From NCBI GenBank assembly GCA_964405235.1, contig CAYONG010000285.1:1552-65551 (forward strand): 64,000 nt of DNA, written 5' to 3'. Below the pieces are notes generated by a model. That model searched no databases, was not told where the DNA came from, and saw nothing but the letters and a program-made list of their open reading frames with translations. Of this stretch, positions 1 to 64,000 are shown one piece after another. Each line of letters starts with the position of its first letter. Position 1 is the stretch's first letter. A program made the translations under genes and the position numbers. This DNA comes from an uncultured bacterium (lineage in GTDB: Bacteria; Eisenbacteria; RBG-16-71-46).

Positions 1-1099
1 CCTGCGCACCTGGCTCACGCACTACGAGCAGGTGGGCTCGGTGGTGGACGAGGATGCCCTCACCCGCGCCGTACGGTTCATCCAGGGCAAGGTGTGGGTG
101 GATCGCCTCGAGGCCACGGTCGAGGCCCACATCATGGCTGCGGCGCGCGTGCGCGAGGCATGCGGCATCCCGGGCACCTCGGTCAAGACCGCGTGGCTGT
201 GCCGCGACAAGCCCTCGATGAAGGAGACGCTGCGGGCGGGCGGGGTCCGGTGCGCGCGCTCGACCGGCGCCGCCACAGCCGACCAGGCACGCGCGTTCGC
301 CGCCGAGACGGGGTATCCGCTCATCCTCAAGCCGCGCGATGCCGCCGGCGCCTCGGGGACCCACCGGGTGGACGACGCCGCGGCGCTGGAGGCGGTGCTC
401 TCCCAAACCGAGTTCGATCGGGGCGCGGCATTGGCGGTGGAGGAGTTCATCGAAGGTCACGAGGGATTCTACGACACGCTCGCGATCGGCGGCCGGGTGG
501 CCCACGACTTCGTCACCCACTACTACCCCAACGTGCTCGAAGCGATGCGTACGCGCTGGATCTCGCCCCAGTTCATCGCGACCAACCGCGTGGACACCTC
601 CCCCGCGTACCAGGAACTGCGTATCCTCGGGCAGAAGGTCATCGATCTGCTCGAGATCGGCACCTCGGCCACCCATATGGAGTGGTTCAGCGGATCGAAG
701 GGACTCTACTTCTCGGAGATCGGCTGCCGCCCGCCCGGCGTGCGCGCCTGGGACCTTTACTGCGCCGCCAACGAGATCGACCTGTACGTGGAGTGGGCGC
801 ATGCGGTGGTGCACGGACGAGCCTCGCAGAAGGTGTCGCGGCGCTTCTCGGCCGGGATCATCGCGCTGCGGCCCGACAAGGATGGACGCATCGCGGGATA
901 CGAAGGGGTGGATGCGATCCGCTCCCGGTACGGCGAGTGGATCCTTGATGCCCACCTGCCGCCGGCCGGCACGCCGACGCAGCCGGTCGAGGGCGGCTAC
1001 ATGGCCAACGCGTGGCTGCGCATGAAGCATCCCGACTATGACGAGCTGCGTCGCATGCTCGACGATGCGGGACGCACGATCAGGGTGCGCGCGACATGA
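1..1099 (+). CDS. ATP-grasp family amide-bond ligase (L-amino-acid-ligase / D-Ala-D-Ala-ligase-like); 5' end cut by window edge
   Basis: The frame is open from nt 2 with no stop before the GTG at 32, so the gene probably starts upstream of the window. Translation shows ATP-grasp hallmarks (GYPLILKPRDAAGASG, EEFIEGHEG, HMEWF...YFSEIGCRPPG). GC3 is high. The stop overlaps the next start (ATGA at 1096-1099). Confidence 0.8.
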   Translation, partial: LRTWLTHYEQVGSVVDEDALTRAVRFIQGKVWVDRLEATVEAHIMAAARVREACGIPGTSVKTAWLCRDKPSMKETLRAGGVRCARSTGAATADQARAFAAETGYPLILKPRDAAGASGTHRVDDAAALEAVLSQTEFDRGAALAVEEFIEGHEGFYDTLAIGGRVAHDFVTHYYPNVLEAMRTRWISPQFIATNRVDTSPAYQELRILGQKVIDLLEIGTSATHMEWFSGSKGLYFSEIGCRPPGVRAWDLYCAANEIDLYVEWAHAVVHGRASQKVSRRFSAGIIALRPDKDGRIAGYEGVDAIRSRYGEWILDAHLPPAGTPTQPVEGGYMANAWLRMKHPDYDELRRMLDDAGRTIRVRAT

Positions 1100-2034
1100 G
1101 CGGGCGCATCACATTGCTCGGACCGCAGCGCCTCGCACCGACCCTGGGCGTCACGCTCGAGTCGCTCGGTGTGCCGCCCGACGCCCCGGTCGCCACCGTG
1201 ACCGCGGGCTGGCAGGAGCGCGAGCCCGACGATGCCGAGCTCGACGCGCATCTGAGTGGACGGAGCCTGAACCTCAAGCTCTACCGCCGGGTCGAGCAGG
1301 TCTTCGAGCACGACCGCGAGTTCGAGGTCGGGTTCCGCGTCCGCCAGGAGACGTTGCGGCGACTGCAGGCCCTCTACCGGGTGCGACTCGACGCCGGGCT
1401 CACGGCCTGCAACGCACTGAACGCCATGCCGGGTGACGATGCGCCTCTGGTCGCCGAGCGGGAGGCGGCGCTCGAAGCGTTGCGCGATCTCGATCGCCGT
1501 CACCTCGACCGAGTGCGCCAGGTGCACGACGAGTTCGAGGCCCGCTGGCGGCCGGGCGAGCGCGAGGCGCTGGCGCAGGAACGCACCGCGGTGGGCCGCA
1601 TCCTGGGCGGGGTCGCCGCGCTCGCGATCGCGGGCGGACACGTCGCGGTGCTGCTCAATCGCCTGCGCCTGCTCGAAGTCGGCGCGCCGGCGCGGGCCAT
1701 GACCGTGGTGGCCTGGTCGGCGGGGGCGATGGCGGCGTCCGAACGCGTGGTGCTCTTCCACGACGACCCGCCGCACGGGCCGGGGCACCCCGAGACGTTC
1801 GAGATCGGACTGGGGCTCGCTCCCGGCGTGGTGCCGCTTCCGCTCGCCCGCCATCGGCTCCGCCTTGCCGACACGCGCCGCGTTGCGAACGCCGCGCGGC
1901 GCTTCGCCCCGAGCGACTGCATCCCGATGGACGAGCACGCGAGGCTCGACTGGGACGGCGCGCGCTGGATCCCCGCCGCCGGAACGCGCCGGCTCGGCGG
2001 CGACGGGAACGTGACGAGCTGGAGCGCGGCGTGA
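1096..2034 (+). CDS. Hypothetical protein, peptidase S51-like (cyanophycinase/peptidase E-like) fold suspected
   Basis: ATGA overlap upstream and GTGA overlap downstream. IAGGHVAVLLNRL and VVAWSAGAMAAS resemble the GG-N and G-x-SAGA nucleophile motifs of S51 peptidases. The family assignment is tentative. Confidence 0.55.
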   Translation: MSGRITLLGPQRLAPTLGVTLESLGVPPDAPVATVTAGWQEREPDDAELDAHLSGRSLNLKLYRRVEQVFEHDREFEVGFRVRQETLRRLQALYRVRLDAGLTACNALNAMPGDDAPLVAEREAALEALRDLDRRHLDRVRQVHDEFEARWRPGEREALAQERTAVGRILGGVAALAIAGGHVAVLLNRLRLLEVGAPARAMTVVAWSAGAMAASERVVLFHDDPPHGPGHPETFEIGLGLAPGVVPLPLARHRLRLADTRRVANAARRFAPSDCIPMDEHARLDWDGARWIPAAGTRRLGGDGNVTSWSAA

Positions 2035-3197
2035 GGTTCGCACCCGCAGAGGGGTTCATCCCCTCGCCCACGATCGAGGGCCTGCGCGCCCGCGGCACGC
2101 TGTCCGCCGCCGACCTCGAGGCGTTCCTCGCGGCCCACCGCTTTCCGCTGGTCGAGGGGGCGACTTCGACGTTCGTGTGGCACGGCGGGGCCGACGCGGT
2201 CCACCTGGTCCACATGATCTATGGACTGCCGACCCAGCAGCCGTTCACCCGTCTCGAGGGTACCGATCTGTGGTACCTGACGATCGAGCTGCCGACCCGC
2301 TCGCGGGTCGAGTACAAGATCGCGGTGGTGCAGGGCGAAAACTCGGCGCTGGTCGAGGATCCGCTCAACCCGCTCAGGACCCGCGATCCGTTCGGCGCCA
2401 ACTCGGTGGTCCAGGGGGACGGATACACGACGCCCGACTGGGTGGCGCACGACCCCGAGGCGCGACCGGGCACCTTGGAGGAGTTGGTGCTGCCGAGCGA
2501 GGGCCTCGGGCGCGACGCCCGCGTCACGCTCTACCTGCCGGCACGGTTCCGGCGCACGCGCCGCTACCCCTTGTTGCTGGTCCACGACGGCGGGGATTTC
2601 CTCGCCTACGGGGGGATGAAGACGGTGCTCGACAACCTCTTCCATCGGCTCGATGTGGCCGAGATGGTGGTCGCTTTCCTGCATCCGGGAGAGCGGCTGC
2701 TCGAGTACGCCGACCATCCCGGCCACGCGAGATTCCTGGCCGAGGAGCTGACCCCGCGACTGGAGCGCGACTGGCCACTGAGCGCGGATCCCGCCGAGCG
2801 CGGGATCATGGGGGCGAGCTTCGGCGCCGTCGCCGCGCTCGCAGCTGCCGCCCGCTACCCGGGCCGGTTCGGCCGGTTGCTCCTGATGTCGGGCTCCTTC
2901 GCCTTCACCGACATCGGGCCCAGCCGCCGGGGCCCGGCGTTCGAGCCGGTGGTAAGCTTCGTCAATGCCTTCCGCCGCTCGCCTGTGCGGGTTTCGGACC
3001 GGCTGTTTCTGTCGTGCGGGACCTACGAGTCGCTGATCTACGAGAACCGCTCGATGGTGCCGCTGTTCCAGTCCACCGGCATGGAGGTGCGCTACGTCGA
3101 GGCGCGCGACGGCCACAACTGGGAGAACTGGCGGGACCGTTTGCGCGAGGGGCTGTCGTGGCTCTTCCCCGGCCCGCTGTGGATGATCTATGAATAG
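2031..3197 (+). CDS. Esterase, enterochelin-esterase (Fes)-like: N-terminal Ig-like domain plus PF00756-type alpha/beta hydrolase
   Basis: GTG start overlaps the upstream stop (GTGA). Translation: FVWHG...WYLTIELP...EYKI N-domain, then LLLVHDGGD and the nucleophile elbow GASFGA. Confidence 0.75.
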   Translation: MRFAPAEGFIPSPTIEGLRARGTLSAADLEAFLAAHRFPLVEGATSTFVWHGGADAVHLVHMIYGLPTQQPFTRLEGTDLWYLTIELPTRSRVEYKIAVVQGENSALVEDPLNPLRTRDPFGANSVVQGDGYTTPDWVAHDPEARPGTLEELVLPSEGLGRDARVTLYLPARFRRTRRYPLLLVHDGGDFLAYGGMKTVLDNLFHRLDVAEMVVAFLHPGERLLEYADHPGHARFLAEELTPRLERDWPLSADPAERGIMGASFGAVAALAAAARYPGRFGRLLLMSGSFAFTDIGPSRRGPAFEPVVSFVNAFRRSPVRVSDRLFLSCGTYESLIYENRSMVPLFQSTGMEVRYVEARDGHNWENWRDRLREGLSWLFPGPLWMIYE

Positions 3198-3221
3198 CCG
3201 CTTCCGGCGCGGGGGAACATC

Positions 3222-4577
3222 ATGGCGCTCGTGACACGCAGGATCGGGCTGTCGCTGGGGGCCGATCTCTGCTGGCCGCTTTGCTTCGAAGCGATCATGC
3301 AGCGGCTCGACCTCAAGCTCAAGCTGGGCCGCGACACGGTGCGCTTCGATGTCGATCGGGTCACGATCGAGCCGTTCGACCTGCGCCAGCCGTGCGAGTA
3401 CGACCTGGTCGTGGATCGCCTCACCCACTGGTACGCGGTGAGCCGCGAGTGGATCAAGAAGGCGATCATCCTGGACGGCCTCTACGTGTTCAACAACCCG
3501 TGGTCCATCCAGTCGATGGAGAAGCACACCACCTACTGCGCGATGATGAAGCTGGGCCTGCCGGTGCCCGAGACCTGGCTGCTGCCGCCCAAGGCCTATG
3601 AGCCCAAGGCCGACCTGGAGCCTACCCTCAAGCGCTACGCGCGCCTGTTCGATCTGGCGGATGTCGGCACGCGGCTCGGCTACCCGATGTTCATGAAGCC
3701 CTATGACGGCGGCGGTTGGACCGGCGTCTCGCGCATCGTGGACGAGAAGTCGCTGCGCGCCGCTTACGAGGCGAGCGGCACGCATGTCATGCACCTGCAG
3801 CGCGCGGTCGAACCACACGACCTGTTCGTGCGCTGCATCGGCTTCGGCCCGCAGACGCGCGTGATCCGCTACGATCCGAGCGCCCCGCTGCACGACCGCT
3901 ATACCCTGGACCGCGACGTGCTGCCGGCCGAAGAGGCCGCGGTCATGCGCGACATGACCCTGACCATCAACGGCTTCTTCGGTTGGGACTTCAACTCCTG
4001 CGAGGCGCTGCGCCGCGAGGGGGTCTGGCATCCGATCGACTTCGCCAACGCCTGTCCCGATTCGCAGGTCACCTCGCTCCACTACCATTTCCCGTGGCTG
4101 GTGAAGGCGAATCTCAAGTGGTCCATCTTCTGCGCGGCCACGCGCCGCCCGATGCGACAGAACCTGGACTGGGCGCCCTACTACGACGCCGCGCGGCCCG
4201 AGTTGCCGTATCACGAGCGACTGCGTGCAACAGGGGCGGTGGCAGAACGACACTTCGACACCGCGCGCTTCGATGAGTTCTGCGCCCGGCACCTCCCCCA
4301 CCTCGACGAGGTGGCCTCCGATTTCTTCGCCACCGACGATGCGCGCGAGGCGGTGCGGCTCAAGGTCGAAGCGCTCTATCCCGCGCACGAGGTCGAGCGC
4401 TTCACCGAGTTGTTCTGGTCTCGCATCCAGCGCTGGCGCGATGAGGAGGGCTCAGCGACGGTCAGCGCCGCCGCCGCGATGGACGCGACCCCCGCGACCA
4501 CGGACGTCGCCGCCCCGACGTCCACATCCCCCACCCGCCGCGCGCCGCGCGGGCGGCGCCCGACGAGGACTGCATGA
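3222..4577 (+). CDS. ATP-grasp ligase (RimK / glutathione-synthetase-like), with disordered Ala/Thr/Pro-rich basic C-terminal tail
   Basis: GYPMFMKPYDGGGWTGVSRI nucleotide-binding segment and HPIDFANACPDS. GGGGGAA RBS-like stretch before the ATG. The stop overlaps the next start (ATGA at 4574-4577). Confidence 0.75.
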   Translation: MALVTRRIGLSLGADLCWPLCFEAIMQRLDLKLKLGRDTVRFDVDRVTIEPFDLRQPCEYDLVVDRLTHWYAVSREWIKKAIILDGLYVFNNPWSIQSMEKHTTYCAMMKLGLPVPETWLLPPKAYEPKADLEPTLKRYARLFDLADVGTRLGYPMFMKPYDGGGWTGVSRIVDEKSLRAAYEASGTHVMHLQRAVEPHDLFVRCIGFGPQTRVIRYDPSAPLHDRYTLDRDVLPAEEAAVMRDMTLTINGFFGWDFNSCEALRREGVWHPIDFANACPDSQVTSLHYHFPWLVKANLKWSIFCAATRRPMRQNLDWAPYYDAARPELPYHERLRATGAVAERHFDTARFDEFCARHLPHLDEVASDFFATDDAREAVRLKVEALYPAHEVERFTELFWSRIQRWRDEEGSATVSAAAAMDATPATTDVAAPTSTSPTRRAPRGRRPTRTA

Positions 4578-5299
4578 AAGAGACGACGCGCTGGCATTCC
4601 GACCGGCTGGGCGAGCAGGTGCAGGTGGTGCGCTGGGGCACGTTTGGCAAACCCGTGCTGCTCTTCCCCACCGCCGGCGGCGACGCCGAGGAGGTCGAGC
4701 GCTTCCACATGCTCGACGCGGTCGAGGAGCTGGTCAACGCCGGACGCGTCAAGGTCTACTCGTGCGACAGCGTCGCCGGCCAGTGGCTGGTGGCCGGGCA
4801 GGGTACGCCCCAGCAGCGCTGCCTGATCCAGAACCGGTTCCAGCAGTTCGTCTACCACGAGCTGGTGCCGGCGATCCGCACCGATTGCCAGAGCCCCGAG
4901 ATCGAGATCATCGCCACCGGCGCCTCGATCGGCGCGTTCCACGCGCTCGCCGTGCTGTGCCGCTACCCGGATGCGTTCTCGCACGCCGTCTGCATGAGCG
5001 GGACCTACGATATCGCGCGGTTCATCAAGGGGCCGGCGACCGAGGACCTGCGCGTCGCGACGCCGATCCACTTCCTGCCCGGGCTGAACGGCCCGACGCT
5101 CGAGCGCCTGCGGACGCGCTTCGCCATCCTCGCCTCGGGCGAGGGCCGCGCCGAGGACATGGGCGAGTCGTGGCGCGCGGCCCATGTGCTGGGGTCACGC
5201 GGGATCCCCAACCGGGTGGACCCGTGGGGCAAGGACTGGCATCACGACTGGCCCACCTGGCGGCGGATGCTGCCGCAGTATCTCGACGAGCTCACGTAG
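4574..5299 (+). CDS. Esterase / alpha-beta hydrolase (PF00756-like, single domain)
   Basis: PVLLFPTAGGDAEE and GASIGAFHA (G-x-S-x-G). Translationally coupled to the upstream ATP-grasp gene. Confidence 0.7.
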   Translation: MKETTRWHSDRLGEQVQVVRWGTFGKPVLLFPTAGGDAEEVERFHMLDAVEELVNAGRVKVYSCDSVAGQWLVAGQGTPQQRCLIQNRFQQFVYHELVPAIRTDCQSPEIEIIATGASIGAFHALAVLCRYPDAFSHAVCMSGTYDIARFIKGPATEDLRVATPIHFLPGLNGPTLERLRTRFAILASGEGRAEDMGESWRAAHVLGSRGIPNRVDPWGKDWHHDWPTWRRMLPQYLDELT

Positions 5300-5315
5300 A
5301 GGCGGTGAGCGACCC

Positions 5316-7229
5316 ATGGGCCTACAGAAGACCGAGACCGAGTTCGGAGGCGAGCGGCGGCGCGAGTTCATGCGCTCGATCCTGCGCGATCTGAAGGCGC
5401 TCGAGCACATGCTGAACACCGGCATGATCGAGGAGGGCATGACCAGGGTCGGGGCCGAACAGGAGATGTTCCTGATCGACCAGAGCGGCCACCCGGTGCC
5501 GGCGGCGCTCATCGCGCTCGAGGCGGCGAAGAGCCCGCACTTCACCACCGAGCTGGGCCTGTTCCAGCTCGAGTTGAACCTCGATCCGCAGATGCTCGCC
5601 GGCCACTGCTTCCGGCGCATGGAGGCGCAGCTCGCCGAGCGGCTCACCCACCTCGGCGACGTGCTCGCCCCGCACGGCGTGGGGTTCGTGCTCACCGGCA
5701 TCCTGCCGACGCTGCGCAAGTCGGACCTCGGGATCGAGAACATGGTGCCCAATCCGCGCTACCAGGCACTCAATCGCGCCATGACCGAGATGCGCGGCGC
5801 CGACTACGAGATCGCCATCAAGGGAGTCGACGACCTGCGCATCAAGCACGACTCGGTGATGGTCGAGGCGTGCAACTCGAGCTTCCAGGTCCACCTGCAG
5901 GTCGGAGCGAAGGACTTCGCCCGACTCTACAACCTGGCGCAGGCGCTGGCGGGCCCGGTGCTGGCGGCCGCGACCAACTCTCCTCTGCTGTTCGGTCGCC
6001 GCCTGTGGGCCGAGACCCGGATCGCCCTGTTCCAGCAGGCGGTGGATACGCGCAGCCCCGAGCACCAGCGCGACGTGAGCGCCCGCGTCACCTTCGGCGA
6101 CCGCTGGCTGCGCCGCTCGGTCATCGAGCTCTTCCGCGAGGACATCGCGCGCTTCCGCACCCTGGTCGGGATCGACGCCGGCGAGGACCCGCTCGCCGCG
6201 CTCGAGAAGGGCTCGGTGCCGCAGCTCAAGGCGCTGCGGCTCCACAACGGCACCGTCTACCGCTGGAACCGGGGCTGCTACGGCATCACCGACGGCAAAG
6301 CGCACCTGAGGATAGAGAACCGCGTGCTGCCCTCGGGGCCGAGCGTCGCCGACGAGATGGCCAACGCCGTGTTCTGGATCGGGCTGATGATGGGGTTGGG
6401 CGCGAAGGTCGAGGACATCACGCAGCGGATGGCGTTCGCGCACGCCAAGCACAACTTTCTGTCCGCCGCCCGCCAGGGGCTGGCGGCCCAGTTCACCTGG
6501 CTGGACGGCGAGGAGATCCCGGCGCCCCAGCTCATCACCGAGCACCTGCTGCCGATCGCCGACGAGGGTCTGGCGGCCGCCGGCGTGGACGCGAGCGACC
6601 GCGAGCGCTACCTCGGGATCCTCGAGCGCCGGGTGCGCTCGGGGCGCACCGGCTCGCGCTGGCTGCTGTTCTCGCTCGCCGCGATGAAGGACGAGGGCAC
6701 GCTCGGCGAACGCCTCAACGCGCTGACCATGGCCACCGTCGCCCGCCAGCGCGCGGGGCTGCCGGTGTCGCAGTGGGAGCCCGCCGTGCGCGCCGAAGGC
6801 GGCGGATGGAAGCACAACTACGTCAAGGTCGAGCAGTTCATGACCACCGATCTCTACACCGTGCACGAGGACGACCCGATCGAGCTGGCCGCCCACCTCA
6901 TGGACTGGCATCGCATCCGCCACGTCCCGGTGGAGGACCGCGAGCACCGGCTGGTCGGCCTGGTGTCGTATCGGGTCCTGCTCCGCCTGCTCTCCGACCA
7001 CAGCCCCGAGGGTAAGGCGGCGGCCCTGATCCCGGTCGGCGAAGTCATGCGGCGCGATCCGGTCGTCATCGGCCCCGAGACGACCACCCGTCGCGCCATC
7101 GCCATCATGCGCGAACGCCGCGTCGGATGCCTGCCGGTCGTGCAGGGCAAGACCCTGGTCGGGATCGTGACCGAGCACGACTTCACCGAGATCGCCGGGC
7201 AGCTGCTGGAAGAAAAGCTCGGGCACTGA
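5316..7229 (+). CDS. Carboxylate-amine ligase of the glutamate-cysteine ligase family 2 (GCS2) fused to a C-terminal CBS-domain pair
   Basis: I chose the ATG at 5316 (MGLQKTE...) over the track start at 5184, which overlaps the esterase gene. The GCS2-like body has GAEQEMFLID and FQVHLQV. The C-terminal about 130 aa carry two CBS-like repeats (FMTTDLYTV...HVPVED...LVGLVS and VMRRDPVVI...CLPVVQGKTLVGIVTEHD). Confidence 0.75.
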   Translation: MGLQKTETEFGGERRREFMRSILRDLKALEHMLNTGMIEEGMTRVGAEQEMFLIDQSGHPVPAALIALEAAKSPHFTTELGLFQLELNLDPQMLAGHCFRRMEAQLAERLTHLGDVLAPHGVGFVLTGILPTLRKSDLGIENMVPNPRYQALNRAMTEMRGADYEIAIKGVDDLRIKHDSVMVEACNSSFQVHLQVGAKDFARLYNLAQALAGPVLAAATNSPLLFGRRLWAETRIALFQQAVDTRSPEHQRDVSARVTFGDRWLRRSVIELFREDIARFRTLVGIDAGEDPLAALEKGSVPQLKALRLHNGTVYRWNRGCYGITDGKAHLRIENRVLPSGPSVADEMANAVFWIGLMMGLGAKVEDITQRMAFAHAKHNFLSAARQGLAAQFTWLDGEEIPAPQLITEHLLPIADEGLAAAGVDASDRERYLGILERRVRSGRTGSRWLLFSLAAMKDEGTLGERLNALTMATVARQRAGLPVSQWEPAVRAEGGGWKHNYVKVEQFMTTDLYTVHEDDPIELAAHLMDWHRIRHVPVEDREHRLVGLVSYRVLLRLLSDHSPEGKAAALIPVGEVMRRDPVVIGPETTTRRAIAIMRERRVGCLPVVQGKTLVGIVTEHDFTEIAGQLLEEKLGH

Positions 7230-7232
7230 GCG

Positions 7233-8180
7233 ATGACGGACGCTTCCACCGACGAGTCCACAGCGCTGCCGCGCGTCATCGCTCGACTGCGCGGCGAGGC
7301 GCCGGGACCCACGCTAATCGTGATCGGGGGCCTGCACGGCAACGAGCCCTCAGGGCTCGGGGCGATGCGGAGCGTGGCGGCGGCGCTCGACTCCGAGGGA
7401 CTCGCCCCACGTGGCGAACTGGTGATGCTCGTTGGAAACGTGAAAGCTCTCGCGCAGGGCCGGCGCTTCATCGACCACGACCTGAACCGCGGCTGGACTC
7501 ATGAACGCCTCGCCGCCCTGCGCGCCTCGGGGACGATGGACGCCGAGGACCGCGAGCAGCTGGAGCTGGCGGACGCTCTGGAGTCGGCGCTGGCGTCCAC
7601 GCGCGGCCCGGCCTACCTCCTCGACCTCCACGCGACTTCGGCCGAGGGGATCCCGTTCGCTATGTGTCGCGATTCCGACGAGGCGCGCAGCTTCGCCGCC
7701 GCGTTCCCGCTGACCATGGTGCTGGGGCTGCTCGAGGCGGTGGACGGCACGCTGGCGAGTTTCCTGGGCTCGCGCTGCGTCGCCGTGGCGGTCGAGGGCG
7801 GCCAAAACTCACATCCGGCGTCAGTACGGAATCACGAGGCCGTGGTCTGGTTGTCGCTCGCGGCCACCGGGATCGTCGAGGAGAGTCACGTGCCGGGCCT
7901 GGCCGAGCATCGCGCGGCGCTGGCCCGGTCGCGGGGCGATCTCCCGCGCGTGCTCCACGTCCACCAACGGCACGCCATCGCCCCGGGGGACAGTTTCCGC
8001 ATGGAGCCGGGCTTCGCGAACATCCAGCGGGTCGCCGCGAACGAGCTACTCGCCCGCGACCGCGCCGGGGACATCCGGGCGCCCGAACCCGGATTCGTCC
8101 TGCTGCCGCTTTACCAGGCGATGGGCGACGACGGGTTCTTCCTGGGACGCGCGGTGGCGGAGGAGGCGCGGGTCTCGTAG
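7233..8180 (+). CDS. Succinylglutamate desuccinylase / aspartoacylase (AstE/AspA) family zinc amidohydrolase
   Basis: LIVIGGLHGNEPSG zinc-binding H-x-x-E motif near the N-terminus and DLHA further on. A 3-nt gap after the GCS2-CBS gene makes it the last gene of the operon. Confidence 0.75.
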   Translation: MTDASTDESTALPRVIARLRGEAPGPTLIVIGGLHGNEPSGLGAMRSVAAALDSEGLAPRGELVMLVGNVKALAQGRRFIDHDLNRGWTHERLAALRASGTMDAEDREQLELADALESALASTRGPAYLLDLHATSAEGIPFAMCRDSDEARSFAAAFPLTMVLGLLEAVDGTLASFLGSRCVAVAVEGGQNSHPASVRNHEAVVWLSLAATGIVEESHVPGLAEHRAALARSRGDLPRVLHVHQRHAIAPGDSFRMEPGFANIQRVAANELLARDRAGDIRAPEPGFVLLPLYQAMGDDGFFLGRAVAEEARVS

Positions 8181-8203
8181 CGGCGGCGGTGGGAGAAGCC
8201 GTC

Positions 8204-8226
8204 GGGAGCGCCACGCGGTGCGTGAT
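8204..8226. repeat. 23-nt conserved intergenic motif, copy 1 (GGGAGCGCCACGCGGTGCGTGAT) with palindromic core CACGC-GGT-GCGTG
   Basis: 22 of 23 nt are identical to 22300-22322. Both copies are followed by ACCGCTT(T)C, after a 7-nt insertion in this copy. Confidence 0.5.
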
Positions 8227-8354
8227 TTTGTTCACCGCTTTCTCCGGCGCCGCCCTCGCGAGCGTCACCTTGCGGTTCCCTTGAGTCCCTGTGACCAGGT
8301 CCCCGGGAGGACTCTCACCTCCCCGTCAGTGCCCAAGCTGGGCGTACCAACACG

Positions 8355-8387
8355 CGGCGGCCACCTCCTCATCCAAGGTGGCCGCCG
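8355..8387 (-). terminator. GC-rich hairpin, candidate intrinsic terminator of the giant protease gene
   Basis: The 11-bp perfect stem CGGCGGCCACC (8355-8365) pairs with GGTGGCCGCCG (8377-8387) around an 11-nt loop. It lies 28 nt past the stop at 8415 and has only a weak U tract (CGUGUUGGU) on the minus strand. Confidence 0.35.
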
Positions 8388-8414
8388 GCGATGACTGCCG
8401 TCAGTGCCGCTCTA

Positions 8415-11400
8415 TCACTGGAGCCAGACGATGCGGCGATCGATCCGCACACCCCCCGTGGTCAGGCGGGTGAAGTAGATCCCCGGCCGCGCGTTGCTGC
8501 CGCCGTCCATTGCGCCGTCCCAGCGCAGCGAGTGCCAGCCAGCATCGCGGTCGCCGCTGGTCAACGTGCGAATGCGACGGCCCGAGACGTCGAACACCTC
8601 GACCACGACCCTTGCGGCCCCTGGGAGTCCCAGCGCAAACGCCGCCTCCTCCCGTGCCGGGTTTGCGCCGAGTAGCAACAGCTCGGGCGACGACGGCGGT
8701 TCCTCCATCGACACCAACCCGCTGCCCTTCTTGGGCTTCTTTACCTTTATGGTATCCGCGCCCGAGAACGGCTTGGCGCCGACCATGCCGGTCAGCCGCA
8801 CCTGAACCTGGTCGCCCAGCTGGAACTTGGCGTCGAGCACGGTGCGGCTGAACATCAATTTCATCTCCTGAACGCCGTCAGAGTCACGATCGGCCATGAC
8901 GAACCCGGGCAAGGCCTGCACGGTTTCATTGAGCCGCACGCTGAGCGGATCGATGTTGGCCGACAGGAACGGGAGCGGCAGCTCGATGGACACACTTGCG
9001 GTCTGATCCTTAGCGCCGAGGTGATAGATCTTGGGATCGAAGAAGATCTCCGCCACTGGCGGCGGCAGCTCGAGCGGACCGTAGATCCGGGCGGTGCCCG
9101 ACCCTTCGTTCGCCACCACCATGCGGGGGCCCGCCGGCTCCACGGCCACCCCGGCCGGTGACAGGTCGGTGGCCTTGCGCTCCACGAGCTCGACCGTCAC
9201 CTCGGAGCCGGGGATGACGCTGGCGCCCGCACTCCCGGAGGTGAAGCCGATCTTGAACCGCAGGACCTCGTTGTTGGACGTCGTCACGTAGGCCGAGCCC
9301 CCGTCGGTGGTGACCACCACGCCCGTGCCGCCCGAACCGATCGAGGTCTTCGACACCACCCGGTGCTTGGTGGCGCTCTGGGGGACGATGTCGACAATCA
9401 GCAGCTCGCCATCCACAGTCAGCACCGCCACAAATCGGGTGCCGTCGGTCGAGATCGCGACTCCGCTGCCCCCCGAGCCGGTCGCGGTCTTGGATACCAC
9501 CCGCTGGTCGGGCGGCACGCCAGGCCTGAGATCCAGCTCGATCAGCTGTCCATCCCGGGTCAGCACGTAGCCACGGGTGCCGTCGGTGGTGACCACCACG
9601 CCCGTGCCGCCCGAGCCGGTCGTCGTCTTGGCAACGACCCGGTTGTAGGTGCCGTTCTCGGGATCGGCGTCGATGAAGCTGACGGTGCCCTGGTCGTCGG
9701 CATGGACCGCCACGATCTGGGGGCCGATCGGGTTGACCGCCACGTCCACGGGCTCCGGATCCACCGGGATGCGCGCGATCTCCCGATTGAATGTGGCCGA
9801 CAGCGGGTTCACGTCGATCACGCTCAGGTCGTTGCTGCTGGTGTTCGCCACGTACGCCTGCTGGATTCCGGGGACGATCGCGATGCCCTGTGGCCGAAGG
9901 CCCACGGTGATGCTCCTGAGCAGCGCCGGCGGGTCGAGCCGGATGGCGCTCACCGTGCTGGTGGCGGGATTGGTGATGTATGCATGGCGCCCGTCCTCGG
10001 TGATGGCGATGTCGCGCGCGCCTGGAGAGATCCGGATGTCGTCGATGATCTCGCCGAGCACCGCCGGAGCCGGCAGAGTGTATTGAACCGGGTTGCTGGT
10101 CACCGCCCCGACCGTCACGGTGACCGGCCCGCTCGCCGCGCCCTGGGGAACGTTGACTCGAAGCTCTTCGAAGTTGGAGGTGAGCACATCCGCCAGCACG
10201 CCGTTGAAGCTCACGATGTTCTGGGCCGGCACCAGGCTGAACCCCTGGCCCGCGAGCACCACCGGAGTCGCGATCGGCGCCGAGGGGGGCATGATGGACT
10301 GCACCGAGAGCGGCGGCTCGGCCTGAACCGTGAACGTGGCGCTGGCCTCGGCCGTCGTGGCCTGGCCCTCCACATCGAGCGTGCCGGCCAGGACTTTGAT
10401 GGTGCAGATCTTGCCGAATGGCAGGCTCTGGCTGGGTCGGAGCACCACGACACGGCCGTCCTCGAGGAACTCGATCGAGCGGCCGAAGATCGCCCCGTTG
10501 ACCAACAGCTGGATCTTGCCGGTGTTCAGGCTGGCCGTATCGATGCGCTGGTTGAAGCGTACGAACGCCGCGGTGCCGATGCTGATGTCGGTGGCGCCGT
10601 TGGCCGGACCGACCGCCACCACCTGCGGAACGATCTGGGTGTCGTCGCCGGTAACCTCGGCGGACACCATGAGGCTGGCGCCAGGCACGCCCAGTGCCGT
10701 GATCGTCACGGTCTCGGTTCCCGGCGTTCCCGGAAGCGTCCAGCTCACCCGGGCTTCACCGTTGGCGTCGGTGACGCGGTGGACCACGGTTCCCTGCCCA
10801 TCGAGCGAGCCGAGCCCCGAGCCCAGCTCGAAGCGCACCACCACCCCGACCTGCGGTCTTCCGATTTCGTCGGCGACCCGCACGCCGGTCGGAAGCGGAA
10901 GCGTGGTTCCGGAGGCGCCGGCCTGGTTGGCCCCCGAGACCAGCGCCATCTGACTCGCTTCGCTGAGGCTGGTGAGCGCGACGACTCCCGTTCCCGCCCC
11001 GGTGTTCCACTCCGCCACCCACAGCTGGCGGCCATCATGGGAGCGGGCGAGGGCGGCCGACGTCCGTCCGATTCCCGCGGTCGTGACCGTCGGCGGCACG
11101 ACCGCGGCCTCGATCTTCACCACATCGTTGCACGTCGCACAGCCGCCCAAGATGCCGTCGCCATCCGGCGCCGAAAGCAACTGAGAGAGCGTGACGCCAA
11201 CCGGCAGCGGATTGCCGAAATACAGCTCGGCGCCAATCGTGCCGGATGCCTCCAGATTCCAGATCGCGAGGTTGCCGTCGGCGAATGCCCCCACCGCACG
11301 GCGGCCGTTGGCCATGACCGCAATCGAGTGGATCGCGGCGGTGCCCCGCGTCGTGGTGGTGCCGACCAGAGTGCGATTGTCGAGATCCACGATCGCGGCG

Positions 11401-14400
11401 GTGCCGGCGGCGCCGATCATGGCGTGGCGCGCGTCGCGCCCGACCGCCATCGAGCGGAAGTCGAGGATGGTCGTGAGGGTGCTGATGACGGCCCGGGGCG
11501 CCGGACTCCAGAACGTGATCGCACCGGTAGCGTGGGCCACGACCATGAAGCGCCCCATCGGGTCGGACTCGATCGCGCGCGGGATCGCGACCGGCGAGGC
11601 CGCGAACGGCGTGACGGTCCCGAATGTGGGGCTCGAGGGATCGGTGTCAACCTCGAGGATCTGGGTGGTGCCGATTGAAGCCCAGATCCTGCGGCCGTCG
11701 GGGGTGTATGCCAGGCTCACGATCTGGCCCGCGGCCGCCGACAGCACCACCGTCGTCAGAAGCTCTCCGTATCGCGTGTCGTCGCCCGACCGGTAGAGGT
11801 CCAGCAACAGCGCACAGGGCGTGCTGCGAGCCACCGCGAGCTGCAGGCCGTCGGGAGAAGGCCGCACGATGTCGAGCGAGCCCACCGCCGGCGTGCCTCC
11901 ACAATCCACCGGTACCGGGTTCAGGTTGAGGCCGGTGGCCCGGGGCGTCAGTCCCTCGATGGGATCCACGACCCGCAGCGCGGCCGCGAGCGTGCGGTCG
12001 CCGTCGGCCTCGACAAATGCCAGCGCAGCGTCGTGCTGGGCGAGCATGGGCAGGGCAAACGCCACGCCCGCCGCCAGCGGCGCGGCCCGTGAGACGGCAA
12101 ACGCTCCGGCGCCGAGGTCTACCCTGGCGCCGGTCGCGGCGAGCCCCGGCGAGAGGGCGACCGACACCCGATCGCCTGGGAATGCCACCGGCGGGGTGAC
12201 GCGTACGATCTGGCCGGCGGCTCCGGTTCCGAACAGGCTGATGCTCGAGGTGCCCTGGTTGGCCACCGCGATCAGGTTCCCGTCGCCACTCACGTGAACC
12301 GCCGCGGGATTGCCTTCGGTCGCGGTCTGCGAAACCACCGAGTGGTACGAGGAGCTCATCGGATCCACGTTGACCACCTGGAGCTGGTTGAACGTGGCGT
12401 TGACGACGAACGCAGACTGCCCGCGCGGGCTCACCGCCACGTCGCGAAGGTCGCCGCCGACCTGGACGGCGCCCGCACCCGAACCGTCGAGCTGCGAGTA
12501 CAGCAATCGTCCGCCGCTCACCCCACCGCCGGTGAACAGCACCTCGCCGCCCGTGGGGGTGATCGCCGCGCCGTCGCCACCCACTTCGGGGTTTACCGCC
12601 GCGCTGACCGCGGTCGCCAGGTCGAAGCTGCGGCTGCCGGCATTGGAGGTGGCGAAAAAGACCTTGTCCGATCCAGGCGATACCGCGACACCGCCCACCA
12701 GGACCGCGTCCGGATCGCGGATCTCCCCCACCACCTGATCGCGCGTGAAGCTGCGCGGATCAATGTCGAGTTGGAAGACCACGCCCTCGAGCCGGTCGGT
12801 TACGTAGGCGCGCTTGCCCGTGCCGGCGATCGCGATGCCCTCCGGCAGCCCGACCACCGCATCGGCACCCGGCGTGCTCGCGAATTCGAGTGGAATGGTC
12901 CTGAGGATCTGGCGGAACGTGCCGCTCGCCGGGCTGGCATCCACGGCGATCACATCGCCCCGCTCGCGACGCGTGACGTAGGCGCGCGATCCATCCGGGG
13001 TGAGCGCCAGGGCGGTTCCGGCCGCCAACGGTTCCACCCGGGGGATGCGGAAGTCCTGATTCTGCGAATCGAGGCTCACGGTGGCGAATCCGCCGCTTCC
13101 CACCGCGTACACCGTCAAGCCATCGGGGGCGATCGCGACATCGGTGGGCGAGAACCCGGCGGGCAGCTGGAAGCGGTCGTTGGACGAGGGCGCCGCCTGT
13201 GGCGACGGCGGCAGGATGGTCAGGTTGAAGGCGTTGCTCGCCTCGGCGTTGACCGTGACCTGGATCGGCCCTGTGTCCGCGCCGTCGGGAATCCGGACCA
13301 CCATGGAGGAGGGCGTGACACTGGAGCCCGCCACCACCACCGGCGTGCAGGTGGGACAGAACGTGAAGCTCACGTCGTTGGACGTGCTCCCATCGAATCC
13401 AGCCCCCAGGATGGTGACGAACGCGCCCACCGGGGCCGAGCGCGGCTGGACGTCGGTGATCGCGACGTTGGGTCGCGCCTCGGTGCTGAAGGTGGTGAGG
13501 TAGGGAGCGGCGAGCGACACACCCTCCCGGTCCCGGATCCCGGTGGTCAGCTCCAGCTCGTAGCTGGTGTTGAACTCCAATGGCGGATTGGGCGCGAAGA
13601 AGAAGCTGCGATCGCCGTTGACCGTGAAGCCGCCACCACCGATCGCGGTGAGCATCCCCTGCACCCGGAGTCGGAACGTCGCCCCGGTAAGCGTGGCAGC
13701 GTCGATGCGCTCGCTGAAGTTGACCAGGATCCCGGCGTCAATCCGGACGTCGGTGGCCCCCCCGGCGGGAAAGCTCGACGTCACCTGCGGCGGCGTGGTG
13801 TCAACATTGGTGGTGACGTCAATGCCCATCACCGGCGTGCCCGCCACGACGCTCACCGCGCTGTAGGCGTCGGGGTCGTCGCTCTCGGTGCCGTTCTCGG
13901 CCGCGTCCCACCATTCGGCGGGGAAGTTGGTCACCGCGGAGGCCTCGACCCGGGCGCTGATGTATTCGGGAGTGAGCGGGTATCCGCCGATCTCGCCGTC
14001 GAGCGGAGTCACCCGCACCGCGTAGTCGCCGGCGACCAGGCGGCGCAGCACATAGGCGCCGTCCTCGTCACTGAAGTCCGTGGCCACGGAGTCCTGTGGT
14101 GTGCCGCCAATCAGCCGCACCGCGGTCACCAGGGCGCCCGCGATCGGCGCTCCGGTCCCACCGCGCCGTACGTGGCCCGCAATCGAGCCGAAGTCCGCGA
14201 ACAGGCCGGGCGACGGATAGGCCGAGGCGACCGCGGACAGGTCGTCCTCCTCCAGCGAGGCGGCTCCCGCGCCCGGCTGGAGAACGAAGAACATGGTCGC
14301 GTCCAGCACGCCGCTGTGGCTCAGGCCGAGGAAGTGACCGGCCTCGTGCGCCACCACGCTCTTGAGATCGAAGCTCCCGGGACCGGCGTTGTGGGTGGGC

Positions 14401-16376
14401 GTGCTGAAGTCGAGCGCGGGGTTGAAGATCATGTCCGCGTCCACAATCTCGCCGGGCAGGCGCGTCACGTCGTTGTACGAGCTGCGGCGCAGGAACGACG
14501 TGGTCGGCGTGACCGCCACCACGTTGGGCGGCAGCGCGATGTTGGCGTCCTCGAAGGTGATGAGATTGGTCTCGTCGAACGCCGAAGAGCTGATGTCCGC
14601 GGTGGTCGGATCCACCTGGATCGCGAGGTTCGAGCCCTGGGCTCCTTCCCAGGCCTGGAAGCCGTCCACCACCGCCTGGATGTCGCTGCCGTCGGTGATG
14701 TCGGGATGGCCGTTGGCGGAGACCGTGAAGCGGACCGGCCGGCTTGCGGACCACGACTCGGCGTGGCGCAGTGTCGCGCCCTCGTCCACGCAGCCGTCAC
14801 CATCGGCATCCTGTCCGGCGGCGCTCACGGTCGGGCACGCGTCGACAGAGTCGGCAACGCCGTCGAAGTCGGAGTCGGCACGCATCAAGTAGATCTCGAG
14901 ATTGTCAAAGAAAGGATGTCGCGTCCCCGAGAGTCCGACGTCAAAATTGCGCGAGAAGAAGCGGATCACGGCCTGGAGGGAGTCCGTCCTCACCGAGCTT
15001 CCTATTGGTGTAATTAACCCGACCGATTCTACGATGGGGTACCGCCTGCTGAATCGAAAAAATGCTGACGCGGCCTCGTCCGGGACGCCCACGAATGCGG
15101 TGGTGGCGCTCGGCCGAACGTGCATCCGGGGACGCGAATCGTTGTCGTTCTTTCCACGGAAGCGGAACTGAAAGAACCGGACATCTGTCGAGACATTCTG
15201 GAACTTGCCAGACATGCAAACGACAACATCCAACCCGTAGGCCGCAAACCAGGGAGAGATGAGTTCCACGAACGAACCCCTCTCGTTGAATCCCCTGGGC
15301 GACGTGGTCTTCCACACGCACGTCGGGTCGTTGGGGTCGAAGTTTGAAACCAGTTCGACCCGCGAATCGGGTAAAGGCGCGTCCACCACGTGGCTGGGAA
15401 TCGCAGTGGACAGCACTCCGTTGAAGGCTTTGAGCGTCCAAGCCCCGGTCGTGCCGTCCTCGCAGTCCACCGTGGGGACGATGTCGGAATCGTCCGCTGC
15501 GTCCCGGATTCTCAGATTGTCCAATACCGCGGCCCCGCGGCCGGTGGGCACACCGCCATCCTCGTTCGAGTTGCCGGTGTCGGTCTGAACGACGATACGC
15601 AGACGCGCGGGATTGGCGAGGAGCACGCTCTCGTTGCCGTCTGCGCCGGTCCGCACCTCACACTGAAAGACCCCCCGGCCCGTGACGCGCACGGTCGTGA
15701 AGTCGCTGGTCGTCGTGTGGATGCGGGAAGAGAGGAAAGCCCAGGCTCCGAAGATGGTCAGTCCCTGGACCACGAAGAATTCCGGCCCGAAGCCCGCAGC
15801 CACTATGGCCGGCGCCGTTCCCAGGTCCAGGGAGGCGTCGAAGGTGAGGATCGCGTTTGCCGGAAGCGAGAATGGTGGCGATACGATTCGCTGGCTCCAG
15901 TCGTTCCCGTATCCGTAGGGGTGGACCCAGTTCACGACCTCCTCCGGGGCCGATGTGTCGTCCGCGCCCACCCACACAGCGCGTGTTCCCATGTTCACGA
16001 CATGGGAGGAGAAAAGAACCGCGGACTCCACGAAGCGCGTTGAAACATGGGAATAGATCCGACCGGTTCGATCCCGCCCCGTCCACCCGCGCGGCAGGCA
16101 CGAGCCCGAGGGCGTGTCAAAGGTGTGGTAGCTGACGGTGAAGCTGTCGTTGGTGCTGTAGATCGGCGAGATCGCCGCCAGCGGAGCGCGGGTCGGCTTG
16201 ACGACCCGGGCCTGCGTCGCCTGGTCGGCGGTTCCCTCGATCAGCGCGTCTTCCGGAATCTCCATGAGTACCGGTTCGCTCTGCGCGCCCGCGCTGGCCG
16301 ACGTGAAGAGCATGAGGATGGTGACGAGGCCGCGGAACACCCACGCGACCGAACAGCTCGATGTCATGCGCGTCAT
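8415..16376 (-). CDS. Giant (2653 aa) secreted multidomain zinc metalloprotease with Ig-like/IPT, YVTN-type beta-propeller repeats and a FlgD-Ig/T9SS-like C-terminal tail
   Basis: Signal peptide (LVTILMLFTSASAGAQS). HEAGHFLGLSH is encoded at 14316-14348. Thrombospondin-type-3-like Ca-binding DxDxDG run (DSDFDGVADSVDACP...DADGDGCVDEG, 14781-14880). Two copies of a Big_5-like Ig + IPT/TIG + propeller module. YVTN-like strings (AYITNPATSTVSAI, AYVANTSSNDLSVIDV). C-terminal VVVEVFDVSGRRIRTL...WDG...PGIYF tail. Confidence 0.9.
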   Translation of the reverse strand: MTRMTSSCSVAWVFRGLVTILMLFTSASAGAQSEPVLMEIPEDALIEGTADQATQARVVKPTRAPLAAISPIYSTNDSFTVSYHTFDTPSGSCLPRGWTGRDRTGRIYSHVSTRFVESAVLFSSHVVNMGTRAVWVGADDTSAPEEVVNWVHPYGYGNDWSQRIVSPPFSLPANAILTFDASLDLGTAPAIVAAGFGPEFFVVQGLTIFGAWAFLSSRIHTTTSDFTTVRVTGRGVFQCEVRTGADGNESVLLANPARLRIVVQTDTGNSNEDGGVPTGRGAAVLDNLRIRDAADDSDIVPTVDCEDGTTGAWTLKAFNGVLSTAIPSHVVDAPLPDSRVELVSNFDPNDPTCVWKTTSPRGFNERGSFVELISPWFAAYGLDVVVCMSGKFQNVSTDVRFFQFRFRGKNDNDSRPRMHVRPSATTAFVGVPDEAASAFFRFSRRYPIVESVGLITPIGSSVRTDSLQAVIRFFSRNFDVGLSGTRHPFFDNLEIYLMRADSDFDGVADSVDACPTVSAAGQDADGDGCVDEGATLRHAESWSASRPVRFTVSANGHPDITDGSDIQAVVDGFQAWEGAQGSNLAIQVDPTTADISSSAFDETNLITFEDANIALPPNVVAVTPTTSFLRRSSYNDVTRLPGEIVDADMIFNPALDFSTPTHNAGPGSFDLKSVVAHEAGHFLGLSHSGVLDATMFFVLQPGAGAASLEEDDLSAVASAYPSPGLFADFGSIAGHVRRGGTGAPIAGALVTAVRLIGGTPQDSVATDFSDEDGAYVLRRLVAGDYAVRVTPLDGEIGGYPLTPEYISARVEASAVTNFPAEWWDAAENGTESDDPDAYSAVSVVAGTPVMGIDVTTNVDTTPPQVTSSFPAGGATDVRIDAGILVNFSERIDAATLTGATFRLRVQGMLTAIGGGGFTVNGDRSFFFAPNPPLEFNTSYELELTTGIRDREGVSLAAPYLTTFSTEARPNVAITDVQPRSAPVGAFVTILGAGFDGSTSNDVSFTFCPTCTPVVVAGSSVTPSSMVVRIPDGADTGPIQVTVNAEASNAFNLTILPPSPQAAPSSNDRFQLPAGFSPTDVAIAPDGLTVYAVGSGGFATVSLDSQNQDFRIPRVEPLAAGTALALTPDGSRAYVTRRERGDVIAVDASPASGTFRQILRTIPLEFASTPGADAVVGLPEGIAIAGTGKRAYVTDRLEGVVFQLDIDPRSFTRDQVVGEIRDPDAVLVGGVAVSPGSDKVFFATSNAGSRSFDLATAVSAAVNPEVGGDGAAITPTGGEVLFTGGGVSGGRLLYSQLDGSGAGAVQVGGDLRDVAVSPRGQSAFVVNATFNQLQVVNVDPMSSSYHSVVSQTATEGNPAAVHVSGDGNLIAVANQGTSSISLFGTGAAGQIVRVTPPVAFPGDRVSVALSPGLAATGARVDLGAGAFAVSRAAPLAAGVAFALPMLAQHDAALAFVEADGDRTLAAALRVVDPIEGLTPRATGLNLNPVPVDCGGTPAVGSLDIVRPSPDGLQLAVARSTPCALLLDLYRSGDDTRYGELLTTVVLSAAAGQIVSLAYTPDGRRIWASIGTTQILEVDTDPSSPTFGTVTPFAASPVAIPRAIESDPMGRFMVVAHATGAITFWSPAPRAVISTLTTILDFRSMAVGRDARHAMIGAAGTAAIVDLDNRTLVGTTTTRGTAAIHSIAVMANGRRAVGAFADGNLAIWNLEASGTIGAELYFGNPLPVGVTLSQLLSAPDGDGILGGCATCNDVVKIEAAVVPPTVTTAGIGRTSAALARSHDGRQLWVAEWNTGAGTGVVALTSLSEASQMALVSGANQAGASGTTLPLPTGVRVADEIGRPQVGVVVRFELGSGLGSLDGQGTVVHRVTDANGEARVSWTLPGTPGTETVTITALGVPGASLMVSAEVTGDDTQIVPQVVAVGPANGATDISIGTAAFVRFNQRIDTASLNTGKIQLLVNGAIFGRSIEFLEDGRVVVLRPSQSLPFGKICTIKVLAGTLDVEGQATTAEASATFTVQAEPPLSVQSIMPPSAPIATPVVLAGQGFSLVPAQNIVSFNGVLADVLTSNFEELRVNVPQGAASGPVTVTVGAVTSNPVQYTLPAPAVLGEIIDDIRISPGARDIAITEDGRHAYITNPATSTVSAIRLDPPALLRSITVGLRPQGIAIVPGIQQAYVANTSSNDLSVIDVNPLSATFNREIARIPVDPEPVDVAVNPIGPQIVAVHADDQGTVSFIDADPENGTYNRVVAKTTTGSGGTGVVVTTDGTRGYVLTRDGQLIELDLRPGVPPDQRVVSKTATGSGGSGVAISTDGTRFVAVLTVDGELLIVDIVPQSATKHRVVSKTSIGSGGTGVVVTTDGGSAYVTTSNNEVLRFKIGFTSGSAGASVIPGSEVTVELVERKATDLSPAGVAVEPAGPRMVVANEGSGTARIYGPLELPPPVAEIFFDPKIYHLGAKDQTASVSIELPLPFLSANIDPLSVRLNETVQALPGFVMADRDSDGVQEMKLMFSRTVLDAKFQLGDQVQVRLTGMVGAKPFSGADTIKVKKPKKGSGLVSMEEPPSSPELLLLGANPAREEAAFALGLPGAARVVVEVFDVSGRRIRTLTSGDRDAGWHSLRWDGAMDGGSNARPGIYFTRLTTGGVRIDRRIVWLQ
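9301..9644 (-). repeat. Intragenic tandem repeat (3 copies, period 138-141 nt) encoding about 46-aa VV[SA]KT..GSGG[TS]GV..T.DG units
   Basis: 9301-9340 and 9580-9619 are 38/40 identical (ccgtcggtggtgaccaccacgcccgtgccgcccga...). A more diverged middle copy starts at 9442. Confidence 0.85.
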
Positions 16377-16388
16377 CGTCGTCCCGGC

Positions 16389-16961
16389 CTAGCGGCCGGC
16401 CTCCGCGAGGGTGGCCTCGATCTCGCCAAGTATCCGTCGCAGCGTCACCTTGCCCGGGGTTTCCCCGGCACGCAGCGGCCGCAGCGACCGCGCGTCGCGG
16501 ATCGCGAGGCCGGGGGCGCGCCGCGCCACCACCGCCTCGCCGGTCGCCGCGTCGCGCTCGATCTCGAACTTGCCCTGAGCCAGCCCGTTCACCTGCGCCC
16601 GCCCGCGCGAGTCGCGCCACACGAACAGCAGCGCCTCCTCGCCCGCCGAGAAGAGCGGGGAGCCGGCGACGTGCGTGCGCATCCCGTTCAGCTCGCCACC
16701 CAGCTGCACCAGGGTGAGCTGAACGCCAGGGGTACCCTTGAGCGAGCGCGTCACCTGCACCGTGACCTCGGTGAAGATGTGCTTGCGGGTGACGTCGAGG
16801 AACGCGCGCGTCCCTTCTACCCTGCCGAGCACGATGTCGCTCGAACCGCGCACCAGACCGCGCGTGTCCTGATGGATGACCGTGGTGGCGTGGGCGGGGT
16901 TTGCCAGGGCGACGGCCTGGAGGAACACCCAGAGACAGGCGGTGCACGTATGGGAACGCAT
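16389..16961 (-). CDS. Small secreted hypothetical protein, first gene of the giant-protease operon
   Basis: Signal peptide MRSHTCTACLWVFLQAVALANPAHA. High GC3. The stop lies 12 nt before the giant gene start. Confidence 0.7.
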   Translation of the reverse strand: MRSHTCTACLWVFLQAVALANPAHATTVIHQDTRGLVRGSSDIVLGRVEGTRAFLDVTRKHIFTEVTVQVTRSLKGTPGVQLTLVQLGGELNGMRTHVAGSPLFSAGEEALLFVWRDSRGRAQVNGLAQGKFEIERDAATGEAVVARRAPGLAIRDARSLRPLRAGETPGKVTLRRILGEIEATLAEAGR

Positions 16962-17177
16962 GCGGCCCTCCGGAGGTATCCGGGCCGGTCGCGGTCCGAG
17001 TTACGAACGCCCCAATACAAGCCGTGACGGGGTGCACGCGAGGCGAGCCGCGAACGAACCCGCAGGAAACTCGAAGACAATCCGGGAAGGGGGTCCCGGG
17101 CGCAGCCGACAGCATCCGGCTCCATGCCGTCGGGGGATGCGGCCGAGGGCGCGACGCCAACGAGCACAACATTGAAC

Positions 17178-17206
17178 TTGGCTCCATCGGGAGTCAACTC
17201 CATAAT
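17178..17206 (+). promoter_or_regulatory. Candidate sigma70-type promoter for the TPR-CHAT gene (TTGGCT-17 nt-CATAAT)
   Basis: -35-like TTGGCT at 17178-17183, a 17-nt spacer, and -10-like CATAAT at 17201-17206, inside the 286-nt divergent intergenic region. Pattern match only. Confidence 0.2.
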
Positions 17207-17247
17207 GCGCACGGCGCCGACGGTCCCCGCACCGCGGAGCGCAGCGC

Positions 17248-20200
17248 GTGAGGGAATCCATGGCCGCAGCCAGCCACATCCCGGGGGAGGTCGTCCCGCC
17301 CCTCCGTCGGCAACCGGTGCCGTTCGGGTGCATGGCCCTCGTTCTCCTCACGCTCGCCGGTCACGCGCCTGCCGTCCACGCACAGCCCTACGCCGTCTTC
17401 GAAGTTCCCGACAGCCTCATGGCGGAGGCGTTACACCGCGCGGCCCCCGGCTTCGAGAACACCTGGAACGCGCTGCTGGTCGACGAGTTGCGGGCGACCG
17501 CCGATTCCGCGCCGGCCCTGCGGAGTCTGGCGCGGCGAGTCGCGTCCCACGAGGAAGCGGCGCTCGGCAGCCGCATCGCCGGCGACGCGCTGGCGCTTCG
17601 CGATCGCTGGACCGCGGATCAGCGCCGGTTGCGCGTGCAGGCGGCCGGCGTCGAGTCGCTGGCCACCGCGGCCCAGAATGCGCGCGACTGGGAGCGCGCC
17701 GACAGCCTCTTCAACCGGGCGTTGGCGGACTACCGGCGGATCCAGGAGCCGCGCCGAACCGCGTGGGTATTGGGCAGCCTCGGCGTGGTGGCGTTTCAGT
17801 CCGGCGACTACGCGCGCGCCGACAGCATCTATCGGCTCGCGCTCGAGGCGCGGCGGCAGCTGGGCGATGCGCGGATGATCGGCAACACGCTCAACTCCTT
17901 CGGCGTGCTCCACTACCTGGCCGGCGAGCTGGGCGAAGCGAATGCCTGGTTCGATCAGGCGCGCGCGGTACGTGAGCGGGGTGGGGAGCGCGGTCCGCTC
18001 GGATCCACGCTCAACTACATGGGACTGGTCCAGCGTGATCTGGGGCATGCCGATTCCGCCCGCACCTACTTCGAGCTCGCGCTGACCTCCACGGTGTCCG
18101 CTGGGGACAGCGCGCGCACCGCCGAAGTCCTCGCCAACAGCGTCGCGCTGCTCACCGACTCTGGCGACCACCGCGAGGCGCTGCGGCGGGGCGAGCGGGC
18201 GGTGGCGATCTATCGCCAACTGGGCAACATCCGCGGCGAAGCCCTGCTGCAGATCAATATCGGGAATCTCCTGGGACAGCAGGCGCGTTTCGCCGAGGCG
18301 CTCGAGCACCTCCGATCGGCACTCGAGTTGGGCCGCAATGCCCGCGACGTACGGGGCCAGCTCCAGACGCTGCTCTCGATGGGACTACTCGGCGTGACGT
18401 TGCGGGATCCCGAGACCGGACTGCCGCCACTGCGAGACGCTCTGGCGCTGGCCGACTCCCTCGAGGATCCGCGCGCACGCGCCGCCGCGCTCAACAATCT
18501 CGCGCTGCTGGCGGAGATCGACGGCGACCCGAATGGCGCCGAGCGGCACGCCCGCTCGGCGGTAAAGAGCGCGGTGGCCGCGCAGGACAGTGCACTGATC
18601 CGCGATGCGGCCCAGACGATCGGCGGCCTCGCACTCGTCCGACGCGATCTGCCGACCGCCCGGTCGTGGTATGAGCGCGCAGCGGCCGGGGGCGAAGGAG
18701 CCCGAGACGCGCGCCGGGCGGCGGATCTCAACAACCTCGGGATCGTCGCCATCTACCAGGACAGCCTCGAGCAGGCGGAGCGACTCTTCCGGACCGCAAT
18801 TGCGATCGCCGAGGAGGTCAACGCCCCCGATCTTCGCTGGCCGCCGATGCTCGGGCTGGGCGAGGTGGCCGAGCGCCGCTCCGACTTCGCACGCGCGCTC
18901 GCCTTCGACCGGGAGGCGGCGGCCCTGATCGACACGTTGCGCGGCCGGCAGGGCGAGGAGGCGCAGTCCATCGCGCTGCTCTCCGGGCGCCGGCTGGCGG
19001 CCGATGCGCTGGTGCATCTTCTCACCCGGCTGCAGCCGCGCTTCCCCGACAGCGCCTTCGTCGCCGAAGCGTTCACCTGGTCCGAGCGGACGCGGGCGCG
19101 GGCGCTGGCCGACCTCATGTCCGCACCGGATCGTGGCGCCAGGGTGGCGTTGGTCGACATCGGGCGCGTGCGCGCCGCGCTTCCCGCGAAAACGGCATTC
19201 CTCCAGTTCAGCCTCGGGGATTCCAGCACGTCCCTGTGGGTGGTCACCCGGGCGGGGGTCCGCCATTTCGCGCTGCCACCGCGCGACCTGCTTCGGGTGC
19301 GGATCGAAATGTTGCGGCGCTCGCTCGCCACTGCCGCCACGGCGCAAAGTCCGGCGGCGTTCCGTGCATCGCGCGCGCTCTATCGCACGTTGCTGGAGCC
19401 GGCCGAAGGCGCGCTCAAAGGCGTGGATCACCTGGTGATCTCGCCCGACGGTCCCCTGGCGCTGGTGCCGTTCGAGGCGCTGCTGGTGCGCGACGCCCCC
19501 GGGGATCTTCCACCGCCGGCGTCGAGCTACCTGGTTCATCGCCGGGCGGTGTCCTACGTTCCATCGGCGTCGATCTGGATGGCGCTGCTCGGGAAGGCGC
19601 GCGGAGGTGGAGTGGTCGGTCTGGGCGACCCGGTCTTCCATGGCTTGGCGGACCCCGGGGCCTCGCGACTGGCGAATCTCCCTCACACCGCCGAAGAGCT
19701 GGCGGCACTCGAGCGCTTCTCCGGCGCGCGCCCGCTCAAGCTGCTGCGCGCAGCGGGCGCCACACGGGAAGCTCTGCTTTCGGCCCCGGAGTTGTCCGAG
19801 GCCGGCATCGTGCACCTGGCGACCCATGGAGTGGCGAGCGAGTTCGAGCCGCGCCGCGCGGGTCTGTGGCTCGCGGCGGGCCCGGACGGAACCCCGGGCT
19901 TCGTGTCGGTCAGTGACGTGCTGGGCCTATCGCTCAGGGCCGATCTGGTGACCCTGTCGGCGTGCGAAACCGGCGTGGGTCGTGTGGCACGGGGAGAGGG
20001 CGTGCTGGGCCTGCCACGTGCGGTGCTCGCCGCGGGTGCGAGAAGCGTGCTGGTGAGCTTGTGGAAGGTGAATGACCAGTCGACCGCCGGTTTGATGACG
20101 TCCTTCTATCGCGAGCTGTTGGTCCGCGGCCGGCCGGCGCACGAGGCGCTCGCCGGCGCCAAGCGACTGATGCTCCAGAGTGAGGATACGCGCTCGCCCT

Positions 20201-20250
20201 ACCACTGGGCCCCATTCGTGCTCATCGGACGATACCCGGAAACACCCTAG
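17248..20250 (+). CDS. TPR-repeat protein with C-terminal CHAT (caspase-like) protease domain
   Basis: About 650 aa of TPR-like repeats (LNSFGVLHYLAGELGEA, LNYMGLVQRDLGHADSA and similar). The CHAT dyad is HLATHG (19813-19830) plus LSACETG (Cys codon at 19963). The alternative start ATG at 17332 would give a clean signal peptide MALVLLTLAGHAPAVHA. Confidence 0.85.
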   Translation: MRESMAAASHIPGEVVPPLRRQPVPFGCMALVLLTLAGHAPAVHAQPYAVFEVPDSLMAEALHRAAPGFENTWNALLVDELRATADSAPALRSLARRVASHEEAALGSRIAGDALALRDRWTADQRRLRVQAAGVESLATAAQNARDWERADSLFNRALADYRRIQEPRRTAWVLGSLGVVAFQSGDYARADSIYRLALEARRQLGDARMIGNTLNSFGVLHYLAGELGEANAWFDQARAVRERGGERGPLGSTLNYMGLVQRDLGHADSARTYFELALTSTVSAGDSARTAEVLANSVALLTDSGDHREALRRGERAVAIYRQLGNIRGEALLQINIGNLLGQQARFAEALEHLRSALELGRNARDVRGQLQTLLSMGLLGVTLRDPETGLPPLRDALALADSLEDPRARAAALNNLALLAEIDGDPNGAERHARSAVKSAVAAQDSALIRDAAQTIGGLALVRRDLPTARSWYERAAAGGEGARDARRAADLNNLGIVAIYQDSLEQAERLFRTAIAIAEEVNAPDLRWPPMLGLGEVAERRSDFARALAFDREAAALIDTLRGRQGEEAQSIALLSGRRLAADALVHLLTRLQPRFPDSAFVAEAFTWSERTRARALADLMSAPDRGARVALVDIGRVRAALPAKTAFLQFSLGDSSTSLWVVTRAGVRHFALPPRDLLRVRIEMLRRSLATAATAQSPAAFRASRALYRTLLEPAEGALKGVDHLVISPDGPLALVPFEALLVRDAPGDLPPPASSYLVHRRAVSYVPSASIWMALLGKARGGGVVGLGDPVFHGLADPGASRLANLPHTAEELAALERFSGARPLKLLRAAGATREALLSAPELSEAGIVHLATHGVASEFEPRRAGLWLAAGPDGTPGFVSVSDVLGLSLRADLVTLSACETGVGRVARGEGVLGLPRAVLAAGARSVLVSLWKVNDQSTAGLMTSFYRELLVRGRPAHEALAGAKRLMLQSEDTRSPYHWAPFVLIGRYPETP

Positions 20251-20305
20251 TTCCCCTTCCTGGAGCACGAACGCGTCGCCGCCGTCCCTTCCGCGCACCC
20301 TCGTC

Positions 20306-22219
20306 TCACCGCACGATGCTCACCCTCGTGCGCGCCGTGTGCCCGCCGTGCCGTAGCGAGAGCCAGTAGAGCCCCGCCGGCAGGTCCGAGGTGCCGAGGC
20401 GCACGACCATGCGCCCCGCAGCGTCCGCCTCGACTCGGCGCTCCATCACCTGGCGGCCGAGGATGTCGTGCATCGCGAGTGTGGCCTCGCCGGATGCGGG
20501 CACCGCGATCAACGCATCCAGGGCCCCGTTCGCGGGATTGGGCGCGGCGGCGAGCGCGAGCCGCTCGATCAGCCTCGGTACGGTAATCGACACCGGGTCG
20601 GAATGGAGCGCCTGGCCCCCTTCGTGCCACTGGAGCCGATAGGTCAGCCGATCACCCGGTGCGACGTCGTGGTCTTCATATCCGACGTAGTCCGGGCCAT
20701 TTCGGTTGGCCTCGCCGAGGACCATCCATTCGTCTTCCCCCCGCCGCCGCTCCACGAACGCCGCGCCCTCAAGGCCGCTGACGTACCACCTGAGCCGCAC
20801 ACGGTCGGGCGTCGCCTCCGCGGTCGCCAGCGAGGCGAGCACCGGGGTAGTGACGTCCCCGACCTGGGCGATGAAGAAACTCGGCCGCGGGATGTTGTTG
20901 ATGTCGGTCAGGACGTGCGAATCGAAGGTCGCGTCGCCCGCAAACTGGCCGACGACATGGTAGAGATCGGGCCCGTGGATGGCGAGCGCCCGTGGCGTCA
21001 CAAAGCTGCTGCCCGCGGTCACGAACTTGGCGTACGTGACGGCGCCCGCGGGGTCGTAGCGCACGATGTGGAAGTGGTTTGTCCCTGGGATCGTGTAGGT
21101 GCCCCCGATGGTGCCGCCTCCCAGCGCGAGCCCCGTCCCGGTGATGTAGTAGTCGCCGGTATTGTCCACCCCGATCCGATCGGCATACAGATCGTAATCA
21201 GAACCAAGGAACTGGAAGGTCTTGACGCGCATCCACAGCGCGCGCCCATCCGAGTTGATCTTTCCCACGACCTGGCCGGCAGCGGCGGCGACGGTATCGA
21301 TGGTCGCGGCGGCCTCCACCGCGCCCGAGAAGTAGATGTCACCGTTGGCGGCGAGCGCATGGCTCTTGATGGCATCCTGGCCACTGCTCGTCAGCTTGAG
21401 CGCCCAGAGCAGTGTGCCCATGGCGGTGTACTTGGCCATGAAACCGTCGCCGTTCACGTCCGGGGTCAGGTTCGAGGTCCCGGGACCGGGATCGAAATCC
21501 ACGGTGCCGGTGTAGAAGAAGCCCGAGAAGATCACGTTTCCCGCGCCGTCCACCGAGATCTTCATGTCCGGGTATTGCACGAGGCCCGCGAACGACCAGG
21601 TGTCGAGCACCGCGCCGGTCGCCGCGTTCAGCATTCTGATGGACGATGAAGCGCCGCCGCCCACGACGTAGACCAGGCTCGAGCCGCTGGTGGCGATGCC
21701 GAATCCGGCCTCGAAGCTCGCCAGCGATGTCGCCCACTGGATGGCGCCGAGCGAGTCGTACTTGACCGCGAACGTGCCGCCGCCGCTGGCGGCGATCGTG
21801 ATGCCGCTGAACGAGGTCGGAGCGGCGCCCCCGTACTCGCCGGTCATGTAGACGTTCCCGGAAGGATCCACCGCCACGCCATAGCCGGACTCGAGACTGC
21901 CAACCGTCGAGTTGCCGCCGTTGCGCGCCCAGAGAGCGTCCCCATTGGGGCCGTACTTCACCAGAAACACATCGGTGTTTCCCGCGGGGGTGTCCCCGGT
22001 GGCCCGGAGGGTGCCGGTCGTGAGCGTGAGGGTGTCCGTGAACGTGCCGCAGACGAAACTGTTGCCGGAGTGATCCAGGGTCACGCCCCACGCCGACGAG
22101 CTCCCGGTGGGCGCCAGCGGCTGGACGGCCCACTGGAACAACGGGAGCGGGGCCCCCGCGTGCCCGGGCGAGGAGACGAGGAGACAGATGGCGAGCAACG
22201 ACGCACGCAAACGGGGCAT
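20306..22219 (-). CDS. Secreted beta-propeller repeat (SBBP-like) protein with FlgD-Ig/T9SS-like C-terminal tail
   Basis: Signal peptide MPRLRASLLAICLLVSSPGHA. Repeated D.SGN.Y.TG units (VAVDPSGNVYMTGEYGG, ISVDGAGNVIFSGFF). C-terminal PNPANGAL...LAMHDILGRQV...LPAGLYWL tail. Confidence 0.8.
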   Translation of the reverse strand: MPRLRASLLAICLLVSSPGHAGAPLPLFQWAVQPLAPTGSSSAWGVTLDHSGNSFVCGTFTDTLTLTTGTLRATGDTPAGNTDVFLVKYGPNGDALWARNGGNSTVGSLESGYGVAVDPSGNVYMTGEYGGAAPTSFSGITIAASGGGTFAVKYDSLGAIQWATSLASFEAGFGIATSGSSLVYVVGGGASSSIRMLNAATGAVLDTWSFAGLVQYPDMKISVDGAGNVIFSGFFYTGTVDFDPGPGTSNLTPDVNGDGFMAKYTAMGTLLWALKLTSSGQDAIKSHALAANGDIYFSGAVEAAATIDTVAAAAGQVVGKINSDGRALWMRVKTFQFLGSDYDLYADRIGVDNTGDYYITGTGLALGGGTIGGTYTIPGTNHFHIVRYDPAGAVTYAKFVTAGSSFVTPRALAIHGPDLYHVVGQFAGDATFDSHVLTDINNIPRPSFFIAQVGDVTTPVLASLATAEATPDRVRLRWYVSGLEGAAFVERRRGEDEWMVLGEANRNGPDYVGYEDHDVAPGDRLTYRLQWHEGGQALHSDPVSITVPRLIERLALAAAPNPANGALDALIAVPASGEATLAMHDILGRQVMERRVEADAAGRMVVRLGTSDLPAGLYWLSLRHGGHTARTRVSIVR

Positions 22220-22299
22220 CGACCGACCCTCCCTGGTTGGCGACGGAGACTGGGCCAGGACCCGGGCATTGGAATCCCGGGCCCGTGCATGTCTGAAGG

Positions 22300-22322
22300 G
22301 GGAACGCCACGCGGTGCGTGAT
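22300..22322. repeat. 23-nt conserved intergenic motif, copy 2 (GGGAACGCCACGCGGTGCGTGAT)
   Basis: 22/23 identity to 8204-8226. Lies 81-103 nt upstream of the minus-strand start at 22219. Confidence 0.5.
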
Positions 22323-22565
22323 ACCGCTTCGATCCGTGTCGCTTCGATACAGTTACGCGGTGTTCCCGCGCCACGCTCCCCCGATGCGGCGACCCGGCGT
22401 CGGCTGCCGGGTTCAAGTCGGACGGGAGTCTAGGCCAACGACTTCCGGCCTGCACCAGGTTTTTCCGGCGCGGCGGGACGAGGGCTCAGGAGGCACCGTA
22501 GGCCGCGGCGGAACCTTGACCAACAGCCACCCAGCAGACCCCGCATGCCGCAGCCGGATTGAGAC

Positions 22566-23918
22566 TTACGCGTGCCCCGCCCGCATCGGGGAGTCGGGCC
22601 GGACGGTCACCCCGAGCGCCGCGCAGATGCCGCGTGCCGCCCGCTTGCCCTCCTGCACCGCCGTCACCACCAGCTCGCCGCCCAGCGCATCGCCGCCGGC
22701 GAACACCTTCGGGTTCCCGGTGCGACCGGTCGCCGGGTCCACGACCACGAGACCCTTGTCGTCCACCGCGACGCCGGGGAAACTGGACACCACCTCGCGC
22801 AGCTTCACCTGACCGATCCCGAGCACCACGAGATCGGCGGGAAGCTCGCGGCCATCGGCCAACCGCAGCGCCCTGAGCGCCCCGCTCGCCTCGCGCACGA
22901 ACTCCTTCGGCACCGCGCGCTCGAGCAGCAGCACGCCCTCCTTGCGCGCCAGATCCAGCTCGTGCGCGTAGCCGGACATGTCGGCGATCGTACGCCGGTA
23001 GACCATCGCGACCTCGGGCACACCGAGCCGCGCCAGCTCGCGCGCGGCGTCGATCGCGGTGTTGCCGCCGCCGATCACCAGCGCACGCCGGACGCCGATG
23101 AGGGCGAAGCCGGGCTCCAGCTTGAGGCGCTCGATCCATGCGGTGGCGCCGGTCACGCCCGGGCCATCCTCACCCGGCACGCCGAGCCGCGAGTCCGCGC
23201 CGAGCCCGAATCCCAGGAACACCGCATCGTGTTCGCGCAGCAGGTCGGCGGGCGCGACGTCGCGTCCCACTTCGATGCCGATCTTGATCGCAACCCCGAG
23301 CGAGCGGATGAAATCCACCTCGGCAAACGAGCCCTCGACATGCATCTTGTAGGGCGCGACCCCGGTGCTGTTGAGTCCGCCGGCGACGGTGCGCTTCTCG
23401 AACACCGTCACCGCCACGCCTTCCAACGCGAGGTAGCCCGCCACCGCCAGCGAGGCGGGACCCGCGCCCACGCAGGCGACCTTCTTCCCGGTGGGTGGCA
23501 CCTTGGCGAGCAGCGTGGCCCCACGGCCTGAATCGAGCGCCTTCTCCACCGCGTAGCGCTGCAGCCGCCCAATCTGGATCGGCGGATAGCGGTGCCAGTC
23601 GTTGTAGACGCACGCGCCTACGCACAGCACCTCGACCGGGCATACCCGGGCGCACGAGTAACCGAGCAGGTTGGCGGACAAGATGGTGCGGGCCGAGCCG
23701 CGCAGGTTGCCGGTCGCGATCTTGCGGATGAAGCCGGGGATGTCGATGCCGGTCGGGCAGGCTTGCACGCACGGAGCGTCGTGGCAGTAGAGGCAGCGGT
23801 TGGCCTCCCCCACCGCCTCGCCATCGGCGTAGGTCGGCTTGGCGTCGGGCAGCCGGCGCTCCAGGCGATCGGCGGCGATCAACGCGGCGGGCGCGAGCGG
23901 CGAGGAAGACTCGTTCAT
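22566..23918 (-). CDS. NAD(P)-dependent dihydropyrimidine dehydrogenase PreT-like / glutamate synthase small-subunit-like FeS flavoprotein
   Basis: I chose the start ATG at 23918 (MNESSSP...). Motifs: CLYCHDAPCVQACP and CARVCPVEVLC FeS clusters, VACVGAGPASL and VIGGGNTAIDAA dinucleotide folds. The track ORF to 24464 adds an Arg/Gly-rich extension that overlaps the next gene. Confidence 0.8.
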   Translation of the reverse strand: MNESSSPLAPAALIAADRLERRLPDAKPTYADGEAVGEANRCLYCHDAPCVQACPTGIDIPGFIRKIATGNLRGSARTILSANLLGYSCARVCPVEVLCVGACVYNDWHRYPPIQIGRLQRYAVEKALDSGRGATLLAKVPPTGKKVACVGAGPASLAVAGYLALEGVAVTVFEKRTVAGGLNSTGVAPYKMHVEGSFAEVDFIRSLGVAIKIGIEVGRDVAPADLLREHDAVFLGFGLGADSRLGVPGEDGPGVTGATAWIERLKLEPGFALIGVRRALVIGGGNTAIDAARELARLGVPEVAMVYRRTIADMSGYAHELDLARKEGVLLLERAVPKEFVREASGALRALRLADGRELPADLVVLGIGQVKLREVVSSFPGVAVDDKGLVVVDPATGRTGNPKVFAGGDALGGELVVTAVQEGKRAARGICAALGVTVRPDSPMRAGHA

Positions 23919-24550
23919 CGCCGCGCCGCACTCCGGCGCTGCTGGGTGCACTGCAGGGTGAGATCCTCCTCCACGTTCGCCGATATCCCCGGGATGACGC
24001 CGCCGAGGCCGCGCTTCGCCCACTGCAACCGCGAGAGCGCCGCGCACGGCTTGCCGTCCCGCACACGCAACTCCAGCCCTTCCATGAAGCCGGCCAGCGC
24101 CGCGTAACGGTGCTCCGGCGCCGGTGCCCGGATGGCGAGCACCAGCAGGCTGTCGCCCCAGTCGGCCGCCTCGGAAAGCCGGCCGTGCTTCGACATGCGG
24201 TCGGATGCCCGGCGGTAAGTCTCGATCCCGAGCATCATCAGGCTCGGGTCCATCGCCCCGCCGCTCACGCTCGCCTGTGACCGCGCGGCGCGAAACAGAT
24301 GCACCGCGCGATCCAAGCGGTCGGCCTGAAGCGCGCGCTCGATCCGCTCCCGCTCGCGCCGCGCGATCAGGCGCGCGACCCCCTTCTCCCAGCGCATGAG
24401 GGGCTGGAAGCCTTCGAGCCAGCGGATCTCGTCGTCGTAGAGCCCGCGCCCGTGCGTGATCCATGCGCCGCCGAAGGCACCGGCCTCGGCAAAGAGCGCG
24501 GCGACCGCGATCGCCAGCGCCAGGGTGAGAAGCACGACCAGCGGCTTCAT
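23915..24550 (-). CDS. Hypothetical exported/membrane-anchored protein
   Basis: N-terminal hydrophobic segment MKPLVVLLTLALAIAVAALFA. The stop overlaps the PreT-like start (ATGA at 23915-23918). High GC3. Confidence 0.55.
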   Translation of the reverse strand: MKPLVVLLTLALAIAVAALFAEAGAFGGAWITHGRGLYDDEIRWLEGFQPLMRWEKGVARLIARRERERIERALQADRLDRAVHLFRAARSQASVSGGAMDPSLMMLGIETYRRASDRMSKHGRLSEAADWGDSLLVLAIRAPAPEHRYAALAGFMEGLELRVRDGKPCAALSRLQWAKRGLGGVIPGISANVEEDLTLQCTQQRRSAARR

Positions 24551-24881
24551 CGCATCATGCCCCGCGCCGGCCGGGGGTCTTGGGGTTCATGGGTCTCCTC
24601 CGGGCCAGGGGCGGCCGCGGCGTTCGTCGTCCGGAATCGTGCTCCGGGCAGGATCGCCCGTGCGGATCGGCACCACATCGGCGATGTTGGCCCCGCCGGG
24701 CCGACATGATGCCACCTTTGCCGACCGCACGAAACCCCGTGCCGACGGGCTCTGCCCGGAGGGTGTAATCTGCTGCTGGCCGGATTCGCCAGCGTCGAGC
24801 GACGTCGGCAGACCGCGCGCGAACGTGGCTGGACGCGTTCGTCGGGCTCTATCGCCTCAAGCCGCAATCGGGAGGAAGTTG

Positions 24882-25781
24882 ATGAGGACATTGGTACTGA
24901 TCGGAGTCATCGCCATGGTCGCCATGTCATCTTCGCCCTTGCGCGCCGCCGACGAGGGGCCGCTGGATTCGCTGGTCGCGAACGAGCGCGCGTTCGCGGC
25001 CCTGTCGGTGGCGAAAGGGATGAGAGAGGCCTTCCTCACCTATCTCGCCGAGGACGCCGTCCTGTTCCAGCCGCGGGCGGTCAACGGGCGCAAGGTCTGG
25101 GAGGGGCGACCGGCGTCGGCTGCGACGCTCAAATGGGAGCCGGCCTTCGCCGCCGTCTCCTCGTCCGGCGACATGGGCTATACCACCGGGCCATGGGAGT
25201 ACCAGCCCGCGGCGGACAGCGCTGGCACGCCGTCGCCGCCGGAGAGCTACCTCTACGGCCAATTCAACTCGGTATGGAAGAAGGAAAAGGGCGCCGGGTG
25301 GCGCGTGCTCGCCGACATCGGCGTGACCCACCCGAATCCGGGGCGCAGCGGAGTCGGCAACGGGGGGTTCACCGCGGGACCGACGCTCAGGGTCCGCACG
25401 ATGAAGAGCGGACGCCCGAACCTTCCCGAGGAAGACCAGCGACTGTCGAAGGCGATGCGCTCCACAGGCCCCAGCGAGGCGCTGGCCGCCCACGCGGCGT
25501 TGGATCTGCGCGTCAACTCGGAAGGGCGGTTGCCCGCGGTCGGGCTCGAAGCGGCGCAGGCGCGGTTCGACTCGCTCGGAGGCTTCTACGAGTTCAGGAC
25601 CGAGGGCTCCGGGATCGCCCGCTCGGGTGATCTCGGGTTCTCATACGGCCTCGCCGAGCACTTTCTCGCCGCGAACGCGGCGCCCGCCGACTCCGGTGCT
25701 TTCCTGCACGTCTGGCGACTGGAAGGCGGCCGATTCTGGCGGCTCGCCTTGGCTGTGCTCAATCCGCTGACGCGCCGGTAG
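24882..25781 (+). CDS. Secreted protein with two NTF2-like (SnoaL/DUF4440-like) repeats
   Basis: GGAGGA RBS at 24871-24876, 5 nt before the ATG at 24882. Signal peptide MRTLVLIGVIAMVAMSSSPLRA. The two halves share a similar pattern (ANERAFAALS... / LSKAMRSTGPSEAL...). The track start at 24456 is rejected as low-complexity. Confidence 0.65.
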   Translation: MRTLVLIGVIAMVAMSSSPLRAADEGPLDSLVANERAFAALSVAKGMREAFLTYLAEDAVLFQPRAVNGRKVWEGRPASAATLKWEPAFAAVSSSGDMGYTTGPWEYQPAADSAGTPSPPESYLYGQFNSVWKKEKGAGWRVLADIGVTHPNPGRSGVGNGGFTAGPTLRVRTMKSGRPNLPEEDQRLSKAMRSTGPSEALAAHAALDLRVNSEGRLPAVGLEAAQARFDSLGGFYEFRTEGSGIARSGDLGFSYGLAEHFLAANAAPADSGAFLHVWRLEGGRFWRLALAVLNPLTRR

Positions 25782-25827
25782 GCAGGGAACGGGGCGGTAT
25801 GTCGCCACGCTTCGCCCGGGCGGAAGG

Positions 25828-27405
25828 ATGACACGGGCGGAGAGGCGGGCGCTGACCGCGGCGACGACGCGGAACTCGGCGCGCGCTGCGGCCCTTGATT
25901 CCGGCAGCCTCCCGGGGGTGCCCTCCCCTGCGATCATCGCCGGCGGCATCGCGGCGGCGGCGGTGTTCCTCATCGCCTTCGCGCGCCTGTGGGTCTACGT
26001 CCTCGACGACACCTACATCTCGCTGCGCTACGCGCAGCATCTCGCCGCAGGCCAGGGGCTGGTCTACAACCCGGGCGAGCGGGTCGAGGGCTACAGCAAC
26101 TTCCTCTGGACGGTGCTGCTCGCTCTGCCCCACGCGCTGCGCATCCCGCCGGTCCCGTTCCTCAAGGTCGTCCTCGCGCTCGCCGCGCTCGCGACCGCCT
26201 GGGCCACCATGCGTCTTGGCCGGGCGAGCGGCCTCACGTCGGCCGACCCCCGCGACCGCTGGCTGGCGTGGGCGCCGGGCTGGCTCTTTCTCGTCACGCC
26301 GCTGGTGATCGAGCGCACCGCCGATGGCCTCGAGACCATCCCCTTCACCCTGTTGCTGGTGATGGCGGTGTCCTGGTCGCTCGAGGAGGGTCGCTCGGCA
26401 CGATCCCCCCGGCTGGGCCTCGCGCTGGCCGCCCTGGCGATGATGCGCCCCGATGGTGTCATGTTCGCCCCGCTCCTGCTCGGGATCGCGGCCATCCGCG
26501 GCGCGCACGTGCGTCAAATCGCGCGCACGGCATTGGTATTCATCGCCCCGTTCACGCTCTTCATGCTTGCACGCCACGCGTACTACGGCGACTGGCTCCC
26601 GAACACGTTTTACGCCAAGCGCGGCGGCGGCTTTGTGTGGACGGTCGGCTGGGAGAGCGCCCGAGCGTTTCTGGCCGTCAATGGCGGCTGGGCGTGGCTC
26701 GCCGCAGTCCCGGCGCTGGTGTGGCGACGGAGCCGCGGCGCCGCGTGGCTTCTGATGTCCGTGGTGGCGACCCGCGTCGCGTTCCACGTCTGGGCCGGCG
26801 GCGAGTGGGTCGGGCGCTACCGGTTCCTGCTCCCAACCCTGCCGTTCCTCTACCTGCTCGTCGCCGCCGGCGTGGCCGCGCTGCGGACGCGCGCCTTCCG
26901 CCCTTACGCGGCCGCCGCGGCCGGCCTGCTGCTCGTCGGGCCGGGTTGGCTCGCCTACCCGACCCGCGAAGCCGACGCGCTCGCCTACGGGAGGGGATTG
27001 AACGCGGCCCACGGGGCGCTCGGGCGCGCGGTGAACTCCGGCACGGCGCCCGACGCGTTGATCGCGATGGATGACGCCGGCCTCGGCCCCTACCTCTCGC
27101 GCCGGCGCAACCTGGACATGCTGGGGCTGAACGACCGACACATCGCGCGCCTGTCGGGGCGCTTCAGCTACAAGGTGGACGTCCCTTACGTGCTGGGTCG
27201 CTCACCCGACCTCATCGTTCTCGTCTCGTCGGTGGCGGATCCGACCCGCGCGGAGCACCTGCCACTTCCCGGCCACGCGGCGCTGGCGGCGGACTCGACC
27301 TTCCATGCCCACTACGAGTTCGTGCGCGTGTATACGATGCGGCCGAACTATCACCTGGGCGTCTTCCGCCGGCGCGACTCACGGGCGGTGCCGGCGGATT
27401 TCTAA
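25828..27405 (+). CDS. Polytopic GT-C-fold membrane glycosyltransferase (arabinofuranosyltransferase-like)
   Basis: More than 10 hydrophobic segments. The N-terminal DDTYISLRYAQHLAAGQGLVYNPGERVEGYSNFLW motif is typical of proteins annotated as arabinofuranosyltransferases. The specificity is inferred. Confidence 0.6.
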   Translation: MTRAERRALTAATTRNSARAAALDSGSLPGVPSPAIIAGGIAAAAVFLIAFARLWVYVLDDTYISLRYAQHLAAGQGLVYNPGERVEGYSNFLWTVLLALPHALRIPPVPFLKVVLALAALATAWATMRLGRASGLTSADPRDRWLAWAPGWLFLVTPLVIERTADGLETIPFTLLLVMAVSWSLEEGRSARSPRLGLALAALAMMRPDGVMFAPLLLGIAAIRGAHVRQIARTALVFIAPFTLFMLARHAYYGDWLPNTFYAKRGGGFVWTVGWESARAFLAVNGGWAWLAAVPALVWRRSRGAAWLLMSVVATRVAFHVWAGGEWVGRYRFLLPTLPFLYLLVAAGVAALRTRAFRPYAAAAAGLLLVGPGWLAYPTREADALAYGRGLNAAHGALGRAVNSGTAPDALIAMDDAGLGPYLSRRRNLDMLGLNDRHIARLSGRFSYKVDVPYVLGRSPDLIVLVSSVADPTRAEHLPLPGHAALAADSTFHAHYEFVRVYTMRPNYHLGVFRRRDSRAVPADF

Positions 27406-27428
27406 GCCGTTCGCGCGGCACCCGGGCG

Positions 27429-29264
27429 CTACCGCCGAATCGCCGCCTGCATCTCCGCGAGCGAGCGTGCCACGCCGCCGCGCACCACCCACGCCACCCG
27501 GCGCAGGTTCGCGACGTCGCGCATGGGGTCGGCGGCGACGAGAAGCAGGTCCGCGAGCTTGCCGGGCTCGACCGTGCCGAAATCGGCTTCGCGCCCCATC
27601 GCCCGGGCTCCGTTTCGGGTCGCGGCGACGATGATGTCCATCGGCCGCATCCCGGCGCGTTGCATCCATTCCATCTCGGCGTGGATCGCAGGGCCATGGA
27701 GCGTGAGCGGATTACCGGCATCGGTGCCCATCGCGATCGGGATGCCCGCCCGGTGCACGCGGAGCAGGTTGTCATCCATGGTGCGATGAAGGCTGTCGGT
27801 GGCGGTTTGCCGCGGCACCGCCCGCCGTTGCCCGAGGCGGCGCGCGGTCGTGGGCGTCGCGGCCAGGTGGGCCAGCGTGAGCGAGTCGACCACGCCGTTG
27901 GGATCATCCACGGCCGGCGGCGTGCCGTTGGTGACCGATTCCGCCATCCGCACGTAACCGTCGCGCACCGAGAGCGTTGGACAGTAGAGCGCTCCGTTAT
28001 GCCGGCAGAGGTCGAGGAACTCGTCGTCCACCGGCAGGTCCTGGACGCTGTGCACCAGCAGCCTCGCCCCGGCCCGCAGCGCCACCTTGGCTTCGCGCAG
28101 CCCGGTCGCGTGCACGATGAGCGGCAGGCCCGCGCGCCGCGCCGCTTCGCCCGCAGCGAGCACCGCGCGCTCCAAGGCCGCGAAGTCGCTCCCCGCGCGC
28201 ACGATGAACCACACCTTGACCGCGTCGGCACCGATGGCCTTGAGGTACCTCACGCCTTCATGGGCGCTCGCGGAATCGCGCAGGACCATGAACTGGCGTT
28301 CGGCCGGCAGGTTGAGCCAGTGGTCGACCGTCGTGAGCAGCGGCCCGGCGGTCGAGACGTGGGGCGCCTCGGTGCTGTGCTCGGCGTCGTCACGCATGCG
28401 CAGCGTCCACGGATACCCGCCCACGTCGAACACGGCGGTCACCCCCGAGGCAAGCCACGCACGGTGGAATCTCTCGGGGTGGGCCTGGAGACGCGCCTCG
28501 ACCGCGTCATACGGATGTTCGGCCCGCAGATCGAGCGCGTCCGGCCGCCCATCGGCCCAGCCGGTCTGCGAGTAGTGGACGTGCGCGTCCACCAATCCGG
28601 GAAGCACCCACATGCCGCGGGCATCGAGCGTTTCCACACCGGCAGGCACCGGGCAGTGCGCGCGCGGCCCCGCGCACTCGATCCGGCCATCGCGGATGAC
28701 GATGACCGCGTCCCGGACCGGCTGGCCTCCGGTCCCATCCACGAGCGTCGCCCCGACGATGGCCCGCGGTGGCGGCGGCACTCCGGGGAGCGCCGCGAAG
28801 GCGCTGGTCACGGCGATCCTCCACCCGTCGGGCGTCGCGACGAAGACGCGCTCGGAGAGGCCGGTCTGCTCGACCGCGCCGTAACGCACACGGTAGCGGT
28901 AGGTGCCGTAGACCACTCCCGCTCTGATCGGAGCGAGCCGAAGGTCGAGCGCTTCAAAATGATCGGGCCACCCGCGTCCCGCCGACGAGTCGAGCGCGGC
29001 GTATCCGAACGCGATGCCCGTCGAGCCGGTGCGCGCCAGACCTTTGGAGCGCAGGTAGCACGCGAGGTACGCATCGCGATCGCGGCGGCGGATGGCATCG
29101 AGGTTGGAATCGAATACGCGCCGGGCGGCGGCGATGTCGGTGGCGGCCACCGAGTCGCCAGAGTCAACCCGCTGCGCCCAGGCGCGGTCCGTCGGCGTCC
29201 AGGCCACAAGCGTGGCGAGAAACGCCAGCACGAGTAGCCTGGCCCGGCCGGGCGGGTGCCTCAA
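27429..29264 (-). CDS. Secreted metal-dependent amidohydrolase with N-terminal NTF2-like domain
   Basis: Signal peptide LLVLAFLATLVAWTPTDRAWA. The PGLVDAHVHYSQTGW H-x-H motif, HATG and GTDAGNP are typical of the amidohydrolase superfamily. The start overlaps the dihydropyrimidinase stop (29261-29264). Confidence 0.75.
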   Translation of the reverse strand: MRHPPGRARLLVLAFLATLVAWTPTDRAWAQRVDSGDSVAATDIAAARRVFDSNLDAIRRRDRDAYLACYLRSKGLARTGSTGIAFGYAALDSSAGRGWPDHFEALDLRLAPIRAGVVYGTYRYRVRYGAVEQTGLSERVFVATPDGWRIAVTSAFAALPGVPPPPRAIVGATLVDGTGGQPVRDAVIVIRDGRIECAGPRAHCPVPAGVETLDARGMWVLPGLVDAHVHYSQTGWADGRPDALDLRAEHPYDAVEARLQAHPERFHRAWLASGVTAVFDVGGYPWTLRMRDDAEHSTEAPHVSTAGPLLTTVDHWLNLPAERQFMVLRDSASAHEGVRYLKAIGADAVKVWFIVRAGSDFAALERAVLAAGEAARRAGLPLIVHATGLREAKVALRAGARLLVHSVQDLPVDDEFLDLCRHNGALYCPTLSVRDGYVRMAESVTNGTPPAVDDPNGVVDSLTLAHLAATPTTARRLGQRRAVPRQTATDSLHRTMDDNLLRVHRAGIPIAMGTDAGNPLTLHGPAIHAEMEWMQRAGMRPMDIIVAATRNGARAMGREADFGTVEPGKLADLLLVAADPMRDVANLRRVAWVVRGGVARSLAEMQAAIRR

Positions 29265-30694
29265 CCCACCTGCCCCGCCGCCGTCACGCTCTCGGGATGC
29301 GACGGGCCGCTCTTCGTCACTTCGCGTCTGATGAAGCGGCCGGCGCCACGCTCGACCTCGAGCTTGCCGTCACGGAACTGGACCCGGCCGTTGACGACCA
29401 CGTGCGTCGGCTTCCCGCGCACCTTGAACCCCTCGAAGATGTTGCGGTCGCATTTAGAGTGATGGGTCTTCGCGCTCCGCACGCCCTCGCTCGTCGGGTC
29501 GTAGAGCACCAGGTCTGCGTCGCTCCCCACCGCGACGGTGCCCTTGCGCGGATAGAGACCGAAGATCCGGGCCGGGTTGGTGCTGCCGAGCGCCACCATG
29601 CGCTGCAGGTCGAAGTGCCCCTCGCACACGCCATGTGTGTAGAGGAGCTGCAGGCGATCCTCGATGCCGGCGGCGCCGTTCGGGATACGGGTGAAGTCGT
29701 CCTTGCCCATCCGCTTCTGCTCCATGGTGAACGGGCAGTGATCGGTGCCGATCGAGTCGAGCATGCCGCTCGTGAGCCCGGTCCACAGCGCGTCGTGATG
29801 GCCCACGTTGGGCGGGCGGATCGGGGGGCTCATGACGTAGGCCGAGCCCTCGAAGTCCGGCTTCGCGAATACGCTGTCGTCCAACATTAGATATTGCGGG
29901 CAGGTCTCGCCGTAGCACCGCTGCCCGCGCAGCTTGGCGCGTTCGAGCGCCTGAACCGACTCCTTGCAGGTCATGTGCACGATGTAGGCGCGCGTGCCGT
30001 GCAGGTGCGCCATCATCAGCGCGCGCTCGGTGGCCTCGCCCTCGACCGCGCTCGGACGCGAGACCGGGTGGTACTCGGGCCCAAGCTTGCCCGCCGCGAC
30101 CAGCTCCTTCTGGAGATTGAACACCACGTCACCGTTCTCGGCGTGCACGGCGACGACCGCGCCCAGCTTCGCGGCCTGCTTCATGACCTGGTAGAGCTCA
30201 CCGTCGTCCACCATGATGGCGCCCTTGTAAGCCATGAACACCTTGAACGATGTGATGCCGTGCTCCTGGACCACCGCGCGCATCTCCCCGGCGGTCTTGT
30301 CCGTCCAACCGGTGATCGCCATGTGGTAGCTGTGGTCTACCGGCGACTTCCGGCTGCGCTCCTGCCAGATGTTCAATCCCTCAAGCAGTGACTGGCCCCG
30401 GGCCGGGATGCAGAAATCGATGAAGCAGGTGGTGCCGCCCGCGACACCCGAGGCAGGCCCGGTGAAGAAGTCGTCGGCCGACACCGTGCCCATGAACGGC
30501 AGCTCCATGTGCACGTGCGGATCGATGAACCCGGGGAGCACGAATTGCCCCGAAGCGTCGAGCACCTCGTCCTTCGCGCCCCGCTTCTCGATGTTCTCAC
30601 CGATCGCGACCACGCGGCCGCCTTCGCAGTAGACATCGGCGACGAACCGGTCGGCCGCGGTCACGATCTCGCCGTTCTTGATGAGCAGTCCCAT
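29261..30694 (-). CDS. hydA: Dihydropyrimidinase / D-hydantoinase
   Basis: MGLLIKNGEIVTA...LPGFIDPHVHMELPFMGT...GGTT...FKVFMAYKG...HAENGD...GTDHCPF follows the canonical cyclic amidohydrolase pattern. Confidence 0.85.
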   Translation of the reverse strand: MGLLIKNGEIVTAADRFVADVYCEGGRVVAIGENIEKRGAKDEVLDASGQFVLPGFIDPHVHMELPFMGTVSADDFFTGPASGVAGGTTCFIDFCIPARGQSLLEGLNIWQERSRKSPVDHSYHMAITGWTDKTAGEMRAVVQEHGITSFKVFMAYKGAIMVDDGELYQVMKQAAKLGAVVAVHAENGDVVFNLQKELVAAGKLGPEYHPVSRPSAVEGEATERALMMAHLHGTRAYIVHMTCKESVQALERAKLRGQRCYGETCPQYLMLDDSVFAKPDFEGSAYVMSPPIRPPNVGHHDALWTGLTSGMLDSIGTDHCPFTMEQKRMGKDDFTRIPNGAAGIEDRLQLLYTHGVCEGHFDLQRMVALGSTNPARIFGLYPRKGTVAVGSDADLVLYDPTSEGVRSAKTHHSKCDRNIFEGFKVRGKPTHVVVNGRVQFRDGKLEVERGAGRFIRREVTKSGPSHPESVTAAGQVG

Positions 30695-30709
30695 GAGCCC
30701 CCCGCGCGA

Positions 30710-31420
30710 TCAGCCCCTTCGATACTCCACCAGCCGCATCCATGGCCGCGAGCGGTCGAGCCCGTCGTAGGACTCGAGCACAATGCCCGACTCGTCGGCC
30801 CAAAATGTGTAGCCCCCGTCCTCGCTTTGCGACGGCAGTGTCACGACGTAGCGTCCGGCCGGCACTGGACCGTGCGGGGTCTCAAATGTGCCCTTCTCAA
30901 CGCAGCGGTAGAGCATCCGATCCGGGGTCACCGCCATGATCGGCGGGCCCACACGCAGCACCGGGAACTCGTGCTCGCCGCCCACCTGAAAATCGCGGCG
31001 CGCAAGGATGAGCGTGTTGAAGAGGTGCGTGGCGTAATCCACCTCGCAGTAGTCCGGGAAGTCACCCTCCTGTTCCCGAAAATGGCCGCCGTACTCGATG
31101 CGCACGCGCCACATCGGACCGTCGGCGGCGTGGGTCGCCCGCAGCGTGCGCTCGCCCACCGTCCACAGCACCTCGAGCCCGGTGATCCGCCACTCGCGGG
31201 TGAGCGTCACGCGATACGCGTGGCGGTTCGGTAACGGGTGCGGAGGCACGGTCTCCTGCTCGCCGCTCACGACCATGCCATCGGCGGAACCCTCGATGCG
31301 CCAGCGCTCCTCACCGCACTCGACCCCGGCGTGGTAGAGGACGTAGCGGCCTTGGAGCCTGGGGAGCCCGGGGATCGCCGTCCCCGCCTCGCCTGTGGAA
31401 TCGATCGCGGGAGACGTCAC
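30710..31420 (-). CDS. Hypothetical protein (possible DUF1089/glycolipid-binding-like beta-rich protein)
   Basis: The GTG start at 31420 overlaps the upstream stop (GTGA). Only the C-terminal 236 aa of track ORF 30710..32257 have coding-like composition. The rest overlaps the nitrilase-family gene in another frame. Confidence 0.5.
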   Translation of the reverse strand: MTSPAIDSTGEAGTAIPGLPRLQGRYVLYHAGVECGEERWRIEGSADGMVVSGEQETVPPHPLPNRHAYRVTLTREWRITGLEVLWTVGERTLRATHAADGPMWRVRIEYGGHFREQEGDFPDYCEVDYATHLFNTLILARRDFQVGGEHEFPVLRVGPPIMAVTPDRMLYRCVEKGTFETPHGPVPAGRYVVTLPSQSEDGGYTFWADESGIVLESYDGLDRSRPWMRLVEYRRG

Positions 31421-32289
31421 GGGGCCAGGTCCACCAGCTCGTCGTAGGTCTCGGGTCGCCGGTCGCGGTAGAACTGCCAGATGCGCCGGACCTCCTCGAT
31501 CATGTCGAGGTCCATCTCGGCGACCACGAGTTCGTCCTTGTCCTCGCCGCCCTGGGCGAGAAAGTTCCCGCGCGGGTCCACGAAGTAGGACGACCCGTAG
31601 AACTTGCCGATGTTCCAGGGCGCCTCGGTGCCGACCCGGTTGCTGCATCCCATGAAGTAGCCGTTGGCGACCGCGTGGGCGGGCTGCTCGAGTTTCCACA
31701 GGTACTGCGAGAGCCCGGCGACCGTGGCGCTCGGGTTGAAGACGATCTCGGCGCCGTTCAACCCCAGCGCGCGCGCGCCCTCGGGGAAGTGGCGGTCGTA
31801 GCAGATGTACACGCCAACCTTGGCGTAGCGGGTCTGGAACACCGGGTAGCCGAGGTTGCCCGGCTTGAAGAAGTATTTCTCCCAGAACCCCGACGTGTGC
31901 GGGATGTGATTCTTCCGGTACTTGCCGAGGTAGGAGCCGTCGGCGTCGTAGACCGCGGCGGTGTTGTAGTAGACGCCGGGCAGGTCGCGCTCGTAAACCG
32001 GCACCACCACCGCCATCTGGTACTTCGAGGCGATCTTCGCCACCGCGTCGGTGGTGGGCCCCGGCACCGGCTCGGTCGCGTCGTACCAGCGCGGGTCCTG
32101 GCTCGGGCAGAAGTAGGGACCGTCGAAGATTTCCTGCAGGCAGAGCACCTGCACGCCCTTCTTCCCTGCTTCCTCGATCAGGGGCACGTGCTTGTCGAAC
32201 ATCGCCTGCTTGATCTTCGCGACCGGGAGTGACTCGTCGTTGAGCGGGTTGCTGCACTGGATCAGACCGCCGATGAGTTTCCGGGGCAT
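31417..32289 (-). CDS. Carbon-nitrogen hydrolase (nitrilase superfamily), beta-ureidopropionase / N-carbamoyl-beta-alanine amidohydrolase-like
   Basis: LCLQEIF (Glu), YRKNHIP (Lys) and GVYICYDRHFPE (Cys) form the catalytic triad context. Its position beside the dihydropyrimidinase gene supports the call. Confidence 0.8.
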   Translation of the reverse strand: MPRKLIGGLIQCSNPLNDESLPVAKIKQAMFDKHVPLIEEAGKKGVQVLCLQEIFDGPYFCPSQDPRWYDATEPVPGPTTDAVAKIASKYQMAVVVPVYERDLPGVYYNTAAVYDADGSYLGKYRKNHIPHTSGFWEKYFFKPGNLGYPVFQTRYAKVGVYICYDRHFPEGARALGLNGAEIVFNPSATVAGLSQYLWKLEQPAHAVANGYFMGCSNRVGTEAPWNIGKFYGSSYFVDPRGNFLAQGGEDKDELVVAEMDLDMIEEVRRIWQFYRDRRPETYDELVDLAP

Positions 32290-32476
32290 GAGACGTTCCT
32301 CGTTGAGGGGGTGATCGCGGCGACGGCTCCGTTCAGCGGTCGTTCAGTACTTCTCGGTCATGGGCCAGAGCGTACGGCGGATAGAGCGTGTTCCAGCGGG
32401 TGATGAGCGCACCGATCGCGCCGCCGGGCGCGTGCCGACACCACCGCGAGCGCCTCAAAGGTGAGGACCATCCCCA

Positions 32477-32911
32477 TCAGCCCCTCACAACCGCCACGCC
32501 GGGAGCAGCCACGCCTGCCGCCTGCGCGCCGCTCCAGGCGCCGAGCCAGTAAAGCGCGCTCGATGCGATCGCGAACCACACCGGGTGCGGGATGATCATG
32601 AGATTCATGAGCCCGGCACAGAACAGGAGCGCGGCGAGGATCATGGCATGCATCATCTTCGCCTTCGGCGCGAAGCGCGCCGCCACCCAGCCTCCGGCGA
32701 CGCTGCCCGCGGCGTAGGAGAGCAGCACGAAGAGCAGCGCCGCGAGCGGGATCTGCGCCATCGCCGCCTTGATGGATTCGGGATTCGTGGGGTCCATCCC
32801 TGCCGGTGGCGGGTAGAGACGCATGCCAATCATCTGGACCACGGCGATCAGGACGAACGCGACCAGCAGCCCCGAGATGACGGCGAGGATGCTGCGGACG
32901 ACCGGGTTCAT
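32477..32911 (-). CDS. Small integral membrane protein (about 4 TM), unknown function
   Basis: Four hydrophobic stretches (ILAVISGLLVAFVLIAVV, LAALLFVLLSYAAGSVAGGWV, ILAALLFCAGLMNLMII, WFAIASSALYWLGAW). Lies between mmsA and the nitrilase-family gene on the same strand. Confidence 0.6.
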   Translation of the reverse strand: MNPVVRSILAVISGLLVAFVLIAVVQMIGMRLYPPPAGMDPTNPESIKAAMAQIPLAALLFVLLSYAAGSVAGGWVAARFAPKAKMMHAMILAALLFCAGLMNLMIIPHPVWFAIASSALYWLGAWSGAQAAGVAAPGVAVVRG

Positions 32912-32969
32912 TCCGCCTCCCAGGGAGCGCGGGACGGCCGTGCGTACGACCGTCCCGCATCACGGTCCT

Positions 32970-34478
32970 CTACAACCACCGCGTGATGACCACTTTCTTG
33001 TCGGTGTAGAACTCGACCCCGTCGCGGCCGTGCGCCTTGAGGTCGCCGAAAAACGATCCCTTCGCACCGCCGAACGGGAAGTAGGCCATCGGCGCCGCGA
33101 CGCCAATGTTGACGCCCAGCATGCTGGGCTCGACCCGATAGCGGTACTCGCGCGCCCACTTACCGCTCGAGGTGAAGATGCTGGTCGCGTTGCCGAGGTC
33201 GTGCCGGCGCACGATGGCGACCGCCTCGTCGAAGTCCTTCGCACGCATGAGGCACAGCACCGGCCCGAAGATCTCCTCGCGGCCGATCACCATGTCGGGC
33301 GTCACGCCGTCGAAGATGGAGGGGCCGAGGAAGTAGCCGTCGGGGTGCTTCGCGTCCCGGTAGGCGCGCCCGTCGAGGATGAGCTTCGCCCCTTCGGCCA
33401 GACCCTTCTCGATGTAGCCGAGCACCTTCTCGCGGTGCTGCTGGGTGATGAGCGGCCCCATCGTGACGCCGGCCTCCTCGCCGCCGCCCACCTTGAGCTT
33501 CTTGGTCTCGGCGACCAGCTTGTCACGGATGCGGTCGTAGGCATCCCCGACCGCGAGCACCACGCTGTTTGCGAGGCAGCGCTCGCCCGCGCATCCGAAG
33601 CACGACTCGGTCGAGATCGCGGCTGCCCGATCCATGTCGGCATCGGGCATCACCACGACGAAGTTCTTGGCGCCGCCCAGAGCCTGCACGCGTTTGCCCC
33701 TCTCGGCGCCGCGCTTGTAGACGTAGTGGGCGACGGGCGACGAACCCACGAACGACACCCCGGCGATCCCCGGGTGGTCGAGGATGGCGTCCACCGATTC
33801 CTTGGCGCCGTGCACCAGGTTCACCACGCCCTCGGGGAATCCGGCCTGGTGCAGCAGCTCGAAGATCTTCACCTGCGAGAGCGGCACCCGCTCGCTGGGC
33901 TTGACGATGAACGTGTTCCCGCACGCTACGGCGTAGGGCAGGAACCACATCGGCACCATCACCGGGAAGTTGAACGGGGTGATGGCCGCGAACACCCCGA
34001 GCGGCTGGCGCACGGTGTGGCAATCGATGCCGGTGGCGATGTCCTCGAGCGAAGTGCCCTGCATGAGCTGCGGGATCGCCAGCGCGTTGTCGATGTTGTC
34101 GATCGCGCGGCGCACCGAGGAACGCGACTCCTCGAGCGTCTTGCCGTGCTCGCGGGTGCACACACGCGCGATGTCCTCGAAATGCTCCTCGAACAAACTC
34201 TTCAGCTTGAAGAGGGGCTTGAGCCGGTTCACGGGCGGCGTCGCGCGCCAGGCAGGGTAGGCCTTGAGTGCCGCCTGCACCGCGCGGTCGACGTCGGCGG
34301 CGCCGCCCAGCGGCACACGCGCGAGCAGCGCATCGGTGGCGGGATTGCGGACCTCGCCAATGTGGGTCGCGTCCGAGGCGACCCAGCGGCCGCCGATGTA
34401 GTTCTGGATGGTGGTGACGGCGTCGCTGGTCGCCGTCTCGTGGCCGTTGACGACGGCCTGCTCGCGCGGTGCCGACAT
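32970..34478 (-). CDS. mmsA: Methylmalonate/malonate-semialdehyde dehydrogenase (CoA-acylating)
   Basis: I chose the start ATG at 34478 (MSAPREQ...). IQNYIGGRWV, ITPFNFPVMVPMWFLPYAVACGNTFIVKPSE, the FGCAGERC catalytic Cys, and length 502 aa all fit MmsA. Confidence 0.85.
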   Translation of the reverse strand: MSAPREQAVVNGHETATSDAVTTIQNYIGGRWVASDATHIGEVRNPATDALLARVPLGGAADVDRAVQAALKAYPAWRATPPVNRLKPLFKLKSLFEEHFEDIARVCTREHGKTLEESRSSVRRAIDNIDNALAIPQLMQGTSLEDIATGIDCHTVRQPLGVFAAITPFNFPVMVPMWFLPYAVACGNTFIVKPSERVPLSQVKIFELLHQAGFPEGVVNLVHGAKESVDAILDHPGIAGVSFVGSSPVAHYVYKRGAERGKRVQALGGAKNFVVVMPDADMDRAAAISTESCFGCAGERCLANSVVLAVGDAYDRIRDKLVAETKKLKVGGGEEAGVTMGPLITQQHREKVLGYIEKGLAEGAKLILDGRAYRDAKHPDGYFLGPSIFDGVTPDMVIGREEIFGPVLCLMRAKDFDEAVAIVRRHDLGNATSIFTSSGKWAREYRYRVEPSMLGVNIGVAAPMAYFPFGGAKGSFFGDLKAHGRDGVEFYTDKKVVITRWL

Positions 34479-34598
34479 GGGATATGACCTCCTCGAGGAT
34501 CGTGAGCCCGGAAGCGCCCACCAAGATACACCCAGGCCGGGTGGGCGTGGAATCGCCAAACCCGCCGTCGGATACGGGTTCAGGCCGTCCGGCCGCGA

Positions 34599-34607
34599 TG
34601 TTAGACT
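34599..34607 (+). promoter_or_regulatory. Extended -10-like element TGtTAGACT upstream of small ORF a (part of conserved motif GATGNTAGACTNCCGCC)
   Basis: The same motif recurs at 37106-37122 before small ORF b. TAGACT is conspicuous in this GC-rich DNA. It lies 31 nt upstream of the ATG at 34639, and a GGAGG RBS sits at 34628-34632. Confidence 0.3.
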
Positions 34608-34638
34608 GCCGCCCGATCGCTCATCATGGAGGCATCCG

Positions 34639-34875
34639 ATGGACCCGGCCTGGCGCGAGCATCTCGAGGCGCTCAAACGCTTCAATGTGTGGGAGGACGG
34701 CCAGCTTCGCGGCCTGCGCCGGGACTATTCGGAGTCGCTCGCCTGGATGGCCGAGGCGTGGAACCTTGCGCGCCGGACAAATCCCGCCTGGGGATCTCCC
34801 AATGGCGGGGAGGAGCAGATCCTTCACCTCGTGAGCTTGCAGCACGCGCTCGCGAAGGCCCGTCTCGGCCCATGA
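34639..34875 (+). CDS. Small (78 aa) hypothetical protein, partner of nucleotidyltransferase A
   Basis: GGAGG RBS 6 nt upstream. GC3 in this frame is very high, while the competing frame (track ORF 34626..35465) has mixed third positions across 34626-34871. The stop overlaps the NTase start (ATGA at 34872-34875). Confidence 0.65.
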   Translation: MDPAWREHLEALKRFNVWEDGQLRGLRRDYSESLAWMAEAWNLARRTNPAWGSPNGGEEQILHLVSLQHALAKARLGP

Positions 34876-35465
34876 ACCATCTCGAGGCGGCCCTGCTGGA
34901 GGTCGTGGGATTCCTGGAAGCCCGGGGAGCCCGATACATGGTGGTGGGCGGCTTCGCCTCGCTCCACTGGGGTCGCCAACGACTTACCGAGGACCTCGAT
35001 TTGACTGTCGAGGTCCAGTTCCCTGCGCTCGCAGGATTCGTCGAAGAACTTGGACGTGAGTTCAAGCTCACCGCCAGCGACCCGCTGGAGTTCGCGCGCG
35101 TGAATCACCTCATCCGCCTGATGACCCGCGTGTCCGTCCCCGTGGATCTGATGCTGGCGGCTCTTCCCTTCCAGGTCGCGGCCCTGGATCGTGCTGTGGA
35201 GATACCCGTGGGACCCCGAACGGTACGCTTCTGCACACCGGAGGATCTCGTCATCTACAAGCTCGCGTCTGAAAGGCCACAGGATCACATCGACGTCGAT
35301 GGCGTGGTCCTGCGCCAGGCCGAGGGGTTGGACCGCAAGTACCTCGACCGGTACGTTTGCGACCTCGCGGCCGGTCTCGAGCGGCCTGACATACTCAGGA
35401 TTTACTCAGCCGCCTTGAAGAGAGCAGGACTCCCCGAACTTCCTCCGAATCGGGGCACGGTGTGA
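34872..35465 (+). CDS. Minimal pol-beta-fold nucleotidyltransferase A (197 aa)
   Basis: VVGGFASLHWGRQRLTEDLDLTV matches hG[GS]-x9-13-DxD (GG at residues 26-27, DLD at 41-43; nt 34947-35000). The C-terminal TPEDLVIYKL helix is shared with NTase B. Confidence 0.7.
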   Translation: MNHLEAALLEVVGFLEARGARYMVVGGFASLHWGRQRLTEDLDLTVEVQFPALAGFVEELGREFKLTASDPLEFARVNHLIRLMTRVSVPVDLMLAALPFQVAALDRAVEIPVGPRTVRFCTPEDLVIYKLASERPQDHIDVDGVVLRQAEGLDRKYLDRYVCDLAAGLERPDILRIYSAALKRAGLPELPPNRGTV

Positions 35466-35468
35466 CCC

Positions 35469-37052
35469 ATGGGTGAGACCCGCGTCGACCTGCATCACCT
35501 GCTCGAGGACCTCCGCGACGCATACGCAGGCGCGCTCGAGGAAACCATCCTCACCGAGATCGTCGCCAATTGCCTCGACTCTGGCGCGGGCCTGATCCGA
35601 GTCGTGGCGGAGCCGGCGCTCTCCACCCTCACGGTCGTCGATGATGGCTCGGGAATGCAGCGGCGCGATCTCGCCCGCTATCACGACATCGCCGCCAGCA
35701 CCAAGACGCGCGGCGAGGGGATCGGCTTCGCCGGTGTCGGGATCAAGCTCGGCCTCCTCCTGTGCGAGGAGGTGCTGACCGAGACGCGGCGCGGCAAGAG
35801 CCACGTGGCGACGCGCTGGCACCTGGCCTCGCGCCACAAGGCTCCGTGGAAGTGGGTGCCTCCACCGGGGCTCGTGGTCGAGCGAGGTACCGCGGTGACA
35901 CTCAAGCTTACCAATCCCCTCTCGCCGCTACTCGACGCCGGGTTCCTCGAGGGTACGCTGCGCCGCCACTATCAGCCGCTGCTCGAACCCGAGTTCGACG
36001 AGCTGCTGCTCGACCACTACCAGAGGGGACTGCGGTTCGAGGTGAACGCCCGCGCGCTGGAGCGGGCGCGCGTCCGGGCGACCGAGATCGCGCCGCTCGC
36101 GGTGAGGATCGGCCGCAAGCGCAAGCCTGCCGCGCTCGGCTACCTGGTGCGCGAGGCGGCGCCGCTCCCCGAAGAGGCACGGGGCCTCGCGATCACCACG
36201 CTCGGCAAGGTCATCAAGCGGGGCTGGGACTGGCTCGGGGTGACTCCGGCCACCCCTGACCTGATCGGCGGCGTGATCGAGGTGCCGGCGCTGGCCGAGT
36301 GTCTGACTCTTAACAAGGCCGACTTCATCCGCACGGGTCCGCGCGGGGCGACCTACCTCGCCCTGCGCAAGGCGATCCAGGAGGCGGTCGGCTACCAGCT
36401 CGCCGCATGGGGCGACGCGCGCGACCAGGCCGAGGAGACCCGCCGGCGCGCGGCGCGGCCGGTCGAGCGCGACCTGGAGCGCGTGCTGGTGGACCTGGCC
36501 GACGAGTTCCCGCTGCTGGGCGCACTGGTCGAGCGTCACGCCGGCGGGCAGCGCAAGCTGCCGATCGGTCGGTCAGGAGGCGCGGCGGACGCGCATGCGC
36601 TGATGGCGGAGTCGGTGAGCGCGCAGGCCGACGCCGCAGTGGCGGTCTCGGAGGTGGCCGGGATGCCCTCACCCTCCGAGGCGCAGGCGCCCGCCGCGCA
36701 GCCCGACGCAAGGCCTGCCGGCGCCGCGCCGCCAGCCGCCCCCGGGCTACCCGGCGAGCGCGGCCCGCGACGCCCGACCCGCTACGGACTCACCATCCAG
36801 TTCGAGGCGCGTCCCGGCGACCCTGAGATCGGGCGGCTGCGTGAGTCCACCGTCTGGGTGAACGAGGCTCACTCTGCCTACAAGCGTGCCGTCGCATCGC
36901 GCTCCGAAGGCTACCACCTGGCGCTGGCGGTGGCGCTCGCCCTGGCGCCGCTCGCGGTGGAGGCGGCGGGCGAGCATGCGTTCGTCACCGCGTTCCTCGA
37001 CCGATGGGGTGCGGCGCTCGAGACGAGCGGGGGGCGCGGGCGGCGATTGTAG
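35469..37052 (+). CDS. Soluble GHKL (Bergerat-fold) ATPase, HATPase_c_3 / MORC-MutL-Hsp90-like, with Ala/Pro-rich linker
   Basis: Motif I E30xxxN34xxD37 (35556-35579), motif II DDGSG (35640-35654) and motif III GEGIGFAGVG (35712-35747). No TM segments and no histidine-kinase DHp/H-box. A 3-nt gap follows NTase A. Confidence 0.75.
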   Translation: MGETRVDLHHLLEDLRDAYAGALEETILTEIVANCLDSGAGLIRVVAEPALSTLTVVDDGSGMQRRDLARYHDIAASTKTRGEGIGFAGVGIKLGLLLCEEVLTETRRGKSHVATRWHLASRHKAPWKWVPPPGLVVERGTAVTLKLTNPLSPLLDAGFLEGTLRRHYQPLLEPEFDELLLDHYQRGLRFEVNARALERARVRATEIAPLAVRIGRKRKPAALGYLVREAAPLPEEARGLAITTLGKVIKRGWDWLGVTPATPDLIGGVIEVPALAECLTLNKADFIRTGPRGATYLALRKAIQEAVGYQLAAWGDARDQAEETRRRAARPVERDLERVLVDLADEFPLLGALVERHAGGQRKLPIGRSGGAADAHALMAESVSAQADAAVAVSEVAGMPSPSEAQAPAAQPDARPAGAAPPAAPGLPGERGPRRPTRYGLTIQFEARPGDPEIGRLRESTVWVNEAHSAYKRAVASRSEGYHLALAVALALAPLAVEAAGEHAFVTAFLDRWGAALETSGGRGRRL

Positions 37053-37107
37053 GGGGCCAGCGGTCACCGCTGCGCGATCCCCGCGGCATCGGCGCTCTGC
37101 CCGGAGA

Positions 37108-37116
37108 TGGTAGACT
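37108..37116 (+). promoter_or_regulatory. Extended -10-like element TGgTAGACT upstream of small ORF b
   Basis: Part of GATGGTAGACTCCCGCC (37106-37122). It ends 7 nt before the ATG at 37124, which would imply a leaderless or near-leaderless transcript. A short hairpin CAGCGG-TCA-CCGCTG lies at 37058-37072. Confidence 0.3.
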
Positions 37117-37123
37117 CCCGCCG

Positions 37124-37396
37124 ATGCTCTTCTCCGATGACACGAGCCCCGAGGCCGAGCGCGTCCTGGTCGGCCTGCTGCGCGCCAGGGCGCCGGCCGA
37201 GCGCCTCTCCTCCGTGTTCCATCTGAACGCGCTCGCCCGCTCGCTGACCTTCGCCGGGCTCCGCGAGCGCAATCCGGACGCTTCGGACGACGAGATCGAG
37301 GCCCGGTACGCCGAGCTGATCCTGGGAACGCAGCTCGCCGCGAGAGTTCTGGCCACGAGGAAGGCTCGGGGGCTCGGCTCCGGCGCCCGACGGTAG
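37124..37396 (+). CDS. Small (90 aa) hypothetical protein, partner of nucleotidyltransferase B
   Basis: High GC3 from the ATG at 37124. The track start at 37004 would overlap the GHKL gene. Weak similarity to small ORF a around LRERNPDA / ARRTNPAW. Confidence 0.6.
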   Translation: MLFSDDTSPEAERVLVGLLRARAPAERLSSVFHLNALARSLTFAGLRERNPDASDDEIEARYAELILGTQLAARVLATRKARGLGSGARR

Positions 37397-37399
37397 CCG

Positions 37400-37981
37400 A
37401 TGCCGAATCCCCAGCTCGAAGCGCTCGGCCGCGTCGTGATGCTGCTCAACGCGTGGGGCATCGGTTACTGCATCGGTGGCTCCCTGGCGAGTTCCTACTA
37501 CGGCGTGAGCCGGACCACCGCGGATGCCGACATCGTCGTCGATCTGCAGGCTGGACAGCTCGACGCCATGGCCACCGCCCTCGAACCCGAGTTCTACATC
37601 AGCCGCGACGCCATGCGTGAGGCGCTTCGCGAGCGGAGGTCGTTCAACGCCATCCACCTGGACACGTTGTTCAAGGTCGACTTCTTCGTCCTCGGCGACG
37701 GACCATTCGATCGCGAAGAGTTCCGGCGACGCGTTCCCAAGCAGCTCGCCGAGCTCCCCGATGTCCCCGTCACCTTGATGACCGCACAGGACACGGTGCT
37801 CAGCAAGCTGCGCTGGTTCCGCTCCGGCGGCGAAGTATCGGACCACCCATGGCGGGATGTCCTGGGTGTGCTGGTGGCGTCGGGACCGACCCTTGATGTG
37901 ACTTACATGGAGCTCTGGGCTGCGTCTCTGGGCGTGAGCGATCTGCTGAGCCGGGCGAGAGCGGAAGCATCCACGCACTGA
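37400..37981 (+). CDS. Minimal pol-beta-fold nucleotidyltransferase B (193 aa), diverged paralog of A
   Basis: CIGGSLASSYYGVSRTTADADIVV (GGS at residues 26-28, DAD at 42-44; nt 37475-37531). TAQDTVLSKL parallels TPEDLVIYKL. A 3-nt gap follows small ORF b. Confidence 0.7.
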   Translation: MPNPQLEALGRVVMLLNAWGIGYCIGGSLASSYYGVSRTTADADIVVDLQAGQLDAMATALEPEFYISRDAMREALRERRSFNAIHLDTLFKVDFFVLGDGPFDREEFRRRVPKQLAELPDVPVTLMTAQDTVLSKLRWFRSGGEVSDHPWRDVLGVLVASGPTLDVTYMELWAASLGVSDLLSRARAEASTH

Positions 37982-38004
37982 AGCACCCCCTGCTGACCGC
38001 CCCG

Positions 38005-38523
38005 TCACCCCAGCCTTCGCCTCACCTCCCGCAGCACTGCGCTCATGTGCTTCCACGCGAGCCGCGCCCCGCTGCGCCCGATCCGCGCCAGCGGCATCCA
38101 CTCGGCGCTCGCCGCGTCATCGGCGGCGCGCGGCACGCCCGAGCGCCAGCGCGCAAGCCAGTAGAAGTTCATGGTCGGGAAGTATCCGAAGCCCCTGAGG
38201 TGGTAGCGGTCCCAGAAATAGCCTAGCGGCTCGATCCTACCAACGCGCAGCCCGGTCTCCTCGCGCAGCTCGCGCCGTGCCGCCTCATCGATCGCCTCGT
38301 TCGCGTCCACGAACCCGCCCGGGAAGTCCAGGAAGCCGCGGCGCGGCGGGTGTCCGCGCCTCAGCATCAGGAGCGCGCCGGCCTTCGCCACGATTATCCC
38401 GGCGCACGGACGCGGGTAGTCGAACATGAGGTAGCGACAGCGTGGGCAGCGGATCTTTCGCGGATCGTCACCAACGGTGCGCGAGACCGGGCGCCCGCAA
38501 CGCGCGCAAGGAAAGGAGATCAC
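38005..38523 (-). CDS. NUDIX hydrolase with N-terminal CxxC...CxxC zinc ribbon
   Basis: C6-x2-C9...C26-x2-C29. The NUDIX box GGFVDANEAIDEAARRELREETGL (38248-38319) matches Gx5Ex7REUxEExGU. Confidence 0.85.
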   Translation of the reverse strand: MISFPCARCGRPVSRTVGDDPRKIRCPRCRYLMFDYPRPCAGIIVAKAGALLMLRRGHPPRRGFLDFPGGFVDANEAIDEAARRELREETGLRVGRIEPLGYFWDRYHLRGFGYFPTMNFYWLARWRSGVPRAADDAASAEWMPLARIGRSGARLAWKHMSAVLREVRRRLG

Positions 38524-39350
38524 CGCGCCACCACCGCGATCACCGCCGGGAGCGGCACCTTGGCCCCCGGGGCATCCGGCGCGTCACCCGGTCCCTTCCA
38601 CGGCCCGAAGCTGGCGTAGTGGAAGGGCGGGGTGCTCACGCACAGCTCTGCCTCGTAGCCGCCGTCCATGGACATCGCGTGCGAAAGACCAATCGGCGCC
38701 TGCTGCAGCAGCTGCGCGAAATCCCACAGCGTATAGCCGCCCTCGCTGGTGATCACCAGGATGCGGCCCTTGCCGTCCTGGGCGACCACCGTGCGGTTCG
38801 CGACCACGTCGGTCTTGCGGATGCGCAGGCGCCCGTCGTGGTCGAAGAGCATGAAGGACTGCGCCACCTCGCGCCATCCGGGGGCGATGGGATCGAGCGG
38901 ATCGCGGTCCAGGTCGAGCACCCGGACCGCTGAGCGGCCGTCGTCCGGAGAGGCGACCAGCGCCGCCTTAAACCCGGGATGAAGTCGCTTCGAGACCCGA
39001 ACGCCGTCGCTGACCAGCAGGCCCATGTAAGAGAGGTCAGGGTAGTACTGACCGGCGTTGAAGACGGCGAGGGCGCCGGTGTGCTGCTGCCACTCCACGA
39101 TCGAAAGCGGCACCCCGCCCGGGTCGCGCGAGTAGTGGTGAACGCGCAGGCGAACGTTCGCGGGGTCGAGCCGCAGGACGGCGATCTCCGAGGAGCCACG
39201 ACGGCAGTACGGGTCGCCCCGCAGTGTCGTGAACTCCATCCCGTCGCGGAGCGCGCGCCAGCGCGGGCCGCCCGCCCCGCGCACGAGCGACAGCGCGAGC
39301 GCGCACAGTCCGGCCAGGACCAGCAGGATCAGCGTGCGGCGGAGCGGCAT
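38520..39350 (-). CDS. Phosphodiester glycosidase (NAGPA/DUF2233) family exported protein
   Basis: I chose the start ATG at 39350 (MPLRRTLILLVLAGLCALALS signal/anchor). FNAGQYY, LVITSEGG and MDGGYEA are typical of this family. The stop overlaps the NUDIX start. Confidence 0.7.
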   Translation of the reverse strand: MPLRRTLILLVLAGLCALALSLVRGAGGPRWRALRDGMEFTTLRGDPYCRRGSSEIAVLRLDPANVRLRVHHYSRDPGGVPLSIVEWQQHTGALAVFNAGQYYPDLSYMGLLVSDGVRVSKRLHPGFKAALVASPDDGRSAVRVLDLDRDPLDPIAPGWREVAQSFMLFDHDGRLRIRKTDVVANRTVVAQDGKGRILVITSEGGYTLWDFAQLLQQAPIGLSHAMSMDGGYEAELCVSTPPFHYASFGPWKGPGDAPDAPGAKVPLPAVIAVVAR

Positions 39351-39758
39351 GGCGCGGGCATTCTCGTCGTCAGGCGCGCGTCGAGTCAACGCGCGGGCCG
39401 GCTGCGTGACCGACGGAGATATCGCGGGCTTCGTGATGAGTCCTCGACGTGGCAGCACCCGCGCACCGTGGAGTCGTGACACGGTCGGGGAGCCCGACGT
39501 ACTCGGCGGTGTCGCAATCCGGACTCTCGTGGGCTTCGGACGCTCCGGCGTGCGCGAACCGTTCCTGTGGTCTCGCAGCGTCTTGCGAGTCTTCTCGCAT
39601 CCCTCCGCCCGACTGGCACGCCGCCTGCCCTCTACCTGCGCGCCTCGTGCTTCCCCGCACGGAACACCGGCTCGCGCGACTTCGCCCTCCCCGTGCGTGA
39701 GACCGGCCGGCGTTTACGACCAGCCCTGCTCACTCGTCGCCGCCGTCAGGGAGAAGAC

Positions 39759-40427
39759 ATGCATCCAGCGGGTCACTTCACCGCGACGGCCCTCGGCCTT
39801 CTCGCGACGCTCGCCGCGGTCCCGGCGCAGCCTGCCTCCACAACCGTTTCCGCCACGCTGCGCTGGACGGCCCCGGGTGACGACGGCATGGTCGGACGCG
39901 CGCAGGCATACATGCTGCGCTACTCGACCGTGCCGATCACCGATGCCAACTTCGGCAGCGCCACACCGGTCGCGGGGGGCCCGGCGCCCAGGCCTCCGGG
40001 CTCGCTCGAGACCTTCGCGGTCACCGGGCTTGCCCCGAGCACGGTTTACTTCTTCGCGATCAAGACCTCGGACGACGCCGGGAACTGGTCGGTGCTCTCG
40101 AACGTGGCGTCCTTTCCGGCCCTGATGACCGGCGTCGAAGATCCTCCCGCCGCCCTCTCGTTCTGGGCCCCGTGGCCCAATCCCGCGCGCACCTCGCTGC
40201 GGTGCACCTTCACGCTGCCGGGGCCGGCCATGTTCCAGGTGGATGCGTTCAGCGTTGATGGCCGCCACGTCAGCCACCTCGCGAGCGGATGGCGACCGGC
40301 CGGCCGGGGAGAGGTCACATGGGATTTGCGCGATGATGAGGGGCATCGGGTGCCCGCAGGCGTCTACCTGGTGCGTGCGCGCCTGGGCGGGGACATCCTG
40401 ACGAGGCGCGTGGCGGTCGTTCCGTGA
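39759..40427 (+). CDS. Secreted fibronectin type III domain protein with FlgD-Ig/T9SS-like C-terminal tail
   Basis: GGGAGAAG RBS-like stretch before the ATG at 39759. Signal peptide ALGLLATLAAVPAQP. FN3-like LRWTAPGDDG...YMLRYS...GLAPSTVYFFAIKTSDDAGNWS. Tail WPNPARTSL...VDAFSVDGRHV...WDLRDD...PAGVYLV. Confidence 0.75.
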   Translation: MHPAGHFTATALGLLATLAAVPAQPASTTVSATLRWTAPGDDGMVGRAQAYMLRYSTVPITDANFGSATPVAGGPAPRPPGSLETFAVTGLAPSTVYFFAIKTSDDAGNWSVLSNVASFPALMTGVEDPPAALSFWAPWPNPARTSLRCTFTLPGPAMFQVDAFSVDGRHVSHLASGWRPAGRGEVTWDLRDDEGHRVPAGVYLVRARLGGDILTRRVAVVP

Positions 40428-40446
40428 ACCGCGGACCTGGCCGGGA

Positions 40447-41121
40447 CTACGCTGCGCGGTTGTCCGCGTCGTCGTCGGGGAACTCGCCCTCGCCGCGCTC
40501 CCACCCTTCGAGATCCTCGTCGCTCCACAGATCGCCCTGCCGGTCCTCGTCGGCCATCTCGAAGCGCGAGGCCGCTTGCTGACCGGCGTCCGGCTCGCCC
40601 GCGGCACCTGCAGCGCCCGCCGCGCCGGCATCCTCGTGAAACGCAGAGAGCGCCTCGAGGTCGCGGCGCGCGGGCTCGTAGCCGGGATGGATCCAGAGCA
40701 CGTGCTGGAGCAGCCGCACCGCCTCCTCGGCGGCGCCGAGCTGCAGGCAGGCCGACGCGGCGAGGTAGTGGAGCTCGGGATGATGCGGGGCGAACGACAG
40801 TCCGCGCAGCGCCCGTGCGAGTCCCGCACGCAGCTTGCCGCGCCGCAGCGCGTCCGCGGATGCGGAGGCCAGCGCCACCGCGGCGCCAACGTCGGGCGGG
40901 GTGTAGAGGCCGGGGATGTGTCGCTTGAGCTCGGTGAGCGCCCGGCCCATGGAGAGGCGGACGATAGGATCGAGGGTGCGGGCGCGTTCGGCGGCGACGC
41001 GATCCGCCAGATGCGCGAAAACGACCGCGATCTCGTCGAGCGAGGGGCGTGACGACTCGGACACGAGCGCTTCCTCCAGCTTGAGTGCGATGTTCACGGC
41101 AGACGTATCTGTGTGCTTCAT
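40447..41121 (-). CDS. Hypothetical helical (TPR-like) protein with acidic C-terminal tail
   Basis: High GC3. LHYLAASACLQLGAAEEAVRLLQHVLWIHPGYEPARRDLEAL is TPR-like. The C-terminal tail is rich in D/E. Confidence 0.55.
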   Translation of the reverse strand: MKHTDTSAVNIALKLEEALVSESSRPSLDEIAVVFAHLADRVAAERARTLDPIVRLSMGRALTELKRHIPGLYTPPDVGAAVALASASADALRRGKLRAGLARALRGLSFAPHHPELHYLAASACLQLGAAEEAVRLLQHVLWIHPGYEPARRDLEALSAFHEDAGAAGAAGAAGEPDAGQQAASRFEMADEDRQGDLWSDEDLEGWERGEGEFPDDDADNRAA

Positions 41122-41211
41122 CGGCAGGAGATGTCAGGGGCTGAAGCGGCTCGATGCGCGACCCGGGGCGGGCGCGATCCAGAAGCGAGGGTGTAGGCGA
41201 CTCCGGCCGGC

Positions 41212-41865
41212 TCAGCGCACGGTGCGGCGGGTGGAATCGATCCACCACGCCCAGGGGATGAAGAGCCAAAGGGCCAGCGCCATCAGGGCGATGGTGCGCT
41301 CGCTAGTCCCGGCCGGCAGCGGCTGGAGGTTGGAGAGGAAGATCAGCGAGACCACCACTACCAGCGACCACAGCGAGAGCCGGCCTCTCCCCCCGCGCGG
41401 CCGGGTGACCCGCATGTAGAGCCACAGCCCGACGATGAACAACAGGAACTCCACGATGATGGTCGCCGCCACCGAGTTCCAGAGCCCGAGTCCGGCCCCA
41501 GGTCCTCCGGGCCAGAGCGGCAGGTCGGGCCGGTGGGCGATCAAGTCCATCACCCAGTGGCTCGCCACCGCCAGGCCGATCCAGACCGCTCCGCGGGTGT
41601 CGCGGGTCAGCGCGCGGAACACGATGCCGACGAGCCCGGACCAGAACAGGGTCATGTGCAGGCTGTGCGACCAGGGATAGTTCTCGAAGGCCAGCGGCGT
41701 AAAGGCGGTGTTGCGCGGATCGATCCGTACCGTCTCCCAGCCAAGCAGCAGGAAGATCGGCCACAGCAGATCCAGGAACATCGGCGCAAAGAGCAGGGTC
41801 GCCAGCGACACCCGCGGCGCGAAACGCTTGCCCGCGAGGCCCACTGCGATGTGACCGAGGAACAC
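41212..41865 (-). CDS. Membrane-bound metal-dependent hydrolase-like protein (YbcI/DUF457-like)
   Basis: Multiple TM segments and His-rich motifs (LGHIAVG, SHSLH, SHWVMDLIAH). The GTG start at 41865 avoids overlap with the upstream stop at 41868. The track start at 41916 is an alternative. Confidence 0.55.
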   Translation of the reverse strand: MFLGHIAVGLAGKRFAPRVSLATLLFAPMFLDLLWPIFLLLGWETVRIDPRNTAFTPLAFENYPWSHSLHMTLFWSGLVGIVFRALTRDTRGAVWIGLAVASHWVMDLIAHRPDLPLWPGGPGAGLGLWNSVAATIIVEFLLFIVGLWLYMRVTRPRGGRGRLSLWSLVVVVSLIFLSNLQPLPAGTSERTIALMALALWLFIPWAWWIDSTRRTVR

Positions 41866-41867
41866 GC

Positions 41868-42776
41868 TTATCGCCCCTGGCTGTGCGCGAAACGCGGGTC
41901 GGCCGCGCGCAGGCACTGTTCGAGCAGGTTTCCGGCGACGGCGAGCCGGTACTCGCGATCCGAGCGGATGTCGTCGATCGGGGCGATGTCGTGCATGAGC
42001 GCGGCGCGCGCGCGCGTCGCCACGGCGGGCGACGGAGTAGCGCCCGAGAGCGCCGCCTCGGCCCGGCCGGCCCGAAGCGTGACCGGCGCCACGCTGCCCC
42101 AGGCGAGCCGGACGTGGTCCACACAGCCATCGCGGCCGAGCCGAAGCACGCCGGCCATCACCACCTTGGAGATGCTCTGCGCGCGCCGGGTGCCGACCTT
42201 GCGGAAGAACTGTCGGCTACGGGGCGGCGGGAACGGCACCACCACCGCGGTGATGAGCTCGTCGGGGGCGAGCGCCAGGTCGCGATAACCGCGGTAGAGC
42301 GCGGCGATCGGGATGGTCCGCTCGCCGCGCACCGAGCAGGCGTGGACCGTCGCATCGAGCGCCATAAGCGCGGGGAGCGAATCGCCGGCAGGTGACGCGT
42401 TGGCGATGTTGCCGCCGACCGTCGCCCGGTTCTGGATCTGCCGCCCCCCCACCTCAGCCGCCGCCGCGACCAGCGCCGGCAGACGCCGGCGCAGGATCGC
42501 GTGCTCCCGGATCTCGCTGAATGTGGCGAGCGCCCCGAGGCGCGCACCGGCAGCGCCGGTCCGGATGCCGCGCAGCTCGCGCAGGCCCCTCAGGTCAACG
42601 AATCGCAGGCCGGCGTGTGTGCCTGCATTGAGGTAGACGAAGAGATCGGTAGCGCCAGCGAGCGGCGTCGGACGCTTCGAGCCGGGGCCGGGGCCGCGGG
42701 CCACGCTCATGATCCGCAGGGCGTGCGCGAGGTCGCGGGGCCGCGCCACCTCGAGGGTGGAGAGCGCGGCTCTCAA
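41868..42776 (-). CDS. Xanthine dehydrogenase family FAD-binding (medium, CoxM-like) subunit
   Basis: LEVARPRDLAHALRIM...AGATDL...ATVGGNIANASPAGD...FRKVGTRRAQSISKV. The proposed TTG start at 42776 overlaps the 2Fe-2S gene stop (TTGA). The upstream part of track ORF 41868..43286 is an out-of-frame shadow. Confidence 0.75.
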   Translation of the reverse strand: MRAALSTLEVARPRDLAHALRIMSVARGPGPGSKRPTPLAGATDLFVYLNAGTHAGLRFVDLRGLRELRGIRTGAAGARLGALATFSEIREHAILRRRLPALVAAAAEVGGRQIQNRATVGGNIANASPAGDSLPALMALDATVHACSVRGERTIPIAALYRGYRDLALAPDELITAVVVPFPPPRSRQFFRKVGTRRAQSISKVVMAGVLRLGRDGCVDHVRLAWGSVAPVTLRAGRAEAALSGATPSPAVATRARAALMHDIAPIDDIRSDREYRLAVAGNLLEQCLRAADPRFAHSQGR

Positions 42777-43279
42777 TTGAGCTTCCCCGCCGGCCGGCGC
42801 TTCCCGGCCGAGCGCGCGGCGGCGCGCACCGCGTCCACGATCTTCTGGTACCCGGTGCACCGGCAGAGATTGCCGGCCAGCGCCTCGCGCACCTCGGGAT
42901 CGCGCGGCACGCGTCCGCGCGTGCGGCGCAGCAGCTCGTGGGCGGAGAGCAGGATGCCGGGGGTGCAGATGCCGCACTGGGCGCCGCCCATGGTCACGAA
43001 CGCCTGCTGGAGCGCGGTGAGCCTTGTGCCCCGCGCGAGCCCCTCGACGGTGAGGATGGTCGCGCCGGCGGCCTGGACCGCGGGCACCAGGCACGAGTTC
43101 ACCGTGCGGCCGTCGATCAGCACCGTGCAGGCGCCGCACTCGCCCTCGCCGCACCCCTCCTTGGTGCCGGGCAGGCGGCACTCCTCGCGCAGCACATCGA
43201 GCAGCCGCTTCATCGGCGGCACCGTCACGCGCCGGCGGCGGCCGTTCACGGTGAAGGTGAGGGTCACGCGCGGAGTCAC
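42773..43279 (-). CDS. Xanthine dehydrogenase family (2Fe-2S)-binding small subunit
   Basis: CGEGECGACTV, CGICTPG and CRCTGY cluster motifs. The GTG start at 43279 overlaps the upstream stop (GTGA). Confidence 0.85.
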   Translation of the reverse strand: MTPRVTLTFTVNGRRRRVTVPPMKRLLDVLREECRLPGTKEGCGEGECGACTVLIDGRTVNSCLVPAVQAAGATILTVEGLARGTRLTALQQAFVTMGGAQCGICTPGILLSAHELLRRTRGRVPRDPEVREALAGNLCRCTGYQKIVDAVRAAARSAGKRRPAGKLN

Positions 43280-43812
43280 TCCGCATTCTCCTCTGGAAGA
43301 TTCGCGAACGGAAGTCGCCGGTAGCACAGCGAAAACCCGTCGAGCAGCGCCGCCTCCACGGCGGCGGGATCCTCGTCGGGCGTGCTGAGCCAGGCGATCT
43401 GCAGTGCCACGTGGTCGAGCAGTTGCCAGATGTAGCGCCCGCCCCAGTGCCCCACCGCCTTCCCCTGCCCGAAGCGCAGGTATCGCTTCACCCGCTGCTG
43501 GAGCAGCGACCGCACGCCGGGTCCGCGGGCGCGGCCGATGTAGAGCACGCGCGCGGCCTCGACCCAACGCTCCTTCAGCACCTCCACAGCCACCGATGGA
43601 TCCTTCTGCCGGTACCGGCCGCCGACGCTCTGCGCGAGGAACTCCGGGGGCGCGGCCGTGTCACGCACCACGACGTAGACGCCGCGCTCGACCGGTACAT
43701 CGAGGCAGCGCGTGCGCTGCAGGTGCGAGACCGAATGGAAGCCGGTGAAGCCGCGCTCCCGGAGCATCACGACATCCCACGAGCGCGACGAATCCACGAG
43801 CGCCGCGCTCAC
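43276..43812 (-). CDS. GIY-YIG-like domain protein inserted in the Mo-enzyme operon
   Basis: GVYVVV...(insert)...VLYIGRA...LLQQRVKRY...HWGGRY...AVEAALL...LPFAN resembles the GIY / YIG / Arg / Glu / Asn signature. ATGA overlap upstream and GTGA overlap downstream. Confidence 0.5.
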   Translation of the reverse strand: MSAALVDSSRSWDVVMLRERGFTGFHSVSHLQRTRCLDVPVERGVYVVVRDTAAPPEFLAQSVGGRYRQKDPSVAVEVLKERWVEAARVLYIGRARGPGVRSLLQQRVKRYLRFGQGKAVGHWGGRYIWQLLDHVALQIAWLSTPDEDPAAVEAALLDGFSLCYRRLPFANLPEENAE

Positions 43813-46112
43813 GCGCCGTCCCGCGCCCGCAACGCGCGCAGCAGGCGCTCCGGCGTCACCGGGATCTCGTCCATGCGCAGCCCGGTCGCGTGCGCGATCG
43901 CCGCCACCACCGCCGGCGCCGGCGTATCCATGGGCAGCTCGCCCACCCCCTTGGCGCCGCGGGGCCCGTGCGAGTAGGGATCGTCCACGAAGGCGACCTT
44001 GATAGGTGGCGTATCTACCGCGGTCGGGATGATGTAGTTGGTGAGCTGGTGGTTCCAGACGCTGCCGTCCTTCCAGCGCACCTCCTCGAGCAGCGCGTAA
44101 CCCAGGCCCTGCACGGTCCCGCCCTCCACCTGGCCCGCCGCCAGCACCGGATGGATCGCGCGCCCGATGTCGTGCGCGGTCGCCACGCCGAGCACGGATG
44201 TCTCGCCGGTGTCGAGATCCACCTCTACCTCCACCGCGCAGGCCGCGTACGAGAAGACGCCGTAGGCGTCGCCCTGATAGCGGTCATCGTCCCATTCGAT
44301 CCCGGGAGGCTTCTGGTAGCGACGCTCGACCCGAAGGTCCCCTCGCTCGCGAATGAACGCCTTCGCCACTCGGGCGAAATCCGCCGCGCCGTCGATCGGG
44401 CGCTCGGCGAACAACTCGAGCCGCTCGCGCATGCCGACGGCGCATCGTTCCAGCAGGCCGCCGACCACCATGACGGTGCGGGACGCGACGGTGGGCCCGC
44501 TGTCCGGCACCAGGTCGGTATCCGGCTCCTGGAACTCGACGAAATCGGCGGGCACGCCGAGCGCATCGCCGACCAACTGCGAGAACACCGTGACGGTGCC
44601 CTGCCCGATCTCCGTGTTCGCCGAGAAGATTCGGGGACGCCCCGCCCGAGACAGCTCGAGGGCCGCGACCGAGCCGAGCTCGACCTCGCCGCTGCCGGTG
44701 AACCCGGCACCGTGGAGCGCGAGCGAGATGCCAATGCCACGCCGCAGTCTCCGCCCGCCGTGTGCGACGCGCCCGGCGCGCTCGTGCTTTTCGGCCGCCG
44801 CGTTCTCGCGCGCGTATCTGGCCCGACGCCGTGTCCAGTCCGCCAGCCGGCCGGTGCGCTCGAGCACATCGAGCGCGCCAACGCTTTCGCGCAGCGTCTG
44901 TCCGGTGGGGGTCACGTCGCCGACGCGGACGGCGTTCTTGCTCCGAAACGCGAGTGGGTCCATGCCGAGCCGCCCGGCGATCAGGTCCATGTGACATTCG
45001 GTGGCGAACAACGTCTGCGGGGCCCCAAATCCACGAAACGCCCCGTTGGGAGGCGTGTTGGTGGCGACCGCGCGGGCGTGGATGCGCACGTGCGGCCAGC
45101 GGTAGGCGCCGCCCGCGTGGATGGCGCCGCGCGAGAGCACCACCGGCGAGAGCGTCACGTAGGCGCCGCCGTCCATCACCAGATCCATCTCGTGCGCGAC
45201 CAGCGTGCCGTCCTTCATCACCCCGCTGCGCACGCGGGCGACCATGGGGTGTCGCTTGGTGGTGGCGGCGATGTCCTCGAGACGGTCGTAGACGATCTTG
45301 ACCGGCCGGCCGCTCTTCCACGCCAGCAGCGCGGCGTGGCCGCCGATCATCGACGGGTACTCCTCCTTGCCGCCGAACCCGCCGCCGGTCACGGTCTGGA
45401 TCACCCGCACGCGCCCGGCCGGCAGGGCGAAGATGCGCATCAGGGCCTTATGCACGTAATAGGGGCATTGGAGCGAGCCGCGCACTTTGAGTCCGCCGTC
45501 CGCCGTGCGCTCGGCCATCATCGCGTTGGTCTCGATGTAGAGCTGCTCCTGGTGACCGGTGCGATAGGTGGCTTCGACCACCAGGTCCGATTCGGCGAAC
45601 CCGCGGTCGATGTCGCCGCGCTCGATGACGATCTCCTTCATGATGTTGTCGTCGCCATGGATCACAGCCTTCGTCGCCAGCGCCTCCTCGACCGTGAGCA
45701 CGGCCTCGAGCGGCTCGATCTCGACGCTCACCGCCCGACGCGCCGCCTCGGCACGCTCCGGATCCTCGTGCGCCACGAGCAGGATCGGCTCCTCGGCGTG
45801 GCGGATCTCGTTCGCCGCGAGCAGCGGCTGGTCGTCCACGATCAGGGCCACCAGGTTCTCGCCCGGGATGTCCTTGTGGTCGGCGATCGTGACCCCGCTC
45901 CAGTCGAACGCCGGGTCGAGGGTGACGCGCCGGATGATGCCGCGCGGCACGTTCGAGCGCACCGTGCGACCGTGCAGCACGCCGGGCACGACCAGGTCGT
46001 CGAGGTAGGCAGCGCGCCCGGTCACCTTGTCCCACGCCTCGAGCCTCGGAATACTGACGCCCACCGAGACGGGCGGGCGCAGGACGGTGGCACGTAGACG
46101 GCGGGGCGACAT
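43809..46112 (-). CDS. Xanthine dehydrogenase / aldehyde oxidase family molybdopterin-binding large subunit
   Basis: PRLEAWDKVTGRAAYLDD, GGGFGGKE, RGFGAPQ and the GVGELP...AAIAHATG C-terminus are typical of CoxL/XdhB-type subunits. Length 767 aa. Confidence 0.85.
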   Translation of the reverse strand: MSPRRLRATVLRPPVSVGVSIPRLEAWDKVTGRAAYLDDLVVPGVLHGRTVRSNVPRGIIRRVTLDPAFDWSGVTIADHKDIPGENLVALIVDDQPLLAANEIRHAEEPILLVAHEDPERAEAARRAVSVEIEPLEAVLTVEEALATKAVIHGDDNIMKEIVIERGDIDRGFAESDLVVEATYRTGHQEQLYIETNAMMAERTADGGLKVRGSLQCPYYVHKALMRIFALPAGRVRVIQTVTGGGFGGKEEYPSMIGGHAALLAWKSGRPVKIVYDRLEDIAATTKRHPMVARVRSGVMKDGTLVAHEMDLVMDGGAYVTLSPVVLSRGAIHAGGAYRWPHVRIHARAVATNTPPNGAFRGFGAPQTLFATECHMDLIAGRLGMDPLAFRSKNAVRVGDVTPTGQTLRESVGALDVLERTGRLADWTRRRARYARENAAAEKHERAGRVAHGGRRLRRGIGISLALHGAGFTGSGEVELGSVAALELSRAGRPRIFSANTEIGQGTVTVFSQLVGDALGVPADFVEFQEPDTDLVPDSGPTVASRTVMVVGGLLERCAVGMRERLELFAERPIDGAADFARVAKAFIRERGDLRVERRYQKPPGIEWDDDRYQGDAYGVFSYAACAVEVEVDLDTGETSVLGVATAHDIGRAIHPVLAAGQVEGGTVQGLGYALLEEVRWKDGSVWNHQLTNYIIPTAVDTPPIKVAFVDDPYSHGPRGAKGVGELPMDTPAPAVVAAIAHATGLRMDEIPVTPERLLRALRARDGA

Positions 46113-46234
46113 GATGCGTTAGCCTAGTCGGACAGCGGACACGACGCAAAGCCCCCGCACGAGCGGCCGGTCACGTGCCCGGCCGCTCGCCGTAGTGAAC
46201 TCGATCACTCGGAGACGCCAGATAGGAGGCCCGC

Positions 46235-47062
46235 ATGCGATCGCTCACCGCGCTGCTCATCGCCGGCCTACTCACGCTCATCCACGCCGGGTCCGCCGAC
46301 GCGGGCGCGTGGACACGGCCGGCGGGTGGCTGGTTCCTCAAAGTCGGGCTGGAGCAGTGGGAGACCGCCGAACGCTTCGATCTGGCGGGCTCGCGCGTGG
46401 ACTACCTGCCGCCGGGCAGCGGCTTCGTCTCCCGCGGCGACTACCGGAATCAGGCCATCCGCGCATACTTCGAGTACGGGCTCACCTCCGACTGGACGGT
46501 GACGGCGGCCACGGCGCTCGAGCGCGCACGATCGCGCGGCCAGGGGCAGGTCATCCAGCAGAACGGGCTCTCCGACCTCACGCTCCAGATCAGGCGCCGG
46601 ATGGCCTCGGCGCCGCTCGTGGTCTCGGTGCTCGCCGAGGCGAAGGTGCCGACCGGATACGACGCTTCGCGCGCCCCCGCTCTGGGCAGCGGCCGCGCGG
46701 ACGCAGGCGTTCGCCTCGCCGTCGGGCGGGGCTTCGGCGCCCTCTACTTCAGCGGCGAGGCCGGGTATCGGGCGCGGGGGCGTCGCGCAGACGAGATCCC
46801 GTTCGCCCTCGAAGCGGGCGTCACGGTGAAGCGGAGCGTGATGCTCCGCGGCGAGCTGAGCGGGGTGGGCGGGCTGAGAGCGCCGCTCGTCGAGGCGGCC
46901 TTTGACCCGGCGAGGGCCGAATCGCGCTACCTGAGCGGGGGCCTCGGCCTGGTGCTGCTCGGGGACCCGCTCGACATCGTCTTCGCCGCGGACCACGTGC
47001 TGGGCGGGCGCAACGCGCTGGCCGGGACGCGCTTCAGCTTCTCCGTCTGGCGCTCCGACTGA
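46235..47062 (+). CDS. Outer-membrane beta-barrel protein (MetA/phenol-degradation-like transporter family suspected)
   Basis: AGGAGG RBS at 46224-46229. Signal peptide LLIAGLLTLIHAGSADA. Alternating amphipathic strands run to the C-terminus (TRFSFSVW). Confidence 0.65.
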   Translation: MRSLTALLIAGLLTLIHAGSADAGAWTRPAGGWFLKVGLEQWETAERFDLAGSRVDYLPPGSGFVSRGDYRNQAIRAYFEYGLTSDWTVTAATALERARSRGQGQVIQQNGLSDLTLQIRRRMASAPLVVSVLAEAKVPTGYDASRAPALGSGRADAGVRLAVGRGFGALYFSGEAGYRARGRRADEIPFALEAGVTVKRSVMLRGELSGVGGLRAPLVEAAFDPARAESRYLSGGLGLVLLGDPLDIVFAADHVLGGRNALAGTRFSFSVWRSD

Positions 47063-47362
47063 ACGAGCCGGCACGCCTCGTGGCCCCCGGCGCGGGCCTC
47101 CGCCGCGCTACCCGGCACCTCTTCGACGCTCTCATGGCGGTGGAAACTCCCCCCTCGACGGGCTAGTCTACCGTCTTACCTCCCCTCTCCCGGTTCGTCC
47201 CCGTCGAGATCGCGACCGCATGGCCACCGCGCCCGCAAAGGTCTATCACTATCGGGGTGAATCCGTGCCCGGCGAGGGCGGGCAGGAAACGGCGCAGTTT
47301 GGACGAGCCCCTCGGGCCAATGGCCCGCGACTCCCGACCGCGCACAGGTTCGAGTAAGGCCC

Positions 47363-48439
47363 ATGGCAAAGCCCATCCGTCCGCCGGTTGGGTTCCTGAT
47401 CCGGACCGTCGCCGTGCTCAGCGTGGTGTTGAACACGCCCGTCGTCGCATGGGTCACCCGCCGGGTGACATTCGACCCGCGGGTCGAGGGCAGCGAGATC
47501 GGCGGCACGCCCGTTTCGATCCACCGCCCGGCCGGACGCGGCCCGTGGCCGGCGTTTATGTTCGTCAACGGCGCGCACCCGCTCCGGCGCAAAGAGCCGG
47601 TCGTCGAGCGCGTGGCCGATGGTTTCGCGCGCGCGGGGTACCTGGTCGTCGTCCCCGATCTGCCGGGGCTCGGTGTCGGCGAGATCACCATGCGCACGGT
47701 GGATGCCGCGGCCGCGGTGGCCCTCGAGGTGACCGCGCGTCCCGAAGTCCGCGGTGGCCGCATCGCGCTGATCGGCGCCTCGACCGGCGCGAGCATCGCG
47801 ATCCTGCTCGCCGCCCGCCCGGAGCTCGCGGGCCGCATCTCGCTCGTCAGCTCGGTGACACCTTACGCCGATCTGCGCAGGATGATCTGCCTCGCGACCA
47901 CGACCCACTACGAGAACGGCGGGAGATCGCGCGCGTACGGCGTCACGAACCTCCTGCGACGCGCCGTGGCCCGCTCGATGATGGTGACGCTCTCGTGCGA
48001 GGAGGAGCGCGGCAGGCTGCTCGACCACGTTGGCGACATCCGCGAGGAGGACGACCCGTTCAGCCGCCTGCCGGCGAGCGCGGATGCCGTCGACCTCGAG
48101 GCGCGAGCGATCGTTCGCCTGCTCGAGAACCGCGACCCGGGACGTTTTTCCGAGCTATGGAGCGGGCTTCCGGCCCATCTCCAGGCGGTCATCGCTCAGC
48201 TCTCGCCAGTTTCCATCGCGAGCAGCGTGCAGGCGCACGTCGAGCTGGCCGTGCCACCCGATGACCGCTATTTTCCGGTCGACGAAGCGGAGGAACTGGC
48301 GCGCGCGCTCCCCGACGCGCGCCTGACCGTGACCTCGGCGCTCGACCATACCCGGCCGGGCGCGTCCTTGCGACAGATCCGGGAGCTGTGGGCCTTCGGG
48401 GGCTTCGTCGTCCGCACCCTGGCGGGCGCCGCGCCCTGA
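47363..48439 (+). CDS. Alpha/beta hydrolase (dienelactone-hydrolase/prolyl-peptidase-like), N-terminal membrane anchor
   Basis: IALIGASTGASIA nucleophile elbow. N-terminal hydrophobic FLIRTVAVLSVVL. First gene of a coupled + strand operon. Confidence 0.65.
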   Translation: MAKPIRPPVGFLIRTVAVLSVVLNTPVVAWVTRRVTFDPRVEGSEIGGTPVSIHRPAGRGPWPAFMFVNGAHPLRRKEPVVERVADGFARAGYLVVVPDLPGLGVGEITMRTVDAAAAVALEVTARPEVRGGRIALIGASTGASIAILLAARPELAGRISLVSSVTPYADLRRMICLATTTHYENGGRSRAYGVTNLLRRAVARSMMVTLSCEEERGRLLDHVGDIREEDDPFSRLPASADAVDLEARAIVRLLENRDPGRFSELWSGLPAHLQAVIAQLSPVSIASSVQAHVELAVPPDDRYFPVDEAEELARALPDARLTVTSALDHTRPGASLRQIRELWAFGGFVVRTLAGAAP

Positions 48440-48440
48440 A

Positions 48441-48974
48441 ATGTCCGATCCCGCCTCTGGTCCGACGCCCCGGGTCACGAAGGTGATCCTGGTCGCCACG
48501 CTGGCGATCACGGCGGCCGCACTCGGCGCGTTCTTCGCCACGCGCTCCCACCCGGCGGATCCACGCGACGCCGCCGCGTACCTGTGCCTGTTCTCGGCGC
48601 TGTTCCTGCTCCGTATCGTGGGACAGGTGATCGTGCGTCTGCGCGGGCCGCGCTGGCTCCCGGTAACCGAGCAATGGAACCTGACGCCGTACTACCTGCT
48701 CCTGCCGACCCAGGTCGCGATCCTCGGGTTGCTGGCCTGGATCGACGCCGACTTCGCCCGCGGACACGGCTTCTGGACGGAGGCGCGCCCCGCTCTCGGC
48801 ACGTGCGTGCTGTGGTTTGCGCTGTTCTATGCGTCGGCGATGGCGTTCCGCTACGCCGTGCGGATGAGGCGCCGGCCGGAGCATCGCTGGTTCGGCGGGA
48901 CGATCCCGATCGTCTTCCATGGTGTGCTGGCGGGCTACCTGATCGTGTTCGGGAGCTACCATGCCTCCCGCTGA
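48441..48974 (+). CDS. Integral membrane protein, unknown function
   Basis: Four or five hydrophobic segments. Starts 1 nt after the upstream stop. Its 3' end overlaps the FMO gene by 14 nt. Confidence 0.55.
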   Translation: MSDPASGPTPRVTKVILVATLAITAAALGAFFATRSHPADPRDAAAYLCLFSALFLLRIVGQVIVRLRGPRWLPVTEQWNLTPYYLLLPTQVAILGLLAWIDADFARGHGFWTEARPALGTCVLWFALFYASAMAFRYAVRMRRRPEHRWFGGTIPIVFHGVLAGYLIVFGSYHASR

Positions 48975-50100
48975 GACGGCGGACATCGTGGTCGTGGGCG
49001 GCGGCGCCTCCGGGCTGTCGGCGGCCGGGGCACTCAAGCACCGGGGCTTCGGACCCATCGCGCTCGAGCAGGACGAACGGATCGGCGGGACCTGGGCGCG
49101 CCGCTACGAGCGCCTGCACCTGCACACCATCCGCCGCTTCTCGGGGCTCGCCCACTTTGGGATTCCCCGGGACCACCCTCGCTACGTCCCGAAGGACCTC
49201 TACGCCCGTTACCTCCAGCGCTATGCCGAGACGCTTGATCTGGACGTTCGGCTCCGTCAGCGTGTCGATCGGGTCACGAGGGAGAACGGTCGCTGGCGGG
49301 TGGAGGCCGGGAGTTCCACGTGGACTGCCCGCGCCGTGATCCTCGCGACCGGGCGCTACCGCGCGCCTCTGACCCCGAGCTGGCCGGGCCGCGACGCGTT
49401 CCGCGGCCGGCTGCTTCACTCCTCGGCGTACGGCTCCGGCCGGGACTTCGCCGGCGCGCGGGTGCTCGTGGTCGGAGTCGGCAACAGCGGCGCGGAGATC
49501 GCGGCCGATCTCGCCGAGCAGGGCGCCGCCCTGGTCGCGATCGCGGTGCGCACCCCTCCACCCATCATGCCCCGAGACCTGTTCGGGTTCGTGCCCGCCC
49601 AGCTCTTCGGCCTCGTCTTCACCCCGGTCCCGGCGCGGCGCCTGCTCGACCGCGCCGGAGCTGTGCTCCGCAGGCTCGGAACCGGAGACCTCGGCCGCTA
49701 CGGGCTCGGGCGGGAGGCGTGGGGGCCGTTCACCGCCCGACGCCCGGCGGTGATCGACGTGGGCTTCGTTCGCCAGCTCAAGGCCGGGCGCATCCACGTG
49801 CGGCCGAGCGTCGAGCGGCTGACCGCGACCGGCGTGGTCTTCTCGGGGGGCCAGGAACAGCCGTTCGACACGATCGTGGCGGCCACCGGCTTCCAGACCG
49901 GGCTCGGAGCGGTCCTCGACCTCCCAGAGGCGATCGCCGACGACGGCCGCCCGCGGTTCCGCTCCGGCCGCAAGACACCCTTTCCGGGCCTCTACTTCAT
50001 CGGCTACGATGAGACGACTCGCGGGGTACTCTACGAGTCGAACCGCGACTCGCGCCGGCTCGCCGGCACGGTTGCGACTTTTCTGAGGAATAGGGAATGA
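48961..50100 (+). CDS. Flavin-containing monooxygenase-like FAD/NAD(P)-binding oxidoreductase
   Basis: IVVVGGGASGLSAA (FAD GxGxxG) and VLVVGVGNSGAEIA (NADPH GxGxxG). RIGGTW is typical of FMO/BVMO-like enzymes. Confidence 0.75.
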   Translation: MPPAETADIVVVGGGASGLSAAGALKHRGFGPIALEQDERIGGTWARRYERLHLHTIRRFSGLAHFGIPRDHPRYVPKDLYARYLQRYAETLDLDVRLRQRVDRVTRENGRWRVEAGSSTWTARAVILATGRYRAPLTPSWPGRDAFRGRLLHSSAYGSGRDFAGARVLVVGVGNSGAEIAADLAEQGAALVAIAVRTPPPIMPRDLFGFVPAQLFGLVFTPVPARRLLDRAGAVLRRLGTGDLGRYGLGREAWGPFTARRPAVIDVGFVRQLKAGRIHVRPSVERLTATGVVFSGGQEQPFDTIVAATGFQTGLGAVLDLPEAIADDGRPRFRSGRKTPFPGLYFIGYDETTRGVLYESNRDSRRLAGTVATFLRNRE

Positions 50101-50480
50101 ACGTGGCCGTCATCCAGCCCGCCAGGTTCCTCGCCGTGGGTGTCGGCGGGTACTTCGTGAACCTCGGCGTGTTCGCCGCGCTCTACCACGCCGGGCTCAG
50201 GTATATCCCGGCCTCGCTCCTCTCCTATTTCACCTCGAACGCGCTCATGTACGTGGGCAATCGCTACTTCACGTTCCAGCTTGCACACGAAGGTTTCTGG
50301 GGGGCGTACCTGCGTTACATGCTGGTCGGCGCGATCGTCGCCGGCCTCAACACCGCGATCCTCGCCCTGATCGTGGAGCGGCTGAGTGTCGATCCGCGTC
50401 TCGGCCAGGCCATCTCGCTTCTGCTCGTCACCCCGGTCGGCTTCGTGCTCTTCAAGCGCTGGACGTTCAGGATCCGCTGA
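50097..50480 (+). CDS. GtrA-family small membrane protein
   Basis: 127 aa and 4 TM. FLAVGVGGYFVNLGVF...NRYFTF...LFKRWTF is the GtrA-like signature. ATGA overlap upstream. Confidence 0.8.
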   Translation: MNVAVIQPARFLAVGVGGYFVNLGVFAALYHAGLRYIPASLLSYFTSNALMYVGNRYFTFQLAHEGFWGAYLRYMLVGAIVAGLNTAILALIVERLSVDPRLGQAISLLLVTPVGFVLFKRWTFRIR

Positions 50481-51889
50481 TGGCCCCGACCACGGTCAAC
50501 GACATCCACTCCGAGTTGAATGAGACGGTAGTCGCCGACGTCGTCGAGGTGGGCTCTCAGGCGGCGGTGCAGGAGGCGATCGCCCGCGCGAGGTCGGGCG
50601 GGCTCCCGGTCGCCATCGCCGGGGGTCGGCACGCCATGGGCGGACAGCAGTTCTGCGAGGGCGGGCTCCTGCTCGACACCCGCTCGCTCGATCAGGTGGT
50701 CGACTTCGATACCGCGCACGGCGTCGTCGAGGTCGGTGCGGGAATCCAGTGGCCAGCCCTGATCGAGCGGCTCGCGGCCTTGCAGCCGGGGGCGCGGCAG
50801 CCGTGGGGGATCGTGCAGAAGCAGACCGGCGCCGACCGTCTCTCGCTCGGCGGCGCACTCGCGGCGAATGTCCACGGCCGGGGCCTCACCCGGCAGCCGA
50901 TCGTGAGCGACGTCGAATCGTTCGTGCTGGTCGGCGCCGATGGCCAGGCGCGCACGTGCAGTCGCACCGAGCACGCGGAGCTCTTCGGGCTCGCGATCGG
51001 CGGGTATGGCCTTTTCGGCTGCATCACCTCGTTGCGCTTGAGGCTGGTCTTGAGGCAGGTGCTCGAGCGCATCGTCGAGGTCCGGCGCCTCGACGAGCTG
51101 ATGCCGCTGTTCGATCAGCGGATCCGGGACGGGTACCTCTACGGCGATTTCCAGTTCGCGATCGACCCGGAGAGTGACGACTTCCTCTCCAAGGGCGTCT
51201 TCTCGTGCTACCGGCCGATCGGCGACGAGCGGCAGCCGCCCGCGGACCAGAAGGCGCTCTCCCGCGAGGACTGGCAGCGTCTGCTCTACCTGGCCCACAC
51301 CGACAAGACGCGTGCGTTCGAACAGTACGTGTCGCACTACCTGGCGACGTCCGGACAGCTCTACTTCTCGGATGCCCACCAGTTCGCCGATTACAATGAC
51401 GGCTATCACCGGGCGATCGACGACCGGATGGGCGCCACCGCGCGCGCAAGCGAGATGATCACCGAGATCTACGTGCCACGCAATCGTCTCGCCGACTTCA
51501 TGCGGGCGGTGGCCGACGATTTCCGTGCCGACGGCACCGAGGTGATCTACGGGACCATCCGGCTGGTCGAGCCCGAGAACGAGACATTCCTCGCCTGGGC
51601 CCGCGAGCGCTGGGCCTGCATCATCTTCAACCTCCACACCGTGCATACCCCGGACGGTCTCGAACACTCCGCCCGCGCGTTCCGGCGCCTGATCGACCGC
51701 GCGATCGAGCGCAACGGAAACTACTACCTGACCTACCATCGCTGGGCGACCCGCGAGCAGGTCGAGACCTGTTACCGGCAGTTCGCGGAGTTCCTGAAGA
51801 AGAAACGCGAGGTCGACCCGGAGGAGCGGTTCCAGAGCACGTGGTATCGCCACTACCGGACCATGTTCGCGGGGGACCTCCAGCGCTAG
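50480..51889 (+). CDS. FAD-linked oxidase (FAD_binding_4 family; DprE1 / ALO-like architecture)
   Basis: The start shares 1 nt with the GtrA stop (TGATG). VAIAGGRHAMGGQ and GIVQKQTGADRLSLGGALAANVHG. The C-terminal YYLTYHRWATREQ...VDPEERF parallels ALO/DprE1-type tails. Confidence 0.7.
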   Translation: MAPTTVNDIHSELNETVVADVVEVGSQAAVQEAIARARSGGLPVAIAGGRHAMGGQQFCEGGLLLDTRSLDQVVDFDTAHGVVEVGAGIQWPALIERLAALQPGARQPWGIVQKQTGADRLSLGGALAANVHGRGLTRQPIVSDVESFVLVGADGQARTCSRTEHAELFGLAIGGYGLFGCITSLRLRLVLRQVLERIVEVRRLDELMPLFDQRIRDGYLYGDFQFAIDPESDDFLSKGVFSCYRPIGDERQPPADQKALSREDWQRLLYLAHTDKTRAFEQYVSHYLATSGQLYFSDAHQFADYNDGYHRAIDDRMGATARASEMITEIYVPRNRLADFMRAVADDFRADGTEVIYGTIRLVEPENETFLAWARERWACIIFNLHTVHTPDGLEHSARAFRRLIDRAIERNGNYYLTYHRWATREQVETCYRQFAEFLKKKREVDPEERFQSTWYRHYRTMFAGDLQR

Positions 51890-52002
51890 CATCGCGCTGG
51901 CTCGGCAGTGCCGCTCCGTGGCGCGATTCGCCCGCCCGCACGTTCCGGGGGCACGTTGCGGCGCGGTGGCGCCCTCCCCTCACGCTGATATACTGCGCCG
52001 CC

Positions 52003-53721
52003 GTGACGCGACTCCTGCTGGCCCTTCGCCCATTCCACCTCCTGATCGTCGCCTGCGTCGTCGCGATCGGGCCCGGGGGATGCGCCCCCGCGCGCCAGGC
52101 CCCGGTCGCCACCTCCTCCTCGGCCGCGCGCTGGTTCGGCGATACCTCTCCCCCCTCGGGGAACGTGCTCCGCTTCAACCTGGGCGCGGAGCCTGAGACC
52201 TACGACCCGAGCATCGCGGTCGGGCAGCCGGACGGGCGCGTGGCGCGCCTCCTGTTCGAGGGCCTGACGCGCGAGGATCCACAGACGCTCGAGCCGCTCC
52301 CCGGCCAGGCGTATCGCTGGGACATCACGGCCGACGGGATGACCTACACGTTCCACCTGCGGCCCGGCATCCGGTGGAGCGACGGGCGTCCGGTCACGTC
52401 GCACGACTTCCGCTGGAGCTGGTTGCGCGTGCTCAAACCCGAGACCGCGGCGCGCTACGCGAGCTTTATCTACCCGGTGGTCAACGCCGAGGCGTACAAC
52501 AAGGGCGAGATCAAGGACGAGAACCTGGTGGGCCTCGAGGCGCCGGACGACAGCACATTCATCGTGCGGCTCGCGGCGCCGGTGCCCTACTTCCTCTACC
52601 TCACCCAGTTCTACACCTGCCTGCCGGTGCCGCACTGGGCCATCGAGAAACACGGCAACCGCTGGACCCTGCCGGCCAACATCGTCACCAATGGCGCCTT
52701 CACACTCGATTACTGGCGGCAGAACAATCGTTTCGAGTTCGTGAGGAATCCGCGCTACTGGGACGCGGCGAGCGTCAAGCTCGACCGACTGATCGGCTTT
52801 TGCATCGACGATCTCAACACGTCATTCAACCTCTACAAGTCGGGCGTCATCGACTGGTGCCCGAGCGGCTATTTGCCCTCGCAGTTCATCCCTTACGTGC
52901 GGGGCTACTCCGACTTCAAACATGGCGACTACCAGGGCGTCTATTTCTATTCGATCTGCGTGACGAAGCCGCCATTGAACCATCCCGACGTGCGGCGCGC
53001 ACTAAAGCTCGCCGTGGACCGGGACGCGATCGCCAACGACCTGCTCAAGGGCAGCCGCCGTCCGTGGGGCAACTTCGCCCCCTCGGGGTACCCCGGTTAT
53101 CAGAACCCGCCCGGCATCCGGTATGACCCGCCGAAAGCGCGCGAGTATCTGGCCCGGGCGGGATTTCCGGACGGCAGGGGGTTCCCGAAGATCTCCATTC
53201 TGATCAACACCAGCGAGGATCACCGCCGCATCGCCGAGGCGATCCAGGCGATGTGGAAGCGCGAGCTGGGGATCCCGGTCGAGGTGTTCAACCAGGAATG
53301 GGGCTCCTATCTCCAGGCCACGAGCGCGCTGCGGTACGACGTGGCGAGGCGATCCTGGATCGGCGACTACCTCGACCCCAACACGTTTCTCTCGTGCTAC
53401 GTCACCGGGGATGGCAACAACCGCACCGGCTGGGGCAATCCGCGCTACGATCGAATGCTGCGTGAGGCGGCGAAGGAGCTGGACCCCGCGAAACGGTTCG
53501 CGATCCTGCGCGAGGCCGAGATCCTGCTGCTCGACGAAGGGCCGGTCATTCCCATCTACCACTATTCCACCAACGAGCTGGTGAAACCCTACGTCCGCGG
53601 CATCTACCGCACGCCGCTCGACATTCACCCGCTCACCCGCGTGTGGATCGACCATGAGTGGGAGCGCACCACGGCACCGGTCGCCGCCGGCGGGACGACC
53701 ACACCCGCAGGGGCCCGATGA
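52003..53721 (+). CDS. ABC transporter substrate-binding lipoprotein, family 5 (oligopeptide/dipeptide OppA/DppA-like)
   Basis: The GTG start at 52003 gives a lipoprotein signal LLIVACVVAIGPGGC. YTFHLRPGIRWSDG, FVRNPRYWD and WIGDYLDPNTFL are typical of SBP_bac_5. Confidence 0.8.
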   Translation: MTRLLLALRPFHLLIVACVVAIGPGGCAPARQAPVATSSSAARWFGDTSPPSGNVLRFNLGAEPETYDPSIAVGQPDGRVARLLFEGLTREDPQTLEPLPGQAYRWDITADGMTYTFHLRPGIRWSDGRPVTSHDFRWSWLRVLKPETAARYASFIYPVVNAEAYNKGEIKDENLVGLEAPDDSTFIVRLAAPVPYFLYLTQFYTCLPVPHWAIEKHGNRWTLPANIVTNGAFTLDYWRQNNRFEFVRNPRYWDAASVKLDRLIGFCIDDLNTSFNLYKSGVIDWCPSGYLPSQFIPYVRGYSDFKHGDYQGVYFYSICVTKPPLNHPDVRRALKLAVDRDAIANDLLKGSRRPWGNFAPSGYPGYQNPPGIRYDPPKAREYLARAGFPDGRGFPKISILINTSEDHRRIAEAIQAMWKRELGIPVEVFNQEWGSYLQATSALRYDVARRSWIGDYLDPNTFLSCYVTGDGNNRTGWGNPRYDRMLREAAKELDPAKRFAILREAEILLLDEGPVIPIYHYSTNELVKPYVRGIYRTPLDIHPLTRVWIDHEWERTTAPVAAGGTTTPAGAR

Positions 53722-54641
53722 GCCTGGTGGGATTCATTGTCCGGCGCGTGCTCATCATCATCCCCACGCTCTGGGTGATCGCCACCCTCACGTTCTTCCT
53801 CGTCCACGCCGCGCCCGGCGGCCCCTTCCAGGCCGAGCGCGAGATCCCCGCGGCCGCCAAAGAGCAGCTGATGCGCAAGTACGGACTCGATCAGCCGCTG
53901 CATCGTCAGTACCTGAGCTTCCTCGCCAACGCCGCGCGGCTCGATTTCGGACCCTCCTACAAGTTCCCGCAGCGCCAGGTGCGCGAGATCATCCTCGAGG
54001 CGTTCCCGGTCTCGGCCGAGCTGGGCGGGTGGGCGCTGCTGGTCGCCATCCTCTTCGGCGTTCCGATCGGCGTGATCGCGGCGGTAAAACAGAACTCGAG
54101 CGCCGACTACGCGGCCATGGGCATCGCGCTCGCCGGGGTCTCGGTGCCCAACTTCGTGCTCGGCCCGCTGCTGGTGCTGGGTCTCTCGCTCACGGTCTTC
54201 CTGCTGCCGCCGGCGCTCTGGCAGGGTCCCGAGAGCCGCATCCTGCCGGTGTTGACGCTCTCCACCGCCTACGTCGCCTATATCGCGCGGCTCACGCGCG
54301 GCGGGATGCTCGAAGTGCTGCGCCAGGATTACATACGCACGGCCAGGGCCAAGGGCCTGTCCGAGTGGGTCGTGGTCGGCAAGCACGCGCTGCGGCTCGG
54401 CATCCTGCCGGTGGTGTCGTACATCGGGCCCGCCACGGCGCGCATCATCATGGGCTCGATCGTTGTCGAGAGCATCTTCGCCGTGCCCGGCCTGGGCCGC
54501 TACCTCGTCAACGCCGCGTTCAACCGCGACTACACGCTGGTGCTGGGCGAAGTGCTCTTCTACGCCGGCTTCCTGATGGTCCTGAACCTCGTCATCGACG
54601 TCGCCTACACGCGGCTCGACCCGCGCGTGGAGCTGGCCTGA
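53718..54641 (+). CDS. ABC transporter permease (OppB/DppB-like)
   Basis: The ATG at 53718 overlaps the upstream stop (ATGA). FIVRRVLIIIPTLWVIATLTFFL and the EAA-loop region YIRTARAKGLSE. Confidence 0.8.
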   Translation: MSLVGFIVRRVLIIIPTLWVIATLTFFLVHAAPGGPFQAEREIPAAAKEQLMRKYGLDQPLHRQYLSFLANAARLDFGPSYKFPQRQVREIILEAFPVSAELGGWALLVAILFGVPIGVIAAVKQNSSADYAAMGIALAGVSVPNFVLGPLLVLGLSLTVFLLPPALWQGPESRILPVLTLSTAYVAYIARLTRGGMLEVLRQDYIRTARAKGLSEWVVVGKHALRLGILPVVSYIGPATARIIMGSIVVESIFAVPGLGRYLVNAAFNRDYTLVLGEVLFYAGFLMVLNLVIDVAYTRLDPRVELA

Positions 54642-54666
54642 GCGCGCAGCGCGAGAGGAGCTTTCA

Positions 54667-55578
54667 ATGAGTACGGCCGCCGCCCCCCTCGTCCTCGGCG
54701 AACAGACCCTTGCCAGCGCCCGGCCGGGGAGCCTGTGGGCCGACGCGTGGAAGCGCCTGCGGCGCAATCGCGCGGCCGTGTTCTCCGCCGTGTTTCTGAC
54801 GTGGATCGCCCTCACCGCGATCTTCGCACCGTGGCTGCCCGGGTTGCAGGACCCGACCATCCAGGACCTCAAGCTGGGCGCGACCCCGCCTTCGGCCGCC
54901 CACTGGTTCGGCACCGACGAGCTGGGGCGCGACACGTTGGCGCGCGTCGTCCACGGCGGACGCATCTCGCTCATGGTCGGCCTGGTCGCCACCTTCGTGA
55001 GCCTCCTCATCGGAGTGAGCTGGGGCGCGGTGGCGGGCTACCGCGGCGGCAAGACCGACGAGGTCATGATGCGGTTCGTGGACATCCTCTACTCGCTGCC
55101 CTACATCTTCCTCGTCATCCTCCTGCTGGTGTTCTTCAGCCGCAGCATCCTGATGCTGTTCGTGGCGCTCGGCCTGGTGCAGTGGCTGACCATGGCGCGC
55201 ATCGTGCGCGGGCAGGTGCTCTCGCTCCGCCAGCAGACCTTCGTCGAAGCCGCCCGCGCGCTGGGCGCGAGCGACGCCGCCATCATCTTCCGCCACATCG
55301 TGCCCAACACGCTCGGTCCGGTGATCGTCTACACCACGCTCACCGTTCCGGCGATCATTCTGCAGGAGGCGTTCCTCTCGTTCCTGGGGCTCGGCGTGCA
55401 ACCGCCCGACGCGTCCTGGGGCACGCTGGTCTCGGACGGCGCGCGGGTGCTGGCGTTGTTCCCGTGGCTGGTCGCATTCCCGGGCGCCGCGCTCTCGCTC
55501 ACACTGCTGTGCTTCAACTTCCTCGGGGATGGCCTGCGCGACGCGCTCGATCCCCAGGATCGCCGCGACGTGGCGTAG
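54667..55578 (+). CDS. ABC transporter permease (OppC/DppC-like)
   Basis: GAGAGGAG RBS upstream. HWFGTDELGRD and FVEAARALGAS are EAA-loop type motifs. Confidence 0.8.
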   Translation: MSTAAAPLVLGEQTLASARPGSLWADAWKRLRRNRAAVFSAVFLTWIALTAIFAPWLPGLQDPTIQDLKLGATPPSAAHWFGTDELGRDTLARVVHGGRISLMVGLVATFVSLLIGVSWGAVAGYRGGKTDEVMMRFVDILYSLPYIFLVILLLVFFSRSILMLFVALGLVQWLTMARIVRGQVLSLRQQTFVEAARALGASDAAIIFRHIVPNTLGPVIVYTTLTVPAIILQEAFLSFLGLGVQPPDASWGTLVSDGARVLALFPWLVAFPGAALSLTLLCFNFLGDGLRDALDPQDRRDVA

Positions 55579-55590
55579 GGTGATGACGCT

Positions 55591-57684
55591 TCAGTTCCGC
55601 ACCTCGAGCGACCCGCGAGGCATCATTTCGCGGATCGTAGAGGCCCAGCGGTTCGCCTCCTGGTCGTCGACGCCATCGCCCGCCAGCGCGAAATAGCGGC
55701 GGAACGAGGCGAACGCTTCGAGATACTGCTGCTGGCGGGCCTGGATCATCGCCCAGCGGCGCCAGGCCCCCGGCCATTCGGGCGCCAGCGCGCGGGCCGC
55801 ATAGGCCTCGAGCATCCCTAAGGGATCATCGGAATCGCGCGCCAGCCGAAGGTCCGCAAGCAGGGCATGGGCTCCGGGGTCCAGTGCGCGACGGCGGACC
55901 GCATCCTCCATGAGTGCGATCGCCCCCAGCGTATCTCCTGCCGCGGATGCCGCGAGCGCCCTCTCGATCTCGGGCGTGGGACCGCCGGCCGCGACGCAGC
56001 CCAGGCCCTGTAGCGACCCCAGCGCGCCCCGGCGGTCGTCCAGCGCCCATTGCACCCAGGGCAACAGGCGACTCGTCGGCTCTCGGGGCGAACGCTCCCG
56101 CTCGAAGAGCAGCACCTCGCGCGCCGCATGCAGCTTGTCCGCCACCACCAGGCTTAGCCCAAGGTCGGCCAGCCTCCCGGGCCCGGCGGGGAGCTCGGTG
56201 AGCGAATCGCCGACGCCGGAGAGCACGAAGAACGCGCCGCGCCGCGCCCGCTCGGCCGTAAACCCGCTCAGGTAGTAGGCGCGCAGGCTGCTGTCGCGGT
56301 AGGCCCTGCGGATGAGCGGCCCGTCCCCCGCCTGGAAGGCGATGTTGGCCTTGAGGCCGGTGAAGAACAGCGTGCTGCCCGGCGGGAGGATCGGGTGCAG
56401 CCGCCGGAGGTCCGCGAGGTATCGCGACAGCTGCGGGATCGCCCGGTCGATGTAGTAGCGGTTGATGTGCGACTGCGGCGTCCACGGATCCCGACCGACC
56501 CCGAAGGCGTCGAGCGCCCGCGCGCTCGCCGAGCCGCAGGCAAGCAGAGTCAGGGCCGCCAGCGCCAGGTTCGGCGGGCGGCGCGCCAGCCAGGCCCCCA
56601 GCGCGAGTGCCACGCCGCACATGGCGAACAAGTAATAGTAGGCGCTCCAGAACTCTGCGGCCGCGACAATCGGCACCGCCGCGAGCAGCGACCAGAAGAA
56701 ACCCAGGCGGACGGCTCCGCCGGCCGGCAAAGGGGAGGCGGGCACGACTGCGCCCGCCTCGCCGTCGCGCGAGGCGTTCCCGCGCTGCGCGCGGTACAGC
56801 GTCACCGCCAGGAGCATCAGGGCGAGCGGGATCCACGGCGGCCAAGCCCTTGGCAGGTGCCCGAACTCCCCTGCCTTCCACTCCAGCCCGATGCTCACCT
56901 GGAGGAGATGGACGAGAACGGCAAGCGGCGCGGTCGGATGGAACTCAATCCCGCTCACCGGCCGCGTCCGCGTCTGCAGCATCAAGCACCAGATGAGCGC
57001 CCAGACTGCCAACGCCGCGGCGAGCGGCCAGGCTCTGCGGAGCGGTGAAGTCCATGGCTCACCTGGCTTTCTGTCCGCCATGACCGCGATCGCGGGCATC
57101 AACAGCACCGTCTCCTTGGAGAGCGCGGCCAGGAGCAGGGCGAGGCCCGCGAGGAGCGTCCGCCCGCGCAGATGGAGCAGCAGGGAGAGGAGCGCGCCGT
57201 TCACGGCCAGGAGCTCCTGGCTCCCGCACGCCCACTTGACCGGCACGTCGGCGGCATAGTGGAGCGCCAGGAATGCGGTGGCGATCAGACCCGCCCGCTC
57301 CCCGGCGATCCTGCGAACGAGCAGGAACAGCAGCACCAGCGTGCTCAGGAACAGCAGCAGGTTCGAGATGTGGAAGGCGAGATCCGACTCGTGCGTACCC
57401 CGGGCGAGCAACCAGAAGTACGCCTGCCGGCTGACCGGTCGGAAGTAGTTGCCCAGCGGATCGGGTCGCGCGAGCGCCTCGGGCAACGAGAGTCCACGCA
57501 CCTGGTCGAGGAACAGGTTGTCATCGGCGAAGAACGGGGTCCGGAGCGAGGGCAGGTGCAGGATGGTCGCGGCGGTAAGGATGAGCCCGAGGTAGAACCA
57601 GACCGGGAGCGCAAAGGCGGGGCTCGGCGGGTGGATGCGGGCGGGCGCTGGCTCGGGCATTGCGGAGTCGCATAGTACATGCAT
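55591..57684 (-). CDS. Polytopic membrane protein, GT-C (PMT/ArnT-like) N-terminal domain with C-terminal TPR-like region
   Basis: About 11 TM segments with an early FFADDN acidic loop. The soluble C-terminal about 250 aa is helical-repeat-like. An alternative start is at 57660. Confidence 0.6.
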   Translation of the reverse strand: MHVLCDSAMPEPAPARIHPPSPAFALPVWFYLGLILTAATILHLPSLRTPFFADDNLFLDQVRGLSLPEALARPDPLGNYFRPVSRQAYFWLLARGTHESDLAFHISNLLLFLSTLVLLFLLVRRIAGERAGLIATAFLALHYAADVPVKWACGSQELLAVNGALLSLLLHLRGRTLLAGLALLLAALSKETVLLMPAIAVMADRKPGEPWTSPLRRAWPLAAALAVWALIWCLMLQTRTRPVSGIEFHPTAPLAVLVHLLQVSIGLEWKAGEFGHLPRAWPPWIPLALMLLAVTLYRAQRGNASRDGEAGAVVPASPLPAGGAVRLGFFWSLLAAVPIVAAAEFWSAYYYLFAMCGVALALGAWLARRPPNLALAALTLLACGSASARALDAFGVGRDPWTPQSHINRYYIDRAIPQLSRYLADLRRLHPILPPGSTLFFTGLKANIAFQAGDGPLIRRAYRDSSLRAYYLSGFTAERARRGAFFVLSGVGDSLTELPAGPGRLADLGLSLVVADKLHAAREVLLFERERSPREPTSRLLPWVQWALDDRRGALGSLQGLGCVAAGGPTPEIERALAASAAGDTLGAIALMEDAVRRRALDPGAHALLADLRLARDSDDPLGMLEAYAARALAPEWPGAWRRWAMIQARQQQYLEAFASFRRYFALAGDGVDDQEANRWASTIREMMPRGSLEVRN

Positions 57685-57787
57685 TGGGCCGGACGAGCTT
57701 CACCCGCGAGAGGATGTCCCGGACGCACCGACGGCGCTTCGCGCCGATGCGCCCCACTTGCGCATCGGCGCAATCTGACTTCCTGCG

Positions 57788-59785
57788 CTACGGCTTCATC
57801 GCCGCCACGGCGCCTGCTCCGATCGTCTCCTCCAGGAACGCCACCGCGCGCTCGTTGAAGTAGATCCGGTTGTCGAGCTTGGCGAACCCGTGTCCTTCGT
57901 CGTGCGCGATGAACACGCGGGGGTTCTGGCCGCGGTCCTTGAGGGCGGTCGCCAGCTGCATCGCTTCCTCCACCGGGACGCGCGGATCGTTGAACCCGTG
58001 CGCGATGAAGAAAGGCACCTTCATCTTGTCCACCTTCTGGATGCTCGAGACCGAAAGCAGGAAGTCGGGATCTGTGAGCGGACCGTATTCGACCTCGCGC
58101 AGCTTGCGCCGGTAGCCGCTGGTCTTCTCGAGGAAGGTCTTGAGATTGACGACCCCGACGATGTCCACACACGCGCCGAACATCCGCTCCTTGCGGGCGC
58201 CGCGATCGACACGCTCCTGGTCCTCGACGATGCACGCGACCGACATGAAGCCGCCGTACGAGCCGCCGTACGTCGCGATCCGCCCCGGCATGGCGTGCCC
58301 GGCCCGCACCAGCCATTCGGCCGCGTCCACCCCGTCGCGCACGCTGTCCCAGCGCTTCTTGTAGTCGTCCATCATGTGGAACGCGCGCCCGTAGCCGGTG
58401 CTGCCACGGACGTTCGGGAGCATCACGCCAAAGCCTCGCGACAGGAGATATTGGGTCCCGGCGCTGAATCCCGGCCGGCTCTGGCTCTCCGGACCACCGT
58501 GGTAGTTGATCACGAACGGGATCGGCGTGCCCTTCTGGTGGCCGGGCGGGAAGAAGATGAACGCCGCGATTTCCGTGCTGTCGAAGGCGGGATACTTCAC
58601 CAGCTCGGGTAGCGGGAAGCCCGCGAGGTCGATGCCCTGATCCTCGGTCCAGGTCAGCTGCCGGGTCGAAGGTGGCGCCGCGTGTTTGCTCGCCTTCGCG
58701 AACGTGGTCGCGAACGCGTTGCCGGCGCTGCGGGCGTTGCTGCGCGTCCACACCAGCGTCGAGCCACGGAAGCTGCTGGGGAAGGTCACGCCCTTCTCGG
58801 TCGGCGGCATCGGCAGCGGCTTGAAGTCCGGGAGCGAGTAGACATAGGTTACGCCATAGCCGTCCTCGTTGGCCACGACCACCAGGAACTCGCGCGTGTC
58901 GTTGGTCCCCGCGCCGTCGATCTCAAACCTGCTCAGCGACGGGAGCGGCTCGCGTACGGCGCCCGATTTGAGATCCTTCACGTACAGCCGCTTCATACCG
59001 TCTTTGAGGTCGGAGGTCATGAGGACGGCGCGCTCTCCCGGCATGTAGCCGACGATCTCGCAGGCCGCGGTACCGTCGGCCGGCCGGATGGTCAGGTCCT
59101 TGAGCTTTCCGGTCGCAACGTCCAGCTCGTGGCACTTGACGTCCGAGGCCGAGAAGTACTGCTGCACCAGCACACGCGCGCCGTCACGCGTCACGTCCGA
59201 AGCCCCCCATGCGCCCGGCTCCCCCAGCAACTTGGTGGCCCTGCCGGCCGCGAAGTCCCAGCGGTAGAGGTAGAAGTCGTTCGGGCTCGCGTCGTTCGCC
59301 GAGTAGATGAAGGCGGAACCGTCGTCGAGCCACTCGTTGACCGACGCCTGCACCTTGGGATTCGCGAGGATCGGCGAGGTCTCGCCGGTGGCGGGATCGA
59401 ACAGGGTGAGCTGCGTGTTCTCGTTGCCCCCCCGCGCGTGCATGAGGACGACCCGCTTGCCGTCGGGGGACACCGAGAAGCCGGAAAGCCCGTCGGCATA
59501 GTCGGTGAGCTTCTTGCTCGTCGTGTTCGCCGGCTCGTACGAGGCGGCCGCGCCCGCCGCCTTCGGCGTCACGCGGTAGAGCTGGTTCACGCCGTCCGGC
59601 CAGTCGCGCAGGAGCAGCGAGCCGTCGGGGAGGATGGTCGGGGCGCCGGGCGTGCGGATCTTGAGGAACTGCTGGATGGTGGCGGGGGACTTCGATCCCG
59701 CGTCGGCCGCGCATACGGCGCGCGGCGTGGCGACGAAACCGAGGCCGATGGCGAGACACACGGCGAGAGTGAAGAAACGACGCAT
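57788..59785 (-). CDS. Prolyl oligopeptidase (S9) family serine peptidase with N-terminal beta-propeller
   Basis: Signal peptide. GGSYGGFMS catalytic Ser, HGFNDPRVP (Asp) and HDEGHGF (His). Confidence 0.85.
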   Translation of the reverse strand: MRRFFTLAVCLAIGLGFVATPRAVCAADAGSKSPATIQQFLKIRTPGAPTILPDGSLLLRDWPDGVNQLYRVTPKAAGAAASYEPANTTSKKLTDYADGLSGFSVSPDGKRVVLMHARGGNENTQLTLFDPATGETSPILANPKVQASVNEWLDDGSAFIYSANDASPNDFYLYRWDFAAGRATKLLGEPGAWGASDVTRDGARVLVQQYFSASDVKCHELDVATGKLKDLTIRPADGTAACEIVGYMPGERAVLMTSDLKDGMKRLYVKDLKSGAVREPLPSLSRFEIDGAGTNDTREFLVVVANEDGYGVTYVYSLPDFKPLPMPPTEKGVTFPSSFRGSTLVWTRSNARSAGNAFATTFAKASKHAAPPSTRQLTWTEDQGIDLAGFPLPELVKYPAFDSTEIAAFIFFPPGHQKGTPIPFVINYHGGPESQSRPGFSAGTQYLLSRGFGVMLPNVRGSTGYGRAFHMMDDYKKRWDSVRDGVDAAEWLVRAGHAMPGRIATYGGSYGGFMSVACIVEDQERVDRGARKERMFGACVDIVGVVNLKTFLEKTSGYRRKLREVEYGPLTDPDFLLSVSSIQKVDKMKVPFFIAHGFNDPRVPVEEAMQLATALKDRGQNPRVFIAHDEGHGFAKLDNRIYFNERAVAFLEETIGAGAVAAMKP

Positions 59786-59982
59786 CGCGGGGCTCCTGGT
59801 TCGGGGTTACGGCCCGCACGGCGCCAGAACGGCGCCGCAACAACGGCGGCACGGGCAGACGGCGGGACGGCACTGGGCAAGGTACCGCGTCACGGGCGGC
59901 GGGTGAAGGCGGAACGGTGGTTCCCGCCGGTCAACATGCCCCCGGACTCGGCCGATAGAGATGGGTAAAGGAGGTCCCGGAC

Positions 59983-61587
59983 GTGAGCGAAAGCCATCGA
60001 CGAATCCGACCTGCCCCGCCCCAAGTCGCGCCGGCCCGCCATCGGCTGCGCCGGCGCTGTTTCGCGCTCGCCCTTGCCCTCCTCGCGGCCTGCGCGCTCC
60101 CGGGCTGCGCGGCGCTGAGCGGCCACGGCGAGACGACGCGAAATGTCCCGCCGCCACCCGCATCGCTCCCTCCTGTCTGCTACGACTGCTTCTGGCAGTA
60201 CCAGCCCGCAGGATTCCGGGAGGAGCTGAACCACTGGTACGAGTCGCACCCGTCTCCCGATCCGCTCCTGGATGCCGACCGCAGATACCTGCTGGCGCGC
60301 GTCAAGGACGATCCCGACGCCCTGTGCTCGGCGCGGCGGGCCTTCGAGGCGCTGCGCGACACGGTCAAGAACCCCGCGCGCCGGCTCATGATCGACGAGG
60401 CGCTGGCCTTCACCGCGGCCGAGTGCGGCGCCGACGTGGGTGCCGGGTTCGGCCGCGCCTCGCGGTCCGCCGCGGCGGCGGGTCAGCCGTTCAAGGCCGA
60501 CGTGTACCGCCGCATCGCCGATGGGAACTTCGTGCCCCGGATCGGCGAGGTCGAGATCCGCAGGCGACTGGAGGTCCCCCCGGGCACCACGGCCTACGTC
60601 CTGGGCGCGAGCACGATTCGGATCGCCGCCGGCGAGCGGATCGGCGTTCAGATGGAGCGCACGGTGAGGGACTGGCTCTCATATCAGCTCGCCTGGGACT
60701 TCTCGGAGCGCCCGGCGAACCGTGACGATCTGATCAACTGGCACGAAGGCAGCAGGCTGCGCGACATCATGGAGGCGGTCCCGGCCGAGATCGTCCCGCT
60801 CCCCGGCATCCTGGCGGTGCGCCAGGGCGACCGCTGGCTCGCGGCCGACGAGAACGGTGTATTCCGCTTCCAGGTGCTCATCGACAAAGTGCAGTACCCG
60901 ACGACGCGGGTCTACAAGGATGTGGCGCTGCTGGTCGACACCCACGGCATCGCGTCTCTGGTCGAGCCCGCGGTTCGGCGCGACGCGCGCCTCGTTGTCG
61001 GATGCTGCGATACACCCTTCAAGGCGCAGGCTGCATGGTGGCTCGCCTCGCTCGGGATCGACGTCTACTACCCGTGCGACCGTGCGGCCGGCGATCTGCT
61101 CGGCTATGAAGGCAAGGGCACGCTGCTCGGCTCGGCCCCGGTCCGCGCCCAGGACGGTATCGCGGTGATCGGCGACCGCCCGGTGCGATTCTCGGTCTTG
61201 GAGACGGTGGTGGTGGAAGACACCGACGTGGACGGCGGTAACCAGTACTACGACGCCCCGGCGCGTTACTTCCGTCGCCTGGCGGAGTCGCTCCCGCTCA
61301 AGCTGGAGATCGTGAAGGTCACCGGACCCGACCAGTCCATCCGGCTCGTGGAGCGGGCGCTGGAGCTCGGCGCCGAGGCGATCGCCGTGCGCGCTCGCAC
61401 CGACGAGGACGCCCGCCCGGTCCGCGAATGGCTCGCCGGCTCGCCTACCCGAAGAGCGGTGCTCTTCCACACCGCCCCCTACCCCGCCGGCTACGCACTC
61501 TTCCTCGAGTTTCCGCTGCAGACGACGTTCGGAGATCCGCGGCCGCGCTTCCTCGTGGAGCAGAGCGCGGCCGAACGCCGGCCCTGA
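59983..61587 (+). CDS. Orphan lipoprotein, unknown function
   Basis: Lipobox LLAACALPGC after a basic N-terminus. High GC3 throughout. I recognise no family motifs. Confidence 0.55.
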   Translation: MSESHRRIRPAPPQVAPARHRLRRRCFALALALLAACALPGCAALSGHGETTRNVPPPPASLPPVCYDCFWQYQPAGFREELNHWYESHPSPDPLLDADRRYLLARVKDDPDALCSARRAFEALRDTVKNPARRLMIDEALAFTAAECGADVGAGFGRASRSAAAAGQPFKADVYRRIADGNFVPRIGEVEIRRRLEVPPGTTAYVLGASTIRIAAGERIGVQMERTVRDWLSYQLAWDFSERPANRDDLINWHEGSRLRDIMEAVPAEIVPLPGILAVRQGDRWLAADENGVFRFQVLIDKVQYPTTRVYKDVALLVDTHGIASLVEPAVRRDARLVVGCCDTPFKAQAAWWLASLGIDVYYPCDRAAGDLLGYEGKGTLLGSAPVRAQDGIAVIGDRPVRFSVLETVVVEDTDVDGGNQYYDAPARYFRRLAESLPLKLEIVKVTGPDQSIRLVERALELGAEAIAVRARTDEDARPVREWLAGSPTRRAVLFHTAPYPAGYALFLEFPLQTTFGDPRPRFLVEQSAAERRP

Positions 61588-61652
61588 CCCTCGGGGCATC
61601 GCGCTGCAACCTCACGCCCGGGCAACCACCGTGACGCCCTGATGAGGTATGC

Positions 61653-62207
61653 TTGCTCGTTCGGTTCCTCGACCCCCCAGGGTCGGGCGGCTTCCGAACC
61701 AGGCCCCCCGGAGGTCCACCCCTGCACATCTACGTTGATGCCGACGCCTGTCCGGTAAAGCAGGAGATCTATCGGGTCGCACAACGCTACGACCTCGGCG
61801 TGACCCTTGTGGCGGGTTCCTGGATGAGGATCCCGGACGGCGGGCGTGTCGCCCTCGAGATCGTGGATCAGGGCTTTGATGCGGCGGACGATTGGATCGT
61901 CGCGCACGCCTCGTCCGATGACATCGTGATCACGGGGGACATCCCGCTCGCGGCCCGGTGCCTCGAGAAGGGAGCCCATGCGCTGGGCCCCACGGGCCAC
62001 CCGTTCACCGAGTCGAACATCGGAGAGGTGCTGGCGACGCGAAACCTGCTCGCCGAGATGCGTGGCGCCGGCCGGGTGATGATCGGACCCCCGCCGTTCG
62101 ACCCGCGAGATCGTTCCCGGTTCCTGCAGGCACTCGACCGGCAGATCCAGGGGCTGCGAAGCCTGCGAACCCGTCGCGAAGAGTCAGGTCAGCCGCGTGA
62201 AGCCTGA
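61653..62207 (+). CDS. yaiI: YaiI/YqxD family protein (UPF0178/DUF188)
   Basis: HIYVDADACPVK...VTLVAG...GFDAADDWIV...DIVITGDIPLAARCLEKGAHALGPTG follows the family pattern. The first about 27 codons may be non-coding, because a 6-bp hairpin CGACCC/GGGTCG lies there. Confidence 0.75.
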   Translation: MLVRFLDPPGSGGFRTRPPGGPPLHIYVDADACPVKQEIYRVAQRYDLGVTLVAGSWMRIPDGGRVALEIVDQGFDAADDWIVAHASSDDIVITGDIPLAARCLEKGAHALGPTGHPFTESNIGEVLATRNLLAEMRGAGRVMIGPPPFDPRDRSRFLQALDRQIQGLRSLRTRREESGQPREA

Positions 62208-64000
62208 GGCTCCGATCGACACGTTGGCGGCGGAGATGATCGACGCCGTCCGAGCCAACGCAGGGCACTTCCCGACCTACATCCAGAGTCGGGGACGCTC
62301 GTATCTGGCCGATGGCCGCGTCGGGCCACTCGAGGTCGAAGGGAACCGGGTCGGCGCGACCGTCCGCGGCAGCCGGAACTACCGGACCCTCTGGCAGTGG
62401 GACGGCAAGATCGCCGACCCCCACTGCACCTGTCCGGCGGGTCCGATCTGCAAGCACGCATTCGCCCTCGCCAGGGCCATCGATGGCGCGCGGCATGACC
62501 GCGTCACGACGGCCGCCGACGCCGCCCGCGGCCGAGCCCGCGACGGTGGGGGGAGCGAAGCGCGTCGTCATCCCTTCCGCGGAGCCGATTCCGGAGAGGA
62601 CCGGCCCCTGCCCGAGCAGGTGCGTGCCGAACTGGCCAGCGATCTCGCACACTGGGCGCGCCGCCATAGCGAAGCGCCGGCCCGCGTATTGCGCGCGGTG
62701 TTCGGCCTCGACTCCGACGAGGGGGGCCATCCCGACGTCTGGATGGAAGTCCGCGTTACGATGCCACGCATGATCGATGCGCCGCGTTCCGCGCGGCACG
62801 TCCTTCAGCTCGCGTCCGACCTGCGACGGAATCCGCTGTTGCTCGCGCCGCCACACACCCGGCTTCTGCGCTTCCTCGCAAGGGCGGTGCCGCTGGCGGA
62901 GCCGCTCGAGAGCGACATTCGATTCGGGCTCAAGGCGAGCACGATCAATCGGCTGCTCGACAGCTTCTCCGATTCGCCGCTCGCCACCTGGGGCGATGGC
63001 GATCACGCAGGGGCAGGTGGGCGTGGCGGCTGGATCCCGGGCGGGCGCCTGCGGCTGGGCGATGGAGCGCTCGACATCGTGCCATTGTGTTCCGGTGATG
63101 GGGTGGACATGCGCATCACGCTCGCGGCGCGCTGGCCGGACGGCCGACTGAGACCGCTTGATGAGGTCGTCTACCTTCCCTCGGACGACGAATTGCACCC
63201 CAGCCTGGTGCTCGCCGACGGCGTGTTCTGGCGGGTGGCGGAGGAACCACCGCCCCAGTTGATGCGGCGTCTTGCGACCACCGGCAGTCTCCAGGTGCCC
63301 GAGATCGGACGGGCGCGCTTTCTCGAACTGCTCGCCTCGAACTTCGCCAGCGTCGCCGACGCGCTCGCCCCGCACATCCGCGTCCACCGCGCGCGCCCGG
63401 TCATCACCCTCGACCTCGACGCCGACGACTGGCTTCAGGTGCGGCTGTTCGCGCACACCGGCGACGAGGCGTGGCGTCCAGGGGTCGAGACACCCGGCGT
63501 GGTGGGCTTCGAACTGGACGCCGAGGGCAAGTGGCTCAAGCTCTCACCGACCGGAGAAGCCGCCGGGTCGAGCGCGGAACGCGCCCCGGTCGGCGAACCG
63601 GACGAGGCCATCGCGGCCGACGTGCCCCGACGGACGCTGCCCGCCGCGGGGACCGGGGCCGCCGCCGTGTCGTCAGTCTGGATCGAAGTGCCCGATGCGG
63701 CGCTGGTCGAGCCGGCGCGCCAGTGGGTCGGTGAGCTTCCGATCGTGCGGCGCAAGGCGCGCCCGGCGCAGAGCGCCACCCACGAGCCGGCCCCCAATCC
63801 TGCCCACACCGACAGCGACGCCTGGATCCGCCTGGGAGCGCGCAGTCTCGAGACGTTCGCCGAGGCGTGGGAACGGCGCCCGCGCGACGTCCTCTACCTC
63901 GGCAACACCCGTATGCAGCATCTGCTCGCCGAGGAGCGCGCGATCCGCCCACGCGTGACGGTCGTGGCCAGCGGGGTCGACTGGTTCACGGTCTCCGCCG
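62197..64000 (+). CDS. SWIM zinc-finger protein, 3'-truncated by window edge (probable N-terminus of a large SNF2-family helicase)
   Basis: Not in the supplied ORF track, because no stop is reached. My manual translation from the GTG at 62197 (or the ATG at 62236) is open for about 600 codons with high GC3. The SWIM motif C-T-C-P-A-G-P-I-C-K-H is at 62425-62457, preceded by SRGRSYLADGRV. The SNF2 assignment is an inference from the N-terminal architecture only. Confidence 0.6.
   Translation, partial: MKPEAPIDTLAAEMIDAVRANAGHFPTYIQSRGRSYLADGRVGPLEVEGNRVGATVRGSRNYRTLWQWDGKIADPHCTCPAGPICKHAFALARAIDGARHDRVTTAADAARGRARDGGGSEARRHPFRGADSGEDRPLPEQVRAELASDLAHWARRHSEAPARVLRAVFGLDSDEGGHPDVWMEVRVTMPRMIDAPRSARHVLQLASDLRRNPLLLAPPHTRLLRFLARAVPLAEPLESDIRFGLKASTINRLLDSFSDSPLATWGDGDHAGAGGRGGWIPGGRLRLGDGALDIVPLCSGDGVDMRITLAARWPDGRLRPLDEVVYLPSDDELHPSLVLADGVFWRVAEEPPPQLMRRLATTGSLQVPEIGRARFLELLASNFASVADALAPHIRVHRARPVITLDLDADDWLQVRLFAHTGDEAWRPGVETPGVVGFELDAEGKWLKLSPTGEAAGSSAERAPVGEPDEAIAADVPRRTLPAAGTGAAAVSSVWIEVPDAALVEPARQWVGELPIVRRKARPAQSATHEPAPNPAHTDSDAWIRLGARSLETFAEAWERRPRDVLYLGNTRMQHLLAEERAIRPRVTVVASGVDWFTVSA

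What the first reader, a model, noticed from the sequence alone, without database searches (positions are those of the whole stretch)
1..8180. Seven-gene coupled operon interleaving three amide-bond ligases with four hydrolases: a possible non-ribosomal, non-NRPS peptide or pseudopeptide pathway
The gene junctions are ATGA (1096), GTGA (2031), a 24-nt gap, ATGA (4574), a 16-nt gap and a 3-nt gap. The operon encodes two different ATP-grasp ligases and one GCS2 carboxylate-amine ligase. These are interleaved with an S51-like (cyanophycinase/peptidase E-like) protein, two PF00756 esterases (one with a Fes-type N-terminal domain) and an AstE/AspA Zn-amidohydrolase. ATP-grasp and GCS2 enzymes both make amide bonds through acyl-phosphate intermediates. 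S51, AstE/AspA and Fes-type enzymes hydrolyse beta-aspartyl, N-acyl-amino-acid or ester bonds. This combination suggests synthesis and controlled turnover of a small Asp/Glu-rich peptide, a cyanophycin-like polymer or a depsipeptide. It does not suggest any standard primary pathway. The operon start lies outside the window.
Basis: partly seen in the sequence, partly recalled or inferred. Interest (0 to 1): 0.7.

Follow-up and report, generated by a model that had tools for sequence, protein, structure and literature searches.

The report
Glycogen-linked multi-ligase and hydrolase operon
The seven genes are real and belong to a larger, uncharacterised gene module found in at least eight bacterial phyla, which joins glycogen synthase to five ATP-dependent bond-forming enzymes and four bond-cutting enzymes and so points to an unknown amino-acid or peptide chemistry tied to glycogen storage.

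Summary
Observation confirmed. All six junctions and all seven domain assignments hold.

The operon is only part of a larger unit:
- In the two nearest relatives (about 90% identical), a bona fide glycogen synthase gene (glgA) is the first gene, and its stop overlaps the start of gene 1.
- Two more paralogous ATP-grasp ligase genes and glgB lie divergently upstream.
- Across 83 related loci from about eight phyla the genes stay together although their order is shuffled.
- glgA, glgB, glgC, glgP or malQ recur beside them. In one locus the module sits inside a complete glycogen locus.

None of the ligases is an orthologue of Ddl, PurK/T, RimK, LysX, GshB, EgtA or CphA. Gene 4 has no Pfam family, yet its members share about 66% identity across phyla.

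New details:
- Gene 3 has the layout of a carbohydrate esterase behind a starch-binding-like module.
- Gene 3 ends in a conserved Tyr-Glu tail that occurs only where the S51-like gene 2 is present.
- AstE/AspA and FGase amidohydrolases replace each other.

The product is unknown. My best guess (about 0.3) is a reversible, ester-anchored amino-acid or peptide decoration of glycogen. A free cyanophycin-like peptide reserve is nearly as likely.

The parts
2..1099 (+). g1: L-amino-acid-ligase-type ATP-grasp. It is cut at the 5' end by the window edge; about 42 codons are missing by comparison with the 407-aa orthologue in L081.
   Evidence: Pfam CPSase_L_D2, ATP-grasp and weak LAL_C2. The best PDB match of the full-length orthologue is an L-amino acid ligase, 4wd3, E 4e-11. 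It is paralogous (35-37% identity) to two further ligases, graspA and graspB, encoded upstream in relatives.
1096..2034 (+). g2: S51-fold (cyanophycinase / peptidase E-like) protein.
   Evidence: AlphaFold pLDDT 91.6. Foldseek top hits are cyanophycinase 3en0 and 7uqw and peptidase E. No Pfam hit for this copy. 34 of 120 homologues carry PF03575.
1279..1608 (+). About 110-residue helical hairpin inserted in the S51 fold of g2 (residues 62-171).
   Evidence: Secondary structure of the model: helices H62-72, H74-110, H116-151 and H157-171. Solved S51 structures are about 200-265 residues long.
1717..1719 (+). Codon of g2 Ser208 in the motif W-S-A-G-A-M, the nucleophile-elbow position of S51.
   Evidence: Ser in 46 of 46 close homologues. 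Across 64 loci it is Ser in 53, Ala in 8 and Cys in 3.
1843..1845 (+). Codon 250 of g2: CTC (Leu), where relatives have His (inferred CAC), the presumed triad histidine.
   Evidence: His in 42 of 46 close homologues, Leu only here. In Myxococcota-type loci the position is Asp.
2031..3197 (+). g3: two-domain alpha/beta-hydrolase esterase of the PF00756 (CAZy CE1) type.
   Evidence: PF00756 at 83 bits and Enterochelin_N at 28 bits. The G-A-S-F-G nucleophile motif and His362 are at least 95% conserved. PDB matches are Fes 2b20 (E 2e-11) and the 386-388-aa ferulic acid esterases 6rzn and 8bbp, matched over the catalytic domain at equivalent positions; that these carry an N-terminal CBM48 is from my own recollection.
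2142..2441 (+). N-terminal beta-sandwich domain of g3 (residues 38-137): Fes-N / E-set type, with a motif-level resemblance to starch-binding modules.
   Evidence: Hits among 14 family members: Enterochelin_N 14 of 14, CBM_20 12 of 14 (best E 5e-5), CBM_48 5 of 14. The top PDB hit of the domain profile is the glucoamylase starch-binding domain 1ac0, E 7e-4. The invariant Trp and Lys align with W563 and K578 of that domain.
3189..3194 (+). The conserved C-terminal Tyr-Glu of g3 (...GPLWMIYE-stop).
   Evidence: 65 of 73 g3 orthologues end in YE. The tail is present only where g2 is present: 59 loci have both, 6 have neither, 2 have a variant tail (VTYM) with g2, and none has the tail without g2. 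Fisher p is about 1e-6 or lower.
3222..4577 (+). g4: new, very highly conserved ATP-grasp ligase with a C-terminal helical domain and a non-conserved low-complexity tail.
   Evidence: No Pfam family for it or for any of its 120 best homologues. Model pLDDT 81; top Foldseek hits are ArgX, LysX, Ddl and VanA. Invariant residues include K159, the D162-GGG-W166 loop, E261, D273 and N276 (D256 is at least 90% conserved). Median pairwise identity is 66.5% across phyla. More than 5,900 homologues, all named 'hypothetical'.
4574..5299 (+). g5: short PF00756-type alpha/beta hydrolase.
   Evidence: PF00756 at 37 bits. The G-A-S-I-G motif and His224 are at least 95% conserved. In 39 of 67 loci the g4-g5 junction is an overlap of 4 nt or 1 nt.
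5316..7229 (+). g6: GCS2-type carboxylate-amine ligase fused to a C-terminal CBS pair.
   Evidence: GCS2 at 46.7 bits and CBS at 95 bits. Scores for EgtA and YbdK are far below their cut-offs. No PDB sequence match for the ligase domain. 141 positions are at least 95% conserved, including E48 and E50.
6816..7211 (+). CBS-domain pair of g6 (residues 501-632), a candidate adenylate or ligand sensor.
   Evidence: Pfam CBS, two stretches. PDB matches are AcuB-type and other CBS-pair proteins. The sensing role is inferred from family knowledge.
7233..8180 (+). g7: AstE/AspA-family zinc amidohydrolase.
   Evidence: AstE_AspA_cat at 68 bits. The H35-x-x-E38 ... H133 zinc motif and E188 are conserved. 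The best PDB match is AstE 1yw6, E 6e-6. In 13 Myxococcota-type loci it is replaced by an FGase gene and the two never co-occur.
8208..8234 (+). Terminator-like hairpin plus T-run marking the 3' end of the operon.
   Evidence: 2 overlapping sites found against 0.2 expected in shuffles.

Best explanation
The seven window genes are the downstream part of a conserved cytoplasmic module that belongs to glycogen metabolism.

Full form of the module, as seen in the nearest relatives: glgA-g1-g2-g3-g4-g5-g6-g7 on one strand, and graspB-graspA-glgB divergently upstream.

Components:
- Five ATP-dependent carboxylate ligases: three paralogous L-amino-acid-ligase-type ATP-grasps (g1, graspA, graspB), the new ArgX/Ddl/VanA-like ATP-grasp g4, and the GCS2-CBS protein g6.
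- Four hydrolases: two CE1-type esterases (g3, g5), an S51-fold protein (g2) and an N-acyl-Glu/Asp-type amidohydrolase (g7, or FGase in its place).

Mechanism I commit to. It is inferred, not shown.
1. g4 activates an amino-acid carboxylate as an acyl-phosphate and esterifies it to a hydroxyl of the alpha-glucan that GlgA and GlgB are building.
2. The other ligases extend this anchor by amide bonds into a short acidic, Glu/Asp-ended side chain.
3. On mobilisation, the CBM-bearing esterase g3 and esterase g5 strip the adduct from the glucan.
4. g2 and g7 (or FGase) then break it down to amino acids.
5. g2 docks on, or trims, the conserved Tyr-Glu tail of g3.
6. The CBS pair of g6 gates the ATP-consuming steps by energy state.

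The result would be a reversibly amino-acid- or peptide-decorated glycogen. The link to glycogen genes and the enzyme classes are shown. The acceptor, the bond types and the residues are inferred.
For: Glycogen link:
- GlgA passes its curated cut-off (TIGR02095: 546 bits against 328) and its stop overlaps the g1 start in L081.
- glgA is adjacent to g1 and co-oriented in 26 loci, median gap 1.5 nt.
- glgB, glgC, glgP or a DUF3417-type phosphorylase lie within 10 kb in Binatia-like, Eisenbacteria, Actinomycetota, Acidobacteriota, Planctomycetota and Alphaproteobacteria loci.
- Three of three independently chosen GlgA homologues (58-62% identity) sit in the module. In L089 the module lies inside a full malQ-GH57-glgC-glgB-glgP locus.
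- By my rough estimate a random 20-kb stretch would hold a glg gene in under 1% of cases. It was observed in about half of the loci.
- Gene order is shuffled between phyla while the linkage is kept.

Ester chemistry:
- The near-universal core is esterase - g4 - esterase (72, 82 and 68 of 83 loci).
- PF00756 corresponds to CAZy family CE1, whose members are esterases, thioesterases and sugar acyltransferases (my own knowledge).
- g3 matches 386-388-aa ferulic acid esterases over the catalytic domain at equivalent positions (their CBM48-CE1 layout is my recollection). Its N-domain shows recurrent sub-threshold CBM_20/CBM_48 similarity, with the starch-binding Trp and Lys conserved.
- The structural neighbours of g4 include VanA, which makes an ester bond (my own knowledge).

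Peptide and Glu/Asp element:
- There are three LAL-type paralogues, and a PGM1-like peptide ligase stands beside g1 in Woeseiaceae loci that lack g6.
- AstE/AspA and FGase are mutually exclusive alternatives: 14 loci against 13, none with both.
- g2 has the S51 fold.
- A Glu/Asp/dicarboxylate-type symporter gene is inserted between g3 and g4 in one locus.

Cytoplasmic, reversible and energy-gated:
- No signal peptides or transmembrane segments, and no conserved transporter or precursor ORF.
- Ligases and hydrolases share one operon.
- g6 carries a CBS pair.
Against: - No ATP-grasp enzyme is known to acylate a sugar hydroxyl, and no amino-acylated bacterial glycogen has been reported. A 2024 review of prokaryotic alpha-glucan metabolism does not mention ATP-grasp enzymes, esterases or cyanophycin at all.
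- The strongest Pfam match of the g3 N-domain is the Fes N-domain, not a CBM. The CBM_20/48 matches are below Pfam cut-offs, and hhalign against the CBM48 domains of GlgX and GlgB is insignificant.
- Gene linkage to glg genes could reflect co-regulation of two separate reserve pools rather than shared chemistry.
- About half of the loci show no glg gene in the fetched flanks, though many of those contigs are short.
- The S51 triad is not conserved.
- Nothing identifies the substrates.
Confidence: 0.3

Rival explanations
1. A free intracellular product. The ligases build, stepwise through acyl-phosphates, a soluble oligopeptide or a cyanophycin-like poly-amide or depsipeptide reserve or stress solute rich in Glu/Asp. 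It is co-regulated with glycogen (carbon and nitrogen reserves made and mobilised together) but is not attached to it. The hydrolases remobilise it. This is essentially the first reader's idea.
For: - Five ligases and four hydrolases share one cytoplasmic operon.
- g2 has the cyanophycinase fold.
- The AstE/AspA family includes the cyanophycin dipeptidase CphZ (PMC9974463).
- AstE and FGase alternate, which points to N-acyl-Glu/Asp bonds.
- Several LAL paralogues acting in sequence is the pattern of small-peptide pathways such as RizA/RizB (my own knowledge). A PGM1-like ligase occurs in some loci.
- A CBS pair would fit energy gating.
Against: - It does not explain why the module is embedded in, and translationally coupled to, glycogen genes in so many phyla.
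- It does not explain why two CE1-type esterases, one with a CBM-like domain, form the invariant core with g4.
- CphA scores are 24-40 bits against a cut-off of 850, and no Mur-ligase-like gene was seen in the annotated loci.
- g7 has no match to CphZ at E up to 1.
- The S51 triad is degenerate in many members.
Confidence: 0.27
2. Protein-tail modification. An ATP-grasp ligase adds amino acids to a protein C-terminus, in the manner of RimK on ribosomal protein S6, LysX/ArgX on LysW, or tubulin tyrosine ligase. The obvious target is the conserved Tyr-Glu end of the esterase g3. g2 and g7/FGase would act as erasers, so that the activity or location of glycogen-associated enzymes is switched.
For: - The top structural matches of g4 are ArgX and LysX, and LysX-type enzymes act on a protein C-terminal Glu (the mechanism is my own knowledge).
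- g4 lies 24 nt downstream of g3 in the window; the median gap across loci is 27 nt.
- 65 of 73 g3 proteins end exactly in -YE.
- The tail co-occurs strictly with g2.
- The very high conservation of g4 fits a macromolecular partner.
- AstE-type enzymes cleave N-acyl-Glu, which resembles a gamma-glutamyl isopeptide (inference).
Against: - g4, g1 and graspA/B persist in loci whose g3 lacks the tail: L014, L019, L034, L051, L085 and L049. The tail therefore tracks g2, not any ligase.
- Five ligases are more than a tail switch needs.
- No LysW-like carrier ORF is conserved in the loci.
Confidence: 0.15
3. A glutathione-like low-molecular-weight thiol system. GCS2 makes a gamma-Glu-Cys-type bond, ATP-grasps extend it, and the PF00756 enzymes act as S-acyl-thiol thioesterases in the manner of S-formylglutathione hydrolase. 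The system would detoxify carbonyl stress that accompanies carbon overflow and glycogen synthesis.
For: - g6 is a GCS2-family protein.
- PF00756 includes S-formylglutathione hydrolases, and g3 gives a weak fghA hit (E 0.0012).
- g2 has a GATase1-like fold.
- A link between carbon overflow and methylglyoxal is my own inference.
Against: - g6 is found in only 32 of 83 loci, and Woeseiaceae loci that lack it carry an unrelated PGM1-like ligase, whereas the esterases are core.
- EgtA, YbdK and fghA scores are far below their cut-offs.
- No reductase, transferase or glyoxalase genes recur nearby.
Confidence: 0.08
4. A secreted secondary metabolite or siderophore pathway: LAL-type ligases plus a Fes-like esterase for uptake and release.
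For: - LAL-type ATP-grasps are typical of peptide antibiotics, and the best PDB match of g1 is an L-amino acid ligase.
- The best PDB match of g3 is enterochelin esterase.
Against: - No exporter, TonB receptor, tailoring enzyme or resistance gene is conserved.
- All the proteins look cytoplasmic.
- The Fes equivalog score is 97 against a cut-off of 222.
- Sequence conservation across phyla (66% for g4) is far higher than usual for secondary metabolism.
- The module is linked to glycogen genes.
Confidence: 0.03

Closest known systems
Cyanophycin metabolism (CphA1 synthetase, CphB/CphE cyanophycinase, CphZ / isoaspartyl dipeptidases)
   Same: - Amide bonds are made without ribosome or NRPS, through acyl-phosphates on an ATP-grasp domain.
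- An S51-fold enzyme and an AstE/AspA-family zinc enzyme are on the degradative side (PMC9974463).
- Synthesis and breakdown genes are clustered.
- It is an intracellular reserve.
   Different: - There is no CphA orthologue (24-40 bits against a cut-off of 850) and no Mur-ligase-like domain was seen.
- There are five separate ligases of three types.
- Two CE1-type esterases form the core.
- g7 is not CphZ-like.
- The S51 triad is degenerate in many members.
- The module is embedded in glycogen gene clusters.
LysW/LysX-ArgX amino-group carrier system and RimK-S6 glutamylation
   Same: - The nearest solved structures to g4 are ArgX and LysX.
- A protein ending in a conserved C-terminal Glu (g3) is encoded just upstream of g4.
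- Amidohydrolases that could release or trim are encoded alongside.
   Different: - Scores for RimK and LysX are 20 bits against cut-offs of 143-276.
- The conserved tail co-varies with the S51-like g2, not with any ligase.
- No small carrier protein is present.
- g4 has an extra C-terminal helical domain.
CBM48-CE1 carbohydrate esterases (for example the ferulic acid esterases 6rzn and 8bbp) and enterochelin esterase Fes
   Same: g3 has a similar length and two-domain layout (an N-terminal beta-sandwich plus a PF00756 catalytic domain) and an intact Ser and His.
   Different: - g3 is cytoplasmic and is encoded with ATP-dependent ligases and glycogen genes rather than in a polysaccharide-utilisation or siderophore locus.
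- The Fes equivalog cut-off is not met.
- It has a unique conserved -VYE C-terminus.
Classical bacterial glycogen operon (glgBXCAP)
   Same: It contains a bona fide ADP-glucose-type GlgA and often GlgB, GlgC, GlgP and MalQ.
   Different: - Nine or so extra genes for ligases and hydrolases are spliced between the glycogen genes.
- The module-associated GlgAs form their own subgroup: median 52% identity to each other across phyla, but 35-41% to E. coli GlgA.
Linked amidoligase operons catalogued by comparative genomics (Iyer, Abhiman, Burroughs, Aravind 2009, Mol Biosyst; as summarised in PMC4431377)
   Same: The general theme is operons that combine several ATP-grasp and COOH-NH2 (GCS2) ligases acting successively to make peptide-derived metabolites, storage polypeptides or cofactors.
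   Different: I could not read the 2009 paper, so I cannot say whether this particular module is described there. No paper found by full-text search links such ligases to glgA.

Membership tests
ATP-grasp superfamily (g1, g4) | ATP-grasp fold | tested here: met
   g1: Pfam CPSase_L_D2 at 30.4 bits (cut-off 19.8) and ATP-grasp at 27.3 (cut-off 27). g4: Foldseek matches to ArgX, Ddl and VanA at E 4e-10 to 1e-9, probability 1.00.
ATP-grasp superfamily (g4) | Nucleotide- and Mg-binding residues: the Lys of the F-x-K-P strand, the Gly-rich loop, and the acidic/Asn Mg ligands | tested here: inconclusive
   K159 aligns with the Ddl 'FVKP' Lys. K159, D162-G-G-G-W166, E261, D273 and N276 are invariant in 46 sequences, and D256 is at least 90% conserved. 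The Mg-ligand assignment rests on motif position only. The usual E-x-N motif reads D-F-A-N here.
Primary-metabolism ATP-grasp enzymes (Ddl, PurK/PurT, RimK, LysX, CPSase, biotin carboxylase) | Score at or above the curated NCBIfam cut-off | tested here: not met
   g1: best Ddl 30 bits against 243, PurT 18 against 502, RimK 21 against 143, LysX 31 against 276. g4: Ddl 21 against 262, RimK 20 against 143. graspA and graspB are likewise far below their cut-offs.
L-amino acid ligases (g1, graspA, graspB) | LAL-specific C-terminal domain, and closest similarity to characterised LALs | tested here: inconclusive
   LAL_C2 scores 17.9 bits, below its cut-off of 29.4. The best PDB matches are LALs 4wd3 (E 4e-11) and BacD (E 9e-8). 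BacD and DdaF equivalog scores are far below their cut-offs.
Peptidase S51 (cyanophycinase / peptidase E) (g2) | S51 fold | tested here: met
   The top 17 Foldseek PDB hits are all cyanophycinase, pseudo-CphB or peptidase E, probability 0.99-1.00. PF03575 is recorded for 34 of 120 homologues, but not for the window protein.
Peptidase S51 (g2) | Ser-His-Glu catalytic triad | tested here: not met
   The window copy has Ser208 but Leu at the His250 position. Across 64 loci Ser208 is Ser 53, Ala 8, Cys 3, and position 250 is His 26, Asp 26. The triad assignment is by spacing to cyanophycinase (Ser132 / His174), not by structural superposition.
PF00756 esterase / CAZy CE1 (g3, g5) | Pfam gathering score, G-x-S-x-G nucleophile and catalytic His | tested here: met
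   g3 scores 83 bits and g5 37.4 bits against a cut-off of 22. G261-A-S263-F-G265 and H362 in g3, and G116-A-S118-I-G120 and H224 in g5, are at least 95% conserved.
Enterochelin esterase Fes (g3) | NCBIfam equivalog NF007758 cut-off, and a siderophore gene context | tested here: not met
   97.4 bits against a cut-off of 222. No siderophore synthesis or uptake genes appear in any annotated locus.
Starch/glycogen-binding modules CBM20 / CBM48 (g3 N-domain) | Significant profile match and conserved glucan-binding aromatic and Lys residues | tested here: inconclusive
   CBM_20 hits in 12 of 14 members (best E 5e-5) and CBM_48 in 5 of 14; for the window copy the CBM_20 score (17.2) is below the 23.3 cut-off. 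Glucoamylase SBD 1ac0 at E 7e-4, with the Trp and Lys aligned. Enterochelin_N is the stronger match (2e-8). hhalign to the CBM48 of GlgX and GlgB gives E 0.17-0.46.
GCS2 carboxylate-amine ligases (g6) | Pfam PF04107 gathering score | tested here: met
   46.7 bits against a cut-off of 21.
Glutamate-cysteine ligases (EgtA, YbdK, cyanobacterial-type GshA) (g6) | Curated equivalog or subfamily cut-off | tested here: not met
   EgtA 22.7 against 370.8; YbdK family 18.9 against 176.4. No PDB sequence match for residues 1-495 at E up to 1.
AstE/AspA zinc amidohydrolases (g7) | Pfam PF24827 score and the H-x-x-E...H zinc site with a catalytic Glu | tested here: met
   68.2 bits against a cut-off of 25. 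H35, E38, H133 and E188 are at least 95% conserved in 17 orthologues.
AstE, aspartoacylase, DoeB or CphZ orthologue (g7) | Equivalog cut-off, or closest similarity to that enzyme | tested here: not met
   Aspartoacylase 50.8 against 180; AstE 35.5 against 305.65. Among solved structures AstE 1yw6 is best at E 6e-6. No chain named CphZ appears among the hits at E up to 1.
Cyanophycin synthetase system | A CphA1-type synthetase (ATP-grasp G domain plus Mur-ligase-like M domain) | tested here: not met
   TIGR02068 scores 24.5-40.6 bits against a cut-off of 850. No Mur-ligase domain appears in any annotated locus.
Graspetide / RiPP ATP-grasp systems | A conserved precursor-peptide ORF next to the ligase | tested here: not met
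   Clustering of all 30-130-aa ORFs within 2.5 kb of the module in about 80 loci gave only antisense shadows of conserved genes. The intergenic gaps in the window are 3-24 nt.
Bacterial glycogen (glg) gene cluster | A bona fide GlgA / GlgB / GlgC / GlgP in the same operon or locus | tested here: met
   In relatives: GlgA TIGR02095 at 546 bits (cut-off 328) and GlgB NF003811 at 959 bits (cut-off 741). There is operon coupling between glgA and g1, and L089 holds a full glg locus around the module. In the window itself the glgA position lies beyond the 5' edge, so this cannot be tested there.
Known anti-phage defence systems | A match to a PADLOC model | tested here: not met
   No family at E up to 0.001 for any of the seven proteins.

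The most novel reading that the evidence does not exclude
In these bacteria glycogen is not a plain glucan. It is reversibly decorated, through ester bonds, with amino acids or short acidic peptides, giving a hybrid carbon-nitrogen reserve polymer ('peptidyl-glycogen').
- g4 would then be the first ATP-grasp ligase known to acylate a sugar hydroxyl.
- The CBM-bearing CE1 esterase g3 would be its eraser.
- The S51-derived g2 would be an adaptor that reads the Tyr-Glu tail of g3.
Probability: 0.25. Interest if true: 0.9.

Novelty: new variant of a known kind. Interest (0 to 1): 0.72.

Why it matters
- Bacterial glycogen metabolism is regarded as a closed, well-understood set of enzymes. A recent comprehensive review does not mention ATP-grasp ligases, esterases or any peptide chemistry. 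Here a module of about ten genes is spliced into glycogen operons in at least eight phyla, many of them abundant soil, sediment and marine lineages.
- At its centre is a protein family with no Pfam model (g4: more than 5,900 homologues, about 66% identity across phyla, all named 'hypothetical').
- Whatever the product is, it implies a new biochemical layer on carbon storage. It could be decorated glycogen, a glycogen-coupled nitrogen reserve, or a tail-switch on glycogen enzymes.
- The question is directly testable, because all the parts are soluble enzymes that can be expressed together.
- It also offers new ATP-grasp and GCS2 ligase specificities for biocatalysis, and a probable case of a peptidase fold reused as a tail-binding adaptor.

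Tried and rejected
1. Extending the contig: exact-sequence look-ups of the window's g2 and g4 found no recorded contig. I used the about 90% identical loci L001 and L081 instead.
2. The 2009 amidoligase survey (PMC3268129, doi 10.1039/b917682a) is not held. Prior description there cannot be excluded.
3. Full-text searches combining ATP-grasp with glycogen synthase, cyanophycinase, esterase, FGase or AstE found nothing relevant.
4. A 669-aa ORF upstream of g1 in L001 was rejected as a high-GC shadow. The real gene is glgA, in another frame.
5. Search for a conserved precursor or carrier small ORF: only antisense shadows were found.
6. Sigma-54 promoter search: every hit fell inside conserved g3 coding sequence, so none is a promoter.
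7. PADLOC defence models: no hits.
8. g7 as CphZ: no match at E up to 1.
9. g3 N-domain against Fes-N and the CBM48 of GlgX and GlgB by hhalign: too weak to discriminate.
10. Profile search of 1.8 billion representative proteins with g4 gave 1,553 relatives. Ten candidates that looked like fusions showed only an esterase-g4 fusion fragment and no informative new domain.
11. g4 profile against PDB sequences: only marginal Ddl hits (E about 1e-3). The g6 ligase domain had no PDB sequence hit.
12. The window downstream of 8180 (a giant secreted M10/Big_5 protein, a CHAT-TPR protein, amidohydrolases) is unrelated to the module.

Full report
**1. The observation**

The window (about 70% G+C) carries seven same-strand ORFs.

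| Gene | Coordinates | Junction to the next gene |
|---|---|---|
| g1 | 2..1099 (cut by the window edge) | ATGA overlap at 1096 |
| g2 | 1096..2034 | GTGA overlap at 2031 |
| g3 | 2031..3197 | 24-nt gap |
| g4 | 3222..4577 | ATGA overlap at 4574 |
| g5 | 4574..5299 | 16-nt gap |
| g6 | 5316..7229 | 3-nt gap |
| g7 | 7233..8180 | terminator-like site |

A terminator-like hairpin with a T-run follows at 8208-8234. The next gene is a convergent, unrelated 2,653-aa secreted protein.

The domain assignments are correct:
- g1 is an ATP-grasp.
- g3 is a PF00756 esterase with a Fes-type N-domain.
- g5 is PF00756.
- g7 is AstE/AspA.

The two proteins without Pfam hits were resolved by structure prediction:
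- g2 (pLDDT 91.6) has the S51 cyanophycinase/peptidase E fold, with a helical hairpin of about 110 residues inserted.
- g4 (pLDDT 81) is an ATP-grasp closest to ArgX, LysX, Ddl and VanA, with an extra C-terminal helical domain.

**2.

*Orthology to primary enzymes.* All ATP-grasp and GCS2 proteins score far below the curated cut-offs for Ddl, PurK/T, RimK, LysX, CPSase, CphA, EgtA and YbdK.

*Co-conservation.* A scan of one genome per species found 321 stretches encoding a g4 relative. The best 80 loci come from these groups:
- Binatia-like
- Myxococcota
- Eisenbacteria
- Planctomycetota
- Acidobacteriota
- Gammaproteobacteria (Woeseiaceae)
- Alphaproteobacteria
- Actinomycetota

Together with loci fetched by exact protein look-up, 83 non-redundant loci were compared. 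The gene counts are as follows:

| Gene | Loci with it (of 83) |
|---|---|
| g4 | 82 |
| g3 | 72 |
| g5 | 68 |
| g2 | 61 |
| g1 | 46 |
| g6 | 32 |
| g7 | 14 |

g1-g5 are collinear in 31 loci. Many contigs are short, so these counts are lower bounds. Junctions are overlapping or nearly abutting throughout. Both tests therefore pass. The operon is real, selected, and not a standard pathway.

**3. The unit is larger than the window shows**

The closest relatives are L001 (a Binatia MAG) and L081, with 72-95% amino-acid identity for the seven genes. In them a gene that passes the curated GlgA model sits immediately upstream, and its stop overlaps the g1 start (TIGR02095: 546 bits against a cut-off of 328). 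Divergently upstream lie two more ATP-grasp genes, graspB and graspA, which are paralogues of g1 at 35-37% identity. Beyond them lies a bona fide glgB.

The window begins about 126 nt inside g1, so these genes fall just off its edge. The full module thus has five ligases: three LAL-type ATP-grasps, g4 and GCS2-CBS.

glgA is adjacent to g1 and co-oriented in 26 loci, with a median gap of 1.5 nt.

Gene order differs between phyla. In Woeseiaceae it is graspB-g2-g3-g4-g5, then graspA on the other strand, then glgA-g1. Planctomycetota show other permutations. The set stays together regardless.

**4. The glycogen link is robust**

Beyond glgA, other glycogen genes lie within 10 kb of the module:
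- glgB: L001, L005/L084, L034, L078, L081, L090.
- glgC: L046, L070.
- E. coli-type glgP: L014.
- DUF3417-type alpha-glucan phosphorylase: L034, L063, L064, L070, L078.

As an independent test I searched with the module's GlgA. I then looked up three homologues of 58-62% identity that I had not seen before. All three sit in the module. In L089 the module is embedded in a complete glycogen locus: malQ, GH57, glgC, glgB and glgP.

Module-associated GlgAs share a median of 52% identity across phyla but only 35-41% with E. coli GlgA.

A random 20-kb stretch would hold a glg gene in under 1% of cases. That figure is my own rough estimate from genome size and the number of glg loci. A glg gene was observed in about half of the loci.

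**5. Clues to the chemistry**

(a) *Ester bonds.* The nearly universal core is esterase - g4 - esterase. PF00756 corresponds to CAZy family CE1, whose members are esterases, thioesterases and sugar acyltransferases rather than amidases (my own knowledge). This suggests that the g4 product contains an ester or thioester bond. VanA, one of g4's structural neighbours, makes an ester.

(b) *A carbohydrate-esterase layout.* After Fes, the next PDB matches of g3 include ferulic acid esterases of 386-388 aa, matched over the catalytic domain at equivalent positions; I recall these as CBM48-CE1 enzymes. Its N-domain matches Enterochelin_N in 14 of 14 members, CBM_20 in 12 of 14 (best E 5e-5) and CBM_48 in 5 of 14. 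The best PDB hit of the domain profile is the glucoamylase starch-binding domain (E 7e-4). The invariant Trp and Lys align with W563 and K578, which are starch-binding residues from my own knowledge. Direct hhalign comparisons were too weak to decide, so glucan binding is a lead and not a result.

(c) *N-acyl-Glu/Asp bonds.* g7 (AstE/AspA) is present in 14 loci. In 13 Myxococcota-type loci an FGase-family amidohydrolase sits directly upstream of glgA instead. The two never co-occur. Characterised members of both families hydrolyse N-acyl-Glu or N-acyl-Asp bonds, so such a bond is probably part of the cycle.

(d) *Alternative fifth ligase.* In Woeseiaceae loci, which lack g6, a PGM1-like peptide-ligase ATP-grasp stands beside g1.

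(e) *A transporter.* One Eisenbacteria locus has a Na+:dicarboxylate (Glu/Asp-type) symporter gene inserted between g3 and g4. This is a single case.

(f) *Location.* All proteins lack signal peptides and membrane segments. No transporter, precursor-peptide or carrier ORF is conserved. The chemistry is therefore intracellular, and it has built-in reversal.

(g) *Regulation.* The CBS pair on g6 is a plausible adenylate or ligand sensor, from family knowledge.

**6. A new internal correlation**

g3 ends in a conserved ...GP(L)W(M)(V/I)YE followed directly by the stop codon. 65 of 73 orthologues end in YE.

| | g2 present | g2 absent |
|---|---|---|
| g3 ends in YE | 59 | 0 |
| g3 lacks the YE tail | 2 (variant tail VTYM) | 6 |

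These counts cover loci with upstream sequence available. The one apparent exception, L076, turned out to have a divergent g2. The six loci without the tail are exactly those without the S51-like g2: L014, L019, L034, L051, L049 and L085. They come from at least three lineages. Fisher p is about 2e-6 or lower, without correction for phylogeny.

g4 and the other ligases persist in the tail-less loci, so the tail tracks g2 and not a ligase.

The presumed S51 triad in g2 is not conserved. The nucleophile position is Ser in 53 loci, Ala in 8 and Cys in 3. The His position is His in 26 and Asp in 26. The window copy has Leu there (CTC where relatives encode His).

My inference is that g2 docks on, or trims, the C-terminal Tyr-Glu of g3. 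In many lineages it may be a pseudo-peptidase adaptor rather than a hydrolase.

**7. Explanation**

*Shown:*
- The enzyme classes.
- The extended gene set.
- Conservation and reshuffling of the set across phyla.
- Operon coupling to glgA and recurrent glg neighbours.
- The AstE/FGase alternation.
- The g2/tail correlation.
- Cytoplasmic location.

*Inferred:* everything about substrates.

The reading that covers most of the facts is a reversible amino-acid or peptide decoration of the growing alpha-glucan (confidence about 0.3):
1. g4 makes the ester anchor.
2. The LAL paralogues and g6 (or the PGM1-like ligase) extend it by amide bonds to a Glu/Asp-ended chain.
3. g3 and g5 strip it from the glucan.
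4. g2 and g7 (or FGase) finish the breakdown.

Under that reading the product is only co-regulated with glycogen. It fits the S51 and AstE-family parallels with cyanophycinase and CphZ (PMC9974463). It leaves the CE1 core and the tight glg linkage unexplained. There is also no CphA-like synthetase, and g7 is not CphZ-like.

The remaining rivals are:
- Protein-tail modification, about 0.15.
- A glutathione-like thiol with thioesterases, about 0.08.
- A secreted metabolite or siderophore, about 0.03.

**8. Comparison with what is known, and novelty**

The parts belong to known superfamilies. The theme of linked amidoligases with peptidases is established (PMC4431377). I therefore rate this a new variant of a known kind rather than categorically new. 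Three things appear new:
- Integration of such a module into glycogen operons.
- The g4 family itself, which has no Pfam model and whose 120 best homologues are all unnamed or 'hypothetical'.
- The g2/g3-tail relationship.

I found no description in the searchable literature. I could not read the 2009 amidoligase survey, which is the most likely place for a prior mention.

**9. Verdict**

The finding is real and more interesting than it looked from the window alone. The product and mechanism remain open, but the parts are soluble enzymes and the question is readily testable.

Noticed in passing
window 1843-1845 (g2 codon 250): The window's g2 has Leu (CTC) at the presumed catalytic His position, where 42 of 46 close homologues have His. 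This would be a single-base difference from CAC. It could be a real inactivating change or a MAG assembly or sequencing error.
   Followed up: partly
window 3189-3197, and g3 orthologues in loci L001-L090: The esterase g3 ends in a conserved ...GPLW(M)VYE-stop (65 of 73). This tail is present only where the S51-like g2 is present (59 both, 6 neither, 2 variant, 0 tail-only). This suggests that g2 binds or processes the tail.
   Followed up: yes
window 8415-16376 (- strand): A 2,653-aa ORF convergent on the operon carries matrixin (M10), Big_5, TIG, lactonase-propeller, CarboxypepD_reg and FlgD_ig domains. It is probably a giant secreted or surface protease and appears unrelated to the operon.
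   Followed up: partly
window 17248-20250 (+ strand): A 1,000-aa TPR-CHAT protein (a caspase-like CHAT domain behind a long TPR array). Function here is unknown.
   Followed up: no
window 27429-30694 (- strand): Two adjacent Amidohydro_1/3 family genes (611 aa and 477 aa), followed by a gene with a glycolipid-binding domain at 30710-32257.
   Followed up: no
L082 / L083, 5541-6219: A PIN/RHH toxin-antitoxin pair is inserted between glgA and g1 in two near-identical genomes. In L082 g2 is split into two ORFs (159 and 187 aa), while in L083 it is one intact 368-aa gene. L082 therefore probably carries a frameshift or pseudogene.
   Followed up: no
L010, 8540-9844: A sodium:dicarboxylate symporter family gene (Glu/Asp/C4-dicarboxylate type) is inserted between g3 and g4 in one Eisenbacteria MAG.
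   Followed up: partly
L008, L016, L024, L026, L027, L029, L031, L037, L039, L045, L054, L059, L067 (directly upstream of glgA): An FGase-family (N-formylglutamate amidohydrolase, PF05013) gene precedes glgA by about 20 nt in Myxococcota-type loci. It is mutually exclusive with the AstE/AspA gene g7.
   Followed up: yes
L050, L061, L065, L079 (downstream of g1; for example L061 15907-17511): Woeseiaceae loci carry a PGM1-like ATP-grasp (PGM1_C, PreAtp-grasp) where other lineages have the GCS2-CBS ligase. This may be non-orthologous replacement of the fifth ligase.
   Followed up: partly
L089, 12683-21464: The module sits inside a complete glycogen locus (malQ GH77, GH57, glgC, glgB, glgP). A LEA_2 (desiccation-associated) gene lies next to g1, and a phasin-like PHB_acc gene is nearby.
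   Followed up: no
window 4455-4574 (g4 residues about 412-451): The C-terminal 40 or so residues of g4 form a low-complexity Ala/Thr/Pro/Arg-rich tail. It is predicted to be disordered (pLDDT below 50) and is not conserved among orthologues.
   Followed up: no
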